From a virus: a stretch of DNA of 60,408 bases. Below are positions 1 to 60,408 of this stretch, piece by piece. The position numbers and the translations under genes were made by a program. How positions within the stretch are numbered: the stretch's first letter is position 1; each line of letters starts with the position of its first letter. Location of the stretch: positions 1 through 60,408 of IMG/VR virus record IMGVR_UViG_3300006198_000003. One strand, 5' to 3'. Below the pieces are notes generated by a model. That model did no database searches, had not been told where the DNA came from, and worked only from the letters and a program-made list of their open reading frames with translations.

Positions 1-63
1 TTGGTGGAGATGAAGGATTTGTAATTCAATGCGAAGACTGCTACATGAATACAGCTTCGATTA
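1..63. repeat. Terminal overlap: identical to 60346-60408 (circular contig closure or terminal repeat)
   Basis: Direct comparison of both window ends, 63/63 identical. Confidence 0.95.
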
Positions 64-122
64 ATGGTACATATTCCGCAAACTCAACGGATGTCATAGA
101 ACTGTGGAACAGAAGGATATAA
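1..122 (+). CDS. 3' end of Lar-like restriction-alleviation family protein (continues from 59934 across the circular junction)
   Basis: Frame continues from 60408. Joined C-terminus KPCPFCGGKAKIMVV...QCEDCYMNTASINGTYSANSTDVIELWNRRI* has the CxxC...CxxC layout and ELWN tail typical of Lar family. Stop TAA 120-122. Confidence 0.6.
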   Translation, partial: GGDEGFVIQCEDCYMNTASINGTYSANSTDVIELWNRRI

Positions 123-123
123 T

Positions 124-157
124 TTGGTACAACTCCCCCTAAAATCTCCTGTACAAT
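124..157 (+). promoter_or_regulatory. Conserved promoter-like motif copy P1 (TTGGTACAAC, 22-nt spacer, TACAAT)
   Basis: TTGGTA 124-129, TACAAT 152-157; same architecture at eight other intergenic sites. Confidence 0.55.
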
Positions 158-199
158 AGAATTGGGAGATTTAGGGGGATTGTGGAAAGGTGGGAGAAT

Positions 200-478
200 A
201 TGAAAGCAACGGGAATTATTCGTAGAGTTGATGATTTGGGAAGAATTGTACTCCCCAAAGAGATAAGAAGAAAATTTGGAATCACAGATGGAATTCCGAT
301 GGAGATATTTACTAATTCTGATGGGATAGTTTTAAAGAAATACAACACGTCAGAAGAATTGTTAAGCGTAGTTTCTGTTTTGGAAGAAGCTGTTGACGAT
401 TCTGTTGATGCTTTGGAAAGAGAAAAAGTGTCTGAAATTCGTGAACATATCAAAGAGATAAGAAATGTCCTGAAATAG
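200..478 (+). CDS. AbrB/SpoVT-family DNA-binding protein
   Basis: MKATGIIRRVDDLGRIVLPKEIRRKFGI matches the swapped-hairpin AbrB N-terminal domain; RBS AAGGTGGGAGA upstream of the ATG at 200. Confidence 0.85.
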   Translation: MKATGIIRRVDDLGRIVLPKEIRRKFGITDGIPMEIFTNSDGIVLKKYNTSEELLSVVSVLEEAVDDSVDALEREKVSEIREHIKEIRNVLK

Positions 479-502
479 GGGGATTGTGGATGGAAAGGGA
501 GA

Positions 503-790
503 ATGAGACTGATTGATGCAGATGAATTGATTAAGATTTTAGAAGAATATGCTAATGACAAAGACAGTCAGGCAATATATGGGGAAGAAAGATTAAGACT
601 TATTTTGGGAGACTGCAAAATTGAAATAGAAAAATTTCCTACCGCCTATGACGTGGATAAGGTTGTGGAGCAGTTGGAGGAAAGGATTAAAAACTTTAAA
701 TCCTTAAATTCTGATGATGAAATTGTTGATGTAGCTGTAAAGGAAATACAGAGGGATATTGAAATTGTAAAATCCGGCGGCATTGAATGA
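503..790 (+). CDS. hypothetical protein
   Basis: 95-aa ORF, tightly spaced after the AbrB-like gene; no recognised motif. Confidence 0.5.
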   Translation: MRLIDADELIKILEEYANDKDSQAIYGEERLRLILGDCKIEIEKFPTAYDVDKVVEQLEERIKNFKSLNSDDEIVDVAVKEIQRDIEIVKSGGIE

Positions 791-838
791 AATCAGTGAT
801 TGTATGGGTGGTATGGTAAATAGAGCGAGGAAACGGAA

Positions 839-997
839 ATGAAAATGTTGCAAGATGGCGTTGACGTGTATTGCTTGCCAGATAATGCGTATTGCGCCGC
901 AGATGAAGATAAGAGAAGTCCGCTTGACATTGATGATTGTCCTAACGGTTGTGAAGTATGTGAGGGAGATTGTTATTATTATCATGAGGATTGGTGA
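839..997 (+). CDS. small Cys-rich hypothetical protein (52 aa)
   Basis: MKMLQDGVDVYCLPDNAYCAADED...CPNGCEVCEGDCYYYHEDW; weak RBS GAGGAA; fills an otherwise empty gap. Confidence 0.35.
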   Translation: MKMLQDGVDVYCLPDNAYCAADEDKRSPLDIDDCPNGCEVCEGDCYYYHEDW

Positions 998-1087
998 TTT
1001 ATAAGGACGGTAATTGAATGGATAAGCTAACTTCAAAGCAGAAAGCAAAGGAAGATTGAAACATGATAACAGAGGATAGGTGAGTAT

Positions 1088-1600
1088 ATGGCGAAAGGAA
1101 AATATGAATACTGGCTTACACAGGAGCAAACGATAAAAGAACTTAAAGCGAATGTTATGTGGGAATCGGTAGGAAATGAAAAGAATTTGGAAGACAACAT
1201 AGTTGAGAATATCGAAGAGATGTGCGAGGGATTGCATCTTCCTTTGATTGAAGCAATCGGTAGGCAAAAGATGATTAATACAGGGGAGTTTTTCGTAAAG
1301 CCAGATATTATGGTTAGGCATATTGACGGAACAATGACTGTATTTGAAGTAAAAAAAGATAATGCAAAATATCCGTCAACTGGAACGTCAAATCAGATGA
1401 ACGCAGTGGGACAGCTTTTGTTGTATAAAAATGTTCTTGAAAGTATTATCGGCGGATTAGTGAGAGCGGCATTGATAGATAACAAAATCCATTATAGGAC
1501 GTATTGTGCATTTATAGGGAATAGATTGCCAATAACTCTTATTGATTTTCAGAAAGATAGGGTTTTCGTTCCCTATAATGGTTGGGAAATTGCTGGTTAG
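1088..1600 (+). CDS. PD-(D/E)xK nuclease-like protein
   Basis: KPDIMV...TVFEVKKD (D...ExK) followed by GQLLLY (QxxxY), the motif order of RecB/Cas4-type nucleases. Confidence 0.55.
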   Translation: MAKGKYEYWLTQEQTIKELKANVMWESVGNEKNLEDNIVENIEEMCEGLHLPLIEAIGRQKMINTGEFFVKPDIMVRHIDGTMTVFEVKKDNAKYPSTGTSNQMNAVGQLLLYKNVLESIIGGLVRAALIDNKIHYRTYCAFIGNRLPITLIDFQKDRVFVPYNGWEIAG

Positions 1601-1611
1601 GTAGGTGTGAA

Positions 1612-2049
1612 ATGGCTAATGTTGGCAGACCTCCAAAGTATAAAAGCAAGGAGGAAATTCAAGAGAAAATTGAACAATATTTCCAAGATTGCAAAGGGGA
1701 AATATTGAAAGATGATGAAGGAAATACAGTTTTTAATAAATTTGGAAATCCTATCATTGTTGGAGAAAAACCCTTGACTGTGACTGGACTTGCGCTTGCT
1801 TTGGGGTTTGCCAGTAGACAAGCACTACTAAACTATCAAGGGAAGAAAGAATTTAATGACACTATAACGCGCGCGAAGAGCGTTGTTGAGAAATATGCAG
1901 AAGAAAGACTTTTTGACCGTGACGGTTCAAACGGAGCGCAGTTCAGCCTAAGGAATAATTTTAAAGGTTGGGATGCGGATAAAGAAGAAACAGTAACGGA
2001 GGGAATAACCATTGTCAACAATATCCCAAAACCAAATACTGCTGACTGA
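1612..2049 (+). CDS. terS: terminase small subunit
   Basis: MANVGRPPKYKSKEEIQEKIEQYF...LTVTGLALALGF HTH typical of TerS; immediately upstream of and overlapping terL. Confidence 0.85.
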   Translation: MANVGRPPKYKSKEEIQEKIEQYFQDCKGEILKDDEGNTVFNKFGNPIIVGEKPLTVTGLALALGFASRQALLNYQGKKEFNDTITRAKSVVEKYAEERLFDRDGSNGAQFSLRNNFKGWDADKEETVTEGITIVNNIPKPNTAD

Positions 2050-3283
2050 CATAATCGCCCCGTCTTTCTATTCCGTTCACTGGGACATAGCGGAGGGCAA
2101 GCATACATATTACGACCTTTACGGCGGAAGAGGTAGTACGAAATCATCTTTCATATCCGTTGAGATAGTTTTGGGCATGATGCAAGATCCGCTCGCAAAT
2201 GCCATTGTATTCCGTAAATATGGCGTGACGCTTAGAGAATCAGTATTTGAGCAAATAGAATGGGCGATTGATGCTTTGGGAGTATCGGGCTTGTGGGCAG
2301 GATATACAAACCCCATGAGATTTGTTTACAAGCCGACAGGACAAAAGATTATCTTTCGAGGACTGGATAAAGCAAAGAAAACAAAGTCTATCAAGGTATC
2401 ACATGGATATTTTAAATATCTTTGGTTTGAGGAATTAGACGAGTTTGCCGGAATGGAAGAAATCCGTACAGTACAACAATCTGTACTCCGTGGCGGCGAG
2501 AAATTCATTGTATTTAAGAGTTTCAATCCACCAATCACAAATGCGAACTGGGCAAATCAGTATGTGAATGAGCCGCGTAACAATGCATTAAGACATAAAT
2601 CAGATTATACGACAGTGCCACAGGATTGGTTAGGACAGCAATTTATTGATGATGCTGAACACCTGGAAGCCACGAACCCCAAAGCCTATCAGCATGAGTA
2701 TTTGGGTATTCCTGTCGGACTTGGAACGAATATTTTTGAATTTCTGGAAATTCGGGAGATTACGGATGAAGAAATCAGACGGATGGACAGGCTGTATGCA
2801 GGGGTAGACTGGGGATGGTACCCTGACCCATATGCTTTTATCATGGACTATTACAATCCAAAGGAAGAAAAGATATACCTAATTGATGAAAACCGCAGGC
2901 AGAAGACAGCAAATAAAGATACTGCAAAATGGATATTGGATAATCATGGAAAGGACTTGCATGCAATGCTGTATGGAACAATCTGTGATAGCGCAGAACC
3001 TAAATCTATAGCTGACTATAGGGATTTAGGCGTGTGGAATGCAAAAGAAGCATATAAGCCGCCTGGGAGCGTGGAATATGGAATGAAATGGTTGCAGAGC
3101 AGAACAATAGTTATTGACCCGAAAAGGACTCCCCACGCACTAAAGGAAATAACGGAATATGAGTACGAGAGGGATAATGACGGGAATGTAATGTCTGGTT
3201 ATCCTGACCATGATAATCATTTTATAGATGCATTGCGTTACAGCTTATCACCTGTATTTATGCGGAGAATGACACAGGCATAA
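2012..3283 (+). CDS. terL: terminase large subunit (PBSX/Terminase_3 type)
   Basis: Walker A YGGRGSTKSS and WFEELDE Walker B-like motif; nuclease C-terminal half; TTG start overlaps the terS end. Confidence 0.95.
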   Translation: MSTISQNQILLTDIIAPSFYSVHWDIAEGKHTYYDLYGGRGSTKSSFISVEIVLGMMQDPLANAIVFRKYGVTLRESVFEQIEWAIDALGVSGLWAGYTNPMRFVYKPTGQKIIFRGLDKAKKTKSIKVSHGYFKYLWFEELDEFAGMEEIRTVQQSVLRGGEKFIVFKSFNPPITNANWANQYVNEPRNNALRHKSDYTTVPQDWLGQQFIDDAEHLEATNPKAYQHEYLGIPVGLGTNIFEFLEIREITDEEIRRMDRLYAGVDWGWYPDPYAFIMDYYNPKEEKIYLIDENRRQKTANKDTAKWILDNHGKDLHAMLYGTICDSAEPKSIADYRDLGVWNAKEAYKPPGSVEYGMKWLQSRTIVIDPKRTPHALKEITEYEYERDNDGNVMSGYPDHDNHFIDALRYSLSPVFMRRMTQA

Positions 3284-3326
3284 ATTTACATGAAGAAATT
3301 AACTATGTGGTAGAAAGGGAAAGGAT

Positions 3327-3524
3327 ATGACCATTAGAGAGGGAGCCGTTTTATCTGCATATACAGGAATTTTAATGTGCAAAACGTTTTCGCCAGTGCA
3401 TGAGTACATAGAGGAAATCATAGGCAGACCAGTTTTGACACATGAAATTCCTATGCTTACTGATGAAATTAAAGAAAAAAGCAGAAAAGAATTTGAGGAA
3501 ATTATTAAAACTCAAACTTTATAA
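3327..3524 (+). CDS. hypothetical protein
   Basis: 65-aa ORF with RBS GAAAGGGAAAGGA. Confidence 0.45.
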   Translation: MTIREGAVLSAYTGILMCKTFSPVHEYIEEIIGRPVLTHEIPMLTDEIKEKSRKEFEEIIKTQTL

Positions 3525-3559
3525 AGCATCTGCCAATGCGGTAAGGAGAGGATAGGGAA

Positions 3560-3763
3560 ATGAATTGGATATATGCAGGCAACATTGAAAGACCAAAGCA
3601 AGATGAAGAAGTGCTTTGTGATTTAGGAAAGGATTTTAATTTCGCTGTAATGGTTTATGATAAGGGAATTTTCTATGACACCAATATTGGAGAATATTAC
3701 AATCTTGGAACTGATATAAAAAGATGGTGTCATATTGGAAAGCATTATGATGAGCAGTTTTGA
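3560..3763 (+). CDS. hypothetical protein (DUF551-like)
   Basis: RBS GGAGAGGA. The pattern W..a......P..DEEVLC is reminiscent of DUF551. Confidence 0.4.
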   Translation: MNWIYAGNIERPKQDEEVLCDLGKDFNFAVMVYDKGIFYDTNIGEYYNLGTDIKRWCHIGKHYDEQF

Positions 3764-3783
3764 CTATTGGGAGGATTGACAGA

Positions 3784-4221
3784 ATGAGCATTAGCGAACA
3801 GGTAAACAAATTGAGAGAAGCGGTAAAATCATACAGACCATATGTGCCGTATTATGTGATTGGGCTTTTACACAATGCCGCCGACACCATAGAATCCCTA
3901 TCTGCCAAACTGCAAGCGAAAGAGTATTGTGACGGATGCCCAGGAGCAGATATTATAGAAATTCCATGCACAGAAGAATGTAAAAGACGACATTTTAAAG
4001 CGGAAAATATGCAACGGCCAGCGGAGGATTGCGGCGGTGGGTGGATTGAATGTGATAAGGATAATTTGCCGGATAAAGAAGTCTTATGTTGCGACCAGTG
4101 CGGAGAAATGATTCTGGGTTATGTTTCCGAGGACAAAACAAGCGATACTGGATTCTGTGCAGAAAATGACAATGTTTATATGTATAACTGTGTTAAGTGG
4201 ATGGAGAGGCCGAAACCATGA
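3784..4221 (+). CDS. Cys-rich hypothetical protein
   Basis: RBS GGGAGGA before the ATG at 3784. C-terminal GGGWIECDKDNLPDKEVLCCDQCG is DUF551-like. Confidence 0.5.
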   Translation: MSISEQVNKLREAVKSYRPYVPYYVIGLLHNAADTIESLSAKLQAKEYCDGCPGADIIEIPCTEECKRRHFKAENMQRPAEDCGGGWIECDKDNLPDKEVLCCDQCGEMILGYVSEDKTSDTGFCAENDNVYMYNCVKWMERPKP

Positions 4222-4273
4222 TTTGGCAGGTGCAGGAGTTGGAAGAATATGAGAGGGGCGGTGAAAGAGAACT

Positions 4274-4320
4274 ATGAGAATAGTTGTTGATAAAATGCCA
4301 ACAAAAAGTTCTGAATGTTT
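4274..4320 (+). pseudogene. 5' fragment of a Cys-rich/DUF3850 gene split by the IS1380-family insertion
   Basis: ATGA-coupled start at 4274. The frame MRIVVDKMPTKSSEC is cut at the IS boundary and resumes exactly at 6065 once the IS and one TSD copy are removed. Confidence 0.75.
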
Positions 4321-6060
4321 ACCTTAATCCGTGAAACTCAAACTTGTTAAATGCCTGAAAAGTCTGCGATTATGCAGTTTTGAAGAGCCAAACCAGCACC
4401 TTAAAATTCACCCATTTGGTGCGGCAAAATGGCTTAATTTTCCCACTTTTGCATTATTTTCTGGTATAATAGGGACAGCAGAAATCATAACGCGGGGGGC
4501 GGACACCAATGAAAAATATTAAGATCGAATTCACCAATGAGCGTATTATCCCGGCTTCAGGACTGGCAGTCGTAGGTGCCATCCTGGGCAAGAGCGATTT
4601 CGTAAAACGCTGCAACCGTATGGATGTCACAAAGAACCGTTCACAGCACCAGATTAAAAATGGTGACATCCTCCTTACATATATCGGTCTGCTGACTATG
4701 GGTAAACCTGCTTACGAGTCCGTCCATGAGTTTGATGATGACCAGGAGTTTTATAAGTATGCCCTTGGCATCACCAGGAGCATCCCTTCCGAGGAGACAT
4801 TACGCCAGCGGATGGATGACATTGGTGCTTCCCTGCGCCCCCAGATCCTTTCCGAGAACATAGAGATGCTCAGGACAAACGGTATTGTCCCGGGGAAGCT
4901 TCCAAACGGCTATGTTCCTGTGGATATTGATGTCACGCCTTTTGACAATTCAAAAACGCAGAAACAGGGAGTCTCGCGAACTTATAAAGGCTGCGACGGG
5001 TATGCGCCCATCATGGCATATATAGGAACCGAAGGCTACCTCATCAACTGTGAGCTGCGCGAGGGGAAGCAGCACTGCCAGAAGCATACACCGGAATTTT
5101 TGCGTGAAACGATACGTTTATGCCGCGAGATCACAAATGAACCTCTCCTTGTACGCCTAGACTCCGGGAACGATGCCGCGGAAAACATCGGCATACTGAT
5201 TGAAGCCGGATGCTGTTTCATCATAAAGCGGAACCTCCGCAGGGAAAGCAGGGAGGAATGGCTTTCCATGGCGGAATCCTGCAGCAAGGATGTCCAGACC
5301 CCCCGGGACGGCAAGACTGTCTATATAGGAAGCGACTGGAAGCCCGTCACATATAAAACACAATCCGGGGAAGAGAAAACCATTACCATCCGGACAGGAT
5401 ATGAGATTATCAACCGTACAATAGACAAGTATGGACAGTTTCTATTTCCAAATGACATCGAAGCCAACACCTGGTGGACCAACCTGGGGATGAACGACCA
5501 TGAGATCATCAGCCTGTACCATGCACATGGAGAATGCGAGCAGTTCCACAGTGAAATAAAAACAGACATGGACCTGGAACGTCTGCCGTCCGGTAAATTT
5601 GACACAAATGAGCTGGTGCTGGAGCTTGCTATAATTGCATACAATATCCTGCGCATGATAGGGCAGGAGTCCATAGGCCGCCGGGGGACGGAAACCAGAC
5701 ACAAGGTAAGGCGCCGTCGGCTGCGCACCGTGATCGGGAACATGATCATGATGGCGGGCCATGTGACAGAGCATGCCCGCCAGCTGATCATAGGGCTGGG
5801 CCGGAGCAACGTGTGGCGCTATGCATTCCAGGGAATATATACTGCATTTGCGGATTTCTATGCATAAATAAGCCTTCATACAGAAAACTTCCTGCATATA
5901 GGGGGAGTAGTGCGCCCATTTATAGGAAGATGGATAAGATTTAGCAGTATATTTCCACATTTATGCAGATTGATTCAACATTATCAAGGTACACTTTTTA
6001 CTTTTTGCCAATCTGATTGTAGATTGGCATATAAAAACAATGAGTTTCACGGATTCAGGT
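4321..6060 (+). mobile_element. IS1380-family insertion sequence (1740 bp)
   Basis: Terminal inverted repeats 4321-4340 / 6041-6060 match 19/20. 4-bp direct repeat GTTT at 4317-4320 and 6061-6064. Single DDE transposase ORF. By eye, GC content is higher than in the flanks. Confidence 0.9.
4509..5867 (+). CDS. IS1380-family DDE transposase
   Basis: N-terminus MKNIKIEFTNERIIPASGLAVVG, VRLDSGNDAAEN, YHAHGECEQFHSEIKTDMDLERLPSGKF...AYNILRMIG. Confidence 0.9.
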   Translation: MKNIKIEFTNERIIPASGLAVVGAILGKSDFVKRCNRMDVTKNRSQHQIKNGDILLTYIGLLTMGKPAYESVHEFDDDQEFYKYALGITRSIPSEETLRQRMDDIGASLRPQILSENIEMLRTNGIVPGKLPNGYVPVDIDVTPFDNSKTQKQGVSRTYKGCDGYAPIMAYIGTEGYLINCELREGKQHCQKHTPEFLRETIRLCREITNEPLLVRLDSGNDAAENIGILIEAGCCFIIKRNLRRESREEWLSMAESCSKDVQTPRDGKTVYIGSDWKPVTYKTQSGEEKTITIRTGYEIINRTIDKYGQFLFPNDIEANTWWTNLGMNDHEIISLYHAHGECEQFHSEIKTDMDLERLPSGKFDTNELVLELAIIAYNILRMIGQESIGRRGTETRHKVRRRRLRTVIGNMIMMAGHVTEHARQLIIGLGRSNVWRYAFQGIYTAFADFYA

Positions 6061-6440
6061 GTTTATATAAAAAATATTACAATCAGAATATTGACGGATG
6101 GACGTGTGGATTTTTTGATATAGATTTGTGTTGTTTGGAGCGTGGAATGGCGTGCCCATACCTATGTGAATCAAAACAATGTAATAAAAGGAAATCTGGA
6201 ATAAAGCAGATTAAAAAGAAAATTCTTCCGCAGTATTTTAAAGAGGTGTGCGCCGAAAATAAACGGTTTGAACTGCGGAAAGATGAAGATGATGTGCAAG
6301 TCGGTGATGAACTTGTGCTTGAAGAATGGGATCCGGACAAAGGGTATACGGGCGAAGTTGCATTAAGACCAGTTACATACGTTCTACGGAATGTGCCAGA
6401 ATACGGACTAATGGACGGGTACTGCATTATTGGATTTTGA
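6061..6440 (+). pseudogene. 3' fragment of the split gene (DUF3850/ASCH-like domain)
   Basis: KKILPQYFKEVCAENKRFELRKDEDDVQVGDELVLEEWDPDKGYTGE matches the DUF3850 pattern. The upstream part of ORF 5910-6440 reads through the IS end. Confidence 0.75.
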
Positions 6441-6451
6441 GGGTGGCATAA

Positions 6452-7918
6452 ATGGGTTTAATCGCATGGTTTAAGGAGAAGATAAAGATGTTATTTAAAA
6501 CGGACGCTGAAAAGGCTTTCGGTGTGGAAACGTACTTGTCGCCGGAAATGGACGCTGCCATTAAGCTGTGGGGGCAGTTGGAGAGCGGCAAGCCGCCGTG
6601 GGTAAAGGACGATACCAGGACTATCCGATTTTCAAACACCGTTGCCCGGGAACTGGCTAAGCTGATTACACAGAACATTGACATTAAGGTGCAGTCAAAG
6701 TATGGAACCGGAGAAACCGCCAAGAGAATCCAGAAAGCCATTGATGATTATTTCTTGAAGAATGCCCAGCGAATTATGCAAGATGTGATTATGTTGGGCG
6801 GCTCTATGGCGAAATGGAACGGTAAAGGCATGGACTACATACCGCCGGATCGGTTTCTTGTGACTGAATTTGACAGTAATGGGGAAGTGACCGGGGCGAT
6901 ATTTTTCTCATACTACCAGAAAGAAAAGAAATTCTACACACGGGCAGAATGGCACAGGTTCGAGGACGGAGAACGCCGGGACAAAGCCGGGGAAATGGTA
7001 TCAGTCCGCAGGTATAGAGTGTCTAACAAAGCGTTTGTTTCTGATAACCAGGACGAAATCGGCAGACCGACAGACCTAAAAAACACAAAGTGGGCTGATA
7101 TTGTGCCGGAGTTTACAGCAGAAAACCTTGAAAAACCTTTGTTCGTGTACATAAAGAACCCATACAGCAACACCATAGACCCGGACAGCCCATTGGGGGT
7201 ATCGTGCTTTAGCGAGTGCGTAGAGGAACTGCGCTGGCTGGATATTGCAATGTCCACGCTGGGGGTGGAAACAGAGGATTCCGAGCCAAAAATGATAATC
7301 GGTCAATCTGCGATACAGTATGCAGAAGCGAACGGAATCGAACTTCCACGAATGGTGCTCAAGACTGGACTGGACGATATGACAGACAAGCCATTTGAGC
7401 AGTGGCAGCCAACGCTACAAGTTGCGAGCCGGACAGACGGAATAAATTTCCTTCTCTCTATTATTTCTTACAAGACCGGGTTTGACTCTGGATATTTCGT
7501 CTTTAACGGTCAGACTATTTCCGTTGCTACTGCTACCCAAGTAGAAGCCACGGAACGGCGCACCATTAATACCGTTGGGGATTACCGGGACATTCTATCA
7601 TGCCCTGACAGCAACGGAGACGGGCGTATAGGGGCGATTCATGACATAGCCTATATAATGGACGCTATGGCCGTTATCAACGGGGAATCGGCTCCTAGTG
7701 AGTTTGGGAACTATGAAATATATGCTGACTTTGCAGACCTCACAAGAAACGCCGAGGAAGACCGGTCAAGGGCATTGCTACTGACGGACAAGGGATTTTA
7801 TCCTAAGTGGTATTATTTGGTACATAACGAAGGGTTTACAGAAGAAGCGGCGCGGGCTATTGTGGCAGAAGCCAAGAGCGAGAATGAGCCGAAAGAGGGA
7901 TTGTTTGGGGAGGAGTAG
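6452..7918 (+). CDS. portal protein
   Basis: 488 aa, positioned between terL and the MuF-like gene; acidic C-terminus; SPP1 gp6-like size and synteny. Confidence 0.85.
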   Translation: MGLIAWFKEKIKMLFKTDAEKAFGVETYLSPEMDAAIKLWGQLESGKPPWVKDDTRTIRFSNTVARELAKLITQNIDIKVQSKYGTGETAKRIQKAIDDYFLKNAQRIMQDVIMLGGSMAKWNGKGMDYIPPDRFLVTEFDSNGEVTGAIFFSYYQKEKKFYTRAEWHRFEDGERRDKAGEMVSVRRYRVSNKAFVSDNQDEIGRPTDLKNTKWADIVPEFTAENLEKPLFVYIKNPYSNTIDPDSPLGVSCFSECVEELRWLDIAMSTLGVETEDSEPKMIIGQSAIQYAEANGIELPRMVLKTGLDDMTDKPFEQWQPTLQVASRTDGINFLLSIISYKTGFDSGYFVFNGQTISVATATQVEATERRTINTVGDYRDILSCPDSNGDGRIGAIHDIAYIMDAMAVINGESAPSEFGNYEIYADFADLTRNAEEDRSRALLLTDKGFYPKWYYLVHNEGFTEEAARAIVAEAKSENEPKEGLFGEE

Positions 7919-7921
7919 AAG

Positions 7922-8149
7922 ATGACATTACAAGAATTTGCTGATAAATTAGTGGAAGCATGGGGCGGCATTTCTGAAAGAATGGAAGAACTGGCAGAAG
8001 CATTACGAAAGGCATTTGATGAAGTCAATAGGAAAATAGAGGAACACAAGCGGCTGTTACGCAGACCGCCGAAATGGTACAGCAAGGCGAATAGTCCGGC
8101 TGTGATTATGAGCAGGAGAAAGCTGTATCATTGCCGGAACAACTGTTAG
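7922..8149 (+). CDS. hypothetical protein
   Basis: 75-aa ORF 4 nt after the portal stop. Confidence 0.45.
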   Translation: MTLQEFADKLVEAWGGISERMEELAEALRKAFDEVNRKIEEHKRLLRRPPKWYSKANSPAVIMSRRKLYHCRNNC

Positions 8150-8162
8150 AAAGCGTGATTTT

Positions 8163-8594
8163 ATGAGAATTAGACAGCACATAGGGAATGTTGATATACA
8201 TATCGACACAAGCAGGATAGACAATAATATTAGAGAAGCGCAGAAATTATTGAATTTGGCCATAGTCGGGGATTGTGAACAGTTTGTGCCATTCCAACAA
8301 GGAGCATTGAGGGGAAGCGCCGGGTTCCCGGATGGTGTTTATGGTGGAGTTATAGAGTACAATACACCATATGCTCATATGCTCTACGTAGGCCAGGTCT
8401 ATGGCCCAAATATCCCAATTAAGGATAGCGATGGAAATATTACTGGGTGGTATTCGCCTCCTAAAAAACATCCAACCGGGAAAGAGATTCAATATCATGC
8501 GCCGGGAACTGGAAAAGAATGGTTTGAAACTGGTAAGCAGAGATACGGCCAATCATGGATAGATTTAGTCAAGAGGACAGCAGGAAAGGAGTAG
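8163..8594 (+). CDS. minor capsid / HK97 gp10-like head-associated protein
   Basis: VPFQQGALRGSA...IEYNTPYAHMLYVG...GTGKEWFE resembles the minor-capsid family pattern. Confidence 0.5.
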   Translation: MRIRQHIGNVDIHIDTSRIDNNIREAQKLLNLAIVGDCEQFVPFQQGALRGSAGFPDGVYGGVIEYNTPYAHMLYVGQVYGPNIPIKDSDGNITGWYSPPKKHPTGKEIQYHAPGTGKEWFETGKQRYGQSWIDLVKRTAGKE

Positions 8595-8600
8595 GGGAAG

Positions 8601-8915
8601 ATGGCTTGGTATGCGGAGTTAAAGCGTAGAAAGTGGTATTGTATCAATGGTATTGATATGATACACGCTTACAAGAAAAAGCTGTATGATGATTGGTACA
8701 ACTCTCTGACAGACGAGCAGAAACAGCGATTAGAGGAATACAGAAAAGAAAAGGCGGAGAAAAACCGAAGGGAAGCACGAGAAGCCATGCAAAGATTGTT
8801 GATGATGACTGGATTAGTCGCAGAAAAGTATTATTCGGTGTGCGGAGAATCTTCCTTTCTTGCCGTTGAAAATTCTTTAGGGGGTTGCCGTGCTATCACC
8901 AGATTACTTCAATAA
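8601..8915 (+). CDS. hypothetical protein
   Basis: 104-aa ORF in the head module, coiled-coil/charged. Confidence 0.45.
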   Translation: MAWYAELKRRKWYCINGIDMIHAYKKKLYDDWYNSLTDEQKQRLEEYRKEKAEKNRREAREAMQRLLMMTGLVAEKYYSVCGESSFLAVENSLGGCRAITRLLQ

Positions 8916-10611
8916 CATAGATGACCGCCTACTTGAATTATACCGCCAGTTAGAGGACTTCATTCTCAAAGACATCACCCGCCGCCTACTCTCCGCCGGA
9001 GAAATGACCGCAACCGCCGACCGACTTATTTGGAAGTTGAAGCAGATGGGAGAGAGCCAAGCGGCGATTGAACAGAAATTACAAAAGCTAACAGGACTGA
9101 CAAGAAAAGAACTCCGCTCCCTCCTGCAAGATGCCGTTCTGACCTCATGGGAGGACGATAGAGCGACTTTAGGGCAGTTGGGTATAGAATTATCCAATCC
9201 GCTCAAAAATGCCGCTGTAATCCGTGTTATGGACGCAGAATATAAGAAAAGCCTTGGAGAACTGACGAACCTCACACGCACAACTATGAAGCAAAGTCAG
9301 ATTGACCTTATCAATATGCTTGACGAAGCTGATTTGAGGGTGGCGGCAGGAGTGCAAAGCTATTCAGCGGCGGTGTGTGATATTTTGGATAGGTATGCTG
9401 GACGGGGAATCTATGTGGACTATCCGAGCGGCGCAAGACGCACATTGGAATCGGCGGTTAGATTGTGCGTTGTCACATCAATGAATCAGACGGCGGCGCA
9501 AGTGACGAATCAGTACATAGTTGAGGGTGGAATTGAGTATGTCCTTGTATCGGCTCATTTAGGGGCGAGAGTGGCGCAGAAAGGACAGCCGCAAGAAGCG
9601 GACCATTCAGCATGGCAAGGGAGAGTCTATAAAATCCGAGGGACCACACCGGAATACCCTAATTTACTGGACCGGACCGGCTATGATGTGGACCCGAACA
9701 CTGGACAAGGGACCGTTAAAAATCCGCTGGGCCTGCACGGGTACAACTGCCGACACTCACATAAACCGTGGGACCCACGTTTGCGCAATCCATATGTTGA
9801 TGAAAATGGAAATCTGAAAATAGACAGTGAGGAGAACAGAAAACGCTACGAGCTTCAGCAGAAACAGCGTGCTATGGAACGGAGCCTGCGGGCATGGAAA
9901 CGAAAGTTGATTGAAAAGCAGGAGCAAATCAACAATCCCCGTGAAGATATGGACGTTTCCAAGCTGCAACAAGAATATGACCGCATGGCCTACCAACTGA
10001 CACAGAAAAATAAGGCGTACAACGATTTCTGCAAACAGAATGATTTGCAGCCGCAGTATGACCGCATAAAGGTAGCTGATTTCGGCAGGGAGCAGACAAA
10101 GCGGAGTAATGCAGGGGCAAAAAGGTATAAAAGTATTGAAAATTCTGCGGATTCTGATACAATAAAGGCAGGAGTTAAAAGTGGCGCCCTAACAAGCAAA
10201 AATGACCCTGATTTTAAGAAACGTGATTCATTTGCGGAAATGTATTATCGTGAAGTTCTTGGAAGAAAACGCGAGTATGAAATAAAAGCTGTGGCAAAGA
10301 ACAGCGGCTTTTCAGCAGAAGATATAGACAAAGTATTCTCCCACGTTTTTGAGAAGAAGCATCTATTTTCTGATGGAACAATACATAAGTTTTCCCCGGA
10401 CTATGATATGGCGCAGTCATGGATTCGATTGAGAGAGGGGAAACGTATTCAGGAGCATGACATCATTCTTTTGAATCATGAATTGATGGAAGCGAATATA
10501 ATGGGAAAAGGAACGGGCATTCCTTATGAAACAGCCCATGAAGAAGCGCAGAAACAGTATAATTATGCTGCAGCTCTTAAAAAATATCTGAAAGAAAATA
10601 ATTTGGAGTGA
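8890..10611 (+). CDS. MuF/SPP1 gp7-like head morphogenesis protein with C-terminal extension
   Basis: N-terminus MLSPDYFNNIDDRLLELYRQLEDFILKDITRRL (minor capsid protein 2 type) and GYNCRHSHKPW (MuF signature); about 190 extra C-terminal residues. Confidence 0.85.
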   Translation: MLSPDYFNNIDDRLLELYRQLEDFILKDITRRLLSAGEMTATADRLIWKLKQMGESQAAIEQKLQKLTGLTRKELRSLLQDAVLTSWEDDRATLGQLGIELSNPLKNAAVIRVMDAEYKKSLGELTNLTRTTMKQSQIDLINMLDEADLRVAAGVQSYSAAVCDILDRYAGRGIYVDYPSGARRTLESAVRLCVVTSMNQTAAQVTNQYIVEGGIEYVLVSAHLGARVAQKGQPQEADHSAWQGRVYKIRGTTPEYPNLLDRTGYDVDPNTGQGTVKNPLGLHGYNCRHSHKPWDPRLRNPYVDENGNLKIDSEENRKRYELQQKQRAMERSLRAWKRKLIEKQEQINNPREDMDVSKLQQEYDRMAYQLTQKNKAYNDFCKQNDLQPQYDRIKVADFGREQTKRSNAGAKRYKSIENSADSDTIKAGVKSGALTSKNDPDFKKRDSFAEMYYREVLGRKREYEIKAVAKNSGFSAEDIDKVFSHVFEKKHLFSDGTIHKFSPDYDMAQSWIRLREGKRIQEHDIILLNHELMEANIMGKGTGIPYETAHEEAQKQYNYAAALKKYLKENNLE

Positions 10612-10621
10612 GGTATCTTAA

Positions 10622-10840
10622 ATGCTTACTTATATTTTATCAGAAATAAACGGCGATGAATATATATATATTTATTATCCAGACGGAAATAAGGAAGCGC
10701 CTGGGAAGGTCGGATTGTCAAAGAACGGAGAAAAGCGGATAATTGAGGAATCGTCGGAGGATTTTGGAAGAAGATATGCGCAACACGCTTTGAATGGTAT
10801 TGATATGTCAAAAGAGATCGGAACTGTTGCATGGTATTAG
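10622..10840 (+). CDS. hypothetical small protein downstream of the MuF-like gene
   Basis: 72-aa ORF 10 nt after the MuF stop. Confidence 0.45.
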   Translation: MLTYILSEINGDEYIYIYYPDGNKEAPGKVGLSKNGEKRIIEESSEDFGRRYAQHALNGIDMSKEIGTVAWY

Positions 10841-11061
10841 GCTTTGGGCGCTGTTTGAAGATGATATTTATGAAAGTCAAAAGTAAATTAAAGATTGGCA
10901 ATAAAGTATTGCTCACCCTTGATGGAGATATTCTTGAAAAGAATGCAGATTTTGTTCTGATTGACGGGAAAAAGTATAAGTATGATGTTGCCTATGTTAT
11001 GCCGTCAACGATAGGAGTAGAAGTAGAAGATATACAATCTGATGAAGTAGAATTTGTTTAG
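10831..11061 (+). CDS. hypothetical protein
   Basis: 76-aa ORF overlapping the previous stop; followed by a terminator. Confidence 0.4.
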   Translation: MVLGFGRCLKMIFMKVKSKLKIGNKVLLTLDGDILEKNADFVLIDGKKYKYDVAYVMPSTIGVEVEDIQSDEVEFV

Positions 11062-11075
11062 TGTTGATGTAATAT

Positions 11076-11103
11076 GCCGCCGGTTAAATTCCGGCGGTTT
11101 TTC
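11076..11103 (+). terminator. rho-independent terminator
   Basis: GCCGCCGG-TTAAATT-CCGGCGG followed by TTTTT. Confidence 0.8.
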
Positions 11104-11113
11104 TTGAATTAAA

Positions 11114-11147
11114 ATGGTACATCTCCCTCACGCTGAAGCTGTATAAT
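11114..11147 (+). promoter_or_regulatory. Conserved promoter-like motif copy P2
   Basis: ATGGTA 11114-11119, 22-nt spacer, TG-TATAAT 11142-11147. Confidence 0.55.
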
Positions 11148-11170
11148 TGGGGCATGGAGGTAGGGAGGGT

Positions 11171-11581
11171 ATGGCAAAACATAAATATGTGATATACAAA
11201 ATATTTTATGATAGCCCAGACGGAGAATGTATAGCATATCTTGGAAGAACAAAGCAGCCGATAAATGCAAGACTCAATGGCCATTTCTTCCAGAAGCCCA
11301 TGCACAAACTGATAGACGTGCTGCAGGTGAGTCATATTGAGGTTGCGGAGTGCAAAACCGAGGCAGATATGTTCTTGTATGAAATCTATTACATAAATAG
11401 ATACAAGCCGATGCTCAATAGGGATGATAAATCCAAAGAGGATTTGACAATCAATCTCCCGGAACTGGATTTTCAGATACTCCACAACGAATCGCTTATG
11501 AATAAGTGGAGAGAAAAGATAAGCCGCAGAAACGAGTTTGCAAAGAATTATCAATCTGGGGATTGCCTTGTGTGGGATTGA
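11171..11581 (+). CDS. GIY-YIG nuclease domain protein (free-standing homing-endonuclease-like)
   Basis: KYVIYKI...CIAYLGRT...R...H...EADMFLYEIYYINRYKPMLN follows the GIY-YIG motif order; RBS GGGAGGG. Confidence 0.7.
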   Translation: MAKHKYVIYKIFYDSPDGECIAYLGRTKQPINARLNGHFFQKPMHKLIDVLQVSHIEVAECKTEADMFLYEIYYINRYKPMLNRDDKSKEDLTINLPELDFQILHNESLMNKWREKISRRNEFAKNYQSGDCLVWD

Positions 11582-11650
11582 ATTATCAACCTAGAATTGC
11601 TATAATGTGAAAAAATACATATCAGAGGGCGATGGATATGGGAAATAAAA

Positions 11651-11671
11651 GGGCAGAAATGCTCTTTTTTT
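11651..11671 (+). terminator. rho-independent terminator
   Basis: GGGCA-GAAA-TGCTC followed by TTTTTTT. Confidence 0.6.
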
Positions 11672-11684
11672 CTGCAAAAATGTA

Positions 11685-11713
11685 TTGACTTATACGCATA
11701 ATAGGCGCATAAT
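11685..11713 (+). promoter_or_regulatory. sigma-A type promoter of hicAB
   Basis: TTGACT 11685-11690, 17-nt spacer, CATAAT 11708-11713. Confidence 0.65.
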
Positions 11714-11736
11714 TGTATTTGCAAGGAGGGCACAGG

Positions 11737-11910
11737 ATGAAAACAAAAGACCTTATCAAACTATTAGAAAGCAATGGTTGGAAGTTCAAGCGGCACGGTG
11801 GAAACCATGATGTCTATGAAAAAGGCGGAAAGAGGGAAAGCATCGTAAGACACAGAGAAACAGATGAAGATTTAGCAAAAGCAATCATCAAGCGGAACGG
11901 GCTGAAATAA
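11737..11910 (+). CDS. hicA: HicA toxin (type II TA mRNA interferase)
   Basis: MKTKDLIKLLESNGWKFKRHGGNHDVYEK...IVRHRE...AIIKRNGL, the HicA dsRBD-like pattern. Confidence 0.9.
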   Translation: MKTKDLIKLLESNGWKFKRHGGNHDVYEKGGKRESIVRHRETDEDLAKAIIKRNGLK

Positions 11911-11963
11911 GCCTGGAATCCGCGGGATATAATAAATAAAGTCGTGTTAAGGAGGTTAACGGA

Positions 11964-12362
11964 ATGAAAAAAGCATATCCAGTTATTCTGTCACAAGGAG
12001 AAAAATTTATCGTGGCATATGTGCCGGATTTTGAAATCAATACACAAGGTACAGATGTTGCAGATGCAATCGAAATGGCAAGGGACGCAATAGGGGTTGT
12101 CGGCATTGATATGGAAGATGATGGAGAATCCTTACCAGAACCAACAGCAATTTCAGATGTAAAGGCTGATTCGACGGCGGATATTGTAACACTTGTTGAT
12201 GTGGACTTCGGAGAGTATCGCAGAAAGAACGATATGAGGGCGGTCAAGAAAAACTGCACAATACCGTCATGGTTGAATTTTGAAGCTGAAAAGGCGGGGG
12301 TGAATTTTTCTGCAATATTGACGGCGGCACTCAAAAGCGAGTTGAAAATTCAAAGCAGATAA
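11964..12362 (+). CDS. hicB: HicB antitoxin
   Basis: YPVILSQGEKFIVAYVPDFEINTQGTDVADAIEMARDAIG, the HicB N-domain pattern, directly downstream of hicA. Confidence 0.85.
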   Translation: MKKAYPVILSQGEKFIVAYVPDFEINTQGTDVADAIEMARDAIGVVGIDMEDDGESLPEPTAISDVKADSTADIVTLVDVDFGEYRRKNDMRAVKKNCTIPSWLNFEAEKAGVNFSAILTAALKSELKIQSR

Positions 12363-12380
12363 ATGTGAAGAAAAAGGAAA

Positions 12381-12410
12381 GGGCAGTAGAGAAAATCTAT
12401 TGCTCTTTTA
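12381..12410 (+). terminator. rho-independent terminator after hicB
   Basis: GGGCAGTAGA-GAAAA-TCTATTGCTC (two G-U pairs) followed by TTTTA. Confidence 0.7.
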
Positions 12411-12561
12411 TTCTGCCTAAGTATCATAGTCAGAGCGCACAGATTGACATAGGAGCGGCGAACGACAAGCAGGCGTCTTATCAGAGGATGCGGATTTTAA
12501 GGCAAAGCGTGATGTTGTTGTGAAATACAAAAAGAGCATGGAGCAGATTTCATGAGACAAA

Positions 12562-12587
12562 GGGGCGGCAGTGATGCCGCTCTTTTT
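12562..12587 (+). terminator. rho-independent terminator
   Basis: GCGGCA-GTGA-TGCCGC followed by TCTTTTT. Confidence 0.7.
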
Positions 12588-12597
12588 GCGCTTAACT

Positions 12598-12631
12598 TTG
12601 GTACAAATAATTTTTGAAGCTGTGGTATGAT
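12598..12631 (+). promoter_or_regulatory. Conserved promoter-like motif copy P3
   Basis: TTGGTA 12598-12603, 22-nt spacer, TGG-TATGAT 12626-12631. Confidence 0.55.
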
Positions 12632-12637
12632 GTAATC

Positions 12638-13240
12638 ACTCCGTACAAGATGAATGAACTTTCTGGATTGTTCTGTTTTACAGGATATGAAATTAGGGAA
12701 CGCGTCTTCGGAACCTGCACAGTCCTTGCAGACAGAAAATGGACATTGATCAGAATGCCGTTTGAAGTGGAGGGAACGCACGCCGCGTGATGGGCGGGTG
12801 TATGATTGTGAGTTTGGGAGCCAAAATAGCTTCGTGGGTTTTAACAATCAAAAATTAGAAGGAGGATACGGCCATGAAGAAGCGATGTTACAACCATGCT
12901 AACGTGATGGAAAATTTTGAAATCTGATCCGGCTGCGGCCCGTGGCGAATGAATCGCCAAACGTGGCATCATGTGAGATGAATCGCGGCTTTAAGAACAC
13001 GTTAAACTATGTAAGACCGCACTGCACAGCCCTTGCAGACATAAAATGGACAATCTACCTGAAGGAGACTTGAAGTCCTGCAATGCTATATAGTTTCCAA
13101 AAAACTTTATCTGTAATAGATGAGACTAGCCAGTGATTGCAGTAGTCTGGCAGTTACAGATAGTGCGCTGGAAGTGATGATCAGATTGTGAGCGTAGCGA
13201 AGCAATAATCAATCGAGGTAGTTTATAAGGCGCATATGGT
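12638..13240 (+). ncRNA. candidate large structured noncoding RNA (ROOL/GOLLD-like context; class unverified)
   Basis: No credible ORF; promoter motif upstream; runs into a tRNA-like element. Hand-verified nested helices at 13111-13159; 31-nt internal repeat at 12715 and 13022. Confidence 0.4.
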
Positions 13241-13316
13241 GGAAAGTTGTGTTATCTGGCGTGAAACTGCCGGGAGGCTAGCACCGGCGAGATAGGTTCG
13301 ATTCCTATACTTTCCA
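13241..13316 (+). ncRNA. tRNA-like element TL1 (10-nt anticodon-position loop)
   Basis: Acceptor GGAAAGT/ACTTTCC 7/7; T arm ATAGG-TTCGATT-CCTAT. Stem GCCGG/CCGGC closes the loop GAGGCTAGCA; weak 3-bp D stem. Confidence 0.55.
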
Positions 13317-13416
13317 TGCCTGGGAAGATACCACAAGAGAACTGGGTGTTGCAATCCGTCAAGAACGGTAAACGCAGGGGAGGTATCATTGGGGCGAGTG
13401 GTTATCGCTTCAAAAG

Positions 13417-13530
13417 CGGATAGTAGCTTAATGGTAGAGCCGGAGTAGGGGGCAATCCGAAACGAAAAGGAGTGCAAATATCCGTGGCTATAGTGTGCCT
13501 AATATGCAGGTTCGATTCCTGCCTATCCAT
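13417..13530 (+). ncRNA. tRNA-like element TL2 (114 nt, oversized anticodon/variable region)
   Basis: Acceptor CGGATAG/CTATCCA (C1-A72 mismatch), D arm GCTT-AATGGTA-GAGC, T arm GCAGG-TTCGATT-CCTGC; 72 nt lie between the D and T arms. Confidence 0.55.
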
Positions 13531-13587
13531 TTAACTCTGATAGGGGAGTTTTCTCTTGTCGGAAACCGCAAAAGGGAGGATATGAGA

Positions 13588-13869
13588 ATGGATAAAAATG
13601 ATTCACTTGGGATGTGCATAGCAAAAATAATTGGCTGTGTGATTTTAATATGCTTGATTGCATCATTCAGTCGTTCTTGCAGTAGAAGTGATAGGAGTAT
13701 GGTTTCTATCAAAGAGGGATATTGTTATGACTATGATACGCAAATAATTTATATCGAATCTTATACTGGAAGATATGGACTGGAAACAACATACACACCA
13801 TATTACAATTTTGACGGTGATTTATGCAAATATGATTTAGAATCGGGAAACTGGATTCCTATTGAGTGA
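13588..13869 (+). CDS. small membrane-anchored protein
   Basis: RBS GGGAGGA; MDKNDSLGMCIAKIIGCVILICLIASF is an N-terminal TM helix; Tyr-rich ectodomain. Confidence 0.6.
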   Translation: MDKNDSLGMCIAKIIGCVILICLIASFSRSCSRSDRSMVSIKEGYCYDYDTQIIYIESYTGRYGLETTYTPYYNFDGDLCKYDLESGNWIPIE

Positions 13870-13883
13870 TTTTAGCCTTTAAC

Positions 13884-13917
13884 TTGGTACAACAATCTCA
13901 CCAAACTGCGGTACAAT
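13884..13917 (+). promoter_or_regulatory. Conserved promoter-like motif copy P4
   Basis: TTGGTA 13884-13889, 22-nt spacer, TACAAT 13912-13917. Confidence 0.55.
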
Positions 13918-14069
13918 ATAAGCATAAAAGGCATTAGGAAATGGGCGCGACATAAGGTAAGACCGAAAAAGAAAGTAGGCACTGAATATAATCAAAGACA
14001 GGAACAAATGTGAAGCGTTTTCTGCGGTACTAATGCTTTTTATAAATGTAAATCGGGAGGGATATGGAA

Positions 14070-14495
14070 ATGAAGAAGAAAATTTCAGGTGCAATTTTGG
14101 TAGTGGTTTTATTGTTTTCTTTGACGAGTTGCGGAGAACAAGAGCAAGTTGATTTTCTGAATCAGCAGATTGCAGAGTTGCAAACTCAAAAATCATCTTT
14201 AGAGGTCGAAATTACAGACCTTGAAAATATGGTTGCGCAAAAGAAAGAGGAAAACGGAACAGCAAAATATATATTGACTTTAGAAATAAAACAGACTCAT
14301 TTTACTCTGAAAATATCTGAGCATTTGAAAGATGCTATGAATGCAATAGAGATTCAGATTCCAGTAGATAAAGAATATTATGATTCTGTGGAAGTCGGAC
14401 AAAATATTGCTGATGAATTCAGAATGGGAAGTCTTGTTTTTAAAGGAACATTTGGAAATTTCAAGGTTTCCGTAATTAAAAAAGAGATTCACTAA
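14070..14495 (+). CDS. lipoprotein with coiled-coil segment
   Basis: MKKKISGAILVVVLLFSLTSCGEQ is a signal peptide plus lipobox (LTSC); RBS GGGAGGG. Confidence 0.75.
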   Translation: MKKKISGAILVVVLLFSLTSCGEQEQVDFLNQQIAELQTQKSSLEVEITDLENMVAQKKEENGTAKYILTLEIKQTHFTLKISEHLKDAMNAIEIQIPVDKEYYDSVEVGQNIADEFRMGSLVFKGTFGNFKVSVIKKEIH

Positions 14496-14515
14496 TTTAA
14501 TATAGGAGAACAACC

Positions 14516-14683
14516 ATGACACAATACCAATGGGTACTCTGCCCCATCTGCGGAGGAAAAACCCGAACGAAAATCAGACCGGACACCGAGGCGAAAAACC
14601 TACCGATTTTGTGCCGGTTGTGCAAGAATGAGGTTGTAGTGGATATTGAAAAGGGAAAGGCGGTAAAGTCTGAAAATGCTTGA
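14516..14683 (+). CDS. cysteine-rich KTR domain protein (55 aa)
   Basis: MTQYQWVLCPICGGKTRTKIRPDTEAKNLPILCRLCKNEVVVDI matches the Clostridial Cys-rich KTR family pattern; RBS AGGAGAA. Confidence 0.7.
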   Translation: MTQYQWVLCPICGGKTRTKIRPDTEAKNLPILCRLCKNEVVVDIEKGKAVKSENA

Positions 14684-14915
14684 TATATGTTATGAGGAAT
14701 TGGACTATTTGAAAGAACATATAGACGAGGAAAAAGAGATACTCGGATATGACTTTCTTGATACATGGGATTTTGAAGATGAATATTCTCATAATCACAT
14801 TGAGGAAAACAGAAGCAAGTTTATACAGCTTGCCAATGAATATTTTAGAGAAAACAACTTGCCTTATGAAGCAAAAGAAACTTGTGAGAGGGCAAAGATA
14901 TTTGAAAAAAGATAG
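14676..14915 (+). CDS. hypothetical acidic protein
   Basis: 79-aa ORF overlapping the KTR gene stop. Confidence 0.45.
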   Translation: MLDICYEELDYLKEHIDEEKEILGYDFLDTWDFEDEYSHNHIEENRSKFIQLANEYFRENNLPYEAKETCERAKIFEKR

Positions 14916-14979
14916 AGCCAAGACGCATTGACGCAAGAGCCAGTAGATACGAGAAATCGTGTTTGCTGGCATTTTTATT

Positions 14980-15006
14980 TTGACATTATCTAATTTTTGA
15001 TAAATT
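14980..15006 (+). promoter_or_regulatory. sigma-A type promoter with extended -10 upstream of the tRNA-like cluster
   Basis: TTGACA 14980-14985, 15-nt spacer, TGaTAAATT 14998-15006. Confidence 0.5.
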
Positions 15007-15011
15007 TCCTA

Positions 15012-15030
15012 ACCCTCCTTTCAAGAGGGT
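15012..15030 (+). other. stand-alone anticodon-arm-like hairpin (loop CTTTCAA)
   Basis: ACCCTC/GAGGGT 6-bp stem and a 7-nt loop with U at position 2 and A at position 6; central triplet TTC. Confidence 0.5.
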
Positions 15031-15081
15031 GCATCCGTCAGTAATGGTGCTGTAAAGGCGGTTCGATTCCGCACTGGTGCA
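15031..15081 (+). ncRNA. tRNA-like element TL3 (51 nt, no anticodon arm)
   Basis: Acceptor GCATCCG/CTGGTGC (6/7 pairs), D-like hairpin CAG-TAATGGTG-CTG, T arm GGCGG-TTCGATT-CCGCA; nothing lies between the D and T arms. Confidence 0.45.
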
Positions 15082-15144
15082 TTTGGGGAGAAATCCCCAC
15101 ATTTCCCTATCAAGCGTCTGCCCCTTGTGGGTGGGCGCACTCCT

Positions 15145-15218
15145 GGGAGATTAAAGATAACTGGAAATCGCCTAGACTCCAAATCTACGGTACGAGGGTT
15201 CGATTCCTTCATCTCCTG
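15145..15218 (+). tRNA. tRNA-Trp (anticodon CCA), imperfect
   Basis: Acceptor GGGAGAT/ATCTCCT, anticodon arm CTAGA-CTCCAAA-TCTAC (C-C at 27-43), T arm GAGGG-TTCGATT-CCTTC, 3-bp D stem, one extra nt after the acceptor. Confidence 0.6.
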
Positions 15219-15237
15219 TTTGGCAGACGTGCCAAGT

Positions 15238-15354
15238 TCTTCATATCTGGTTCAAATCCAGTCGCCTTGATAGAAAAATCGTGATGCGCAGCGAAAGTAT
15301 CTTGAAAAGGTAGGGGCGTTGGCAGTAAGCGCGGTTCGATTCCGCTGTGAAGAA
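15238..15354 (+). ncRNA. tRNA-like element TL5 (117 nt, large internal insertion)
   Basis: Acceptor TCTTCAT/GTGAAGA 7/7 (one G-U), hairpin CTGG-TTCAAAT-CCAG at the D position, T arm CGCGG-TTCGATT-CCGCT; 69-nt middle with helix CGCCTT/GGGGCG. Confidence 0.5.
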
Positions 15355-15433
15355 TTACCCCGGCAGAGGTTCATCTGCCTAAATCCATACAGCGGACACG
15401 CTGTTAAAAACCATGTTAGGAGGATAACGAAAC

Positions 15434-16042
15434 ATGAAAAACATTGAACAGATTTTGAAAGAAGCAGGAATTGAGGTTACGGACGAGCAGAAAGCGGCGG
15501 TCAATGCTGCGGTGACGGAGAACTACAAGACCATTGCAGAGTTTGACAAGCAGGCTAAAAAGCTGACAGCAGCAGAAGCAGACCGGGACAATTACAAAGG
15601 GCAGCTTGACACAGCAAACGAAACCTTGGAGAAATTCAAGGACATTGACCCGGAGAAACAAGCAGAGGAAATCCAGAAGTATAAGCAGGCGGCGAAAGAA
15701 GCGCAGGACATGGCTACGAAGCAGATTCTGGAACGTGACCAGCGGGATTACCTCAAAGGCGAGTTTGACAAGCTGAAAATCGAATCGGGACGTGTCAGGG
15801 ATTCGCTCATGCGTGAAATCATGGGCGAGGACGGCTTGAAATGGAAGGACGGCGCATTTATGGGGCTGTCGGACTATCTGGCGAAGGAGAATGAAAAAGA
15901 CCACTTCTATCAGACCGAAGCTGAAAAAGCAGAAGCCGAAGCCAAAGAGAAAGCCGCCGGCAGTGCGCCGAAGTTTACGGACAAGTCCGAGCCGAAGCAG
16001 GCCCCGGCGAAAGATACCAGTCCGGCTCCTGTGATTTTCTAA
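15434..16042 (+). CDS. capsid scaffolding protein
   Basis: MKNIEQILKEAGIEVTDEQKAAVNAAVTENYKTIAEFDK, coiled-coil and charged, directly upstream of the major capsid gene. Confidence 0.85.
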   Translation: MKNIEQILKEAGIEVTDEQKAAVNAAVTENYKTIAEFDKQAKKLTAAEADRDNYKGQLDTANETLEKFKDIDPEKQAEEIQKYKQAAKEAQDMATKQILERDQRDYLKGEFDKLKIESGRVRDSLMREIMGEDGLKWKDGAFMGLSDYLAKENEKDHFYQTEAEKAEAEAKEKAAGSAPKFTDKSEPKQAPAKDTSPAPVIF

Positions 16043-16119
16043 ATCGAGTACCGGCTTACGTTTGAGTAATTTGCTGACCCACACACCTTTTAAAAATTAT
16101 GGGTAGAAAGGATTATTTT

Positions 16120-17082
16120 ATGGCTATTGATTCATTAAACATTACAAACCTTAAAGATTTATCCGGTACAGAAGAGGGTAAAATGCTTCTGGCGGAAGAA
16201 CAGAAAGGCATCATCGAAAATGTCGGAAGACGGACGATTTCAAGCCTTTTTAAGAACCAGAGACTCTCTGGCGATCCACAGGCAGGAACGCTTGTGGCGA
16301 AGAGATTTGCGTCCGCTAAAACAGAAGAATATGGCACGGCGAGAGCGGCAGGAAAAGGAAAGTCCATCAAGGGTATGCAGGTCCCTATCGACATTGACAT
16401 CGACAAGGAAATCATGGAAGAAGCAGAGGAAAAGGACATCCGCCTTGGAGGAATTCCGGGCCTGTTGTCTGATAGGAGAACAGCTATCACTCGTGCCATG
16501 GTTCGGGAACTGGACGAGAATTTCTTTCTTGTGGCTGTCGGAAAGCGCAAAGAGAGTGACGGCACTGTTGGAACGGTTGCCGGCGGTACAGAGGTCACGG
16601 TGTCCGGCGATACCATCAAAGACCGTGTAACGGCGGTAGTGATGAAGCTGCATACCACAAAGAATGAGTTCGTGGACGGCATCGAGAAAGAGGACATTCA
16701 TGTTGTCCTGTCCCCGGAAGCCTACGAGGAAATGCGGGACTACATCGACACAAAGGGAAACGCTAATGTCAAGACGGACGTTGCGGAGTTCGGACGGTAT
16801 CACGGCGCATGGATTTACTCCAATGTTCACCAGCCGGAGGGCGTTGAGATTATTGCTATGTGTACAGGAGCGATTGCGGAGCCGGTTATGGCAGACGAAT
16901 ACCAGGCAAAGCAGATTGAACTTTCCAATGCGTATGCAATCGGTATGTTCTTCCATTACGGTTGCAAGGTCGTTATGCCTGACCTGATTTTCTACAGCAA
17001 GAAACCGGGCGCGGCAAGTGCAAGCGAAACCGGAGAGGAATCTGGCGGCACGACAAGGGCAAAGAGTACGAAGCTGTCATAA
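16120..17082 (+). CDS. major capsid protein
   Basis: About 320 aa after the scaffold gene; RBS GAAAGGA before the ATG at 16120; size and synteny. Confidence 0.85.
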   Translation: MAIDSLNITNLKDLSGTEEGKMLLAEEQKGIIENVGRRTISSLFKNQRLSGDPQAGTLVAKRFASAKTEEYGTARAAGKGKSIKGMQVPIDIDIDKEIMEEAEEKDIRLGGIPGLLSDRRTAITRAMVRELDENFFLVAVGKRKESDGTVGTVAGGTEVTVSGDTIKDRVTAVVMKLHTTKNEFVDGIEKEDIHVVLSPEAYEEMRDYIDTKGNANVKTDVAEFGRYHGAWIYSNVHQPEGVEIIAMCTGAIAEPVMADEYQAKQIELSNAYAIGMFFHYGCKVVMPDLIFYSKKPGAASASETGEESGGTTRAKSTKLS

Positions 17083-17090
17083 TGAGCAAG

Positions 17091-17123
17091 CCGGCATGGG
17101 ATATGTAAAGTATTTCATGCCGG
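17091..17123 (+). other. stem-loop downstream of the major capsid gene
   Basis: CCGGCATG / CATGCCGG 8-bp stem, 17-nt loop, no T-run. Confidence 0.4.
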
Positions 17124-17144
17124 AAAACAGATTGGAGAAACATA

Positions 17145-17711
17145 ATGAAATTATTTTTTGATACAGAATTTACCGGACTGCACAAGAGAACTTCTCTTAT
17201 CAGTATCGGGATTGTTACGGAGAATGGTAAGCGGTTCTATGCGGAGTTTTCCACATACAAAGAAAACCAGTGTGACGATTGGATAAGGGAAAATGTTTTG
17301 AAGCACACCATTATTTCCGGAAATGATACCCTTGCCGCAAGGCTTGGAGAGGACAGCAACACAACGGTTGTTCTTGGCAGTAAAGCGGATATTCGGTATG
17401 AGTTGGGCGAGTGGCTGAAACAGTTCGACAGCGTTCAGTTCGTGTCCGATGTAAGCCATTATGACTTTATTCTGCTGATTGATATTTTCGGCACAGCGTT
17501 TGACTTGCCGGGGAATGTGTCGGCGGCTTGCCACGACATCAATCAGGACATTTCAAGACATTATGGAATTTCCGAAAGAGAAGCCTTTGATAAGAGCAGG
17601 GAGGACATTGTTTCCGAACTTTGCGGACAGCAGATTGAGGGAGAGAAACACAACGCCCTTTATGACGCAGAAGTTATCAAGGCTATCTATGCGGAAGTAT
17701 GCAAGGGGTAG
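17145..17711 (+). CDS. DEDDh 3'-5' exonuclease (DnaQ/Rv2179c-like)
   Basis: MKLFFDTEFTGL (Exo I DxE), HYDFILL, HNALYDAEV (Exo III HxxxD). Confidence 0.8.
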   Translation: MKLFFDTEFTGLHKRTSLISIGIVTENGKRFYAEFSTYKENQCDDWIRENVLKHTIISGNDTLAARLGEDSNTTVVLGSKADIRYELGEWLKQFDSVQFVSDVSHYDFILLIDIFGTAFDLPGNVSAACHDINQDISRHYGISEREAFDKSREDIVSELCGQQIEGEKHNALYDAEVIKAIYAEVCKG

Positions 17712-17714
17712 CCT

Positions 17715-18260
17715 ATGGGATATGTAACCTACGATTACTACAAAAGCATATACGGCGAGGATTCCATGCCGGAAACCGACTTTAACCGGCTGTCATGGGA
17801 GGCTTGCCGGAAAGTAGACACTCTCACGCTGAATAAGCTGAAATTTGCATTTCCCACCAATGAGGATGATGTTGAAGCTGTCCGGCGGTGTGTCTGCAAG
17901 CTGATTGAGATTGCCGGGCAGATTGAAGCGGCAAACAAACGGGTATCAGAGGGACAGGGGTACATAACGGACGAATCCGGCGCACTCCGGGGGAAAGTGG
18001 TGTCTTCCGTTTCCTCCGGCAGTGAATCCATATCGTACACGGCAAAGGCAGAGGGCGGCAGTACGCTGATAGACGCTGTTTTGTCGGACAAGGCGGCGCA
18101 GGAGCGGCTTTACCGTGATACCGTGAGGGAATATCTTTCACTTGTACCAGATTCCAACGGTGTAAACCTTTTGTATGCCGGAATCCCCTACCCACGCCGC
18201 AATGCCCCGATAAGCAGACCGCCGGAGGAAAGCGAGGATAAAGAAGATGGGACTGTTTAA
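17715..18260 (+). CDS. putative head-tail connector/adaptor protein
   Basis: Position after the capsid gene; N-terminus YVTYDYYKSIYGEDSMPETDFNRLSWEA resembles gp6-like connector families. Confidence 0.4.
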   Translation: MGYVTYDYYKSIYGEDSMPETDFNRLSWEACRKVDTLTLNKLKFAFPTNEDDVEAVRRCVCKLIEIAGQIEAANKRVSEGQGYITDESGALRGKVVSSVSSGSESISYTAKAEGGSTLIDAVLSDKAAQERLYRDTVREYLSLVPDSNGVNLLYAGIPYPRRNAPISRPPEESEDKEDGTV

Positions 18261-18459
18261 GAAAATGTGTTCGCATAATTATGTAGTGAAAGAACGGTCA
18301 AACGCTCTCCAACAGGACGAAATGGGCTATCCGTTGCGCCTGTGTATCTGTCAGTGTTCCAAATGTGGAAAATCGGAGCAGAAGTGGCTTGATACCAATG
18401 AAAGCGCACTTAATGAAATAAAGACTGGGAAATCATTCCTTGTAAAGTGGGATAGGTGA
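18247..18459 (+). CDS. small Cys-rich hypothetical protein
   Basis: 70-aa ORF with LCICQCSKCGKSEQKW. Confidence 0.4.
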   Translation: MGLFKKMCSHNYVVKERSNALQQDEMGYPLRLCICQCSKCGKSEQKWLDTNESALNEIKTGKSFLVKWDR

Positions 18460-18463
18460 CGCT

Positions 18464-18934
18464 ATGGGAATAGGCTATGTTGACAGCGTGGTTATTTACA
18501 ACCGCTATGTAAACGGACTGATGGAAACAGAAACATATTTCGGCACACGGTTTGACAATGTGCGAGTGGAGCTGACACAGGGGGCTAACCAAAAGGCAAG
18601 CGGCATGGAAAACGCCAGCGTATGCGTGGTGAAAATTCCGAATGTCAATCTGCCAAAACCGTATAAAGCGCCGGAAGTGTGGAACGACCTAACAACAGAG
18701 GATATGCTTGAAAGTTTCACGCTAGATACCGAGGGAAAGAATTTCTTCGTAATTGTGAAGAAATCGGAACTGGGCATTGACATTGATGTACCTGTTGGAC
18801 TGATAGACCAAGACGAAACCAAGTACCCCGGCGGATTTTTTGAGTATATCAAGACCAAGTATGGCTATGCGTTCAGCGTTGATACGGTGGACGTTTATAC
18901 CTTAATACCAAGATTTGAAATAGGAGGAAGATAG
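18464..18934 (+). CDS. putative head-tail joining structural protein
   Basis: 156-aa ORF in the connector region; function assigned by synteny only. Confidence 0.35.
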   Translation: MGIGYVDSVVIYNRYVNGLMETETYFGTRFDNVRVELTQGANQKASGMENASVCVVKIPNVNLPKPYKAPEVWNDLTTEDMLESFTLDTEGKNFFVIVKKSELGIDIDVPVGLIDQDETKYPGGFFEYIKTKYGYAFSVDTVDVYTLIPRFEIGGR

Positions 18935-19131
18935 TGTTTATCAGGGCTAAGAATATTTACAAATGCCGATTGTGTGGAATGCAATTTGAAGAAGAAAAAT
19001 GTGATGATATACGAAGTGAAAACATAAACACCAATTTGTTCTCCCCATATAATTGGCATAAGTGCGAAGACGGTCGTAATGGTCTTTCTGATTTGCTTGG
19101 TACATATGGCGGAGAAGTGATAAATGAGTAG
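18934..19131 (+). CDS. small zinc-ribbon protein, paralog A
   Basis: GTG start; IYKCRLCGMQFEEE...WHKCEDGRNGLSD; paralogous to 19176-19409. Confidence 0.5.
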   Translation: MFIRAKNIYKCRLCGMQFEEEKCDDIRSENINTNLFSPYNWHKCEDGRNGLSDLLGTYGGEVINE

Positions 19132-19132
19132 T

Positions 19133-19175
19133 ACGTTTATACGCTGATACCGAGGTTTGAGATTGGAGGAAGATA
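19133..19175 (+). repeat. fossil copy of the 3' end of gene 18464-18934
   Basis: 36/43 identical to 18891-18933. Both encode VYTLIPRFEIGGR*, and all differences within that shared stretch are synonymous. Confidence 0.85.
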
Positions 19176-19409
19176 ATGGCTGAATATGTAGCGGTTTATA
19201 AATGCCGGTTGTGTGGAGAGGTACAGACCGATTCTCTTATTTCGGAGGAAGAAGCAAAGAAATGCTTGCGAATGTTTGAGAGAGGAAAAATGCGATACCA
19301 ATCACGTTCTGGGAGAAATGATGTTTATAAATATAAAGGGCATTATTTCTGCAATGATGGCTCTTTAGGCGTTGCCGACTTCCAAGGATTTAGAAAGGTA
19401 AGGGAGTAG
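19176..19409 (+). CDS. small zinc-ribbon protein, paralog B
   Basis: VAVYKCRLCGEVQTDS...HYFCNDGSLGVAD. Confidence 0.55.
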   Translation: MAEYVAVYKCRLCGEVQTDSLISEEEAKKCLRMFERGKMRYQSRSGRNDVYKYKGHYFCNDGSLGVADFQGFRKVRE

Positions 19410-19412
19410 CCT

Positions 19413-19886
19413 ATGCCCGAAGAAATCAAAGAACGCCTTTCAAAAACGGAATATGACAAGGTCGGGGAAATGCTGCTTGAGCTGATTGCGGAGTGTCCGT
19501 ATATCCCGGCTGATCTGAAAGGAAAAACCGGAGGAATTCAGTATCAGTCAATGGGGACGGATAAGTGCATCGGAATCCTGACGCTTCCCGGCGCAAAATA
19601 CGTTAAAAAGTATGTGTCTGGCAGCTTTGTGGCGCAGGTTAGCTTTCAGATTGCGTATAAGAGTAGTCCTACAAACAATAAAGGGCGCATAGATGCACAG
19701 GCAGTTGTGGATAACATCATGGACTGGCTGGAAGATATTGAGAAATTACCGTCACTATCTGGCGGAAGAAAAATAACCAAAATCACCGCCTCAAGTAGCT
19801 TTGCAACCGTGGACGAGGTAAGCGGAGACAAGCAGACTGTTTTTGTGGCAAATGCAGAAATGCGGTATGAAAAGAAAGGAGCATAA
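19413..19886 (+). CDS. putative tail completion/neck protein
   Basis: 157-aa ORF immediately upstream of the major tail gene; synteny only. Confidence 0.35.
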   Translation: MPEEIKERLSKTEYDKVGEMLLELIAECPYIPADLKGKTGGIQYQSMGTDKCIGILTLPGAKYVKKYVSGSFVAQVSFQIAYKSSPTNNKGRIDAQAVVDNIMDWLEDIEKLPSLSGGRKITKITASSSFATVDEVSGDKQTVFVANAEMRYEKKGA

Positions 19887-19889
19887 AAA

Positions 19890-20435
19890 GTGGCAAACGA
19901 CAGAACAAACATGGTGTCCTTGTTGGACTTTGGGAAGTGGATGGATGGTGATGCATCGAACATACTCGAGCTTGGGGACGGATATACGGAATTGACCGAG
20001 GACTGGTCCCCGAATACGAACGAAACAACCTATGTAAACATGAAAACAGCAGCAACTACAGTTAATGGATATGCGCTTTCTATGACGCCGGAACGCGAGC
20101 ATCTATCCGATGAAGCGCAAGAGTACATAGACAGGGCATTTCGAAAATTTCCAACTGGGAAAAGTGCAGAAACAGACTATTACCGGTTTTACAAGACCGG
20201 AAAGTCTGGAGACGGGTTCCTGGCAATCAAAGTGCCTGTGGTTGCGATGCCGACCTCTACGGGCGGAACAGGTGGCGAAACGCTCACGTCCTCGATCCAG
20301 ATTAGCGGAAACGGCGATGCCGTTGACGGCATCATGAAGATTGAAGAAGGGAAATGGACATTTACCGAGACACCGGACGCAGAAGCAGCAGCGTATAAAA
20401 TACGCAAAAATGGCAGCGCAAGCCTTAGCGACTAG
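19890..20435 (+). CDS. major tail protein
   Basis: 181 aa, GTG start with RBS AAAGGAG; position upstream of chaperones and the tape measure. Confidence 0.6.
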   Translation: MANDRTNMVSLLDFGKWMDGDASNILELGDGYTELTEDWSPNTNETTYVNMKTAATTVNGYALSMTPEREHLSDEAQEYIDRAFRKFPTGKSAETDYYRFYKTGKSGDGFLAIKVPVVAMPTSTGGTGGETLTSSIQISGNGDAVDGIMKIEEGKWTFTETPDAEAAAYKIRKNGSASLSD

Positions 20436-20509
20436 GTATTAAGCAAGCACTTAATATGCAGGGGAGCATACCTTTCCATTGTTCCCCTGTTTTGGAAAGG
20501 ATATTAGGA

Positions 20510-20959
20510 ATGGATAGTTTAAGAGTAAATAGCGGCATAAAAAATATCGAGGTAAATGACAATGGGGATTATATCAGCATCCCGATCAGTGACGCTGGTT
20601 TTTATGAACGTTTCGGCGCTCTGATGAAGAATTTTGAAAGCAAGCAGGCAGAAATCGAACAGCGGGCAAAGGAGCTGTCAGAAAAACACAAAGACAAACA
20701 AAATGATGATGTGGATATGATCGTTGACAGCATTCAGCTTTACGCTGATTTATGCAGATACACCTGCACTGAACTGGACAGCCTTTTTGGAGAGGGATGC
20801 TGCCGCAAAGTGTTTGTAGGTATCCAGAATCCGGGAGTGGAACTGATTGCAGATTTCTTTGAGCAGATTACACCGCTTCTCAATCAGTATGCGCAGGAGA
20901 GAAATCAGAAGATAGATCTCATATACAGCCGCAATCGTAAAGGGGCAAGGAGCAAGTAA
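20510..20959 (+). CDS. putative tail assembly chaperone
   Basis: Acidic 149-aa protein between the major tail and Gp15-like genes. Confidence 0.45.
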   Translation: MDSLRVNSGIKNIEVNDNGDYISIPISDAGFYERFGALMKNFESKQAEIEQRAKELSEKHKDKQNDDVDMIVDSIQLYADLCRYTCTELDSLFGEGCCRKVFVGIQNPGVELIADFFEQITPLLNQYAQERNQKIDLIYSRNRKGARSK

Positions 20960-21603
20960 TGTTTAATGTTTTGCTGGATCCTCTTCCAACAGAATACAGA
21001 GGTTTTCCCATTGATTCAGATTTTCAGATTGGCATCCAGATTATGCAGGCCCTGGAGGATGGTGAACTTTCGCGGCAGGAGGGACAGGCGGTAGCTTTAT
21101 CCCTCCTGTTTCTTCAAGAAGATGCTCAAGGCAATCAGCTTCCCCTGCCGGATGCCGAAACTGCCCTGGAAGGACTTGTGTGGTTTTTGACGGACTGGAA
21201 CCATGATCATAATAGCAAGGTAGATAAGACGAGGATAACTGACTTCGACATTGATCAATGGCGTATATATTCTGCCTTTAAACAGCATTATGGAATCAAC
21301 CTGAATATAGATAAGCTGCACTTTTGGGAATTTATGGGACTGCTCACCACACTGCCAGAATGCGCCTATACACGCGTTATTGATATCCGGGCGAAGAAAA
21401 TCACGTCTAAAATGGGAACGGACGAGAAAAAGGCATATACGGAGCTTAAAAAGGTATATGCGCTGGACCAGCCGAATGAAGTAGAGTATACCGACAATCA
21501 GAAGGCGGCCATCGATGAGTTTGACCGGATGATGGAAGAACAAAAGAAAATCAGGGAAAGTAAGAAACTGGCGGCAAAAGCTTTTAAGGATATGGTGAGA
21601 TGA
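20959..21603 (+). CDS. bacteriophage Gp15-family protein (tail assembly)
   Basis: MFNVLLDPLPTEYRGFPIDSDFQIGIQIMQ matches the Gp15 family N-terminal pattern. Confidence 0.7.
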   Translation: MFNVLLDPLPTEYRGFPIDSDFQIGIQIMQALEDGELSRQEGQAVALSLLFLQEDAQGNQLPLPDAETALEGLVWFLTDWNHDHNSKVDKTRITDFDIDQWRIYSAFKQHYGINLNIDKLHFWEFMGLLTTLPECAYTRVIDIRAKKITSKMGTDEKKAYTELKKVYALDQPNEVEYTDNQKAAIDEFDRMMEEQKKIRESKKLAAKAFKDMVR

Positions 21604-22223
21604 TGTACAGGCAAACCAAAAACTATGAAAACCTTCAGAAGCGTGTATTTGACGGTGCAGGGGAATATGGCATACCGCAGATACAGCCTGCAACATATAA
21701 AAGTTGTGACTGGATCGGGTTCAATTATGCCAGAAGTGAAAAGAATAGGACGGATAAGGGAGTACATTTCTTCCTTGACGATTACCAATTTGGAGTAGTT
21801 TGGCAGTCTCCAGACAAGTACCTTGATATGTTCCGGCAATTCACTCATGTCATGTCCCCGGACTTCTCTACATACACTGACTTTCCGAAAGCCATACAGA
21901 TTTATAACCACTATCGCAAGCACTGGGTAGGCGCATACCTGCAAGAGAATGGTGTAGATGTGATCCCAACTATATCTTGGAGTACGCCGGATTCATTTGA
22001 ATGGTGCTTTGACGGGGAGCCTGCAGGCGGCGCGGTTGCGGTATCTTCCGTTGGAGCGACGAACAGCCGGGAAAAGAAAGTGCTGTTCCTTGCCGGATAT
22101 AATGCTATGATAGAGCGACTGCATCCAGAAACTATTCTCTTTTATGGGAAAGTGCCAGAGGAATGCCAGGGGAATATTGTGCAGATACAACCGTTTCATA
22201 AGCGGTTTGAGAAAGAAGTGTAA
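21600..22223 (+). CDS. DUF4417 domain protein
   Basis: GVHFFLDDYQFGVVWQSPDKY...MSPDFSTYTDFPKAIQIYNHYRKHWVGAYLQENGVDVIPTISW. Confidence 0.8.
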   Translation: MMYRQTKNYENLQKRVFDGAGEYGIPQIQPATYKSCDWIGFNYARSEKNRTDKGVHFFLDDYQFGVVWQSPDKYLDMFRQFTHVMSPDFSTYTDFPKAIQIYNHYRKHWVGAYLQENGVDVIPTISWSTPDSFEWCFDGEPAGGAVAVSSVGATNSREKKVLFLAGYNAMIERLHPETILFYGKVPEECQGNIVQIQPFHKRFEKEV

Positions 22224-22226
22224 GAT

Positions 22227-22622
22227 ATGGGTGGCAGAGGAGCAAGTTCTGGAATATCCAAAAGTGGTAAGAAATATGGGAGCGAATACGCAACAGTATA
22301 TCAATGTGAAAATATCAAATTTGTAAAGCCGAACGAAGGAAACACAACCGCTCCAATGGAAACGCAATCAAAGGATAGAATTTATGTTACTTTGGATTAT
22401 AAAGATGAGCCAAAATTTGTATCATATTATGACAATGAAGGTAAGCGCTATAAGCAGATTGATTTGGCAGGGCAGGCACATAAAATTGATGGCGTTCCGA
22501 CATTGCCGCATACTCATATGGGGTATAATCACAATGAAAATGGTGATAGGGTTTTGAGTGAGGAAGAAAAGAAGATTGTTGCTCGTATAAGGAAGGTGTG
22601 GTATAATAAATACAATAAGTAG
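22227..22622 (+). CDS. hypothetical protein
   Basis: 131 aa, N-terminus MGGRGASSGISKSGKKYG. Confidence 0.5.
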   Translation: MGGRGASSGISKSGKKYGSEYATVYQCENIKFVKPNEGNTTAPMETQSKDRIYVTLDYKDEPKFVSYYDNEGKRYKQIDLAGQAHKIDGVPTLPHTHMGYNHNENGDRVLSEEEKKIVARIRKVWYNKYNK

Positions 22623-22687
22623 TAGCTCATGAAGGAGAGCAATGCGAAAGCATACGGAACCCGGTGCAACTCTGGGCGCTTATTACA

Positions 22688-22719
22688 AGGCATGGCTTAT
22701 GGCTGTGCCTTTTTATTTT
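22688..22719 (+). terminator. rho-independent terminator
   Basis: AGGCATGGC / GCTGTGCCT 9-bp stem followed by TTTTATTTT. Confidence 0.7.
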
Positions 22720-22731
22720 GAGCAGATGAAA

Positions 22732-22755
22732 GGGCAGTAGAAATACTGCTCTTTT
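22732..22755 (+). terminator. second tandem terminator
   Basis: GGGCAGTA-GAA-TACTGCTC followed by TTTT. Confidence 0.65.
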
Positions 22756-22757
22756 AA

Positions 22758-22791
22758 TTTGGTACAACTGCTGTTTGAATCTGTGCTACCA
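22758..22791 (+). promoter_or_regulatory. Conserved promoter-like motif copy P5
   Basis: TTGGTA 22758-22763, 22-nt spacer, TGc-TACCAT 22786-22791. Confidence 0.5.
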
Positions 22792-22906
22792 TATTTACAT
22801 GGCAAGGATAGGGAGCGCACCTGAAAAGCAGTTTTGTTACCGTCCTACTGTTTCCTTGCCTATTCGATATGAGGACGGGCATTAGAGAAAGGATGGTAAA
22901 AAATAT

Positions 22907-23617
22907 ATGGATAACATCGAAAACAGCAAATTGCAGACACCTATTGAGATCGCATTGGGAATTGATGAGAACGGAATGACCACGGCCAGGGCTTTGTATG
23001 AATTTTTAGGACTTGCGCCAAGCCAGTTTTCCAGATGGGCAAAACAGAATATCGAAAACAATGAATTTTATGAAGAAAATAAGGACTGGGAGGGGTTCGA
23101 CATTGTGTCGAGCGGCAATAAATGCAAGGATTATAGGCTTACAACCGATTTTGCCAAGCATTTATCTATGGAAAGTCATTCTGTCAGAGGAAAAGAAGCA
23201 AGGCAATATTTTATTTTGGTAGAGGATAAAGCAAAAGAAGTTGCTATAAACCGCCAGCAGTTATCCCCTCAAATGCAGATGCTTATGGCAATGGTGGAGT
23301 CACAGGCAAGGCAGGAGCTGGAGCAGAAACGGCAGGCAGAACAGATAAATCAGCTGGCAGACGGAATGAAACAGCTTGAATCCAGGATGGCCACGCACAA
23401 CGAGGATTATTACACCATTGCCGGGTACGCAAGCCTCAGGGGTCTGAATGTGGATATTAACAGGGCAAATATGCTTGGCAGGAAAGCAAGTAATGTATCC
23501 AGGAAGTATGGGTATGAAATCGGAAAAGTACAGGATCCACGGTTTGGAACTGTGAATACATATCATGTGGACATACTGAAAAGTGTTTTTGATAGGAAAG
23601 AGAGTTATGGACAGTAG
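22907..23617 (+). CDS. AntA-domain antirepressor-like protein (paralog 1)
   Basis: TPIEIALGIDENGMTTARALYEFLGLAPSQFSRWAKQNIENNEFYEENKDW is the AntA pattern. C-terminus YYTIAGYASLRG...RFGTVNTY. Confidence 0.7.
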   Translation: MDNIENSKLQTPIEIALGIDENGMTTARALYEFLGLAPSQFSRWAKQNIENNEFYEENKDWEGFDIVSSGNKCKDYRLTTDFAKHLSMESHSVRGKEARQYFILVEDKAKEVAINRQQLSPQMQMLMAMVESQARQELEQKRQAEQINQLADGMKQLESRMATHNEDYYTIAGYASLRGLNVDINRANMLGRKASNVSRKYGYEIGKVQDPRFGTVNTYHVDILKSVFDRKESYGQ

Positions 23618-23720
23618 GTAAATTCTACTGTCTTTTTTATTTTGTGTATTGACATTCCCATAGCATCTTTTGTCAAAATATGGCTTGGTGTAAGTATTGG
23701 GAAAGGCAGAAAAATGTATC

Positions 23721-23749
23721 TTGCAATCAAAATCTGCATATGCTATAAT
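23721..23749 (+). promoter_or_regulatory. canonical sigma-A promoter of the candidate sRNA
   Basis: TTGCAA 23721-23726, 17-nt spacer, TATAAT 23744-23749. Confidence 0.65.
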
Positions 23750-23755
23750 GCCAAT

Positions 23756-23845
23756 AGGCAAAGAAACGTGGAGAAATCCATATAGGCAAAGAATGAAATC
23801 CCCGAACCGTAGTAGCGTACAGTCCGGGGATTCTTCTTTTCTTTT
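23756..23845 (+). ncRNA. candidate ~90-nt sRNA (putative type I antitoxin)
   Basis: Promoter plus terminator hairpin 23798-23831 with a T-run; no ORF; ATAGGCAAAGAA duplicated (23754, 23782); convergent with the small toxin ORF. Confidence 0.45.
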
Positions 23846-23868
23846 ATAGTGGCAAAGCACCCACTAGG

Positions 23869-23967
23869 CTATTTGCTGTCCTTGTCGTGCCTGTCTAGCC
23901 ATTTGCCGATGAGGTGGCAAACCACACCTGCCGCAACAGTCACAGGAAACGTGAAGAAAAGCTCCAT
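23869..23967 (-). CDS. 32-aa hydrophobic peptide, candidate type I toxin
   Basis: MELFFTFPVTVAAGVVCHLIGKWLDRHDKDSK: a TM helix plus a charged tail. Strong RBS GGAGGAGG 7 nt upstream. Confidence 0.55.
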   Translation of the reverse strand: MELFFTFPVTVAAGVVCHLIGKWLDRHDKDSK

Positions 23968-24196
23968 ATAAACACCTCCTCCCGTTGCCGGGTATCGGTT
24001 GGACAACGGAATCATTATATCACGCATTTCAGCATAATTCTACATTTTCCCTTTTGACTTTGTACAATGTATAGCTTTTCCTATCAGAATATAATATGGT
24101 GAAGGTATTAGGAAAGATGGTAAATGCATCTTCTCAATTATGTAGTTTTATGGTAGAATATGGAATATTATAAAATTTTAGGAGGATTTGGGGAAT

Positions 24197-24865
24197 ATGG
24201 GAAAGGAAAAACCGGCAACAAAAATTTGTAAACACTGCAAGACGGAGATTCCAGCAGGGGCAAAGGTGTGCCCGCAGTGCCGGAAGAAACAGGGCGGCGT
24301 ACTGAAATGGGTGATTATCGCTATTGTGGTAATTGGCATTATCGGAGCGGCGGCAGGCGGCGGTGATGATAAGCCTACAAAGGTAGGAGACAACACCTCC
24401 AGTAGCGCAGGCGGTAATTCCAATGAATCACAACAAAATAGCGTGGAATCTTCAAGCGAAGAGGAAAAGGAAACTGTTTTCCGAAAAGGTGAAATTGCAG
24501 AATTGAATGGTGTGCAGGTTACGTTGACCGATTACAAGGAAAGTACCGGAAGTGAGTACAATAAGCCGACTGATGGAAATGTGTTCTTGATGGCAGAATT
24601 TGAAATTGCAAATAATACAGAAAAGGAATTGGCTGTCAGCAGTGTAATGAGTTTTGATGCATATGCAGATGATTACGCACTGAACTTCTCATTTTCTGCA
24701 TTGATGGAAAAAGAGGGTAATCAGCTTGACGGAACTATTGCCGCCGGGAAAAAGCTGAAAGGATGGATTGGTTGGGAAGTTCCGGCGGACTATCAGAATG
24801 TGGAGATTCACTTTACTGATAATGTTTGGAGTAGCGACAAGTTTGTTTTTGTGATTGAGAAATAA
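24197..24865 (+). CDS. zinc-ribbon / TM / DUF4352 domain protein
   Basis: CKHCKTEIPAGAKVCPQCRKK, TM WVIIAIVVIGIIGAAAGG, C-terminus NVFLMAEFEIANNTEKEL...GWIGWEVP (DUF4352 pattern). Confidence 0.75.
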   Translation: MGKEKPATKICKHCKTEIPAGAKVCPQCRKKQGGVLKWVIIAIVVIGIIGAAAGGGDDKPTKVGDNTSSSAGGNSNESQQNSVESSSEEEKETVFRKGEIAELNGVQVTLTDYKESTGSEYNKPTDGNVFLMAEFEIANNTEKELAVSSVMSFDAYADDYALNFSFSALMEKEGNQLDGTIAAGKKLKGWIGWEVPADYQNVEIHFTDNVWSSDKFVFVIEK

Positions 24866-24890
24866 TTACAACTGAATATTGAGAGAAAAG

Positions 24891-24918
24891 GGCAGAGAAA
24901 AAAATTCTTTGCCTTTTT
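24891..24918 (+). terminator. rho-independent terminator
   Basis: GGCAGAGAA-AAAAA-TTCTTTGCC followed by TTTTT. Confidence 0.75.
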
Positions 24919-25000
24919 CTATTTTGGGTATTGACTATTGCTGTAGATTTTTCCGTTAGATTATGTTATGCTAGAAGAAATTGGGAAAGGGGATGGGAAT

Positions 25001-25552
25001 ATGAATATAACAGAGGCGTTGAAAGAAACAAAATCGCTTAATTTTGTGACAAAAACATATGTTAAGCAAATAGAACTTATATTATCAGATGGGGAAGATG
25101 TTATTTTTGCTTCTGAATTGAGCATGGTTAAAAATCCTGACGGTAATAGCATGAATAATCCTAAGATAGTCAAAGGAAACATACGAGGAGTTTTTGTTAT
25201 AACAAAAATGCGTATATTGTTTTATTGGTTAAATAATCTTATTCCGAATCACAAGGAAATGTCATTGGATAGTATAAAAGATATTGATGTCACATCTAAA
25301 TTGATGATTGCCTCTGTCAGGATTACAAGCTATTCAGAGACATGGATATTTAGTGTTCCGCAAGGAATGCAGAGCGTTATTGCTAAGAAAATAGGAGATG
25401 CGCGTAATATGCTATCTTCCACGGAGCAAAAACTCGCTCCTAGTTCTGATGTGTATGATGAAATAAGAAAGTTGAAAAGCCTTTTAGATGATGGAATCAT
25501 AGGGCAAGATGAATTTGAACAAAAGAAGCGGCAGCTTTTGGGTTTACAGTAG
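25001..25552 (+). CDS. bacterial PH (YokE-like) domain protein with C-terminal SHOCT domain
   Basis: C-terminus YDEIRKLKSLLDDGIIGQDEFEQKKRQLLG is the SHOCT pattern. The N-terminal part resembles bPH_2. Confidence 0.6.
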   Translation: MNITEALKETKSLNFVTKTYVKQIELILSDGEDVIFASELSMVKNPDGNSMNNPKIVKGNIRGVFVITKMRILFYWLNNLIPNHKEMSLDSIKDIDVTSKLMIASVRITSYSETWIFSVPQGMQSVIAKKIGDARNMLSSTEQKLAPSSDVYDEIRKLKSLLDDGIIGQDEFEQKKRQLLGLQ

Positions 25553-25558
25553 AAGTTG

Positions 25559-25587
25559 AGCGGTGGAGAGATTCACCGCTTTTTTTA
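25559..25587 (+). terminator. rho-independent terminator
   Basis: AGCGGTG / CACCGCT stem followed by TTTTTTTATTTT. Confidence 0.8.
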
Positions 25588-25596
25588 TTTTAGGTA

Positions 25597-25624
25597 TTGA
25601 CATTCTTGTACGTACTGTTATAAT
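25597..25624 (+). promoter_or_regulatory. canonical sigma-A promoter
   Basis: TTGACA 25597-25602, 16-nt spacer, TATAAT 25619-25624. Confidence 0.7.
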
Positions 25625-25658
25625 ATACTTGTACGGACAAGGAAGGAGGATTCGAAGA

Positions 25659-25829
25659 GTGTCACCAAGGCCAAAATCGGATAAGTCCAAACACCACCGT
25701 TTTGAATTGCGACTTGATGATGAAATGAACAATATGCTGGATGAGTGTTCAAAAAAACTCGAAACAAGCAAAACAGAAGTAATCAACAAAGGAATCAAAA
25801 TGGTAAAATCGAAACTGGACAAAAAATAA
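25659..25829 (+). CDS. ribbon-helix-helix (CopG/MobC-like) protein
   Basis: GTG start after RBS GGAAGGAGGA; HHRFELRLDDEMNNMLDECSKKLETSKTEVINKGIKMV. Confidence 0.55.
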   Translation: MSPRPKSDKSKHHRFELRLDDEMNNMLDECSKKLETSKTEVINKGIKMVKSKLDKK

Positions 25830-25946
25830 GACAGTCCGCACCGACCAAAGCACTGACTGTCTTACACTTCACACACACCAAAAGGAGTATGCTTTATTAT
25901 TGTATCTCTTTTTGGTGTGGTTGTCAAACACTGAAAGGAGATTTTT

Positions 25947-27329
25947 CACGGTAAACGCATGATTTGATATCTTTGCATCAGGGAGAAAATCTGCTATATT
26001 GTATTTAATGACTGACAATCTCCACACAATCGTGTACAATGATTTCCATAACTTCTTGAAAGGAAATCATGATTATGACAGAAATGGGAAATGAACTTTC
26101 ACTGGTCGGATGTATGAAGGAGGTTCCGGATCCAAGAGCCCCGTACAACCAGAGACACAAATTTCTTGATATTATCATCATTGCCGTCACCGCAATCCTC
26201 TGCGGAATGGATACCTGGAATGAGATTGAGGACTGGGCATACTCAAAAAAAGAATGGCTGGAAACATTTCTGGAACTTCCCGGCGGGATTCCCTCCCATG
26301 ATACGATCAACCGGGTATTCCAGATGATCGATCCGGATCAGTTTCATGATGCCTTTTTTCGGTGGACCAGTGCAGTTGCGGGGAAAATCGAAGGAATTAT
26401 TGCCATTGATGGGAAAACTATCCGCCGCAGTAAGGATGAAAGCAAAGGAAATCGTCCCTCCCATGTGGTGAGCGCATGGGCCTGCGATACATCCCTTGTT
26501 TTAGGGCAGTTACGGGTGGACGAAAAGACAAATGAGATCAAAGCGATTCCGGAGCTGTTGGAGATCCTGTGTCTGAAAGGGTGTGTGGTAACCATCGATG
26601 CCATGGGAACCCAGAAGGAGATTGCCGAAAAAATCATAGACAAAGAAGCGGACTATATCCTGCAGGTAAAAGGGAACCAGGAAACATTACTGGAAGATAT
26701 ATCCCTGTATTTTAAAGATGAGGTTTTCAATCGTCCCAAGAAGGAACTGGAAAAAGAAGGCCGGTACTGGAAAGAAAAGGACTTTGACCATGGGAGAATA
26801 GAAATCCGGGAATATTATGTGGAAAATGAAGTAGAATGGCTCAGGGAGAACCACCCCGGCTGGAAAGGTCTGAGTGGAATGGGAGCCTGTGTGGCAACTG
26901 TAACGGAAAACGGCAAGACAACGACAGCGTTATCATATTCGATATACAGCCAAGAAGAGATGAAAGCGGAAGAATATGGGAAGGGCAAAAGAGCCCACTG
27001 GGGAATCGAGAACAGCCTGCACTGGGTGCTGGACATTGGATTCCGAGAAGACGAGAGCCGGATACGAGCGGGGAATGCAGCAGAAAATGTAAATGTGCTG
27101 CGGCACATAGGAACAAATCTGCTGAAGCAGGAAAAAAGCTGTCGAATGGGAATAGCAAGCAAACGGAAAAAATGCGGCTATGACCAGAAATATCTATATA
27201 AAGTTCTAAGCGGGCTGAACACGGGTATGAAATAAAAGCTCATAGCGGCGCCACATTTATAAAAATGATTAGGTAGACATATCATGTAAGTGATATGTCT
27301 ACTTAAATAAAAAGCTTGCGTTTACCGTG
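25947..27329 (+). mobile_element. ISAs1-family insertion sequence (1383 bp)
   Basis: Terminal IR CACGGTAAACGCA (13/13, 17/20 when extended). Perfect 10-bp TSD GGAGATTTTT at 25937-25946 and 27330-27339. Confidence 0.9.
26069..27235 (+). CDS. ISAs1-family transposase
   Basis: VPDPRAPYNQRHKFLDIIIIAVTAILCGMDTWNEIEDW...GIPSHDTINRVF (H-repeat/ISAs1 N-domain) and a DDE region. Confidence 0.9.
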   Translation: MIMTEMGNELSLVGCMKEVPDPRAPYNQRHKFLDIIIIAVTAILCGMDTWNEIEDWAYSKKEWLETFLELPGGIPSHDTINRVFQMIDPDQFHDAFFRWTSAVAGKIEGIIAIDGKTIRRSKDESKGNRPSHVVSAWACDTSLVLGQLRVDEKTNEIKAIPELLEILCLKGCVVTIDAMGTQKEIAEKIIDKEADYILQVKGNQETLLEDISLYFKDEVFNRPKKELEKEGRYWKEKDFDHGRIEIREYYVENEVEWLRENHPGWKGLSGMGACVATVTENGKTTTALSYSIYSQEEMKAEEYGKGKRAHWGIENSLHWVLDIGFREDESRIRAGNAAENVNVLRHIGTNLLKQEKSCRMGIASKRKKCGYDQKYLYKVLSGLNTGMK

Positions 27330-27343
27330 GGAGATTTTTTATT

Positions 27344-27565
27344 ATGGAATCAATCAAGAAGTATGCGGAAAGATTTTTCGCCAAAACAAGGAAAAACAAA
27401 GAATATGGTTTGTCGTTTGATGAAATGGAACAGAGCATGAAAGAAGTGTTCGCCGCCCATGACGCTAACGGAGCGTTTAAAGTAGTCGCAACGCTTTTCG
27501 ATTTTGGCTATGCCAAAGGCTACCGGGCGGCACTGGCAGAGATGAAGAAATCCAGTAATGCGTAA
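27344..27565 (+). CDS. hypothetical protein
   Basis: 73-aa ORF; its RBS GGAGA lies inside the right TSD copy of the IS. Confidence 0.5.
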   Translation: MESIKKYAERFFAKTRKNKEYGLSFDEMEQSMKEVFAAHDANGAFKVVATLFDFGYAKGYRAALAEMKKSSNA

Positions 27566-27579
27566 ATATCGAAGTAAAG

Positions 27580-27613
27580 ATGGTACAACTGACAGAAGAA
27601 ATTATGATACCAT
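27580..27613 (+). promoter_or_regulatory. Conserved promoter-like motif copy P7
   Basis: ATGGTA 27580-27585, 22-nt spacer, TGa-TACCAT 27608-27613. Confidence 0.5.
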
Positions 27614-27790
27614 ATATTTGTAAAGGCGAAATGCCAGTTCATAGAGGGTGACGCATGATGGGGCGTGCTCCCATTACCCTCTGACACAGAAAGCGGCGGG
27701 GATAGTGATTGCAACACGACAAGCGGTAAGCCTTAACCGTTTCTCCGCTATTCTGATAAAAGGCGATTTTACGGAAAGGCAGGTAAAAAT

Positions 27791-28576
27791 ATGATTGAGA
27801 TTGCAAACGTAACAATGCAAACTCCCATCGAAATTGCTTTGGGTATTGATGAAAACGGGATGACAACCGCAAGAAAGTTGTTTGATTTTCTTGGAATGAG
27901 CTCGAACAATTATTCGAGATGGTTCAAAAGCAACATTGCAGACAACGATTTTGCAGAAGAAAATGTGGATTATTTTCTGTTCCTCACTAATGAGGATCAC
28001 AAAGGACATGCATCACAAGACGCAGCAATAACAGCTTCTTTTGCAAAAAAGCTTTCCATGCAACAGAAAAATGAGCGTGGGGAACAGGCACGGCAGTATT
28101 TTGTATCGGTAGAGGACAAAGCAAAAGACATGGTTCTTATGCTTAAACAGGCGGCTGACAATCCCATAAAGCTGTTGGAACTTCATTATAAGGCATTGAA
28201 AGAAGTGGACGGCAAAGTGGAAGTCCTCGCGGATGACTTGAATGAAGTCAAATGGGACTACGGAAAGCGGATTGAGCACCTGGAAAACAATATGACCCTT
28301 GACTATGGACAGCAGAGGGTACTGGAGGATGCAGTCAATAAGACAGTAACGGAAGTACTTGGAGGGAAGACCTCATGCGCCTACGAAGAAATCGGAAGAA
28401 AAGTGTTCGCGGAGTGCAACCGGGACTTGAAGCATTACTTCAACGTGAACGCGAGGGCAAATGTCCCGAGAAAGCGGTTTGATGAAGCTGTAGAATATGC
28501 GAACAACTGGAAACCTTGCACAAATACAGTAATCCGGATTCAGAACTATAATGCACAGCAGACATTGGATATGTAG
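27791..28576 (+). CDS. AntA + ORF6C domain antirepressor-like protein (paralog 2)
   Basis: N-terminus TPIEIALGIDENGMTTARKLFDFLGMSSNNYSRWFKSNI. C-terminus DYGQQRVLEDAVNKTV...FDEAVEYANNWKP (ORF6C pattern). Confidence 0.7.
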   Translation: MIEIANVTMQTPIEIALGIDENGMTTARKLFDFLGMSSNNYSRWFKSNIADNDFAEENVDYFLFLTNEDHKGHASQDAAITASFAKKLSMQQKNERGEQARQYFVSVEDKAKDMVLMLKQAADNPIKLLELHYKALKEVDGKVEVLADDLNEVKWDYGKRIEHLENNMTLDYGQQRVLEDAVNKTVTEVLGGKTSCAYEEIGRKVFAECNRDLKHYFNVNARANVPRKRFDEAVEYANNWKPCTNTVIRIQNYNAQQTLDM

Positions 28577-28617
28577 AGGGAATGGCACTCCAAACAGGGG
28601 GGCTTTTTCATTTTAAT

Positions 28618-28651
28618 TTGGTACAACTCCCCTCACCAATAATGGTACAAT
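28618..28651 (+). promoter_or_regulatory. Conserved promoter-like motif copy P8
   Basis: TTGGTA 28618-28623, 22-nt spacer, TGG-TACAAT 28646-28651. Confidence 0.55.
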
Positions 28652-28678
28652 GGAGAAAAGGATTGGAGGACACGGAAG

Positions 28679-28831
28679 ATGCAGACAATAACAGAAAAAG
28701 AAAATACGCTCCAAAGCATTGACAATACCTTGAAGCGTATAGAGGCTATTCTACTTGAGAGGAAGAAACCATTGCGGGATATACAAAATGCAGTTAAAAC
28801 CATAATTTCAGAAAGGAGTGAGGAACAATGA
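28679..28831 (+). CDS. small hypothetical protein (50 aa)
   Basis: RBS GGATTGGAGGA; ATGA-coupled to the next ORF. Confidence 0.4.
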   Translation: MQTITEKENTLQSIDNTLKRIEAILLERKKPLRDIQNAVKTIISERSEEQ

Positions 28832-29085
28832 GTAAAAAAGAGCAACGTGGGAAAAGTTTGGGCAAGCCATTTGTTTTGATTGGTGACGGAACGGAAACGC
28901 ACCTTATCACGAATGGTAAAGTGTATGAAGATGGAATACTTGAATTTGATCTTCACCATGAGGGTGCGGAATATCCGGAATTTACTTTTTTGGTTGATAC
29001 CCTGGAAGTTTGCGCAAGTTCCGGAACAGACATTATAGAAGAGATGCATGAGAAAATTAAGCGAGTTTTGTACCCGAATTTATGA
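28828..29085 (+). CDS. hypothetical protein
   Basis: 85-aa ORF, RBS AAAGGAGTGAGGA. Confidence 0.5.
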   Translation: MSKKEQRGKSLGKPFVLIGDGTETHLITNGKVYEDGILEFDLHHEGAEYPEFTFLVDTLEVCASSGTDIIEEMHEKIKRVLYPNL

Positions 29086-29087
29086 AA

Positions 29088-29110
29088 AGCAGCCCCTTAA
29101 TGGGGCCGCT
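29088..29110. terminator. bidirectional terminator hairpin between convergent genes
   Basis: AGCAGCCCC-TTAAT-GGGGCCGCT (one mismatch). Confidence 0.55.
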
Positions 29111-29112
29111 TA

Positions 29113-29310
29113 TTACCTTAGCTTGTATGCTAGCATGCCGCTTGCGTATGTCTTGTGGATATAGATGTGCCCGTTTTCCTTAAGCTCTTTTAAAGCAGAT
29201 TCAGCATCATCCAGTGAAATGTCATACTCTTTAAATTCTGTTTTTGAAAAAGAGCTTTTGCCCTCGGCGGTTTTCATAATACGCAAAACTTTTTCCGCTA
29301 ATTCAGTCAT
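29113..29310 (-). CDS. hypothetical protein (possible winged-helix)
   Basis: 65-aa minus-strand ORF with RBS AAGGGAGA and upstream TTGTAA-17-TATAAT on the minus strand. Confidence 0.5.
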   Translation of the reverse strand: MTELAEKVLRIMKTAEGKSSFSKTEFKEYDISLDDAESALKELKENGHIYIHKTYASGMLAYKLR

Positions 29311-29435
29311 AACGTTTCTCCCTTCTTCTGTACTCGGCGCGTCACCACCTGTACATAGATTATAAGGGAAACAAAACAGAATTACAACAAACCGGCTGGT
29401 AACAGGTTCCAGCCGCTAACCTGAAAAAGCTACGG

Positions 29436-29458
29436 GCAGAGAAAACATCTCTGCTTTT
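29436..29458 (+). terminator. terminator-like hairpin 18 nt upstream of the tape-measure start
   Basis: GCAGAGA-AAACA-TCTCTGC followed by TTTTG. Confidence 0.55.
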
Positions 29459-29475
29459 GTGGAGGTGTTTTTTTA

Positions 29476-32400
29476 ATGGCAGAATATGATGGTTCCATAC
29501 GGATAGGGACAGGAATTGAAACAAAAGAATTTAAAGCGGGGAGCAAGGAAATTGAAACCGAAGCCCGTCGCATGGCTAAATCTGTGTCTGACAGCTTGGG
29601 AGAAGGAGCCAAGATTGCTTTGCAGAAGCAGACAGATGCTTTTGTAAAGATGAATCAGCAGTATGCAGCTCAGGAGCAGAAAGTAAAAGATCTTGCGGCT
29701 AAACTGCATGATATGCAAAGGCAAAAAGTCGAGACCCCTATATTTAAAGAGACATCTAAGGAATTGGAATCAACAGAAAAGAAACTGGATAATCTTTATG
29801 GAACTTTACGCAGACTTGAACATGCGGGGAAAATTGACACTGCTCCTTACCAAAATGCCATTACGCAAATTGACATATACAAGGAAAAAATTTCTGACTT
29901 AAAAAGAGATTTGAAAGATCTTGAAAATTCTGGTGAAGCCTATGTCCCAGTAGATACAAGCAAAGTACAGAAGGAACTTACAGCGGCAGAACAAAAGCAA
30001 ATGCAGTTATATTCTGCTTTGCAAACTGCGGCTGATTCTCTTTCACAAAAGACAAGTGAAAGAGTTGAAAAAGAAGAAGCGGTAAGAGAGAAAATAGCTG
30101 CTGAAGCCGCTGAAGAAGAACGACTTGACCAAATAAGGGTAAATGCCGTAGCCACAAATGATCAGATTATCGCCAAAGTTGAGCGTCTAAAACAGCTTGA
30201 AAAAGAAATTGCAGATTTAAAGGCGGCAGGGACAACAGAAGGTTATGCTGACTATGACAATAGAATCATTGAGGCAGATCAGCTTAAACAGGATATACGA
30301 GATTACAGAGATAGTCTTTCGGAGGTTCCGGAGAAATTTTCACGGATGCGAGAGGCGGCAAAAAAAGCATTCAACGCTATCAGCACGGGACTTTCTACTA
30401 TTGGAAAAATAGGAAAAAAAGCATTTTCCGGCATATTTAGTATAGCAAAAAAAATGTTTTCGTCCATCACGAGTGGAACAAAAAAGAGCAATGGTCTTTT
30501 TTCCACATTTGCAAGTCGATTAAAAGGAATTGCGCTATCTCTTTTAATATTCAACTGGATATCAAAAGGATTTAACGCCATGATTTCCGGTATGAAAAAA
30601 GGATTTGAAAATCTGGCCGGATATTCCGACTCTTACGCTCAAAGCGTGCAGAATATGAAGAATGCAATGTCCACGTTTGGTAATCAATTCGCCGCGGCAT
30701 TTGCGCCTATTGTGCAGATGGTGATTCCATGGCTTACACAGTTGATCAATACCATCTCCAAGGCAATGACGTATGTGTCTCAGTTTTTTGCTGTACTGGG
30801 CGGGAAAAGCACGTTTACCAAGGCGAAGCAGGTGCAGGATGAATATAACAAATCCTTAGGTGGTACCGCAAAGGCGGCGGATAAAGCCCGGGGAGCACTG
30901 GCAAAGTTTGATGATCTGGACGTGCTGGAAAAGCAGGAAGATACTTCTGGAGGGGGAGGGGATTCTGACAATACTGGCGAGGATATGTTTGAAGAAGCAC
31001 CTATAGAAAGCCAGTTTGAGGAACTTGCTGAAAAGGCAAAAGAGGTACTGTCTCAACTCTTTGTTCCTTTGAAAGAAGCGTGGGAAAGCCAAGGTGAATT
31101 CGTTATGGAGTCTTGGAGATATGCCCTTGAAGAAATCGGATTGCTTGCAAAATCTGTAGGAAAGGATTTCCTTGAAGTATGGAACCAGCCAGAGACTATA
31201 TCTGTGCTTGAAAACATCCTTATCATTGCTGGAGATATAGGCCTTGTTGCCGGGAATCTGGCCGCACGATTTAGGGAAGCATGGGAAGCAAATGATGTCG
31301 GACTGAGTATACTGGAGAACATCCGCAATCTGTTTGGAATCATCATCGAGCATGTTCGGAACGCAGCAGATGCTACAGTGGAATGGAGCAAGAACCTTGA
31401 CTTCTCACCAATGCTAGAATCCATAAATGGGCTTTTGGAAGCATTGCAGCCACTGGCTGACAATATCGGGGCTGGGCTGGAATGGTTCTATACCAATGTG
31501 CTGCTCCCGATAGCTGGATGGACAATAGAGGATGCTGTTCCGGCATTTCTTGACATGCTTTCCGCGGCAATAGAAACGGCAAATGAAGTGATAGAAGCCC
31601 TTAAGCCGTTGGGTCAATGGCTGTGGGACGAATTCTTACAGCCGCTTGGAGAATGGGCTGGAGAAGCGATTATATCCGCAATGGAAACAATCACAGATTT
31701 GCTAAAAAAATTTGGAGATTGGATAGCGGAGCATCAGGAAGCAGTTCAGACTTTCGCCATCATTATTGGTTCTTTTGCTACAGCATGGACTGTTGCTACT
31801 TTGGCGGTTACAGCATGGAATATAGTTGCTGGAATAGCGACTGTGGCAACAACAGCATTTGGTGCAGCTGTGGCATTCCTGACGTCTCCTATTGGTATTG
31901 CAATAGTCGCAATAGGAGCGATTATCGCAATCGGAGTTCTCCTTTATAAAAACTGGGACACTATTAAGGAAAAAGCAAAAGAAGTATGGGATTTTGTAAA
32001 GAAGAAATTTGAAGAGTTTTCCACATGGCTGAAGGGAATATTTGAAAAGGATTGGACAGAGTCTTTTGGCGCCATTGGCGAAGTATTAAACGTATTTTTT
32101 GATACCATAGGCGAAGTATGGGATTCAATAAAAGATATTTTTGGCGGTATCATAGACTTTCTAACGGGCGTCTTTACGGGCGACTGGGAAAAGGCCTGGG
32201 ATGGCGTGACCAAAATCTTTGACGGAATTGCGGGAGTAATAGGCGGAATAGTGGATGGAATTATAGGTGTAATAAAAACTGTTATTGAAGCAATACAAGG
32301 TGCAATTCAAAAGATCAAGGAATTCTTCTCAGAAAGTTCCAAGGCCAGTGCGACGGGGCCGGTTGGAGGAGCGTTTAGTTCGATTTCTGGAATGAGTTCA

Positions 32401-32733
32401 AATTCCACAAATTCAGCCCGGTCTGTTTCCGGATATTCTATGGCAGATATTCCTCATCTTGCCACCGGATCAGTAATCCGCGGCGGCAATCCGTTTATGG
32501 CAATCCTGGGCGATCAGCCGCGCGGACAGGTTAATGTTGAAGCACCGCTGGACACTATCAAGCAGGCGGTGCGGGAAGAACTGTCTGGAATGAATTTTGG
32601 AAATGCCGGCGTTGGGCAGGCAAAAGTGGTATTAAACATTAATGGTGTGGATGTGGGAGAGGCAATGCTGGATGATTTGTTTTCTGTAATGCAACGGCGT
32701 GGATATGATGTGAGCGTACTGGGGGTAAGGTAA
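29476..32733 (+). CDS. tail tape measure protein
   Basis: 1085 aa, long coiled-coil N-terminal half, hydrophobic/Gly-Ala-rich segments (IVAGIATVATTAFGAAVAF), position in the tail module. Confidence 0.9.
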   Translation: MAEYDGSIRIGTGIETKEFKAGSKEIETEARRMAKSVSDSLGEGAKIALQKQTDAFVKMNQQYAAQEQKVKDLAAKLHDMQRQKVETPIFKETSKELESTEKKLDNLYGTLRRLEHAGKIDTAPYQNAITQIDIYKEKISDLKRDLKDLENSGEAYVPVDTSKVQKELTAAEQKQMQLYSALQTAADSLSQKTSERVEKEEAVREKIAAEAAEEERLDQIRVNAVATNDQIIAKVERLKQLEKEIADLKAAGTTEGYADYDNRIIEADQLKQDIRDYRDSLSEVPEKFSRMREAAKKAFNAISTGLSTIGKIGKKAFSGIFSIAKKMFSSITSGTKKSNGLFSTFASRLKGIALSLLIFNWISKGFNAMISGMKKGFENLAGYSDSYAQSVQNMKNAMSTFGNQFAAAFAPIVQMVIPWLTQLINTISKAMTYVSQFFAVLGGKSTFTKAKQVQDEYNKSLGGTAKAADKARGALAKFDDLDVLEKQEDTSGGGGDSDNTGEDMFEEAPIESQFEELAEKAKEVLSQLFVPLKEAWESQGEFVMESWRYALEEIGLLAKSVGKDFLEVWNQPETISVLENILIIAGDIGLVAGNLAARFREAWEANDVGLSILENIRNLFGIIIEHVRNAADATVEWSKNLDFSPMLESINGLLEALQPLADNIGAGLEWFYTNVLLPIAGWTIEDAVPAFLDMLSAAIETANEVIEALKPLGQWLWDEFLQPLGEWAGEAIISAMETITDLLKKFGDWIAEHQEAVQTFAIIIGSFATAWTVATLAVTAWNIVAGIATVATTAFGAAVAFLTSPIGIAIVAIGAIIAIGVLLYKNWDTIKEKAKEVWDFVKKKFEEFSTWLKGIFEKDWTESFGAIGEVLNVFFDTIGEVWDSIKDIFGGIIDFLTGVFTGDWEKAWDGVTKIFDGIAGVIGGIVDGIIGVIKTVIEAIQGAIQKIKEFFSESSKASATGPVGGAFSSISGMSSNSTNSARSVSGYSMADIPHLATGSVIRGGNPFMAILGDQPRGQVNVEAPLDTIKQAVREELSGMNFGNAGVGQAKVVLNINGVDVGEAMLDDLFSVMQRRGYDVSVLGVR

Positions 32734-33125
32734 TGAAGTTTGATAAAGGCATAATGATTGACGGAATATTTTTTGATATCCCCATGGTATCCCTGAAGCG
32801 TACTGGAGATTTTCTGCACAAATATGCGGAACGAAACGAAGCGGGTACTTTGATGGCGGAACTGATCGGGGTGTATTACAATTACACTCTTACAGTAGGA
32901 ACTAGTAGCGATTTCGGCGAAACAGACTATGAAGCGTTTTGGGACAAAATGACAGAACCCGTGGAGTTTCACGAAATATCAATACCTACAAAAGATGGAT
33001 ATTATACTTTTATGGGTTATATATCGAGTGTTTCAGACGAATATAAGAAAATTTTGGACAACGAAGCGGAATTTACAGGATTTACATGTAAGTTTACCGC
33101 GCAGTCTCCTGCGAGGACGCCATGA
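32733..33125 (+). CDS. putative distal tail component
   Basis: 130-aa ORF coupled to the TMP stop; synteny only. Confidence 0.3.
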   Translation: MKFDKGIMIDGIFFDIPMVSLKRTGDFLHKYAERNEAGTLMAELIGVYYNYTLTVGTSSDFGETDYEAFWDKMTEPVEFHEISIPTKDGYYTFMGYISSVSDEYKKILDNEAEFTGFTCKFTAQSPARTP

Positions 33126-34843
33126 GAACAGAATTCTACATTGATTATAATCTTTATGACATAACTGCATTAAATGACGCCCGGGAATCATCCAGCAGTA
33201 ATGCGCCATTTGCAAATATTAACCGGATAAAAGAAAACCTTTTGGCGCCGGACTATGGAACGCTGGAGCATAATTTCTTTGTGCTTGACGGGAGCCGGGA
33301 GGAATTCCCGGACAGTCCAGAGGATCTTGTATATTTCTCCGCAGGGCAGTCAGGACCGGACGGAACGTTTTCGGCAGAGCAGTCGATCACAATCCGTTTC
33401 ACGGAAAATCACACAAGCGTAGGTTTGACACTTGTATTTTTGGACTCTTATCCGATAGAGCTGGAAATATATTGGTATGACCTTGAGGGCAATTTGAAGA
33501 GCAGGAGGAAATTTTATCCGGATGCGCTGATGTACTTTTGCGAACATCAAGTGGAAGAGTACGGGCAAATCAAAATCATATTCCGAAAAGCGCTTCCCTG
33601 GCACAATGTGAAACTGCAGTACATTAAATATGGTACAAGCATCACCTGGAACAGTGATACAATTAAAACAGGTAAGCTGATTAATGATGTCGACCCGATC
33701 AGTGACCGGCTCACAACTGATACCCTCACATTTGAATTTATTGATGAGCACGACGAATTCAACCTTGGAAATCAAGGGGGAATGCATAAAACTTTTCAGC
33801 GGCGGCAAAATATGCTGGCCTATGAACGGGTGGGGGAGGAAACCGTACCGCTTGGAACATTTTTCCTGGAATCCAGCAGTATTACAAAGAATATCTGCAA
33901 AATGACAGCTATCGATTATAAAGGAATGCTGGCCAACGTGGATTTTATAGACGGGAGGATGTATAACGGGGAAAAAGCCGGCGGAATTATTACAGAGATT
34001 ATGGCTGCGGCAGGAATTGAAGCTTACACGGTTGACGAGGAGACGGCGAACACGCCGCTGTATGGTACATTGAAAATCCAGACCTGTCAGAAAGCATTGC
34101 GCGAAGTTTTATTTGCATGTGGAAGCATGATCAATACATCCAGACAGGATGGTATATCCATTTACAGCAGTAAAAAGATAGTTAGCGCCGGCATTGAGCG
34201 GGAAAGGAAATTCGAGACTACATTGGAGGCGGACCGGTATGTATCTGACGTGAGCGTAAAGTATCAGACATGGACTTTGGAGGATAAAATAAGTGAAATA
34301 ACTAAGGGGATATACCCTGCAGGCACTCATATGATACAACTTACGAGCCCAGCGGCCAGAATGACCACCAATGTGGGACGGATTATAAAGCAGATGCCGT
34401 ATTATGTGATTTTGGAAGTTCCGGCACAATCACGGTCAGAAGTTATTATTTCCGGGCAAAAATACATCGGAGAAGAGCTGGCGGCCTTATCAAGCATTGA
34501 GCGTATAAAAAGCGGAGAGCTTCGAAACTCAAAAACATTGTCCGGTACATTGCTTAATCTGGAAGCGGCGCAACGCATAGCTGATAAAATTCTTGATTAT
34601 TATCAGATGCAACAAATTATAAAAACAAAATATATTGCATCAAGCGAAAAAGCCGGGGATATGGTGGAAATCGAAAACCCTTCCAGGAAGCACGGAAATT
34701 TTGTTGCATCAATAGAATCCGTCACCACCGATCTGACTGGAGGCTTCATCAGCACCGCAAAATGCAGAGGATATTATAAGACATTAACAGATTATTATAT
34801 GACAGGTGAGATTTATACCGGAGAAGATATTGGAATTATATAG
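33122..34843 (+). CDS. putative tail/baseplate protein (Dit/Tal position)
   Basis: 573-aa ORF after the TMP; synteny. Confidence 0.5.
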   Translation: MRTEFYIDYNLYDITALNDARESSSSNAPFANINRIKENLLAPDYGTLEHNFFVLDGSREEFPDSPEDLVYFSAGQSGPDGTFSAEQSITIRFTENHTSVGLTLVFLDSYPIELEIYWYDLEGNLKSRRKFYPDALMYFCEHQVEEYGQIKIIFRKALPWHNVKLQYIKYGTSITWNSDTIKTGKLINDVDPISDRLTTDTLTFEFIDEHDEFNLGNQGGMHKTFQRRQNMLAYERVGEETVPLGTFFLESSSITKNICKMTAIDYKGMLANVDFIDGRMYNGEKAGGIITEIMAAAGIEAYTVDEETANTPLYGTLKIQTCQKALREVLFACGSMINTSRQDGISIYSSKKIVSAGIERERKFETTLEADRYVSDVSVKYQTWTLEDKISEITKGIYPAGTHMIQLTSPAARMTTNVGRIIKQMPYYVILEVPAQSRSEVIISGQKYIGEELAALSSIERIKSGELRNSKTLSGTLLNLEAAQRIADKILDYYQMQQIIKTKYIASSEKAGDMVEIENPSRKHGNFVASIESVTTDLTGGFISTAKCRGYYKTLTDYYMTGEIYTGEDIGII

Positions 34844-34852
34844 GGAGGAAAT

Positions 34853-37699
34853 ATGCAGTATCCTAAACAAACAGACAATTATGATGTAGACATATTTAAT
34901 GCCAACTTCCGGGAGCTGGCAGGGAGTGTAATCTCGCTGGATACGGAAAAATTCGATAAGACAGAGGCCCAGGGGCTTTTTAAGGATGTGGCTTTTAACA
35001 GGGGGAACGGTGTCATTACCTTTACTCTTTATGATGGCTCCGTCAAAACCATTGATACATTGCTGGAAAAGCTTGCGGTTAATTTTGATTTTGACCGGGA
35101 AACGCAGAGGCTTATTATAACCTTGGATGACGGGACAGAAAAGTATGTGGATTTGTCTGCTTTTATCACCCAGTATGAATTTCTTGATTCTGAAACCATT
35201 GCTTTTGTGCTGGGGGAAAATGGGAAAGTATCGGCAAAGATCAAGGAGGGCAGTATTGAAGAAAAACATTTGCGCCCAAATTATCTTGCTGACATAAAAA
35301 CAGAAGCGGCTAAAGCAGAAGCGGCCAGACAGGACGCACAGGAAAGCCAAAGAGAAACAGAAGAAGCTGAGGCTAATGCCGTTGCCAGCGCGGCGGCATC
35401 TGCAGAAAATGCAAACAGTGCACGGACAGCGGCAGAAGAGGCCTTGGAAGCCAAAACAAAGGCGCAAAAAGCCGCAGTAGATGCAGAAAGCTATGCTCAC
35501 GGAGGAACCGGCACCCGTGAGGGAGAGGATACGGACAACGCAGACTTTTACTATCAGCAGTCCAAAGCCCTGCACGATGTAATTCTGGCGGCCACGGAAG
35601 CCACGGAGGATAATGCCGGGCTGATGAGTGCTCATGATAAGTCCTGGCTGGACGGAAAATTCAGGCGGTATATATATGGATCGGATGCGGCTAGCGAAGA
35701 CAAAAAGGGGTATTACAAAATTGCATCCGTAGAGTCAGATTTGCTCAATCATTCCTATGCGATCCGTCTTTTGATCTGGAGCCCGAACCACGCGAACTTT
35801 CCGGTTGCTCCGGCAGAAGTGACAGTTTATTTTCAAACAGGGAGCCGCATCGTTAACAGTACAAAAGTATTTGCATACTGCGATTTAGCCACTACTTCTT
35901 CCCGGATTTTTAAGGATATCGTTGTAAAACATACTGTCAATGCCGCTGTTGGAAAGTGTGAAATTTATTTTGACAGAAATATTGATACTGCAACAATAAC
36001 AATTGATGTCATGGGTGAGATGGAACGGAATGTCACAACATCTGAAGAAAAATACCAGAAAGTATGGACGTTTTACGATAATTTTATCGCACCGGATCCC
36101 ATCGAAGAAGAGGGATATGTACTTAAGCCGCTCATTGAATGTATGAATGGGGCGACTGTGGGATCAGACACGACACCGATTTACATTGACAAGGGAATTC
36201 CAAAGCCCTGTGCGAGTCTACCCGCGGGAACGACAGACTATGATGATCTGGATAATAAACCGTTAATCAATGGAGTCGAATTATCCGGAAATAAACGACC
36301 CTATGATTTAGGAGTGTGTCCTATTACATCACAAAGAGATTTGGGACTTGGAACCCCGCAGACTGCTATCGGGTATGTAATTGTAAATGGTCAGATTTAT
36401 GGCCAGTCAGATGGAGCCATGTATGAACAGGCATACAGCGATAACTGGTTTCACCAAATTTATGGCGATTACCGAACCGGACAGATTGCTACGCGCGGGA
36501 GAAATAATGGCACCTGGGGGGCGTTTCGGAGACAGCTGGATGAGTTTAATTATTCCAATTTTATCAACAGCTACGACAATGCCATTCATGCAAGAAATGC
36601 CAATATTGGTGATAATAAATATATTAAAATAATAATTGATAGATCAAAAGCGGATATAAAGAGTAGTGGATTCTTTGGGGCTTTCACCGTCAGAATATAC
36701 GAAAATTATAGAGCAACCGATTACTTAATAAGCGGCTACAACTATTTAGCCGGATCAACTGCATGGTTAAATCCTTGTGCCTCTATTCTGGGAGGAACGC
36801 CATTTATTGAAAACGGATCCAGGGGCGTGAAATTCGGTTATGATTCGGATGAAGAAGTATACGTCATATTTGATATCGGGCAGTACGTAGGAGTAAGTGT
36901 TTTCGGATTTGTAGAAGGATATTATTCATTAACCAATGATATTAATATTAGAAAAATATTTCGAATAGAATTTGTGCCTGAAATAACAGGAACGATTGAA
37001 AAAATGGTTACTTGCTATTATCCTATCCATCACCACGAACAAAACATGTACATTGGAGGCGGACAAGCGTCTTTAAGGTATGAGAGTCTTGGGTTAATGA
37101 GCGTGCTTCCAGCTGGACCAAGCGCTATAAGGTATTATTTTAAGTCATTTACCGAAGCAGAAGGTGGCGGTGGAATGTTTATGCCATCTTCAAATGGAGG
37201 TGTCCACCTTGGAGCTTCGGATCATCGTTGGAGAGATATTTATTTAGCAACGGCACCAAATGTATCCTCAGACTCAAGAGAAAAAACTGATCAAAAACCT
37301 CTAGATGATGAGCTGACAGAAAAATTTGTTCTTGGATTAAAACCAAAGTCTTATAAAAGAATTGACGGAACCTCTGGACGAAGACATCACGGCTTAATTG
37401 CTCCGGAAGTTGAAGAGCTAATGAATACACTTGGCATATCATCTTTGGATTTTGCTGGTTTTGTAAAAAGCCCAATAACAGAACCGGAAGAATACGAAGA
37501 TCCAGAAACAGGACTAAAAAGCATCATAGAAGTTCCTGTAGAAGGAGAATATACTTATTCCCTCCGGTATGAGGAATTTATTCCAATGTTGATCAAAATG
37601 ATTCAGATACAGCATGACAAAATAAAAGCACTGGAAAACGAAAACCTGCGGATGTCAGAACGGGTGGCCAGGATTGAAGAATATCTGGAGCTTGTATGA
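34853..37699 (+). CDS. tail fibre/spike protein with C-terminal S74 intramolecular chaperone domain
   Basis: ATAPNVSSDSREKTDQKPL...GRRHHGLIAPEVEELM...YSLRYEEFIPMLIKMIQ matches the Peptidase_S74 autoprocessing domain. Ala/Glu-rich coiled stalk. Confidence 0.85.
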   Translation: MQYPKQTDNYDVDIFNANFRELAGSVISLDTEKFDKTEAQGLFKDVAFNRGNGVITFTLYDGSVKTIDTLLEKLAVNFDFDRETQRLIITLDDGTEKYVDLSAFITQYEFLDSETIAFVLGENGKVSAKIKEGSIEEKHLRPNYLADIKTEAAKAEAARQDAQESQRETEEAEANAVASAAASAENANSARTAAEEALEAKTKAQKAAVDAESYAHGGTGTREGEDTDNADFYYQQSKALHDVILAATEATEDNAGLMSAHDKSWLDGKFRRYIYGSDAASEDKKGYYKIASVESDLLNHSYAIRLLIWSPNHANFPVAPAEVTVYFQTGSRIVNSTKVFAYCDLATTSSRIFKDIVVKHTVNAAVGKCEIYFDRNIDTATITIDVMGEMERNVTTSEEKYQKVWTFYDNFIAPDPIEEEGYVLKPLIECMNGATVGSDTTPIYIDKGIPKPCASLPAGTTDYDDLDNKPLINGVELSGNKRPYDLGVCPITSQRDLGLGTPQTAIGYVIVNGQIYGQSDGAMYEQAYSDNWFHQIYGDYRTGQIATRGRNNGTWGAFRRQLDEFNYSNFINSYDNAIHARNANIGDNKYIKIIIDRSKADIKSSGFFGAFTVRIYENYRATDYLISGYNYLAGSTAWLNPCASILGGTPFIENGSRGVKFGYDSDEEVYVIFDIGQYVGVSVFGFVEGYYSLTNDINIRKIFRIEFVPEITGTIEKMVTCYYPIHHHEQNMYIGGGQASLRYESLGLMSVLPAGPSAIRYYFKSFTEAEGGGGMFMPSSNGGVHLGASDHRWRDIYLATAPNVSSDSREKTDQKPLDDELTEKFVLGLKPKSYKRIDGTSGRRHHGLIAPEVEELMNTLGISSLDFAGFVKSPITEPEEYEDPETGLKSIIEVPVEGEYTYSLRYEEFIPMLIKMIQIQHDKIKALENENLRMSERVARIEEYLELV

Positions 37700-37708
37700 G
37701 GATAAATC

Positions 37709-38254
37709 ATGAATCACGTATTTTTTAAACGTTATACACATGTAAGGCTCAAAAGATATACCCATGAGCAGATGTCTCTTACATACTGGTTTGTATTTGT
37801 CTATGACCGAGAGGAAAAGGACGTACTCAGGGTAAAGGAACTGAACGGGAAGTACCTGAACCGAGCAATCACGCCAGAGGAAAAGGAAGAATGGATGGCC
37901 GGGATAAAGGGGGCGCTGAATGTACTGGATTTACAACGGATCGAATGGAACACGCGGCTTATTGGGGAGTTTGAATTGCTAAAACTAACAGTAAAAACAA
38001 AAGGTTGGAAGTATGGAGATATCCCAAAAGTAAGCGACTTTATCAGAATACTTGATAATGTGCAAAAGATCAGGGACGCGTGGGCTTTGATGTCAGGTAC
38101 CCCCAATACACCAACGCTACCGCTCACGACATACCAAAAATGGAATGATATAGAAAAGATTATGCATGATATATCTTTTACATACGGACGATCAGTTGAG
38201 GATATCAGCTATTGCGGCGAGCTTTACGCCGGGGAAGGAATAGGTACGATCTAA
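37709..38254 (+). CDS. hypothetical tail-associated protein
   Basis: 181-aa ORF in the fibre region. Confidence 0.35.
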   Translation: MNHVFFKRYTHVRLKRYTHEQMSLTYWFVFVYDREEKDVLRVKELNGKYLNRAITPEEKEEWMAGIKGALNVLDLQRIEWNTRLIGEFELLKLTVKTKGWKYGDIPKVSDFIRILDNVQKIRDAWALMSGTPNTPTLPLTTYQKWNDIEKIMHDISFTYGRSVEDISYCGELYAGEGIGTI

Positions 38255-38550
38255 TGGCATTTATTAAGAAGGAATGGAAGGATCGGCTGGCGGAGTTTGC
38301 CGGAAGGCGCAGGCTGACCAATATCGACACCGGCGCGGAAATGACCGTAGATGTAGAACGGGATGAAGGCCTTGTTTCTCAGGTGGGAGACTCTTTTTCC
38401 GGGAAAAACATGAATGACCTGGAGGGCCGGATAGAAGCCGCGTTTACCGACTGCCCCACATCAACGATGATAAAAAAATTAGAAAGAGTGCAGACATTGC
38501 CATCAGATGCCGCAAGTCATGCAGATACTCTTTATATTATTATGCAGTGA
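38254..38550 (+). CDS. hypothetical tail-associated protein
   Basis: TAATG-coupled start at 38254; MAFIKKEWKDRLAEFAGRRRLTN. Confidence 0.35.
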   Translation: MAFIKKEWKDRLAEFAGRRRLTNIDTGAEMTVDVERDEGLVSQVGDSFSGKNMNDLEGRIEAAFTDCPTSTMIKKLERVQTLPSDAASHADTLYIIMQ

Positions 38551-38566
38551 TTGAAAGGAGAGGCAT

Positions 38567-40009
38567 ATGCCAATATATAGCGGGCAGAACAAAATAAAGC
38601 TAGCTGTCGGAGGCCAAAAAGTTAAAAAGGCATATCTGGGAAATCAGCTCGTGTATTCTGCCGGAAGTGTTGTGACATACAGGGTGGATACCGGAACTGT
38701 TTATCAAGAAGAAGTTGATGAAGGCGCATCATGCCTGTCCCCCAAGACATTTACACCATCAAAAAGCGGATGGACGTTTGTGGGATGGAGATCGGACGGG
38801 GCCGCAAGTGGAACAGTACTTACAAATAAGGTCATGGGGGATACCCCTGTTACATTATATGCGGTGTTTCGGCAAATCATAACCATTACATACTATAATG
38901 GAAATACTACAGCATCAAGCGCTTCAGGGAATCGTTACTATAATAATGGAGCGATATCTAATCCATCCTTTACCCTAATCCAGGTGGCTTTGTCTGGATG
39001 GACTGTCAGAGGGTGGAGCACTAACGGCACGGCTAACAGTGGAATTACATATAATAATGGCGTGGCTTTCACCCGGGACTCTAATGTGACCCTTTTTGGC
39101 ATGTACCAGCAAACCATTATATTGACTCTATACAATGGATCCAGCAGTGCTACAAACCAGAGCAGGACAAGATATTATTGTCCCGGAAGCGGCAGTACCG
39201 TAAATCCTGCATTTACTGTAACACCGGCTACCTTGAGCGGCTGGAGCTTTAACGGCTGGGCGGCTTCGTCTAACGCCACAGCGGCTATTGTTTACAGCAG
39301 TATATCAAACACGGTATTTTCCACCAACGCGACTTTGTACGGACGATACAGCCAAACCATCACGCTCTCTTACAATGGCAACGGTGCGTCAGGCGGCTCT
39401 ACAGCGGCCCAGACCGGCACCCGGTATTGGAACACCGGAAATTTAGCCAACCCTTCCTTCGCTCTTCGGACAAACGGCTTTACAAGAACAGGATATATAT
39501 GGACAAAGTGGGCCATGGGATCGGCTGGAGGAACGCAATACCCAAGTGGAGCCAAAGTTACTCTTGAAACAAATACTGTATTTTACGCACTTTGGGTGGG
39601 AACGCCCCATTATTTCGCACCATTAAGTAACGCCGAATGGAGTATAACCGACCAGTTTGGAGCTGACAATCATTTTAAGGTTGATACCGATAACGATAGA
39701 ATAATTGCCAGTGCTAAAGGAGTTGCCTGGACAGGGACATATGGGTATACGAACGTAAGTGCAACAATTCCCACGGGAGGATGCACTAAAGTGCGTCTTA
39801 CTGTAATGGGGCTGGGGGGAGCGCAGACTTACTATGTATATGGGATGGTAAATGATACCATTATATGCGAAACATCCCCCGCAAATCTTACATCTGTTGG
39901 ATCTGCTAATATCAATGGAAACTCTATAACTGTAACCTTGAGAATAGTGAATCCTGATAAAAACAATGCGAGTTCTGGGGCATTGACCGAAATATATTTT
40001 TACAACTAA
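38567..40009 (+). CDS. Listeria-Bacteroides repeat (Flg_new) protein, likely receptor-binding
   Basis: Four repeats of the type GWTFVGW...VTLYAVF / LSGWTVRGW...VTLFGMY / LSGWSFNGW...ATLYGRY / YIWTKW...TVFYALW. Confidence 0.7.
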   Translation: MPIYSGQNKIKLAVGGQKVKKAYLGNQLVYSAGSVVTYRVDTGTVYQEEVDEGASCLSPKTFTPSKSGWTFVGWRSDGAASGTVLTNKVMGDTPVTLYAVFRQIITITYYNGNTTASSASGNRYYNNGAISNPSFTLIQVALSGWTVRGWSTNGTANSGITYNNGVAFTRDSNVTLFGMYQQTIILTLYNGSSSATNQSRTRYYCPGSGSTVNPAFTVTPATLSGWSFNGWAASSNATAAIVYSSISNTVFSTNATLYGRYSQTITLSYNGNGASGGSTAAQTGTRYWNTGNLANPSFALRTNGFTRTGYIWTKWAMGSAGGTQYPSGAKVTLETNTVFYALWVGTPHYFAPLSNAEWSITDQFGADNHFKVDTDNDRIIASAKGVAWTGTYGYTNVSATIPTGGCTKVRLTVMGLGGAQTYYVYGMVNDTIICETSPANLTSVGSANINGNSITVTLRIVNPDKNNASSGALTEIYFYN

Positions 40010-40012
40010 AAA

Positions 40013-40046
40013 ATGGTACAACACAATAGAGAATATGAAGTAAAAT
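40013..40046 (+). promoter_or_regulatory. Conserved promoter-like motif copy P9 (upstream of the lysis cassette)
   Basis: ATGGTA 40013-40018, 22-nt spacer, TAAAAT 40041-40046. Confidence 0.5.
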
Positions 40047-40078
40047 ATAACAAATGAAGATTTGCAGGAGAAATGCTT

Positions 40079-40438
40079 ATGGAAGGAAATTACATAACAC
40101 GACAGGAGCATGATGAGTTCGCCCGACGGATAGAAGCCGAGGGGAAGCGGCGCGATGATGAAAACAAGCGCCAGAACAGCCGGATTGACACGCTGGAAGA
40201 AAACATCAAGGAAATCCATGGACTGACTGTGTCTGTGGAGCGCATGGCTGTGAATATGGAGAACATGCTTGTGGCAATTGAACGGCAGGGAAACCTGATT
40301 GAAAAGCAGAACAGCCGGATTGATGAAATTGAGAAGGAGCCGGCAAAAGACTATAAGCAGATAAAAATGGCAATTATCACGGCAATAATCGGCACCGTTG
40401 TAGGAATTGTGATTGGCGCTGTGGTTGCGCTTTTATAA
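40079..40438 (+). CDS. xhlA: XhlA-family lysis-associated protein
   Basis: ITRQEHDEFARRIEAEGKRRDDENKRQNSRIDTLEENIKEIHGL plus a C-terminal TM IITAIIGTVVGIVIGAVVALL. Confidence 0.85.
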   Translation: MEGNYITRQEHDEFARRIEAEGKRRDDENKRQNSRIDTLEENIKEIHGLTVSVERMAVNMENMLVAIERQGNLIEKQNSRIDEIEKEPAKDYKQIKMAIITAIIGTVVGIVIGAVVALL

Positions 40439-40452
40439 GAAAGGAGAATTAT

Positions 40453-40677
40453 ATGAAAAAGATTGACTGGGCAAGAAAGTTGACAAGCAGGAAGTTCTGG
40501 GCGGCTGTTGTTGGATTTGTGACGCCGCTTATGACTATGATGCAGGTGTCTGACAGCACCGCAGTGCAGGTGACGGCGCTTATCATGGCAGGAGGTACGC
40601 TGATTGCGTATATCATCGGTGAGGGCCTGACGGATGCGGCAAATACCGGATCGCAAGTACAGGAGGAAAAAAAATGA
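40453..40677 (+). CDS. holin
   Basis: 74 aa, two hydrophobic helices (FWAAVVGFVTPLM, ALIMAGGTLIAYIIG), charged C-terminus, between xhlA and the amidase. Confidence 0.8.
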   Translation: MKKIDWARKLTSRKFWAAVVGFVTPLMTMMQVSDSTAVQVTALIMAGGTLIAYIIGEGLTDAANTGSQVQEEKK

Positions 40678-41510
40678 ATAAGAAACTGATCGCCCTGGAT
40701 GCAGGGCATGGGATGGTGACTGCAGGCAAAAGGTGCCTGCAGAGCCTTGACCCAAATCAAACACGAGAATGGTGGCTTAATGATAGGATCATGGATCAAG
40801 TGCAGAGCCTGCTGGCGACATATGACTGCCAGGTGCTGCGGGTTGATGATACAACCGGGGCAAAGGACATCAGCCTTTCTGCACGGGTAAAGGCGGCAAA
40901 TTCTGCCAAAGCCAACATTTATATATCCATGCACCATAATGCCGGTTTAAACGGCAGATCCGGGGGCGGAACGGTGGTATATTACAGCTCTAATAAGCTG
41001 GAGCGGGCCGTGCAGGCTCAAAAATTGTACAACGCCATCATCCACCGGACAGGTCTTTCCGGCAACCGGAGCGAAAAGGTAGTCAAAAAGGGATTTTATG
41101 TGATCGCACACACAACCATGCCGGCGTTCCTGGTGGAAAACGGATTCATGGACAGTCCCACGGATGTGCCTGTTATTTTAAGTGACCAGCACGCGGCCAG
41201 AACCGCGGTAGCGGTGGTGGAATTTTTGGTCGATGCTCTGCAGCTCAAAAAGGTGCAGACGGTATCCGGATCACAGTCTCCTGCGGGGACAACGGTTGAG
41301 GGAAACACAGCGGACAGTGCATACTATCCTGCCTACACAGGCAAAAAAACTACGCTATCCGCCGCTATGACCAGCCTGCGGCTCAACAGTACCTATGCGT
41401 ACCGCAAAAAGATCGCGTCGGCCAATGGCATCCAGGGATATATGGGCACAGCGGCCCAAAATACGCTGATATATAATCTCCTGGTGGCAGGACGGCTGAA
41501 GAGGGCCTGA
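40674..41510 (+). CDS. N-acetylmuramoyl-L-alanine amidase endolysin (Amidase_3 type)
   Basis: IALDAGHG...ANIYISMHHNAG...VENGFMDSPTD is the Amidase_3 motif order; C-terminal putative wall-binding region. Confidence 0.9.
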   Translation: MNKKLIALDAGHGMVTAGKRCLQSLDPNQTREWWLNDRIMDQVQSLLATYDCQVLRVDDTTGAKDISLSARVKAANSAKANIYISMHHNAGLNGRSGGGTVVYYSSNKLERAVQAQKLYNAIIHRTGLSGNRSEKVVKKGFYVIAHTTMPAFLVENGFMDSPTDVPVILSDQHAARTAVAVVEFLVDALQLKKVQTVSGSQSPAGTTVEGNTADSAYYPAYTGKKTTLSAAMTSLRLNSTYAYRKKIASANGIQGYMGTAAQNTLIYNLLVAGRLKRA

Positions 41511-41546
41511 GCTGTGAGGCGGGACAGATTGCGACGTCGCAAAAAT

Positions 41547-41578
41547 GGCGGTAGGTTTTATCCTGCCGCCTGTTCTTT
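41547..41578. terminator. bidirectional terminator between the lysis cassette and the convergent operon
   Basis: GGCGGTAGG / CCTGCCGCC 9-bp stem followed by TGTTCTTT; overlaps the last codons of the minus-strand ORF. Confidence 0.65.
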
Positions 41579-41932
41579 AAGTAAATCAATCCATTTTTGA
41601 TTAGGGTTCATCCATTCCCCGGCATTAACATAAAATTCAAGGTGTAAGTCGGGATGTGCGTGTTTATCATATCTTACCTCGCCTTCAATTACGTCAAATG
41701 TATTGCAACCGTGCCATTCCCTTGTTTTGGTATTAAAATAATTTTCGTAGATAAGAATGTGCCTACCGTCAGAAATGGACATCTTTTCGGCTTGTTTGAG
41801 AGCCTTGTCAAATTCATCGAAAAGATAATAGTCAAGGTTCATATTATCTCTTACAAGGTACTCAAACAATGGCCTGTCTGTTTTGTTCTTCATTGGGTAT
41901 TTTGTCATATCCTTCTCACTTTCTCCCTGCAT
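41558..41932 (-). CDS. hypothetical protein (operon gene 3)
   Basis: 124-aa minus-strand ORF; no recognised motif. Confidence 0.5.
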   Translation of the reverse strand: MQGESEKDMTKYPMKNKTDRPLFEYLVRDNMNLDYYLFDEFDKALKQAEKMSISDGRHILIYENYFNTKTREWHGCNTFDVIEGEVRYDKHAHPDLHLEFYVNAGEWMNPNQKWIDLLKEQAAG

Positions 41933-41956
41933 TACCCGGCAGGGACGGGATGGGAT

Positions 41957-42178
41957 TTACATTAATCCTGTTTCTCTTGCCGCTTTGCAGATTCTGCGCA
42001 TTAGAAATCTTTTCATGTTTCCGGAAAGTTCATTGTCCCATTCAAACTCATGAATCATTCTCAAAGCATCATGTCTGTGGTCTAGCATTGTTTCACGGTC
42101 TCGCATATTGCAAAAACGCAATATCATTGTTCGTTCATTTTGTATTACTTTAAACAAATCCTTTAATTCGTTGTTCAT
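41957..42178 (-). CDS. hypothetical protein (operon gene 2)
   Basis: 73-aa minus-strand ORF with RBS GAAAGAAGGGAAG. Confidence 0.5.
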   Translation of the reverse strand: MNNELKDLFKVIQNERTMILRFCNMRDRETMLDHRHDALRMIHEFEWDNELSGNMKRFLMRRICKAARETGLM

Positions 42179-42226
42179 ATCTTCCCTTCTTTCTCCCGGC
42201 GCAACCCCGCCGGGTGGGTGGTGTGG

Positions 42227-42679
42227 TTAACGAGATTCCGCCTGCATGGCTCTTCGACATGCATTATCGTATTCCCTTTTTGTCATTCCAAGCTCTTTGC
42301 AAAGAGCACCTGTCCCCCTTTTTATGTTCTTATGACAAAACCTGTGGTGCATTACTTCCATATCAAAATCAATGCTGATAGAATTATCTTTTTCGCAATC
42401 TCCAATTTCATGATATTTTGACATTTCGTTCTTGCTCATTAATTTGTGTTCCACATAGTACAAATCGTGATTTTCGCTTAATGTATCATGATAAATCTTT
42501 CCACCGTCAAAATCTCCTATTAAGTAAAACCTACTGGAATTTTCTATTTCAAAAATATCTTTTGCTGTATCTGGTATAAAAAATCTTCTTACTGTCATAA
42601 TGGTTCCCTCCATATTTTTTATCATAGGAACAAGCGCCTCACCATCCCAGTGTAGATTCACGATACCCTTTGTTTTCAT
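42227..42679 (-). CDS. hypothetical protein (operon gene 1)
   Basis: Start chosen at MKTKGIVNLHW (42679). The longer ORF to 42784 has no RBS. Confidence 0.4.
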   Translation of the reverse strand: MKTKGIVNLHWDGEALVPMIKNMEGTIMTVRRFFIPDTAKDIFEIENSSRFYLIGDFDGGKIYHDTLSENHDLYYVEHKLMSKNEMSKYHEIGDCEKDNSISIDFDMEVMHHRFCHKNIKRGTGALCKELGMTKREYDNACRRAMQAESR

Positions 42680-42784
42680 CACCCCGCGCCATCCGCCCCT
42701 ACTTTCCTGCGGCTTTCGGAAAAGATGGTTACTTCCGTTCTCTCGTTGGCATCTCTTGTTCCTTTGATAAGTCCATATTAGCAT

Positions 42785-42832
42785 AGTTTAAATATGCTGT
42801 CAAGAATATTTTTAAAAAAGTTTAAATATGCT
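42785..42832. repeat. two perfect 14-bp direct repeats AGTTTAAATATGCT (candidate operator)
   Basis: 42785-42798 and 42819-42832 in the divergent promoter region. Confidence 0.7.
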
Positions 42833-42860
42833 TGAAATCTTTTCTTTGAAATGATATTAT
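42832..42860 (+). promoter_or_regulatory. sigma-A type promoter
   Basis: TTGAAA 42832-42837, 17-nt spacer, TATTAT 42855-42860. Confidence 0.55.
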
Positions 42861-42885
42861 AAATCCTGACAGGAGGTAAGGAAGT

Positions 42886-43086
42886 ATGGCTTTTGCAGAT
42901 AAAAAGGCGGCTTTTGCGTATATTAATGAGTATCAAAAAGAAAAGTATGATAGGATTACAGTTATGGCAAGCAGGGGAAAGAAAAAAGAGTATCAGACGG
43001 CGGCTAAAGAAGCTGGAATGTCTTTATCTGCTTTTGTCGAAATGTGCGTAGATGAAAAAATCTCCCACAACAATAGGCGGCAGTGA
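42886..43086 (+). CDS. putative ribbon-helix-helix/Arc-like protein
   Basis: 66 aa; YDRITVMASRGKKKEYQTAAKEAGMSLSAFVEMCV resembles RHH antitoxin/repressor folds. Confidence 0.45.
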   Translation: MAFADKKAAFAYINEYQKEKYDRITVMASRGKKKEYQTAAKEAGMSLSAFVEMCVDEKISHNNRRQ

Positions 43087-43094
43087 TTTTAAAA

Positions 43095-43114
43095 TTTGTC
43101 CAGAATTTTGTCCA
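43095..43114 (+). repeat. integrase arm-type site pair (TTTGTCCA x2)
   Basis: TTTGTCCA at 43095-43102 and 43107-43114; the same octamer pair recurs at 43305-43323. Confidence 0.6.
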
Positions 43115-43158
43115 TAATATCGCAAAATGGCTCATTTATCGCATTTATTGGCATTAAA

Positions 43159-43186
43159 CAATCAGGTTCGAATCCTGTCACCCCGA
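43159..43186 (+). other. attP core: 3' fragment of a tRNA gene
   Basis: CAGG-TTCGAAT-CCTG T-arm followed by acceptor strand CACCCCGA; no matching 5' half upstream. Confidence 0.65.
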
Positions 43187-43198
43187 TTGATGTATTAT

Positions 43199-43249
43199 AG
43201 CCGCAAATCCGGGAGTTGTTCAGTAAAATCAAGGGTTTGCGGCTTTTTC
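43199..43249 (+). terminator. terminator following the tRNA fragment
   Basis: AGCCGCAAA / TTTGCGGCT 9-bp stem followed by TTTTC. Confidence 0.55.
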
Positions 43250-43304
43250 TATGTCCGAATTTATAAGCTTAAATTATGCCCGATAAGTGCAATTTATAAT
43301 ATTT

Positions 43305-43323
43305 TTTGTCCAGATTTTGTCCA
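43305..43323 (+). repeat. integrase arm-type site pair (TTTGTCCA x2)
   Basis: TTTGTCCA at 43305-43312 and 43316-43323, next to the integrase stop. Confidence 0.6.
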
Positions 43324-43331
43324 AGCTTGCC

Positions 43332-44327
43332 CTAATTAAAGAGGGCGTTCCGCAGCTTGTCGGCAGCGTCCCTCTTAGCCTTTTCCTCTTTCTCCATCAT
43401 GGAGTGCCGGTATACGGATTTCATCACATGGTCCGTCTCCCAACCGCCCATTTTAAGGATATCCGCCTCCGGTATCCCCATGGCTGACATTTGGCTTGCA
43501 AAGTAATGCCGGAGCTTGTGGAGCGGAAAGCGCGGGATCCCTAGCCTTTCCTCGACTTTCTCTAGGTGCTTTGTTATGCTGCCAGGGTGTCCCTTGTACA
43601 CATACCCCTGCTCACGTATTTGTTCGGACAGTGCTTCAGGTATGATGATGCTCCGAGTACTTTCAGTGGTCTTTGTAGTTTTGACTACCCACTCTTTCTT
43701 TGCGTTTTGCACCATGGCCTTGCTGATATGTGCGATATCCCCGTCAATATCTTCCGGTTGCAGCGCGCATATCTCTGATCGGCGCATTCCATAGCAGGCC
43801 AGAGTAATCGGAACCTCAAACGGTGTGTCCTTTACTTCTGCCAGTATCCTCTTTACATCCTCCTGAGAGGGCGTGTAAGGCTCAGATTTGACCTTTTGAG
43901 GGAGTGTGGTACTGACTTTAAGGTTCGGGCAAAAAGTCCCCAGAACAGCCGTCAAAAAGCCGTGGTAGTTGCGCACGGTCTTTGGGGACTTGCCTTTTGA
44001 TATCTCATTGACCAGCTTGTTGATTTCTATTTGTGTGATATCAGATACCGGGAGTTTCCGGAACCATTCAGGGAAGCGGTTCACATTTTCGAAGTATTCT
44101 TTTATCGTCCTGGGGGACAGGACATTTCTTTTCATGTCCACATAGCTTTCGGCAGCACGCTGGAATGTCATCTGGGTATTTGCATTCCTTATCCGTTCTA
44201 ATTCCTTCGCCATGGCAGTTATGGCCTCTTTCTGCGTGGGCTTATAATCAAAAGTCACGGTATAAATCTGCCCCTTGTACATTTTTCTGACCCGGTAGCT
44301 GTCAGGCCCTCTCTTTTCAATCTTCAT
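43332..44327 (-). CDS. int: tyrosine site-specific integrase
   Basis: ACYGMRRSE...LHKLRHYFASQM...GGWETDHVMKSVYRH gives the R...HxxR...Y catalytic pattern. SAM-like N-terminal domain. Confidence 0.95.
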   Translation of the reverse strand: MKIEKRGPDSYRVRKMYKGQIYTVTFDYKPTQKEAITAMAKELERIRNANTQMTFQRAAESYVDMKRNVLSPRTIKEYFENVNRFPEWFRKLPVSDITQIEINKLVNEISKGKSPKTVRNYHGFLTAVLGTFCPNLKVSTTLPQKVKSEPYTPSQEDVKRILAEVKDTPFEVPITLACYGMRRSEICALQPEDIDGDIAHISKAMVQNAKKEWVVKTTKTTESTRSIIIPEALSEQIREQGYVYKGHPGSITKHLEKVEERLGIPRFPLHKLRHYFASQMSAMGIPEADILKMGGWETDHVMKSVYRHSMMEKEEKAKRDAADKLRNALFN

Positions 44328-44484
44328 AGTATCATCCTCCTTAAAAATTGGTATAAAAATAACAGCTAGCGAAAATTGCTTGCAAGCTGCCTCCGAAGAT
44401 GATACAATATTTTTGGGTTGTAGGTATCATCTTCAGATATCTATGTAAAGCCGTTCGGTGTTGGTAGCACCGGGCGGTTTTTCA

Positions 44485-44934
44485 TTATACATAATAAGGA
44501 TTCGGTTTCATCGCAAGTGTTATAAGGTCAATAATCCACCCAATACCAAATAATCCAAGCGTGAATATGTATAAAATGCCCATACCCACTTTTCCTTCAT
44601 AGAACTTATGTCCGCAAACCGTAAATAGACATAAAAAGAATGATAACCACTTGTTCTTAGGATTTCCATATATGATTGGTGACACGGTTGCATTTGCAGA
44701 AGCTGCAGCCGATGCGCTAGAGGAATTGTTTATAATAATGTTCCTGTCGCTTCCTGCTAAATCAGCCACCTGCTTTCCGCATTTAGGACATACAACACAA
44801 TCTTTGTCAATTGATTCCCCGCAGTGTTTACAAAATTTTTTGCCATCTTTCTTGATTGGTGTCCCGCAATTTGGGCAAGCTTGCGCTTTGTCTGAAATTT
44901 CCTTTCCGCATTCAGGACAACTAATAAGTGCCAT
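44485..44934 (-). CDS. zinc-ribbon + TM2 domain membrane protein
   Basis: CPECGKEI...CPNCG, CKHCG...CPKCG, then KNKWLSFFLCLFTVCGHKFYEGKVGMGILYIFTLGLFGIGWIIDLI (TM2 pattern). Confidence 0.85.
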   Translation of the reverse strand: MALISCPECGKEISDKAQACPNCGTPIKKDGKKFCKHCGESIDKDCVVCPKCGKQVADLAGSDRNIIINNSSSASAAASANATVSPIIYGNPKNKWLSFFLCLFTVCGHKFYEGKVGMGILYIFTLGLFGIGWIIDLITLAMKPNPYYV

Positions 44935-44986
44935 AATTTTCTTCCTCTTTTCTTTGTTTATTTATTAAATCGCCGTAACGGTTTAA

Positions 44987-45745
44987 TCATTCCTCAACTT
45001 TTCCAACTGCTTTCCCAATTAGACGTACATCTTCGTTTCCCGGAATATCGTCATACTTTTTATTTCTGGAAACAAGCCCGTACGCTCCATATTCTTTCAA
45101 GAAACATTCATTATTGATAGTAAATATGCCGACTTCTCCTGGATTTATATGCTCTGTCTTTTTGACATATAATTTTTCTCCATCAGAATAGTCAGGCTCC
45201 ATAGAATCACCGTTTACCCCTATAATGAAGTCTGCGTCTGCATCCGGGGCTTCAATGGTGTCTGTTGGAATATCATCAAATATAAATCCAGTTCCGGCGC
45301 AAGCGATTTTCCCGTAATAAGCCCACAGCCTTAATGGAACAATTTCCTCCGCAACTTCCATATCCATCTTCTTAATCTTTTCCAACTGATCTTTTTGCTC
45401 CCTCAACTTCTCCGCAATAGCATACTCCCTATCCAGTACCGTATCAACCACGACTGCCCCGTCCGGGGAATATTCTGCAATAAGCCTATATTTTTTTATG
45501 ATATTTTCAAATTCTTCTGGGCTTGCTTCATTTTCATATAGTTCTCTTGTTTCGTCTTGAAATAAGTAATTTGCATCACAATGAAGAATATCAAATAAAT
45601 CATATAAAAGAGTTGCTCTAGGAGAATTAACATCTGTTTCCCAGTTTCCTATTGCTCCTTTGCTTACATTTAGCATTTCAGCAAGTTGTGGCTGAGTGAT
45701 TCCAAGAGCTTCCCTTTTTTCTTTTAGTCTTGTTCCAAAACTCAT
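44987..45745 (-). CDS. CI-like repressor (XRE HTH + S24 LexA-type peptidase)
   Basis: FGTRLKEKREALGITQPQLAEMLNVSKGAIGNWE (HTH). GVNGDSMEPDYSDGEKLYVKK...LIGKAVG (Ser/Lys S24 domain). RBS AGGAGGTG. Confidence 0.9.
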   Translation of the reverse strand: MSFGTRLKEKREALGITQPQLAEMLNVSKGAIGNWETDVNSPRATLLYDLFDILHCDANYLFQDETRELYENEASPEEFENIIKKYRLIAEYSPDGAVVVDTVLDREYAIAEKLREQKDQLEKIKKMDMEVAEEIVPLRLWAYYGKIACAGTGFIFDDIPTDTIEAPDADADFIIGVNGDSMEPDYSDGEKLYVKKTEHINPGEVGIFTINNECFLKEYGAYGLVSRNKKYDDIPGNEDVRLIGKAVGKVEE

Positions 45746-45767
45746 TTTACACCTCCTCTGTATAAGA

Positions 45768-45796
45768 ATAATACTATAAAAATCTGAGAACGTCAA
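45768..45796 (-). promoter_or_regulatory. repressor promoter (minus strand)
   Basis: Reverse complement reads TTGACG (45791-45796), 17-nt spacer, TATTAT (45768-45773). A CTGAGAA half-site lies inside the spacer. Confidence 0.6.
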
Positions 45797-45883
45797 TATA
45801 AAAAAACAAAAAAACTGAGAAAAGTTGTTGACTTCTCAGAAATACTATGATATATTAAATGCAAATCTCAGAGTAACTGAGAA
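45784..45883. promoter_or_regulatory. operator half-sites CTGAGAA/TTCTCAG of the CI-Cro switch
   Basis: CTGAGAA at 45784, 45815 and 45877; TTCTCAG at 45833; TCTCAGA at 45866. Inverted pairs at 45815-45839 and 45866-45883. Confidence 0.65.
45828..45856 (+). promoter_or_regulatory. early rightward promoter
   Basis: TTGACT 45828-45833, 17-nt spacer, TATATT 45851-45856. Confidence 0.65.
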
Positions 45884-45902
45884 ACGAAAGGAGGAAACCA
45901 TA

Positions 45903-46136
45903 TTGACTATAGCAGAAGCGAATGAACCAATTGCAACTGGTATTAAAGTTATGATAGCGAAAACAGGGCTTAAAAACCTTCATGTGGCTAAAAAGGCTGG
46001 GTTCACTCCGCAGGAATTAAGCGATATGTTTAATGGTCGCAGATTGATAAAGGCTTGCGACATCCCTAAATTCGCTCATGTTCTGGGAGTTAAAACAGAT
46101 GATATTTATGCCGCAGGCAGAAAGGAGGAAAGTTGA
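45903..46136 (+). CDS. Cro-like XRE-family HTH protein
   Basis: TTG start 7 nt after AGGAGGA; GIKVMIAKTGLKNLHVAKKAGFTPQELSDMFNGRR HTH; divergent from the repressor. Confidence 0.7.
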   Translation: MTIAEANEPIATGIKVMIAKTGLKNLHVAKKAGFTPQELSDMFNGRRLIKACDIPKFAHVLGVKTDDIYAAGRKEES

Positions 46137-46178
46137 GTTGAAAATAGGCGGTGAAGTAGGAGGGGGGGGTGAGGGAAA

Positions 46179-46331
46179 GTGAAACCAGATGAAGTTCTGA
46201 CTAAGGCTGACGAACACAACATTGCAAAAGACATAGTAAATGTACTTCTGCAAAAGAAGTGTTCATACAGCCAAGCCAAAAGAATTTTGAAAGATGCTAA
46301 AAAGGAAATGGCAGAAACACCTATTGAATAG
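46179..46331 (+). CDS. small hypothetical protein (50 aa)
   Basis: GTG start after a G-rich RBS containing a G8 tract. Confidence 0.3.
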   Translation: MKPDEVLTKADEHNIAKDIVNVLLQKKCSYSQAKRILKDAKKEMAETPIE

Positions 46332-46542
46332 TAAAGGTAAAGTGCTTCATTTTATTTCTGTCCATTTCGGCTTCACCATATTCTTTCAATGCGGCGGCAA
46401 CCGCTTTGATATGGCAGAATGAGGTTTCTGGCAGTATATTTGAACAGTTTGGACATACAATGTTTTCTTTTTGAAGCATGTACTTAAATTGTACATTGAA
46501 CTGTTCTTGGCAACGTTGGCAAGTGAAATTAAATGTAAACAT
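46321..46542 (-). CDS. small zinc-finger protein
   Basis: FTCQRCQEQF...VCPNCSN; 73 aa on the minus strand. Confidence 0.5.
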   Translation of the reverse strand: MFTFNFTCQRCQEQFNVQFKYMLQKENIVCPNCSNILPETSFCHIKAVAAALKEYGEAEMDRNKMKHFTFTIQ

Positions 46543-46682
46543 AGCATATCTCCTTTCTTTAGTACTCGGCTCTGGCAGGAGCCTGTAAAGAGATTATACC
46601 ATGCAGAAAGGGGAATTGGAAGGACATCAAGAAAATGTGGCAGTGTAGAAAGGAGGTGAGGAAGGTGGAAGGAAAAGAAAAA

Positions 46683-46937
46683 ATGATAGAGATTTACAAC
46701 GTTATGGCAGATATGACGCTGGAAGCACTTAAATTTTTGAATGAATCCAAAGAGAAAAAAAAGAACTATTGCGTGTTTCCAGATGAAGATGTGCTGGAAA
46801 TGGTTCGCACGACACAATCTCTGTATGAAACTATAAATCATGCTAACCAGCCAGTAATCCCTACCGCATCATGGCGCGATGTCTCGGACGATCTGAAAAA
46901 TGATTGCAAGTATACCGACCGTCCAGACGCTATGTGA
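46683..46937 (+). CDS. hypothetical protein
   Basis: ATG at 46683 after AAGGTGGAAGGAAAAG. Confidence 0.45.
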   Translation: MIEIYNVMADMTLEALKFLNESKEKKKNYCVFPDEDVLEMVRTTQSLYETINHANQPVIPTASWRDVSDDLKNDCKYTDRPDAM

Positions 46938-47202
46938 AAATTTGCTTGACATTATCCCAGTCCGTTTCAATAAGGCGCCCATTGTAATTATCGGCGACTT
47001 CTATGACAAGCAATGTATCGTTCCCATCAAGATACTGGGAGATACGGTCATTTATCTGTTTTGAAGTCATGTTCGACTTAATCAGATAAGAAGACTTCCA
47101 TGCTGAATACCATGTGACAGAACATTCTTTTATAGTTTTTATTACACTTTCATAATTCTGCCCTTGAGCATTAAGGTCATAGGTAATTAAGTAAGCAGAC
47201 AC
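46930..47202 (-). CDS. hypothetical small alpha/beta protein
   Basis: GTG start after RBS AAAGGAGA; VSAYLITYDLNAQGQNYESVIKTIKE. The longer 134-aa ORF has no RBS. Confidence 0.45.
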   Translation of the reverse strand: MSAYLITYDLNAQGQNYESVIKTIKECSVTWYSAWKSSYLIKSNMTSKQINDRISQYLDGNDTLLVIEVADNYNGRLIETDWDNVKQIFT

Positions 47203-47402
47203 AGCGTTTTCTCCTTTCTTCTGTATTCCAGATGGCAGTCTGGTACTTACAGTATAGGAGATAAGCACACAAAAAGCAATAAAAAGCCCCGCCAGTGCAC
47301 CACCACCGACAGGGCAACGTAACCAATAAACCACACTTACTGGCTACAGGATAGATTATACCAGATTCTTCCTGTACCGGCAAGAGAACAGGAGGAAAAT
47401 TT

Positions 47403-47564
47403 ATGGATGAAATCATTTTGCGGTCTGGGAAGAAAGACCGGGAGCCGATGACGGACGCGCGGCTCCACATGCTGCTGAACTATGCAGTTGAAATTATCGC
47501 AGAGATTTTGGGCTTTGCATTGGCATTTGTGATTGTGCTGTGCATGGCCGGGGTTTTGAGGTAG
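47403..47564 (+). CDS. small membrane protein (53 aa)
   Basis: Strong RBS AGGAGGA; C-terminal TM ILGFALAFVIVLCMAGVL. Confidence 0.55.
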   Translation: MDEIILRSGKKDREPMTDARLHMLLNYAVEIIAEILGFALAFVIVLCMAGVLR

Positions 47565-47585
47565 GGAGAGAAAAAGTAGCTGATC

Positions 47586-47780
47586 ATGGCGGATAAATAC
47601 GAAATAAGAAAATCAAGCAAAACTGAACCTAGTATTTTAAGCACTGTGGCACGTTCTGATACATGGGAATGGGCGAAAAAGATTGCGGACGCTTTAAACA
47701 TCTGTGAGGATTCAAAATTCTCTGTTTTTGTTGGAGAAAAAGAAATAGTTTCTCTTGAAGATGCTATGAGAATCAAATAA
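47586..47780 (+). CDS. hypothetical protein
   Basis: 64-aa ORF in the early operon. Confidence 0.5.
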   Translation: MADKYEIRKSSKTEPSILSTVARSDTWEWAKKIADALNICEDSKFSVFVGEKEIVSLEDAMRIK

Positions 47781-47807
47781 TACGCACCAATGTTAGAGGG
47801 GGGAGAA

Positions 47808-48050
47808 ATGGAAGATGTAATAAGAACGCTTTATCCTGATGACTGGTCATACAAAAATAATTATATCGTATCATGCACAAATGGAGATTTTCCGTATGAA
47901 AAAAAGCATGATGCCGTTACAGCATTTTGCATGCTGTTGAAAAATCATGGAATAATTATTGACCCAAATGAGATCGAAACAGCCATTGAGTTGTGCGGGA
48001 ACTATGTAATAAGGCATGAAGTGCATCCAATGGGAATTTACAAGCTGTGA
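47808..48050 (+). CDS. hypothetical protein
   Basis: ATG at 47808 after GGGGGGAGAA. Confidence 0.5.
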   Translation: MEDVIRTLYPDDWSYKNNYIVSCTNGDFPYEKKHDAVTAFCMLLKNHGIIIDPNEIETAIELCGNYVIRHEVHPMGIYKL

Positions 48051-48068
48051 TGACGGGAGGTGATACGG

Positions 48069-48344
48069 ATGCCGAGAGTGGCATTGAGTCCAGAACAACG
48101 GAAGAGGCACAAGATCAAGGACTTGACAGAATGGATTAACGGGCGGATGCGCAGCAAGGGCCTGGCGCAGGCGGACATAGCAAAGGCTCTGAATATTTCT
48201 CAGGAGGCAGTTTCTATCCGCCTGAATCCAAAGACCTATGAAAGGAACATACGGGCGGATCCCTTCAGGTACGGGGACTTGCTAATAATCTTTAAATTAT
48301 TGGAAGCCACACCGGAAGAGAAGGAACGACTGCTAACACTGTAA
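48069..48344 (+). CDS. HTH DNA-binding protein
   Basis: RMRSKGLAQADIAKALNISQEAVSIRLN helix-turn-helix. Confidence 0.55.
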   Translation: MPRVALSPEQRKRHKIKDLTEWINGRMRSKGLAQADIAKALNISQEAVSIRLNPKTYERNIRADPFRYGDLLIIFKLLEATPEEKERLLTL

Positions 48345-48361
48345 GAGAGGAGAAAAACGGG

Positions 48362-48499
48362 ATGAATTTGGATGTTGTGACAATCCAGGACTGCATTGAT
48401 ATGTATGATCTGAAAGAATATAGCACTACGCTCAATGACGGAAAAGTCATTGGATTTAAGGCAGAAAAAATCCCTACGGCTGACCGCGAACCAGCATAG
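48362..48499 (+). CDS. small hypothetical protein (45 aa)
   Basis: RBS GAGAGGAGAAAAACGGG; compact spacing. Confidence 0.35.
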   Translation: MNLDVVTIQDCIDMYDLKEYSTTLNDGKVIGFKAEKIPTADREPA

Positions 48500-48560
48500 G
48501 GATTGGGCACGGAACGAATATTTATGCATCTATTATAAGGGATGCTGAAAGGACAGTCAA

Positions 48561-48737
48561 GTGGATTTTGTTTATTGCAGTTGTGATCAGTGTGCATACA
48601 ACCGGGACAGGATGTGCGGAAAGGAGTTTATATCCATATCATGGACAACCACCAATGAATTCCGGCGCGGGGAAAGGGTGAGCTATCCGGTGTGCGCAGA
48701 CTATAAGGAGATTGACGAAGATGATGGCGCAGATTGA
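48561..48737 (+). CDS. small Cys-rich protein (DUF1540-like)
   Basis: VDFVYCSCDQCAYNRDRMCGKEFISI...YPVCADYKE. Confidence 0.35.
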   Translation: MDFVYCSCDQCAYNRDRMCGKEFISISWTTTNEFRRGERVSYPVCADYKEIDEDDGAD

Positions 48738-48876
48738 AGTGGAAAATTCCATGGTAGTTGATTGGTGGTGGGACGAGCAGGAATACCGGGTACCCAGCCG
48801 GGCCCGGATGAAGAGGGAAAGACAGGCTTATGAAGCGGCGGAAAGAGAGGACAGGGAAGTTGAAGACAGGAGATAA
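48721..48876 (+). CDS. small hypothetical protein (51 aa)
   Basis: MMAQIEVENSMVVDWWWDEQEY...; overlaps neighbours. Confidence 0.3.
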   Translation: MMAQIEVENSMVVDWWWDEQEYRVPSRARMKRERQAYEAAEREDREVEDRR

Positions 48877-49120
48877 GGTGACATGGGACAGCCAGTCCGG
48901 CGGGACATGGACAGAAAAGACTGGGACGGTCATCAGGGAAGTCCCATCTGGAGAGTCGGCAAAACAGTATGTGCCAGATGGGATAAAGAAATCCCACGTC
49001 AAATTTGACAATGTGAGCAAGAATGATAGGGTGCTTGTGGCCGTTCCAGCAGGCAAGGATGGGAAGATTACCCATTACTACTGTCCGAGGAAAAGCGTGC
49101 TGACTGTAAAGAAGGATTAG
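48830..49120 (+). CDS. hypothetical protein (Tudor/SH3-like, DUF2945-like)
   Basis: KTGDKVTWDSQSGGTWTEKTGTVIREV. The start is uncertain (alternative GTG at 48878). Confidence 0.45.
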   Translation: MKRRKERTGKLKTGDKVTWDSQSGGTWTEKTGTVIREVPSGESAKQYVPDGIKKSHVKFDNVSKNDRVLVAVPAGKDGKITHYYCPRKSVLTVKKD

Positions 49121-49126
49121 GAAATT

Positions 49127-49288
49127 ATGAACACATTATATGAAATCACAGGAGATTACCTCCGCTTGTTGGAAACATCTGTCAGAGTTAGTGTTTTTGC
49201 TGATTTTGTAAATGGTAGCAAATACAGCATTGACCGGGAGGACTGCGGACGGTTCTTAGGGTTTGAGGTGGTGGAACATGAAGAATGA
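49127..49288 (+). CDS. short protein with siphovirus Gp157-like N-terminus
   Basis: MNTLYEITGDYLRLLE resembles the Gp157 family start, but the ORF is only 53 aa. Confidence 0.35.
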   Translation: MNTLYEITGDYLRLLETSVRVSVFADFVNGSKYSIDREDCGRFLGFEVVEHEE

Positions 49289-49685
49289 ATTAAATAGCCT
49301 TGCGGATTCCATAGCAAAGTGGTTGATAGAGGAGGGCTTCACTGTCCAGAGGTACAACGCATACACCACAAACAGTATATATCTCAAACTGGATTATGGT
49401 GTATGCAACTCCATAAGAATAAGCGACCACCCGGGAAAAAAGTATCTGAAATATCGGTACAATATCGGCTCATTTGTAAAAGAATATCGCAAGGAAAAGG
49501 ATAAGTTTGACAGATTTTATTATCGGGCAGATAAATCTAAAAACATGATTAAAAAGATTATAGAGGACAGAGAAGCAAAGAAATCAAGGTATGGCGAGGA
49601 TGGATATAGTAGGCTCATGCAGAAAAGCAAAAGTGAGAACGCTGGCACTCTCGGATTTTGGAGCAAAGCTGTCCTGCTGAATTAG
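49278..49685 (+). CDS. hypothetical basic protein
   Basis: 135-aa ORF; MKNELNSLADSIAKWLIEEGF. Confidence 0.5.
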   Translation: MKNELNSLADSIAKWLIEEGFTVQRYNAYTTNSIYLKLDYGVCNSIRISDHPGKKYLKYRYNIGSFVKEYRKEKDKFDRFYYRADKSKNMIKKIIEDREAKKSRYGEDGYSRLMQKSKSENAGTLGFWSKAVLLN

Positions 49686-49695
49686 GAGATTGGAT

Positions 49696-49863
49696 ATGGA
49701 AACTTTACCATTAGACTGTGACTGTGGATGCACAGAAACAGAGGAATGAAATATTGAAAAAGAAGATATTGCAGGAACATATACCCCGGTTGAATGGAGT
49801 TTGTATTGTAAGGGATGCGGGCGGTATTCAGGACATTTCGCCTATGGGCATTGGAAATATTAG
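49696..49863 (+). pseudogene. small Cys-rich ORF interrupted by one in-frame TGA (49747-49749)
   Basis: METLPLDCDCGCTETEE-TGA-NIEKEDIAGTYTPVEWSLYCKGCGRYSGHFAYGHWKY*; RBS AGGAGA. Confidence 0.4.
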
Positions 49864-49885
49864 GAGATTGGAGGATTAGGGAAAT

Positions 49886-50917
49886 ATGGAAGAAGTGACA
49901 GCGGTAATCACGCAGGAGAGCGCGAAGATATCATGCAACTTTGAGCAGGTGGAGAAAGCGCTGCATGACAGGCTCTCAGAGTACGAGGGAGCAGTATTTA
50001 CGGAAGACAGCACGACGATAGCAAAGAAACATGTTGCAAGCCTGAGGGCGCAGAAGAAGACCTTCCAGGACAATCTTCGGGACGAGAAGAAGAGGTATAT
50101 GCAGCCCTGGGACGAGTTTGAAGCGCAGGCGAAGCGTCTGATAGCCATGTATGATGAGCCTATCAACCTCATCAATGGCCAGGTGCAGGCATTCGAGGAA
50201 AACCGCATTGCAAAGAAGAGGGAGCTTATATCCCAGATATATGAAGAACTGGTTCCAGAAGACTTGTCAGAATACATCCCTTTGAAGCGCATCTATAACC
50301 AGAAGTGGGAGAATGCCACCACGAAAGAGAAAGACATCCGGAACGAGATATCCAGTGCAGCGGAGAAAGTCCAGAAGGACATTGCCACAATCAGTGCCAT
50401 GGAGTCGGCATCAGAATCAAATGCTTTGCTGATATATCGCACGAACCTTGACCTTACAGAAGCCGTATCGCATATAAACGCTTATGAAAGGCAGAAGCAG
50501 GAAATCCTTGCCAGGGAACAGGAACGCATCCGCCGGGAGGAAGAGGAGCGCGTCCGCCAGGAAGAGCGGGAGAGGATGCTGGCGGAGCAGCGGGCCAGGG
50601 AAGAAAAGGAGGCGGCCATCCGCCAGGCAGAGATGGAGAAACAGGAAGCCTTGCGGCGGGCGGAAGAGGAAAAAGCGGAAGCCCTGCGGCAGGCGGAACT
50701 GGCGCGCCAGGAAGAAGCCAGGAGGGCAGAGGAGGAAAAGGCGGCAGCTGTAGAGCGGGCGAAGGAAGAAGCGGCACAGGAAGTGATAAACAGCCTGATC
50801 CCGGACGATGGGGATGAAACGGAGCTGTACGAGTACAGGATATCGCTTTCCGCAGATGCCAAGGAGAAGCTGGAAATGTACATGGACAGCGTAGGAATCG
50901 AATGGGAGATGATGTGA
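49886..50917 (+). CDS. DUF1351 domain protein
   Basis: N-terminal pattern ISCNFEQVEKALHDRLSEYEG...DSTTIAKKHVASLRAQKK; E/R/A-rich coiled coil; upstream of ERF as usual for this family. Confidence 0.7.
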   Translation: MEEVTAVITQESAKISCNFEQVEKALHDRLSEYEGAVFTEDSTTIAKKHVASLRAQKKTFQDNLRDEKKRYMQPWDEFEAQAKRLIAMYDEPINLINGQVQAFEENRIAKKRELISQIYEELVPEDLSEYIPLKRIYNQKWENATTKEKDIRNEISSAAEKVQKDIATISAMESASESNALLIYRTNLDLTEAVSHINAYERQKQEILAREQERIRREEEERVRQEERERMLAEQRAREEKEAAIRQAEMEKQEALRRAEEEKAEALRQAELARQEEARRAEEEKAAAVERAKEEAAQEVINSLIPDDGDETELYEYRISLSADAKEKLEMYMDSVGIEWEMM

Positions 50918-50937
50918 TGGGAGAATCTGGGAGAAAT

Positions 50938-51570
50938 ATGATTTATTCCGCAATCTGCGGAATCATGGAAGATATCGGAGTAGTTGGGAAGAACGACACG
51001 AATAAGCAACAAGGATTCAAATACCGCGGAATCGATTCGGTTATGAATGCCCTGAATCCTGCAATGATAAAGCATAAGATATTCTGTGTCCCGGAAGTCC
51101 TTGAACAGACCAGGGAGGAAAGGACGACTGCGAAAGGCGCCACCCTAATCTATTCTGTCTGCAAGATGCGATATAGGTTCTATGCCACTGACGGCTCCAG
51201 TGTCGATGCCGTGGTGGTCGGAGAGGGCATGGACAGCGGGGACAAGGCCACCAACAAGGCCATGTCCGTGGCGTTCAAGTATGCTTGTTTCCAGACTTTT
51301 TGTATACCTACAGAAGACTTGATGGATGACCCTGACGCTGATTCCCATGAAAACACTAAAAAGGTGGACAAAGGGACTTCGCAGCCAAATATTGATGATG
51401 AACGCAATAGACTGCTGGAAGAACTAAAAGGAGAGCTTGTCAGGACAGGATATGGATGGGGGGCCGTGACAAAGACCTATAAAGTTGACAGTATTGACAA
51501 TTTGACAAAGCTGCAGATTAAGGACTGCATCGCCAAAATGAAGAAGCAGCCAGATAAGGCGGCATCCTGA
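50938..51570 (+). CDS. ERF-family single-strand annealing protein
   Basis: IGVVGKNDTNKQQGFKYRGIDSVMNALNPAM...DSGDKATNKAMSVAFKYACFQTFCIPT. Confidence 0.85.
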   Translation: MIYSAICGIMEDIGVVGKNDTNKQQGFKYRGIDSVMNALNPAMIKHKIFCVPEVLEQTREERTTAKGATLIYSVCKMRYRFYATDGSSVDAVVVGEGMDSGDKATNKAMSVAFKYACFQTFCIPTEDLMDDPDADSHENTKKVDKGTSQPNIDDERNRLLEELKGELVRTGYGWGAVTKTYKVDSIDNLTKLQIKDCIAKMKKQPDKAAS

Positions 51571-52148
51571 TGAAATTCACGGCGAAAATCAAGGACATAG
51601 GCCGAACCCTGGCTGGCAGCCTGACAATAATCTTAGAAAGCCAGCAGATGGACGTAGCGGCGGCGACAGAGCTGTATCAGGCGGACGGCCTGGATGTGGA
51701 GATTAGGAAGAAACGAAAGAAGCGCAGCCTTGACGCGAATGCCTATTACTGGAAGCTTGCGTCAGAGGTGGCGGACGAGCTCCATGTGAGCAAGCCCTAT
51801 ATCCATAACTATCTATTGCGAAAATATGGCCAGATAGAGGTCATAGACGGCCAGGGCGTGTATATGGTTCTTCCAGACACTGAATCGGCGCAGAAGTCCA
51901 TAGACGAAGAGCAGACATACCATTTAAAGCCCACATCACAGGTAAAGGAGGGGAAGGGCGGCATCATGTATCGGACGTATATGATGCTGAAAGGCTCCAG
52001 CAAGTATGACACGAAGGAGATGTCGCACCTCATAGACGGTCTTGTCAGTGAGTGCAAAGAGATGGGGATAGAGACGCTTCCACCTGAGGAATTGGAAAGG
52101 ATGATGTCAGAGTATGAAAAAAGGTATAAAAAGCGTACTGACGGATGA
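51570..52148 (+). CDS. NinB/Orf-like recombination mediator
   Basis: RSLDANAYYWKLASEVA parallels lambda NinB RSLDQNRKLWACLGDVS. Confidence 0.55.
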   Translation: MKFTAKIKDIGRTLAGSLTIILESQQMDVAAATELYQADGLDVEIRKKRKKRSLDANAYYWKLASEVADELHVSKPYIHNYLLRKYGQIEVIDGQGVYMVLPDTESAQKSIDEEQTYHLKPTSQVKEGKGGIMYRTYMMLKGSSKYDTKEMSHLIDGLVSECKEMGIETLPPEELERMMSEYEKRYKKRTDG

Positions 52149-52413
52149 TTTGGAACATTGCTATATCACCGGAAGCAGCAACGTGGCAATTCACCATGTC
52201 TTTCCGGGAGCGGGGCGGAGAAGCCTTTGCGAGAAATACGGATTCATTGTTCCACTGGAACCGGCGCTGCACAATATGTCCGATGCATCCGTACATAGCA
52301 ATCCGAATACCGGACTTGACCTGCGGTTGAAGCAGGAGTGCCAAAAGTATTTTGAGGGGCATTGCGGTTCCAGGGGAAAGTTCATAGAGGTATTTGGGAA
52401 GTCGTATGTTTAA
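52114..52413 (+). CDS. hypothetical protein (possible HNH-like)
   Basis: CYITGSSNVAIHHVFPGAGRR...VPLEPALHN. Confidence 0.35.
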   Translation: MKKGIKSVLTDDLEHCYITGSSNVAIHHVFPGAGRRSLCEKYGFIVPLEPALHNMSDASVHSNPNTGLDLRLKQECQKYFEGHCGSRGKFIEVFGKSYV

Positions 52414-52415
52414 AT

Positions 52416-52448
52416 TTGGTAACTGTTAACTTTCATGCAAGTTACAAT
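52416..52448 (+). promoter_or_regulatory. Conserved promoter-like motif copy P10 (variant, 21-nt spacer)
   Basis: TTGGTA 52416-52421, TACAAT 52443-52448. Confidence 0.4.
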
Positions 52449-52500
52449 TCATCACAGCCTAAGGCGGCGGGGCAATTCGCCGCCGGAAAGGAGGTTCCAT

Positions 52501-52869
52501 GTGGAATACTTGCTGATAATACCAGGCCGGCTTTCCAGCCTGAACAAATACATAGAAGACGAGCGTGCGAACATGTATAAAGGCGCGGCATTGAAGCGGA
52601 GGAACGAGAAATCCATCGCCATAGCGATAAAGCAGTGCCTTAAGGGTGTTAAGATTGAAAGGCCTGTGGAAATGCATTATCTATGGGTTGTCCCAGACAG
52701 GCGTACGGACAGGGACAATATAGCGTTCGCGAAGAAATTCGTGCAGGATGCGCTTGTGAATGCTGGAGTGCTGAAAAATGACGGATGGAATGAAGTTGTC
52801 GGATTTTTCGACAGGTTCCAGGTGGATAAAAGTAATCCACATATAGAGGTAAGAATCAGAGAGGTATAG
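52501..52869 (+). CDS. rusA: RusA-family Holliday junction resolvase
   Basis: GTG start after AAAGGAGG; GRLSSLNKYI...DRDNIAFAKKFVQDALVNAGVLKNDGW. Confidence 0.85.
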   Translation: MEYLLIIPGRLSSLNKYIEDERANMYKGAALKRRNEKSIAIAIKQCLKGVKIERPVEMHYLWVVPDRRTDRDNIAFAKKFVQDALVNAGVLKNDGWNEVVGFFDRFQVDKSNPHIEVRIREV

Positions 52870-52871
52870 GT

Positions 52872-53756
52872 ATGGCACGTCCCAGACAGGACGGATTGCT
52901 CTATTTCTCATTCGACACGGATTTCTTCTATGCGGATCAGAGGATAAAGAGGCTGCATTCCAGATATGGAAGCGATGGCATGCTGTTTTATATCTATCTG
53001 CTGACGGAAATCTATCGGAACGGATATTACATAAAGTGGGATGGAGAGAGCGTGGAGAATGCCATGGATGACCTCCATCTCAAGGAAGGGCTCATAGAAC
53101 AGGTGATGACATTCTTGGTTAGCCGGTCACTGCTTTGCAAAAGCACACTTGCTAATTCGGACACTATCATTACCTCGCCGGGGATACAGAAACGGTATCA
53201 GGAAGCTGTTAAAAGCCGGAAAAGAGACGTGTATGTTGATGCGGAAATCTGGCTTTTGGATGAAAAGGACACAGCTGCCTATATTAAAGTCGCCAATAAT
53301 CAGAATAAATCCTGCGGAAATAAGAGTAAATCCTGCGGAAATAAGAGTAAATCCTGCGGAAATGACATAAAGGAAAGTAAAGGAAAGGAAAGGAAAGAAA
53401 ATAAAAGGAAAGAAAAGGACATACCGCGCGCGGAGCAGTTTGAGGATTTCTGGGCGGCATATCCGAATAAGCAAAGAAGATACCAGGCAGAAAAGGCATA
53501 CTGCGATCTGATACTGTCCGGAACGATATCCGAGCCTGAGCTGGTCGCGTCAGCTGTAAACTATGCGGAATATGTCAGGGAATCCGGCGATAAGATGTAT
53601 CTTCCAAACAACTTTCTGGAAAAATGTATCTTTTCTGACTATCTGGAAGCGAAGCCTGAAAGCGGGCCGCCGAAAGTAGTGGGGCCGGAGCTGGAAGAAG
53701 AGCTGATAGACGATGAAGAGTGGTGGAAGTATGGGCCGAATGCCTGGGAGGGATAG
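52872..53756 (+). CDS. replication initiation protein (DUF4373/Lin1244 N-domain, DnaD-like)
   Basis: LLYFSFDTDFFYADQRIKRLHSRYGSDGMLFYIYLLTEIYRNGYY; contains an internal iteron-like repeat. Confidence 0.75.
   Translation: MARPRQDGLLYFSFDTDFFYADQRIKRLHSRYGSDGMLFYIYLLTEIYRNGYYIKWDGESVENAMDDLHLKEGLIEQVMTFLVSRSLLCKSTLANSDTIITSPGIQKRYQEAVKSRKRDVYVDAEIWLLDEKDTAAYIKVANNQNKSCGNKSKSCGNKSKSCGNDIKESKGKERKENKRKEKDIPRAEQFEDFWAAYPNKQRRYQAEKAYCDLILSGTISEPELVASAVNYAEYVRESGDKMYLPNNFLEKCIFSDYLEAKPESGPPKVVGPELEEELIDDEEWWKYGPNAWEG
53306..53363 (+). repeat. 2.8 tandem copies of a 21-bp unit TAAATCCTGCGGAAATAAGAG (candidate origin iterons)
   Basis: Units at 53306, 53327 and 53348 (first two identical, third 16 nt), followed by a purine-rich tract 53369-53418. 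Confidence 0.85.
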
Positions 53757-53759
53757 GAG

Positions 53760-55577
53760 ATGTATGAGTTTAAGCCAGATGATGCCTGGAATTTTGCAAG
53801 ACATGTACACGCGCAGGCACAGGAGCGGAACGGGGAGTTGTTTTTCCGGGTCTGCCCATACTGCAATCCGAGACCTACACGGGACAACTTGAACTCGTTT
53901 TCAATCAACATGAAGACCGGCCAGTTCAAATGCCTGCGGTCATCCTGCGGAGTGACCGGAAATATGCTGACGCTTTCAAAAGACTTTGATTTCTCCCTTG
54001 GAAATGAGGTCGACGAGTATTACCGCCCTCGGAGGCAGTTCAGGAAACTAAAGTCGCCAGACAAGCCAATCGAGCCTAAGCCAGAAGCGATACGGTATCT
54101 GGCTGGCCGGGGGATATCCGAGGATGTCATAAAAAAGTACCAGATCACTGTCCAGACAGAGCATCCGGAGATACTTGTCTTCCCATTCCTGGACGATTCC
54201 GGGAAGATGCAGTTCGTGAAGTATCGGAAGACGGATTTTGACCGGGAGAAAGATAAAAACAAGGAGTGGTGCGAAGCAAACTGCAAGCCTATCCTGTTCG
54301 GGATGGCGCAGTGCGAGGGCTTCGACCAGCTGGTAGTCACGGAAGGCCAGATAGACAGCCTGTCAGTGGCGACTGCTGGAATCGGAAATGCCGTATCGGT
54401 CCCGACCGGGGCAAAGGGATTCACATGGGTGCCGTATTGCTGGGACTGGATAAACAGGTTCCGGGAGGTCGTAGTCTTCGGAGACCATGAAAAGGGCAAG
54501 ATTACATTGCTTGACGAACTGTCGTCCCGCCTTAAATGCACCGTGAAGCATGTTCGGGAAGAGGATTACAAGGACTGCAAGGACGCAAACGAGATATTGC
54601 AGAGATATGGGAAAGGACAGCTCCGCTCTTGCGTCGATAACGCCGTGGCCGCACCAATACATAAAGTGATTGACTTGGCGGACGTGGAGCGGGTCGACAT
54701 TTTCAAGCTGCCGAAGCTGCGGACGGGAATCAAGCAGCTTGACAGGCTACTATACGGGGGTCTTCCGTTCGGGGGCGTGACGCTGATATCCGGAAAGCCG
54801 GGAGAAGGTAAGAGCACCTTGGCCAGCCAGATCCTGATAAATGCGATGCATCAACAGCATAAATGCTTTGCATACAGCGGCGAACTTTCGAACTACCAGT
54901 TCCAGTCATGCATCGACTTCCAGGTGGCCGGGAGGGGGCATGTGATAGAGTATCAGAATTCCTGGGGGGACACGAATTACAATGTGTCGGACGCAAACAG
55001 GCAGCTTATAGCAGATTGGTACAAGGGGAGATGCTTCTTGTATGACAACCGGATGATTGATGGGGAGGAACAGGAGAGCCTGCTGGAAATCGCAGAAAAC
55101 GTGATTCGGCAATATGGGGCAAGGGTAATCCTGTTGGACAACCTGATGACGGCTTTGGATTTGGATTCCGGCAAGGCGTTCGACAAGTACGACAAGCAGA
55201 GCCTTTTCGTGAAGAAGCTGGCGAGGCTGGCGCTCCGGTATAACGCGCTGGTTCTTTTGGTGGCGCATAAGCGGAAGAACAACTTTTCGGCAAATGAGAA
55301 CGATGAGGTGAGCGGGAGCGGAGACATATCGAACCTTGCGACAGTCACGATATCTTACGAGAAGAACAGGGAAATCGGGGAGGGCCAAAGAGTCCTGAAA
55401 GTGTCCAAGAACAGATTGTTCGGAAAGACGAACACAAATGGGTTCGTCCTTGATTTTGACGAAAAGACACGGAGGATATACGGGCAGGGGGACAACTTGG
55501 ATTTCGACTACGGATGGTGCAATAGTAGTGAGGGATTTATCCAGATTGATATGGATGCAGATTTTCCGTTCCAGTGA
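53760..55577 (+). CDS. bifunctional primase-helicase (zinc finger + Toprim + DnaB/gp4-like)
   Basis: CPYCNP...FKCLRSSCG zinc finger, VVTEGQIDSLS Toprim, LISGKPGEGKSTLA Walker A, VILLDNL Walker B. Confidence 0.9.
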   Translation: MYEFKPDDAWNFARHVHAQAQERNGELFFRVCPYCNPRPTRDNLNSFSINMKTGQFKCLRSSCGVTGNMLTLSKDFDFSLGNEVDEYYRPRRQFRKLKSPDKPIEPKPEAIRYLAGRGISEDVIKKYQITVQTEHPEILVFPFLDDSGKMQFVKYRKTDFDREKDKNKEWCEANCKPILFGMAQCEGFDQLVVTEGQIDSLSVATAGIGNAVSVPTGAKGFTWVPYCWDWINRFREVVVFGDHEKGKITLLDELSSRLKCTVKHVREEDYKDCKDANEILQRYGKGQLRSCVDNAVAAPIHKVIDLADVERVDIFKLPKLRTGIKQLDRLLYGGLPFGGVTLISGKPGEGKSTLASQILINAMHQQHKCFAYSGELSNYQFQSCIDFQVAGRGHVIEYQNSWGDTNYNVSDANRQLIADWYKGRCFLYDNRMIDGEEQESLLEIAENVIRQYGARVILLDNLMTALDLDSGKAFDKYDKQSLFVKKLARLALRYNALVLLVAHKRKNNFSANENDEVSGSGDISNLATVTISYEKNREIGEGQRVLKVSKNRLFGKTNTNGFVLDFDEKTRRIYGQGDNLDFDYGWCNSSEGFIQIDMDADFPFQ

Positions 55578-55587
55578 GGAGTGATGT

Positions 55588-55782
55588 ATGAAAATAAAAG
55601 ATGACGTGATTTTATTCCTCAGACGGAAACAAAGGCAGCTTATGGAAAGATATGCAATGCTTGAAAATATCCAAGTGGAGCATCCGGAACTGTATTCCTT
55701 GTGCCAAAGAGAAATGGATAGGGTGGATCGGAATGCGGAACTTATCCGTAGGAAGATATGCGAACTGGAAGAATCAGGGTAG
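55588..55782 (+). CDS. hypothetical protein
   Basis: 64-aa ORF. Confidence 0.45.
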   Translation: MKIKDDVILFLRRKQRQLMERYAMLENIQVEHPELYSLCQREMDRVDRNAELIRRKICELEESG

Positions 55783-55791
55783 GAGATTATC

Positions 55792-56244
55792 ATGCGGGAA
55801 AAAATAGAGGGGATCCAGACAGTTCAAGGAACCTTGTGGAGCATGTACAAGGAATTCTTGACGGAAAAGGACAAAGAGTCGTATCGGAAACAGGCTTTGA
55901 AATTGGAATACGACTATGAGGGTGATTTGAAGTGGTTCTGCCGTAACCTGAACAGTGCATGGGAACCGGTGATAGATTTAATGGAACAGCGCTTGAAAAA
56001 TGGGGATTCCATCGAGCAGATGCATGTATGCATTATGGATATCCAGAATTCTGCCTGGTCAGTATACAGGGCATTCATGAAAAACCATCAGATGCCTGAA
56101 TATACGAAAGAATCTGCCGCGATTGTAGAAAAGTACAAAAACGATAAAGACATGATGCTGTTCGCACAGACTCTTATCCTGTCATGGGTACCGGTAATAA
56201 ATGGGATGGCGGCAGATTTCAGGAATGGTGGTGATGAAACATGA
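55792..56244 (+). CDS. hypothetical protein with internal two-fold repeat
   Basis: WSMYKEFL...SAWEPVIDLM versus AWSVYRAFM...LSWVPVINGM. Confidence 0.5.
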   Translation: MREKIEGIQTVQGTLWSMYKEFLTEKDKESYRKQALKLEYDYEGDLKWFCRNLNSAWEPVIDLMEQRLKNGDSIEQMHVCIMDIQNSAWSVYRAFMKNHQMPEYTKESAAIVEKYKNDKDMMLFAQTLILSWVPVINGMAADFRNGGDET

Positions 56245-56522
56245 TAATGGATATTGGAGAGATTCGGCGGCAGTATAAATATGCGAAGGACAGAAAGAAA
56301 TGCATTGCTATTCTGGCAGATTTGAATGACTGCAGCACGGGCGAGATTCTCGAAATTGTACATACCAAAATGGATGATCATGAAGAACGGCCCAAACCTG
56401 CAGGATGGCATCCAACACTAGAGCAGAAAGCGCTCATGGATAGATTGGACGCTATGATAAAGCCGCTGGAGGACGAGTACAGACGGACAGCTGCAGAACT
56501 GATGAGGATTAGCGAGGAATAA
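56241..56522 (+). CDS. hypothetical protein
   Basis: 93-aa ORF, ATGA-coupled. Confidence 0.5.
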   Translation: MIMDIGEIRRQYKYAKDRKKCIAILADLNDCSTGEILEIVHTKMDDHEERPKPAGWHPTLEQKALMDRLDAMIKPLEDEYRRTAAELMRISEE

Positions 56523-56579
56523 TAAAATTTCAGAAAGGAGCCGGAACCTTCCCGGGAATAAGGCGCGCCGGGTTCCTTG

Positions 56580-57956
56580 ATGGAAATGGATATTTTTGAA
56601 AGTAGTTCAGGACAATTAAGCTTTTTAGAGCCAGATTTTATAAAGGATTCAGAATGCTCTGTCCTTACACCAGTAACATTTGGAAAACCAGATGTCCCTG
56701 TTTATGGAACAGGAAAGCGTATCGGACCGAGGATTGCCGGACGAACAGGGAGCGGCCACTTTGATGGCATCTATCTGGACAGGCTTTTGCCGTTGGAAGA
56801 ATATGACCTGATTATTGTCCTGTTTTCCGGCGGTAAGGACAGCACAGCATGTTATTACAAGCTTCTGGAGCTTGGTGTTCCGAAAGAGAAAATAGAACTT
56901 TGGCATCATGATATAGACGGAGGGCATCCATCCCGGCGCATGGACTGGCGCTGCACCCAGAACTACGTAAAGAGCTTCGCAGATGTGGAGGAAGTGACTC
57001 TGCGAATATCGTATCGGGTGAACGGATTTTTCGGGGAGCTATACCGTATTGGTGCATCAGAGCCTATCGAATGGATTGATCCTGATACCGGAGAAGTAAT
57101 ACAGTGCAGGCTTTCTCAGAATTATCTGAAATGCCGAGAGCTGAAGGAGAAATGCACGGAAGATATGGAGGAAGCCCTGAAACAGTACGGGTACCGGATG
57201 AAATTCCCGGCAAAGAGTGGTGACCTGAGCCGCCGGTGGTGCAGCGCATACCTTAAGATTGCGGTGGCGGATTCCGTCATCAGCAACCTTGACCGGCTGG
57301 AACAGCTGGGTGAGCTTGGCGGGAAGCGGTTGAAATTTCCAGCAAAGGGAGGGACGCATCAGGGGCGCTGGTGCAGCGGGAGCCTGAAAGCAGCGGTCCA
57401 AGACAGTGTGACATCAAACCTTGATAAGACAAAAGAGAATGTGAAGGTATTGGTGGTATCCGGTGAACGCCGTGGAGAAAGCGCAGGACGGGCAATGTAC
57501 AACGAAATGGAAATCCACCGGACGAACGCGGAGAAGAAAGCCCACCGGATTGTGCATCAATGGCGGCCAGTAATTGACTATTCGGAAAAGGACGTCTGGG
57601 AAGTTTTAAAGCGGCATCATGCCAATCCGCACCCCTGCTACCGCGCCGGATGGAACCGTTGCTCCTGCGCACAGTGCATATTCTCCACACCCAAGCTTTT
57701 TGCAGGTATCAGGGAACTGTATCCGGAAGAATATGCAGCACTGAAACAGGATGAGATAATCCTTGGATTTACACTGGACAATAAGTGTGATTTAGATACC
57801 TTTGTCGGGGATACCAAATCATGTGTTTACCATGGGGATGCAAGGGCGATACATAGCCTGATTACCGGAGAGTTTACGCCGGATGACGTGTATGTGAAAG
57901 GGGAATGGAAATATCCTGCGGGAGCGTTCCATGGAGCGGAAGGAGGGCCCTGCTGA
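56580..57956 (+). CDS. PAPS-reductase-like PP-loop ATP pyrophosphatase family protein
   Basis: PP-loop VLFSGGKDST; duplicated KFPAK.G...RWCS..LK..V.DSV.SNLD module. Confidence 0.75.
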   Translation: MEMDIFESSSGQLSFLEPDFIKDSECSVLTPVTFGKPDVPVYGTGKRIGPRIAGRTGSGHFDGIYLDRLLPLEEYDLIIVLFSGGKDSTACYYKLLELGVPKEKIELWHHDIDGGHPSRRMDWRCTQNYVKSFADVEEVTLRISYRVNGFFGELYRIGASEPIEWIDPDTGEVIQCRLSQNYLKCRELKEKCTEDMEEALKQYGYRMKFPAKSGDLSRRWCSAYLKIAVADSVISNLDRLEQLGELGGKRLKFPAKGGTHQGRWCSGSLKAAVQDSVTSNLDKTKENVKVLVVSGERRGESAGRAMYNEMEIHRTNAEKKAHRIVHQWRPVIDYSEKDVWEVLKRHHANPHPCYRAGWNRCSCAQCIFSTPKLFAGIRELYPEEYAALKQDEIILGFTLDNKCDLDTFVGDTKSCVYHGDARAIHSLITGEFTPDDVYVKGEWKYPAGAFHGAEGGPC

Positions 57957-58477
57957 TGAGGATACCATTGCCGTGCAGATTTGGCGGGAGTGCTGACTGC
58001 GAAGGGATGACCCTTCCGCTTAGCGGGGTGTCCTGGTTCAAGTGGTCATGGGGGATGGAATATACCTATTTCTTTTCCATTGGTGATAAATGGCATGGCA
58101 CAAGGTTCTATTCGACACTTGATACAGCGCAGCCTTTTGGAATCGACATACCGGATCCCTTATTGATTGATAAACCTATTAAGGAACATGGATTCCCTCT
58201 AAAAGGAACCGGCTATGCTTGGGGAGTGAACTATTTAGACGGCAAGACATACATCGATTTTGTCATGACAAGCAGCTATCAGGCACACATAAGAGTTCAG
58301 TGTGATGAAAAGTGGGAATATGTTCCAAACGGGGACATCATCTTCCCGCCTAGCTGGGACACGGAAGAGAAGAGAGGAGGGGCTGTACTGAAAGGATATA
58401 GAACCGGCCTGAATAAAGAGAGGGCGGAAAAGGGACAAGAAGGAAAGCAGATGTCTATATTTGATTTTATGGAATAA
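57956..58477 (+). CDS. hypothetical protein
   Basis: ATG overlaps the upstream TGA (TGATG); 173 aa. Confidence 0.5.
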   Translation: MRIPLPCRFGGSADCEGMTLPLSGVSWFKWSWGMEYTYFFSIGDKWHGTRFYSTLDTAQPFGIDIPDPLLIDKPIKEHGFPLKGTGYAWGVNYLDGKTYIDFVMTSSYQAHIRVQCDEKWEYVPNGDIIFPPSWDTEEKRGGAVLKGYRTGLNKERAEKGQEGKQMSIFDFME

Positions 58478-58498
58478 CGGAAAGGATGGATAAGGGAA

Positions 58499-58666
58499 AT
58501 GATGAGCAATAATATTAGCTGGCTTATGACAACACCGCCTGGTGATTGCAATTTTATAAGTGCATTGAAAAGAGCTACTGATGAAGAAATCCAAGCAACA
58601 ATCTCCAATCTTGACGGAAAGAGCGGAGTCAAGACCAAGTTAAAGGCGCTGGAAGCAGAATTGTGA
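58499..58666 (+). CDS. small hypothetical protein (55 aa)
   Basis: RBS AAAGGATGGATAAGGGA. Confidence 0.35.
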   Translation: MMSNNISWLMTTPPGDCNFISALKRATDEEIQATISNLDGKSGVKTKLKALEAEL

Positions 58667-58688
58667 AGAAGAGCAAGGCGGTGATACC

Positions 58689-59141
58689 ATGTGCAGAAAA
58701 TGCCACACCTGCCTATGCCGGACATGCTTGAATGTATGCAAATGCGAGGGTTGCACAGGGAAGAAAGAATCCTGCGAAAGATACAGCGGTTTCAGGCAGC
58801 TTAGTATTTTCGATACGCCCCAGGAGCCGCAGTACCATTCAGTCCCCCGGCACTCATGGCAGCATTACGGAATCAGAAAAGAGCGGTACAGGCAATTAAC
58901 AGAGTACGTACAGTCCGGCAGATATGCCTCTGTGGTGCGCCAGGCGGCTCATACAGCCAATGAAACCATTGCAGAGTACATTTTACTGTCTGTCACTCAA
59001 AACAAGTCTTATGACGCTCTTAGAGTGAAATGGGAGCTGAAAGAAATGGAGCGGATTCCGTACTGCCGGACGGATTTTTATGGGATCAGGAGATATTTTT
59101 TTAGTATTTTTAACAAAAAAATGAAGGAGATAGGGAAATGA
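58689..59141 (+). CDS. Cys-rich protein with possible C-terminal HTH (candidate late regulator)
   Basis: N-terminus MCRKCHTCLCRTCLNVCKCEGC. C-terminus IAEYILLSVTQNKSYDALRV...CRTDFYGIRRYFF is reminiscent of ArpU/sigma region-4-like activators. Confidence 0.35.
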   Translation: MCRKCHTCLCRTCLNVCKCEGCTGKKESCERYSGFRQLSIFDTPQEPQYHSVPRHSWQHYGIRKERYRQLTEYVQSGRYASVVRQAAHTANETIAEYILLSVTQNKSYDALRVKWELKEMERIPYCRTDFYGIRRYFFSIFNKKMKEIGK

Positions 59142-59893
59142 AAACATTTGAACAGAAAATTGCAGAAACGGTAAATGAGAAGTTGAATGATGGTACTGTG
59201 GAGAAATTGGTTGAGCAGTACATAAAAAAAGGCGTGTCAGAAGCACTGAACGACGTGTTTTCTTGGAGCGGAGATGGTAAGAAACTAATTGAGAAAAAGC
59301 TGAATGAAGCCATTGTTCCGGTCATTGAGCGACATGATTTCAACCAGTATCTCACAAAATTAGATGCTGTCTTGACGGAGATTGTTAATAATACAATTCT
59401 TGCAGATAACAAGAAGATTTTGGAAAATTTTAAAGAGTTGATGAAAGAGCCAGAAACCAAAGAAGTTAATCTGTCGGATATATTTAAACGTTATTGTGAG
59501 CATGTTGCGTCAAATGTTGATACGGACGAATTGGAAGCCTGCTGTGATGATGGTGAGCCGTATTACGAGCATGTGACCGCCAACATGGAAGTAGAGCATG
59601 AGGACAAAGGGTGGTTTAAGTCAAGTTTTGATGACTGCATTGTAAAATTTACTTGCGAAGAGGATGAGAAATTAAATTGCCGGATTAAACTTTACAAAGG
59701 CACAGACGAGAAAAATTGGAATTTCATAGGATACGGGGATTCTATTGACATTAATTCCTTGCGGAATCTAAGCGACTTTGAAGTATTCCTTATGACGTTA
59801 AAGCGTGGATTTGTGGATATTGTCATGGACAAAGAAACGGATTGCGATGATTATATTGAGCCGGAAGAGAAGCCAGAATGGTCGCTTGGATAA
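59138..59893 (+). CDS. hypothetical acidic protein
   Basis: 251-aa ORF, ATGA-coupled. Confidence 0.55.
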   Translation: MKTFEQKIAETVNEKLNDGTVEKLVEQYIKKGVSEALNDVFSWSGDGKKLIEKKLNEAIVPVIERHDFNQYLTKLDAVLTEIVNNTILADNKKILENFKELMKEPETKEVNLSDIFKRYCEHVASNVDTDELEACCDDGEPYYEHVTANMEVEHEDKGWFKSSFDDCIVKFTCEEDEKLNCRIKLYKGTDEKNWNFIGYGDSIDINSLRNLSDFEVFLMTLKRGFVDIVMDKETDCDDYIEPEEKPEWSLG

Positions 59894-59933
59894 ATTACAG
59901 TTTGTTTGATAAGGAGTTAAGGAGGATAGGGAA

Positions 59934-60408
59934 GTGAGTTTTAGAGTAGAGGGGATAAATGGAATATGTCATCACGCATATGACAAACCTGCAGTTATAT
60001 GCTTTAGGGATGTTACTGATGATGCCCATGTGTCTTATTGGTATGAATGGCAAGGAATAAGCCAAAGCATTTCTATGGAACAATTTTTTGTGGAAGTAGG
60101 GAAATACGGATTGAGCGCGGAGAAGCTTTCGGTCAGAGCATTTGAAGATGAAAGCGGAATCATTATAGACTATGGATTGCGGCATCAGTTTTGGATTCCG
60201 AAAATTGTTATTGATAACAATGATTGGGATTTAGAGTATCTTCGAACATCAATCTGGGACAGACTTGACAACCAAGATATAGGGCTGAAACCATGCCCGT
60301 TCTGCGGCGGAAAAGCGAAGATTATGGTGGTGCAAGAATTAAGACTTGGTGGAGATGAAGGATTTGTAATTCAATGCGAAGACTGCTACATGAATACAGC
60401 TTCGATTA
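59934..60408 (+). CDS. Lar-like restriction-alleviation family protein, 5' part (continues at position 64 of the window)
   Basis: GTG start 7 nt after AAGGAGGA; the ORF runs off the window end and is completed by 64-122. Confidence 0.6.
   Translation, partial: MSFRVEGINGICHHAYDKPAVICFRDVTDDAHVSYWYEWQGISQSISMEQFFVEVGKYGLSAEKLSVRAFEDESGIIIDYGLRHQFWIPKIVIDNNDWDLEYLRTSIWDRLDNQDIGLKPCPFCGGKAKIMVVQELRLGGDEGFVIQCEDCYMNTASI
60346..60408. repeat. Terminal overlap copy (identical to 1-63)
   Basis: 63/63 identity with the window start. Confidence 0.95.

Follow-up and report, generated by a model that had tools for sequence, protein, structure and literature searches.

What is a row of tRNA-like elements doing directly upstream of the head genes of a bacteriophage? 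The question is posed by the 60,408-nt window analyzed here, a circularly assembled temperate phage of mouse-gut Lachnospiraceae, in which the leader of the scaffold/capsid (head) operon occupies positions 14980 to 15433. The protein-coding cargo of its transcript (15434 to 17082, plus strand) consists of the scaffold gene (15434 to 16042; PHROG head scaffolding protein, 8.9e-18; Pfam Phage_scaffold, 1.8e-14) and the major capsid gene (16099 to 17082). A first-pass annotation had listed five elements in this leader, namely a hairpin, a tRNA-like element without an anticodon arm (TL3), a second hairpin, an imperfect tRNA-Trp, and a longer tRNA-like element (TL5). All five are present at the positions given below, but the arrangement is not unique to this phage: it is a modular leader found in about 30 relatives. 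The leader holds short open reading frames only, none of them conserved, and a permissive Rfam scan of positions 12800 to 15700 returned three tRNA matches, one chance snoRNA match, and nothing else. Full-text literature searching found no description of the leader's tRNA-like element. Elsewhere in the window, an open reading frame at 4509 to 5867 was ruled out as a terminase candidate and encodes a DDE transposase instead.

The leader lies 3' of an intrinsic-terminator-like hairpin (14939 to 14970, plus strand; 14 pairs, then a T-run), which was detected by a terminator scan, is conserved in relatives, and as a putative terminator closes the upstream unit. It opens with a promoter-like site, likewise conserved, at 14980 to 15006 on the plus strand (TTGACA, a 15-nt spacer, and TG-n-TAAATT of the extended -10 type). 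The promoter motifs proposed earlier are indeed there, but their spacing (TTGACA-N15-TAAATT) is non-canonical, and a consensus promoter scan with a 16- to 18-nt spacer did not call the site. From this site the leader would be transcribed, with a predicted start at about position 15012. A plus-strand scan from 14971 to the scaffold gene found no terminator-like site, in agreement with the claim that no terminator separates the array from that gene. A pairing of 15005 to 15013 with the scaffold ribosome-binding site (RBS), seen in the minimum free energy (MFE) fold, was dropped because the 5' partner lacks conservation and is probably located ahead of the transcription start.

At the predicted start, a 5'-terminal hairpin of 6 bp (15012 to 15030, plus strand; fold, -7.8 kcal/mol) abuts G1 of TL3, with no single-stranded leader between them. 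Its 5' strand, CCUCCUUUC, is similar to the 3' end of 16S rRNA and its 3' strand is SD-like, and the stem covaries in relatives (ACCCUC/GAGGGU, ACCUU/AAGGU, ACCUC/GAGGU, and UCCUCC/GGAGGU). The 6-bp stem and the loop CUUUCAA are as first described, but the description of this loop as anticodon-like did not survive comparison, as loops in relatives measure 4 to 7 nt (among them CUAA, CCAA, and UCUGU) and share no conserved anticodon-like sequence.

TL3 itself (15031 to 15081, plus strand) is a 51-nt non-decoding tRNA "top half," supported by covariance model R1, conservation, and covariation. It comprises an 8-bp acceptor stem, a 3-bp D-like stem with the loop UAAUGGUG, a UAAAG linker, a 4-bp T stem with a UUCGAUU loop, and A73; there is no encoded CCA, and the D-like hairpin runs via UAAAG directly into the T arm. 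The missing anticodon arm is real, and no Rfam tRNA match covers TL3 even at E<=10. Next to no variation is seen in the T loop or in the GG of the D-like loop. Pair 3-70 is A3-U70 and not G3:U70, so that TL3 lacks AlaRS identity, and a long variable arm is likewise absent. The element can be read either as an 8-bp acceptor with a 4-bp T stem or as a 7/5 arrangement with a G49.A65 mismatch. The pair U8-A65 is kept in 21 of the 23 aligned sequences, with U.G in an A65-to-G variant (L120), and U.G also occurs at 8-65 in L124, outside that alignment; this retention favors 8/4 over 7/5. L007 has G8.A65, and sequence alone cannot separate the two readings. Since the RNAfold MFE structure is not tRNA-like and the tRNA-like fold lies 3.3 kcal/mol above it, support for the TL3 fold is comparative, not thermodynamic; fold z-scores of single elements are weak (-0.9 to -1.8). 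The G.U pairs make the fold specific to plus-strand RNA.

Two nucleotides after TL3 stands a GAAA-tetraloop hairpin (15084 to 15099, plus strand), predicted by folding, whose position is a replaceable module: relatives carry other stem-closed inserts of 20 to 90 nt there. It is followed by a block at 15100 to 15144 (plus strand), recognized by conservation and fold, which contains the motif CAUUUCCCUAUCAA, a 10-bp G.U-containing hairpin (15114 to 15138), and ACUCCU, the leader of the first cargo tRNA. The block is 91 to 100% identical in most close relatives and 82 to 84% identical in three. The 10-bp hairpin was confirmed (z of -3.46 for 15082 to 15144), shows compensatory variants in L120 (GCUC/GAGU) and L105 (U-A replacing G.U), and owing to its G.U pairs forms only in plus-strand RNA.

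The next module, at 15145 to 15218 on the plus strand, is a tRNA-Trp(CCA) of an unusual phage type. As had been noted, it is near canonical, with a C-C mismatch in the anticodon stem and an extra nucleotide before the D stem; its full set of oddities comprises a 3-nt linker (UAA) before the D stem, the mismatches A10.G25 (U10.G25 in L160) and C27.C43, a G1.U72 pair, G73, and no CCA. ARAGORN did not call it, and its Rfam tRNA score of 32.8 bits, above the RF00005 gathering score of 29 bits, is the lowest among the array tRNAs (57 to 72 bits in relatives). The 7-nt anticodon loop (CUCCAAA) has U33 and a purine at 37, and the Trp identity elements, the CCA anticodon and G73, are present. At 82% identity to the tRNA-Trp annotated in Bacillus phage G, the gene shares with it the linker, the D stem, and the 27.43 mismatch, and compensatory changes between the two at 4-69, 29-41, 31-39, and 50-64 leave the stems intact. 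The proposal that this tRNA is the single plausible decoder of the array holds up.

A 6-bp hairpin (UUGGCA-GACG-UGCCAA; 15220 to 15235, plus strand), evident in the sequence and in the whole-leader fold, begins 2 nt after tRNA-Trp and stops 2 nt before TL5. TL5 (15238 to 15354, plus strand), recognized by sequence, fold, and near-identical copies, is a 117-nt non-decoding tRNA-framed element. An acceptor pairing of 8 bp (UCUUCAUA/UGUGAAGA) encloses a T-arm-like hairpin (CUGG-UUCAAAU-CCAG), then UCGCCUUG, which resembles the 3' terminus of a different tRNA, a structured insert of roughly 60 nt, and a 4-bp T arm identical to that of TL3; A73 follows, without CCA. These parts had been recognized before, but with a 7/7 acceptor and a 69-nt insert. 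Like TL3, TL5 thereby presents a 12-bp acceptor/T-arm coaxial helix (8+4 bp in both) with a T-loop consensus. Rfam, RF00005 included, gave no match for TL5 at E<=10, none of its predicted helices carries a 7-nt anticodon-type loop, and its single-sequence fold is not significant (z = -1.34). Near-identical copies occur in L031, L152, and L160, each paired with a Trp gene, and a degenerate pattern scan of IMG/VR for homologues recovered near-identical copies only (L031 and L160, one substitution), which makes a covariation test impossible. Two cultured isolates harbor close relatives, Clostridia bacterium B62_62_CS_H (MGBC000121, L152), where the Trp + TL5 cassette is identical, and Lachnospiraceae bacterium JLR.KK009 (CP143549, L158). 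TL5 is probably a rearranged tRNA derivative. The count of five modules containing GGTTCGATTCC proved exact (five plus-strand occurrences); with one mismatch allowed there are 7 matches against 1.0 expected, a number reached in 0 of 100 shuffles. "Long tRNA" matches in L151 and L152 were rejected as homologues of TL2, a member of the first cluster, as their sequences are unrelated; by this token, the two clusters are equally variable.

The related contigs and prophages share a fixed frame, ordered as promoter, 5' hairpin, TL3, conserved 10-bp hairpin, variable slot, two covarying hairpins, and RBS. In most of them the middle slot holds ordinary tRNAs, including Ile-UAU, Gln-UUG, Pro-UGG, Tyr-GUA, Ser-UGA, Ser-GCU, Ala-UGC, and Thr-CGU, and in the window it holds the odd but real tRNA-Trp(CCA) plus TL5. 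We read the slot as a site for exchangeable tRNA-gene cargo. A metagenome pattern scan for further relatives was too degenerate, true relatives making up 13 of its 117 matches.

TL3 was recovered with model R1 in about 30 related loci (25.9 to 85.4 bits). In its alignment, 96.8% of cells are paired and 6 pairs are changed on both sides, which none of 500 shuffles matched; the covariation stems mostly from few lineages, and the alignment (A2) was fitted to the model. TL3 is 94 to 98% identical in most close relatives, 86 to 92% in three, and 61% in the insertion-bearing copy of L146, compared with 82 to 88% for the capsid gene in the majority of loci that include it and 95% in two. On this comparison TL3 exceeds the capsid gene in conservation in most relatives and is evidently under selection. 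Its architecture is kept with different acceptor sequences in L016 and L017, and in minimal leaders (L016 and L026/L028) TL3 is the sole element, directly 5' of the UUACC-hairpin and ahead of scaffold genes of differing sequence. TL3 is not indispensable, however, because some relatives have no match to it (L002/L003/L006, L018, and L129) and because its acceptor stem, perfect in relatives, is damaged in L153 and L154 and slightly so in the window (C6.U67).

A further regularity concerns the 3' border of the array. The conserved 5' untranslated region (UTR) of the scaffold/capsid mRNA (15355 to 15433, plus strand), supported by covariation and junction register, contains UUACC, hairpin 1 (15362 to 15379), hairpin 2 (15390 to 15403), UUAAAAA, and the SD sequence AGGAGG (15418 to 15423). 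In a MAFFT alignment of 18 variants its hairpins are 96.5% paired with 25 cells changed on both sides, a result matched by 0 of 500 shuffles. Of 23 distinct junctions, 22 show a T arm, a 7-nt acceptor strand, and a discriminator in exact register before the YUACC-hairpin, and the rule applies equally to canonical tRNAs, a 41-nt minihelix (L106), TL3, TL5, and elements of 136 to 162 nt. A tRNA-like acceptor/T structure is hence placed exactly in front of the 5' UTR, as in a t-element. Of 58 trailers after the discriminator, 41 are UU and 9 are CU, and all three window modules (TL3, tRNA-Trp, and TL5) have U at -1.

We propose that the leader is a punctuated array whose modules serve as RNase P/Z cleavage signals that release the capsid mRNA, a reading to which we give a slightly better than even chance. 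Along the transcribed leader, hairpins would alternate with tRNA-shaped modules that retain what the processing enzymes read (the 12-bp acceptor/T-arm helix, the T loop, usually U at -1, and a discriminator plus UU, with no CCA), the anticodon arm being retained by some modules only. Host RNase P would cleave at the 5' boundary of every module, and RNase Z behind every discriminator. In the window phage, whose slot holds a Trp + TL5 cassette, the excised tRNA-Trp would become a working tRNA after CCA addition, and the main role of the non-decoding TL3 and TL5 would be to direct cleavage ("t-elements"). With its final cut, 3' of TL5, RNase Z would generate the mature capsid mRNA, whose 5' end would lie 7 nt ahead of a conserved 5' UTR hairpin that would protect this new end from 5'-end-dependent decay; the hairpins 2 nt past the other cut sites would protect intermediates likewise. 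RNase P is known to process non-tRNA substrates, including phage RNAs and mRNAs (PMC11143913), and 5'-terminal stem-loops are known to stabilize bacterial mRNA (PMC3997798 and reference 95 therein). The anatomy of the leader, its conservation, its covariation, and the junction rule are established, and the model fits these comparative data; transcription from the promoter-like site, the cleavages, and the stabilizing effect on the capsid mRNA we infer. Against the model stand the MFE fold of TL3, the weak z-scores, the dispensability of TL3, and the narrow origin of the covariation, all described above. In addition, the 5' hairpin that abuts G1 of TL3 may impede RNase P, and a processing signal alone would not explain why a minimal leader carries TL3 when transcription could instead start at the protective hairpin.

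Alternatively, TL3 and TL5 could be functionless debris, that is, tRNA pseudogenes, decaying or rearranged, within a tRNA island prone to recombination, where only tRNA-Trp matters. The slot does turn over fast among relatives, which also harbor irregular or chimeric elements (a double T-arm in L152, odd anticodon arms in L007, L120, and L129) and tRNA-like elements of 109 to 162 nt (L002, L036, L073, and L099); TL5 includes the apparent 3' end of another tRNA (CUGGUUCAAAUCCAG+UCGCCUU+G), and the damaged acceptors and missing copies of TL3 described above point the same way. However, debris would hardly outdo the neighboring capsid gene in conservation, accumulate compensatory changes, persist as the only element of minimal leaders, or keep one architecture with different sequence in phages whose capsids are 63 to 66% identical, and even in the aberrant elements the register of T arm and acceptor strand relative to the 5' UTR is exact. 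We regard this explanation as unlikely.

It is also conceivable that the elements act in trans: TL3, processed and provided with CCA, would accumulate late together with the TL5 and TL2 inserts, as decoys or sponges or as tRNA-scaffolded regulatory RNAs, and would be aimed at host factors recognizing the acceptor end or the elbow of tRNAs, for instance processing enzymes or toxins that modify tRNA ends. Such a role would account for a conservation of TL3 beyond the needs of a cut site, most evident in the D-like loop GG and the T loop, and for its persistence in leaders without a cargo tRNA. TL5, TL2, and several relatives carry large inserts in place of the anticodon arm, like an artificial tRNA scaffold (PMC3753655), and there is viral precedent in the non-aminoacylated tRNA-like RNAs of MHV68, which have hairpins behind them and are cut by tRNase Z (PMC4838037, PMC3534370). 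Yet the inserts are not conserved between relatives, and the TL5 and TL2 inserts are complementary to either phage strand over at most 10 to 11 nt, against a chance expectation of about 11.5, giving no antisense target above chance in the phage genome; TL3, moreover, lacks both G3:U70 and a long variable arm. We consider this family of roles improbable. A narrower version is more doubtful still, namely that TL3 is a dedicated "anticodon-less tRNA," made abundantly alongside the capsid mRNA and acting in trans after RNase P/Z processing and CCA addition, which might be a decoy for host immunity systems or toxins that sense or modify tRNA acceptors or might titrate tRNA-processing and CCA-adding enzymes. 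If true, TL3 would represent a new class of phage counter-defense or host-takeover RNA, and TL5-type elements would be natural tRNA scaffolds carrying other small RNAs.

Unconventional decoding is very improbable. It would make the 15012 to 15030 hairpin and TL3 a split or permuted tRNA, or TL3 and TL5 exotic tRNAs (suppressors or 8/4 allo-tRNA-like), with some encouragement from the 7-nt loop CUUUCAA, which has U at position 2, and from the occurrence of 8/4 tRNAs in phages and rumen Clostridia and of polycistrons of irregular tRNAs (PMC5389517). The variable, unconserved loop of the 5' hairpin argues against it, as does the location of this hairpin 5' of the acceptor strand, where no pairing would join it to the TL3 core. 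The longer TL3 forms have inner hairpins with 4- to 7-nt loops of unrelated sequence, and the Rfam tRNA search and the loops of TL5, as described above, likewise speak against decoding.

A DNA-level role as an integration (attP) or recombination site built from tRNA gene fragments (3' fragments of tRNAs often serve as attP in temperate phages, and conserved inverted repeats flank the cargo slot) or a tmRNA-like gene (an L002-type element has a short open reading frame from GCA) is the least credible reading of all, since a different tRNA 3' fragment (43161 to 43190) adjoins the tyrosine integrase and is the likely attP, TL3, Trp, and TL5 are internal in prophages, some 1 kb ahead of the capsid gene, the folds are strand specific and hence RNA level owing to conserved G.U pairs, and ARAGORN (window and 27 leaders) and Rfam were negative for tmRNA. 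The L002-type 140-nt element with its GCA-initiated 15-codon frame was itself rejected as a tmRNA: ARAGORN and Rfam were negative, it has no G3:U70, and its frame is not conserved with the spacer frame of L151.

If the punctuated-array model is true, a widespread group of gut Lachnospiraceae phages builds its top-expressed mRNA by tRNA-style punctuation, using for this a conserved tRNA "top half" that has abandoned decoding. The model would also account for the tRNA genes found immediately upstream of the capsid genes in these phages and would reveal a natural plug-in site for tRNA cargo. As tRNA finders miss or half-detect the elements, phage annotations are expected to overlook them or to label them wrongly as pseudo-tRNAs. 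The minimal 51-nt module could serve as a processing tag for synthetic biology in Firmicutes and Clostridia.

How does such an array relate to known systems? Rfam Y RNA-like models (bacterial Y RNA/YrlA) had no match at E<=10 in 12800 to 15700, and the acceptor ends of TL3 and TL5 are open, unlike the Y RNA/YrlA tRNA-like domain, which is closed there. In tmRNA, other RNA takes the place of the tRNA body, and the tRNA-like domain combines an acceptor stem and a T arm with a counterpart of the D loop while lacking an anticodon arm. TL3 similarly keeps the acceptor, T arm, and D-like loop without an anticodon arm; unlike tmRNA, however, the array has no tag reading frame, pseudoknots, or G3:U70, and ARAGORN and the Rfam tmRNA models were negative. 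The (8/4) tRNAs and allo-tRNAs of phages and rumen Clostridia split a 12-bp acceptor/T branch 8/4, and a regulatory role has been suggested as possible for arrays of irregular tRNA-like sequences (Mukai et al. 2017, PMC5389517). The (8/4) tRNAs and allo-tRNAs have an anticodon arm and usually a long variable arm, whereas both arms are absent from TL3 and a large non-anticodon insert is present in TL5.

In the thrU-tyrU-glyT-thrT-tufB operon of E. coli, tRNAs upstream of an mRNA are excised by RNase P, and the tRNA cluster of T4 includes the extra small tRNA-like stable RNAs C and D. The phage M3 and C4 RNAs are non-tRNA substrates of RNase P (PMC11143913). None of these is known to feature a conserved anticodon-arm-less 51-nt module as a constant part of a capsid-operon leader, or an exchangeable cargo slot framed by conserved hairpins. 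A parallel is also offered by mascRNA/MALAT1 and the MHV68 TMERs, tRNA-like RNAs that are not aminoacylated, have an anticodon arm that is reduced or useless, and are excised by RNase P and/or tRNase Z, the rest of the transcript being the functional product (PMC4838037, PMC3534370); the MHV68 vtRNA-miRNA units, like the leader, consist of a tRNA-like part followed by hairpins (PMC4838037, PMC3534370). They differ in being eukaryotic or herpesviral, transcribed by Pol II or Pol III, and unrelated in sequence, and their products are a long noncoding RNA or miRNAs, whereas the product downstream here is a structural-protein mRNA.

Another parallel, along with the tRNA punctuation model, is the t-elements of plant mitochondria, tRNA-like structures in polycistronic transcripts where cuts by RNase P and RNase Z define the 5' and 3' ends of mRNAs (PMC1920247). 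As there, an acceptor plus T-arm geometry abuts a functional RNA, here the capsid 5' UTR (22 of 23 junctions). In contrast to that organellar system, the array belongs to a Firmicutes bacteriophage, its cleavage is predicted from sequence, and it mixes genuine cargo tRNAs with non-decoding modules, with a hairpin after each predicted cut. If the model is true, the leader would be the bacterial-virus counterpart of mitochondrial t-elements and mascRNA and, as an array of processing signals, a moderately new twist on a known principle.

An alignment of the sequences that precede the scaffold gene, drawn from about 30 independent contigs, resolved the leaders of related phages and prophages into a fixed frame and replaceable modules. 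The order of the frame is fixed: a terminator and promoter; a 5' hairpin abutting TL3, a tRNA-like element without an anticodon arm; TL3 itself; CAUUUCCCUAUC followed by a 10-bp hairpin; and a 5' UTR made up of (U/C)UACC, two hairpins, UUAAAA, and a ribosome-binding site (RBS). A stem-closed insert of very variable size occupies the interval between TL3 and the conserved 10-bp hairpin, which shows compensatory variants in loci L120 and L105. The interval between this hairpin and the 5' UTR is a cargo slot, holding in relatives one or two ordinary tRNAs (Ile-UAU, Gln-UUG, Pro-UGG, Tyr-GUA, Ser-UGA, Ser-GCU, Ala-UGC, or Thr-CGU; 57 to 72 bits in Rfam) and at times irregular tRNA-like elements of 41 to ~160 nt. 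In the window and in L031, L152, and L160, the slot is filled by a tRNA-Trp(CCA) and TL5, a second element without an anticodon arm. An inserted DNA methyltransferase-like open reading frame (ORF) (946-1670) separates the upstream terminator from the leader promoter in L007, making this boundary an insertion hotspot as well. Capsid-operon leaders of more distant relatives (L073, L080, and L129) share an RNA motif, UAGCGGAAKGCUG...AAGGNCCGUCANNAGGNCCGGU, for which Rfam gave no match; it lies at ~266-310 of the minus-strand leader in L073 and takes the place of the tRNA-like module directly before UUACC in L080.

Every element that the first-pass annotation had listed for 14980-15354 was found in its place. 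The hairpin at 15012-15030 has 6 bp and a 7-nt loop (-7.8 kcal/mol); TL3 (15031-15081) joins an acceptor stem to a small D-like hairpin, from which UAAAG leads directly into a T arm; the 10-bp hairpin (15114-15138) is stable (z = -3.46 for segment 15082-15144); the tRNA at 15145-15218 scores 32.8 bits with the Rfam tRNA model, against a gathering score of 29; and TL5 (15238-15354) has an 8-bp acceptor pairing that closes it and, toward the 5' end, a second hairpin resembling a T arm. The T-arm 11-mer GGTTCGATTCC does occur five times on the plus strand of the window, and allowing up to one mismatch gives 7 matches where 1.0 is expected, a number that no shuffle reaches. The promoter claim stood only in part: TTGACA and a TG upstream of TAAATT are present, but the spacing in TTGACA-N15-TAAATT is non-canonical and a consensus scan did not flag it. 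A terminator scan detected a strong terminator-like hairpin with a T-run just upstream (14939-14970). G.U pairs in the 10-bp hairpin and at U4.G69 of TL3 imply that the folds exist in plus-strand RNA only.

Two further features of the leader lie outside the tRNA-like modules. The predicted first transcribed nucleotides, (A)CCCUCCUUUC (15012-15024), mimic the 16S rRNA 3' end, that is, the anti-Shine-Dalgarno sequence, and the opposite strand of the 5' hairpin is Shine-Dalgarno-like; distant relatives (L080, L124, and L129) have CACCUCCUUUC at this position. This feature could be a stabilizer or an RBS-sequestering element. Moreover, CAUUUCCCUAUC (15100-15111) is a perfect 12-nt complement of GAUAGGGAAAUG at 3551-3562 and 59129-59140, which covers the spacer and AUG start of two small to medium ORFs (3560-3763 and 59138-59893). 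For the 63-nt query, ~0.2 such 12-mer matches are expected. The complementarity could be due to chance through similar RBS contexts or could hint at trans regulation.

A covariance model built on twelve 51-nt variants of TL3 found one copy per locus at a constant position (56 to 85 bits; one contig has two copies), and also picked up diverged 66- to 67-nt forms in L016 and L017 (26 to 32 bits); it found none in L002/L003/L006, L018, and L129. In an alignment of 23 sequences, pairing holds in 96.8% of cells and both sides are changed in six pairs, which no shuffle equals. G7-C66 becomes A-U in L008 and L047, and the acceptor sequences of L016 and L017 are wholly different. Given an alignment fitted to the model and events from few lineages, this covariation is solid but not overwhelming. 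Nearest-neighbor folding of the RNAfold type places the tRNA-like fold 3.3 kcal/mol above the minimum free energy and does not return it, so that support for the fold comes from comparison, not from energy. The acceptor/T branch is best read as 8+4 bp, given that U8 pairs with A65 and that two A65-to-G variants yield U.G; a 7/5 branch with a G49.A65 mismatch is a possible alternative. UAAUGG is retained in the D-like loop, and the T loop reads UUCGAUU or UUCAAUU. Longer forms (L146, L016, L017, L124, and L080) have an extra inner hairpin, whose loops of 4 to 7 nt are unrelated in sequence, indicating that none bears an anticodon. The TL3 stem is damaged in L153 and L154, and by one C.U mismatch in the window.

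The Trp element has a 3-nt linker (UAA) before the D stem, a D stem AGAU/AUCG with A10.G25 (U10.G25 in L160), and a pyrimidine-pyrimidine pair at 27.43. The annotated tRNA-Trp of Bacillus phage G, 82% identical, shares all of these oddities and differs by compensatory changes in the acceptor, anticodon, and T stems. With its anticodon CCA in the loop CUCCAAA and discriminator G73, the most likely identity of the element is a functional tRNA-Trp from an unusual phage lineage, not a pseudogene. ARAGORN called no tRNA anywhere in the window, and missed this one because it does not accept the extra nucleotide.

Of the 23 distinct sequences that lead into the 5' UTR, 22 place a T arm, an acceptor strand of 7 nt, and a single discriminator nucleotide in exact register before (U/C)UACC, a rule that holds for canonical tRNAs, the 41-nt minihelix of L106, TL3, TL5, and the 136- to 162-nt elements of L099 and L002. 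The trailer past the discriminator is UU in 41 and CU in 9 of 58 cases, none of which encodes CCA. All three window modules have U at -1, and a hairpin begins within 2 to 7 nt downstream of each predicted 3' cut (15084, 15220, and 15362). An unbiased MAFFT alignment shows covariation in both hairpins of the 5' UTR (96.5% paired, 25 cells changed on both sides), with a covariation score unmatched by shuffles.

The first 63 nt of the window recur as its last 63 (1-63 and 60346-60408), which identifies it as a circularly assembled 60,345-bp genome rather than a linear fragment. It encodes a large terminase (2012-3283), a minor head protein (8890-10611), the scaffold protein (15434-16042), and the capsid protein (16099-17082). 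Capsid relatives are found in prophages of mouse-gut Lachnospiraceae, including Hungatella- and Acetatifactor-assigned MAGs and cultured MGBC isolates, and in IMG/VR and metagenome contigs. Directly 3' of the capsid gene lies a plus-strand gene for a DEDDh 3'-5' exoribonuclease-like protein (17145-17711; Pfam Rv2179c-like, 1.5e-10; RNase_T, 7.4e-07; PHROG label "RNase H"), which tblastn also placed after the capsid gene in L152, L150, L153, L019, and L014 and did not find in other relatives; a connection with the 3' trimming of the tRNA-like RNAs is conceivable. A 452-aa DDE transposase (4509-5867, plus strand; Pfam DDE_Tnp_1_4, 1.6e-31), located between the large terminase and the presumed portal gene (6452-7918, assigned from position and without a Pfam match), appears to be an insertion sequence within the packaging module. 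The sequence AATCAGGTTCGAATCCTGTCACCCCGA (43161-43190, plus strand) resembles a tRNA 3' end, with T arm, acceptor strand, and discriminator, and accounts for an extra near-match to the T-arm 11-mer; located 140 nt from a minus-strand tyrosine integrase ORF (43332-44327; Pfam Phage_integrase, 1.3e-12), it probably forms the attP core through which the phage would integrate into a host tRNA gene. Three tandem copies of the 21-nt unit AAATCCTGCGGAAATAAGAGT (53306-53370), in or beside the replication-gene region (52872-55577), may be origin iterons. A long non-coding stretch (12900-13540) includes the first tRNA-like cluster, namely, TL1 (13241-13316), whose 10-nt "anticodon" loop contains CUA, and TL2 (13417-13530), with a C1.A72 mismatch and a 61-nt insert. 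Within it, 13069-13176 is 87% identical to part of an annotated "hypothetical protein" of Blautia phage Montmirail; the equivalent "long tRNA" matches in L151 and L152 have no sequence relation to those of the window. About 1 kb upstream of this cluster lies a HicB-like antitoxin gene (11964-12362, plus strand; PHROG, 3e-35), and toxin-antitoxin genes have been reported as neighbors of irregular tRNA polycistrons (PMC5389517).

RNase P, RNase Z, and the CCA-adding enzyme all accept substrates without D and anticodon arms, and the conserved part of every module, a 12-bp acceptor/T helix plus elbow, is what these enzymes recognize. Phage non-tRNA RNAs and mRNAs are processed by RNase P (PMC11143913), mRNA ends in plant mitochondria are set by tRNA-like t-elements (PMC1920247), and bacterial mRNAs are stabilized by 5'-terminal stem-loops (PMC3997798). 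Taken together, this makes a punctuated leader the simplest reading, to which, as a whole, we assign a somewhat better than even chance. The modules would be excised from the leader transcript, with TL3 and TL5 acting as cut signals; the freed tRNA-Trp would enter translation, and the last RNase Z cut would leave a capsid mRNA with its 5' end protected by the hairpin at 15362-15379. What a punctuated leader does not explain is that minimal leaders keep TL3 rather than starting transcription at the hairpin, which leaves room for two less probable readings: TL3 acting in trans, which seems quite improbable, and, chiefly for TL5, plain debris, which is unlikely. Readings of the elements as split or exotic decoders, attP, or tmRNA are contradicted by the data.

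TL5 is represented by near-identical copies only, and its single-sequence z-score is weak (-1.34). Its segment CUGG-UUCAAAU-CCAG-UCGCCUU-G resembles the 3' end of another tRNA, similar to the Gln tRNAs in the last slot of relatives. A chimeric element in L152 (2268-2373), which has a pair of T arms and duplicates GGGAGCACG internally, shows that tRNA-tRNA rearrangements happen in these arrays. TL5 has a clear frame: an 8-bp acceptor pairing starting 2 nt past the preceding hairpin, a T arm like that of TL3, A73, and then UUACC. We therefore read it as derived from a tRNA by rearrangement, with its frame still usable. TL3 is 94 to 98% identical to most close relatives (86 to 92% in three, 61% in the insertion-bearing L146 copy), compared with 82 to 88% for the capsid gene in most loci holding it (95% in two), and in two lineages, L016 and L026/L028, it is the sole module, directly before the UUACC-hairpin and preceding scaffold genes that differ in sequence.

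The anatomy and conservation of the array are firm, and its function as a set of cut signals is putative. Lacking an anticodon arm and any RF00005 match, TL3 and TL5 do not qualify as tRNAs, nor do they pass as allo-tRNAs, tmRNA, or Y RNA, and our literature search returned no account of an anticodon-arm-less module conserved in the capsid leaders of phages. While belonging to none of the families concerned, the tRNA-like elements of the leader would, by analogy, work like t-elements, mascRNA, and MHV68 vtRNA units, and likewise like tRNA-mRNA co-transcripts such as the tufB operon, and the 8/4 geometry, the favored reading of TL3, is that of the phage and Clostridia tRNAs of Mukai et al. (PMC5389517).
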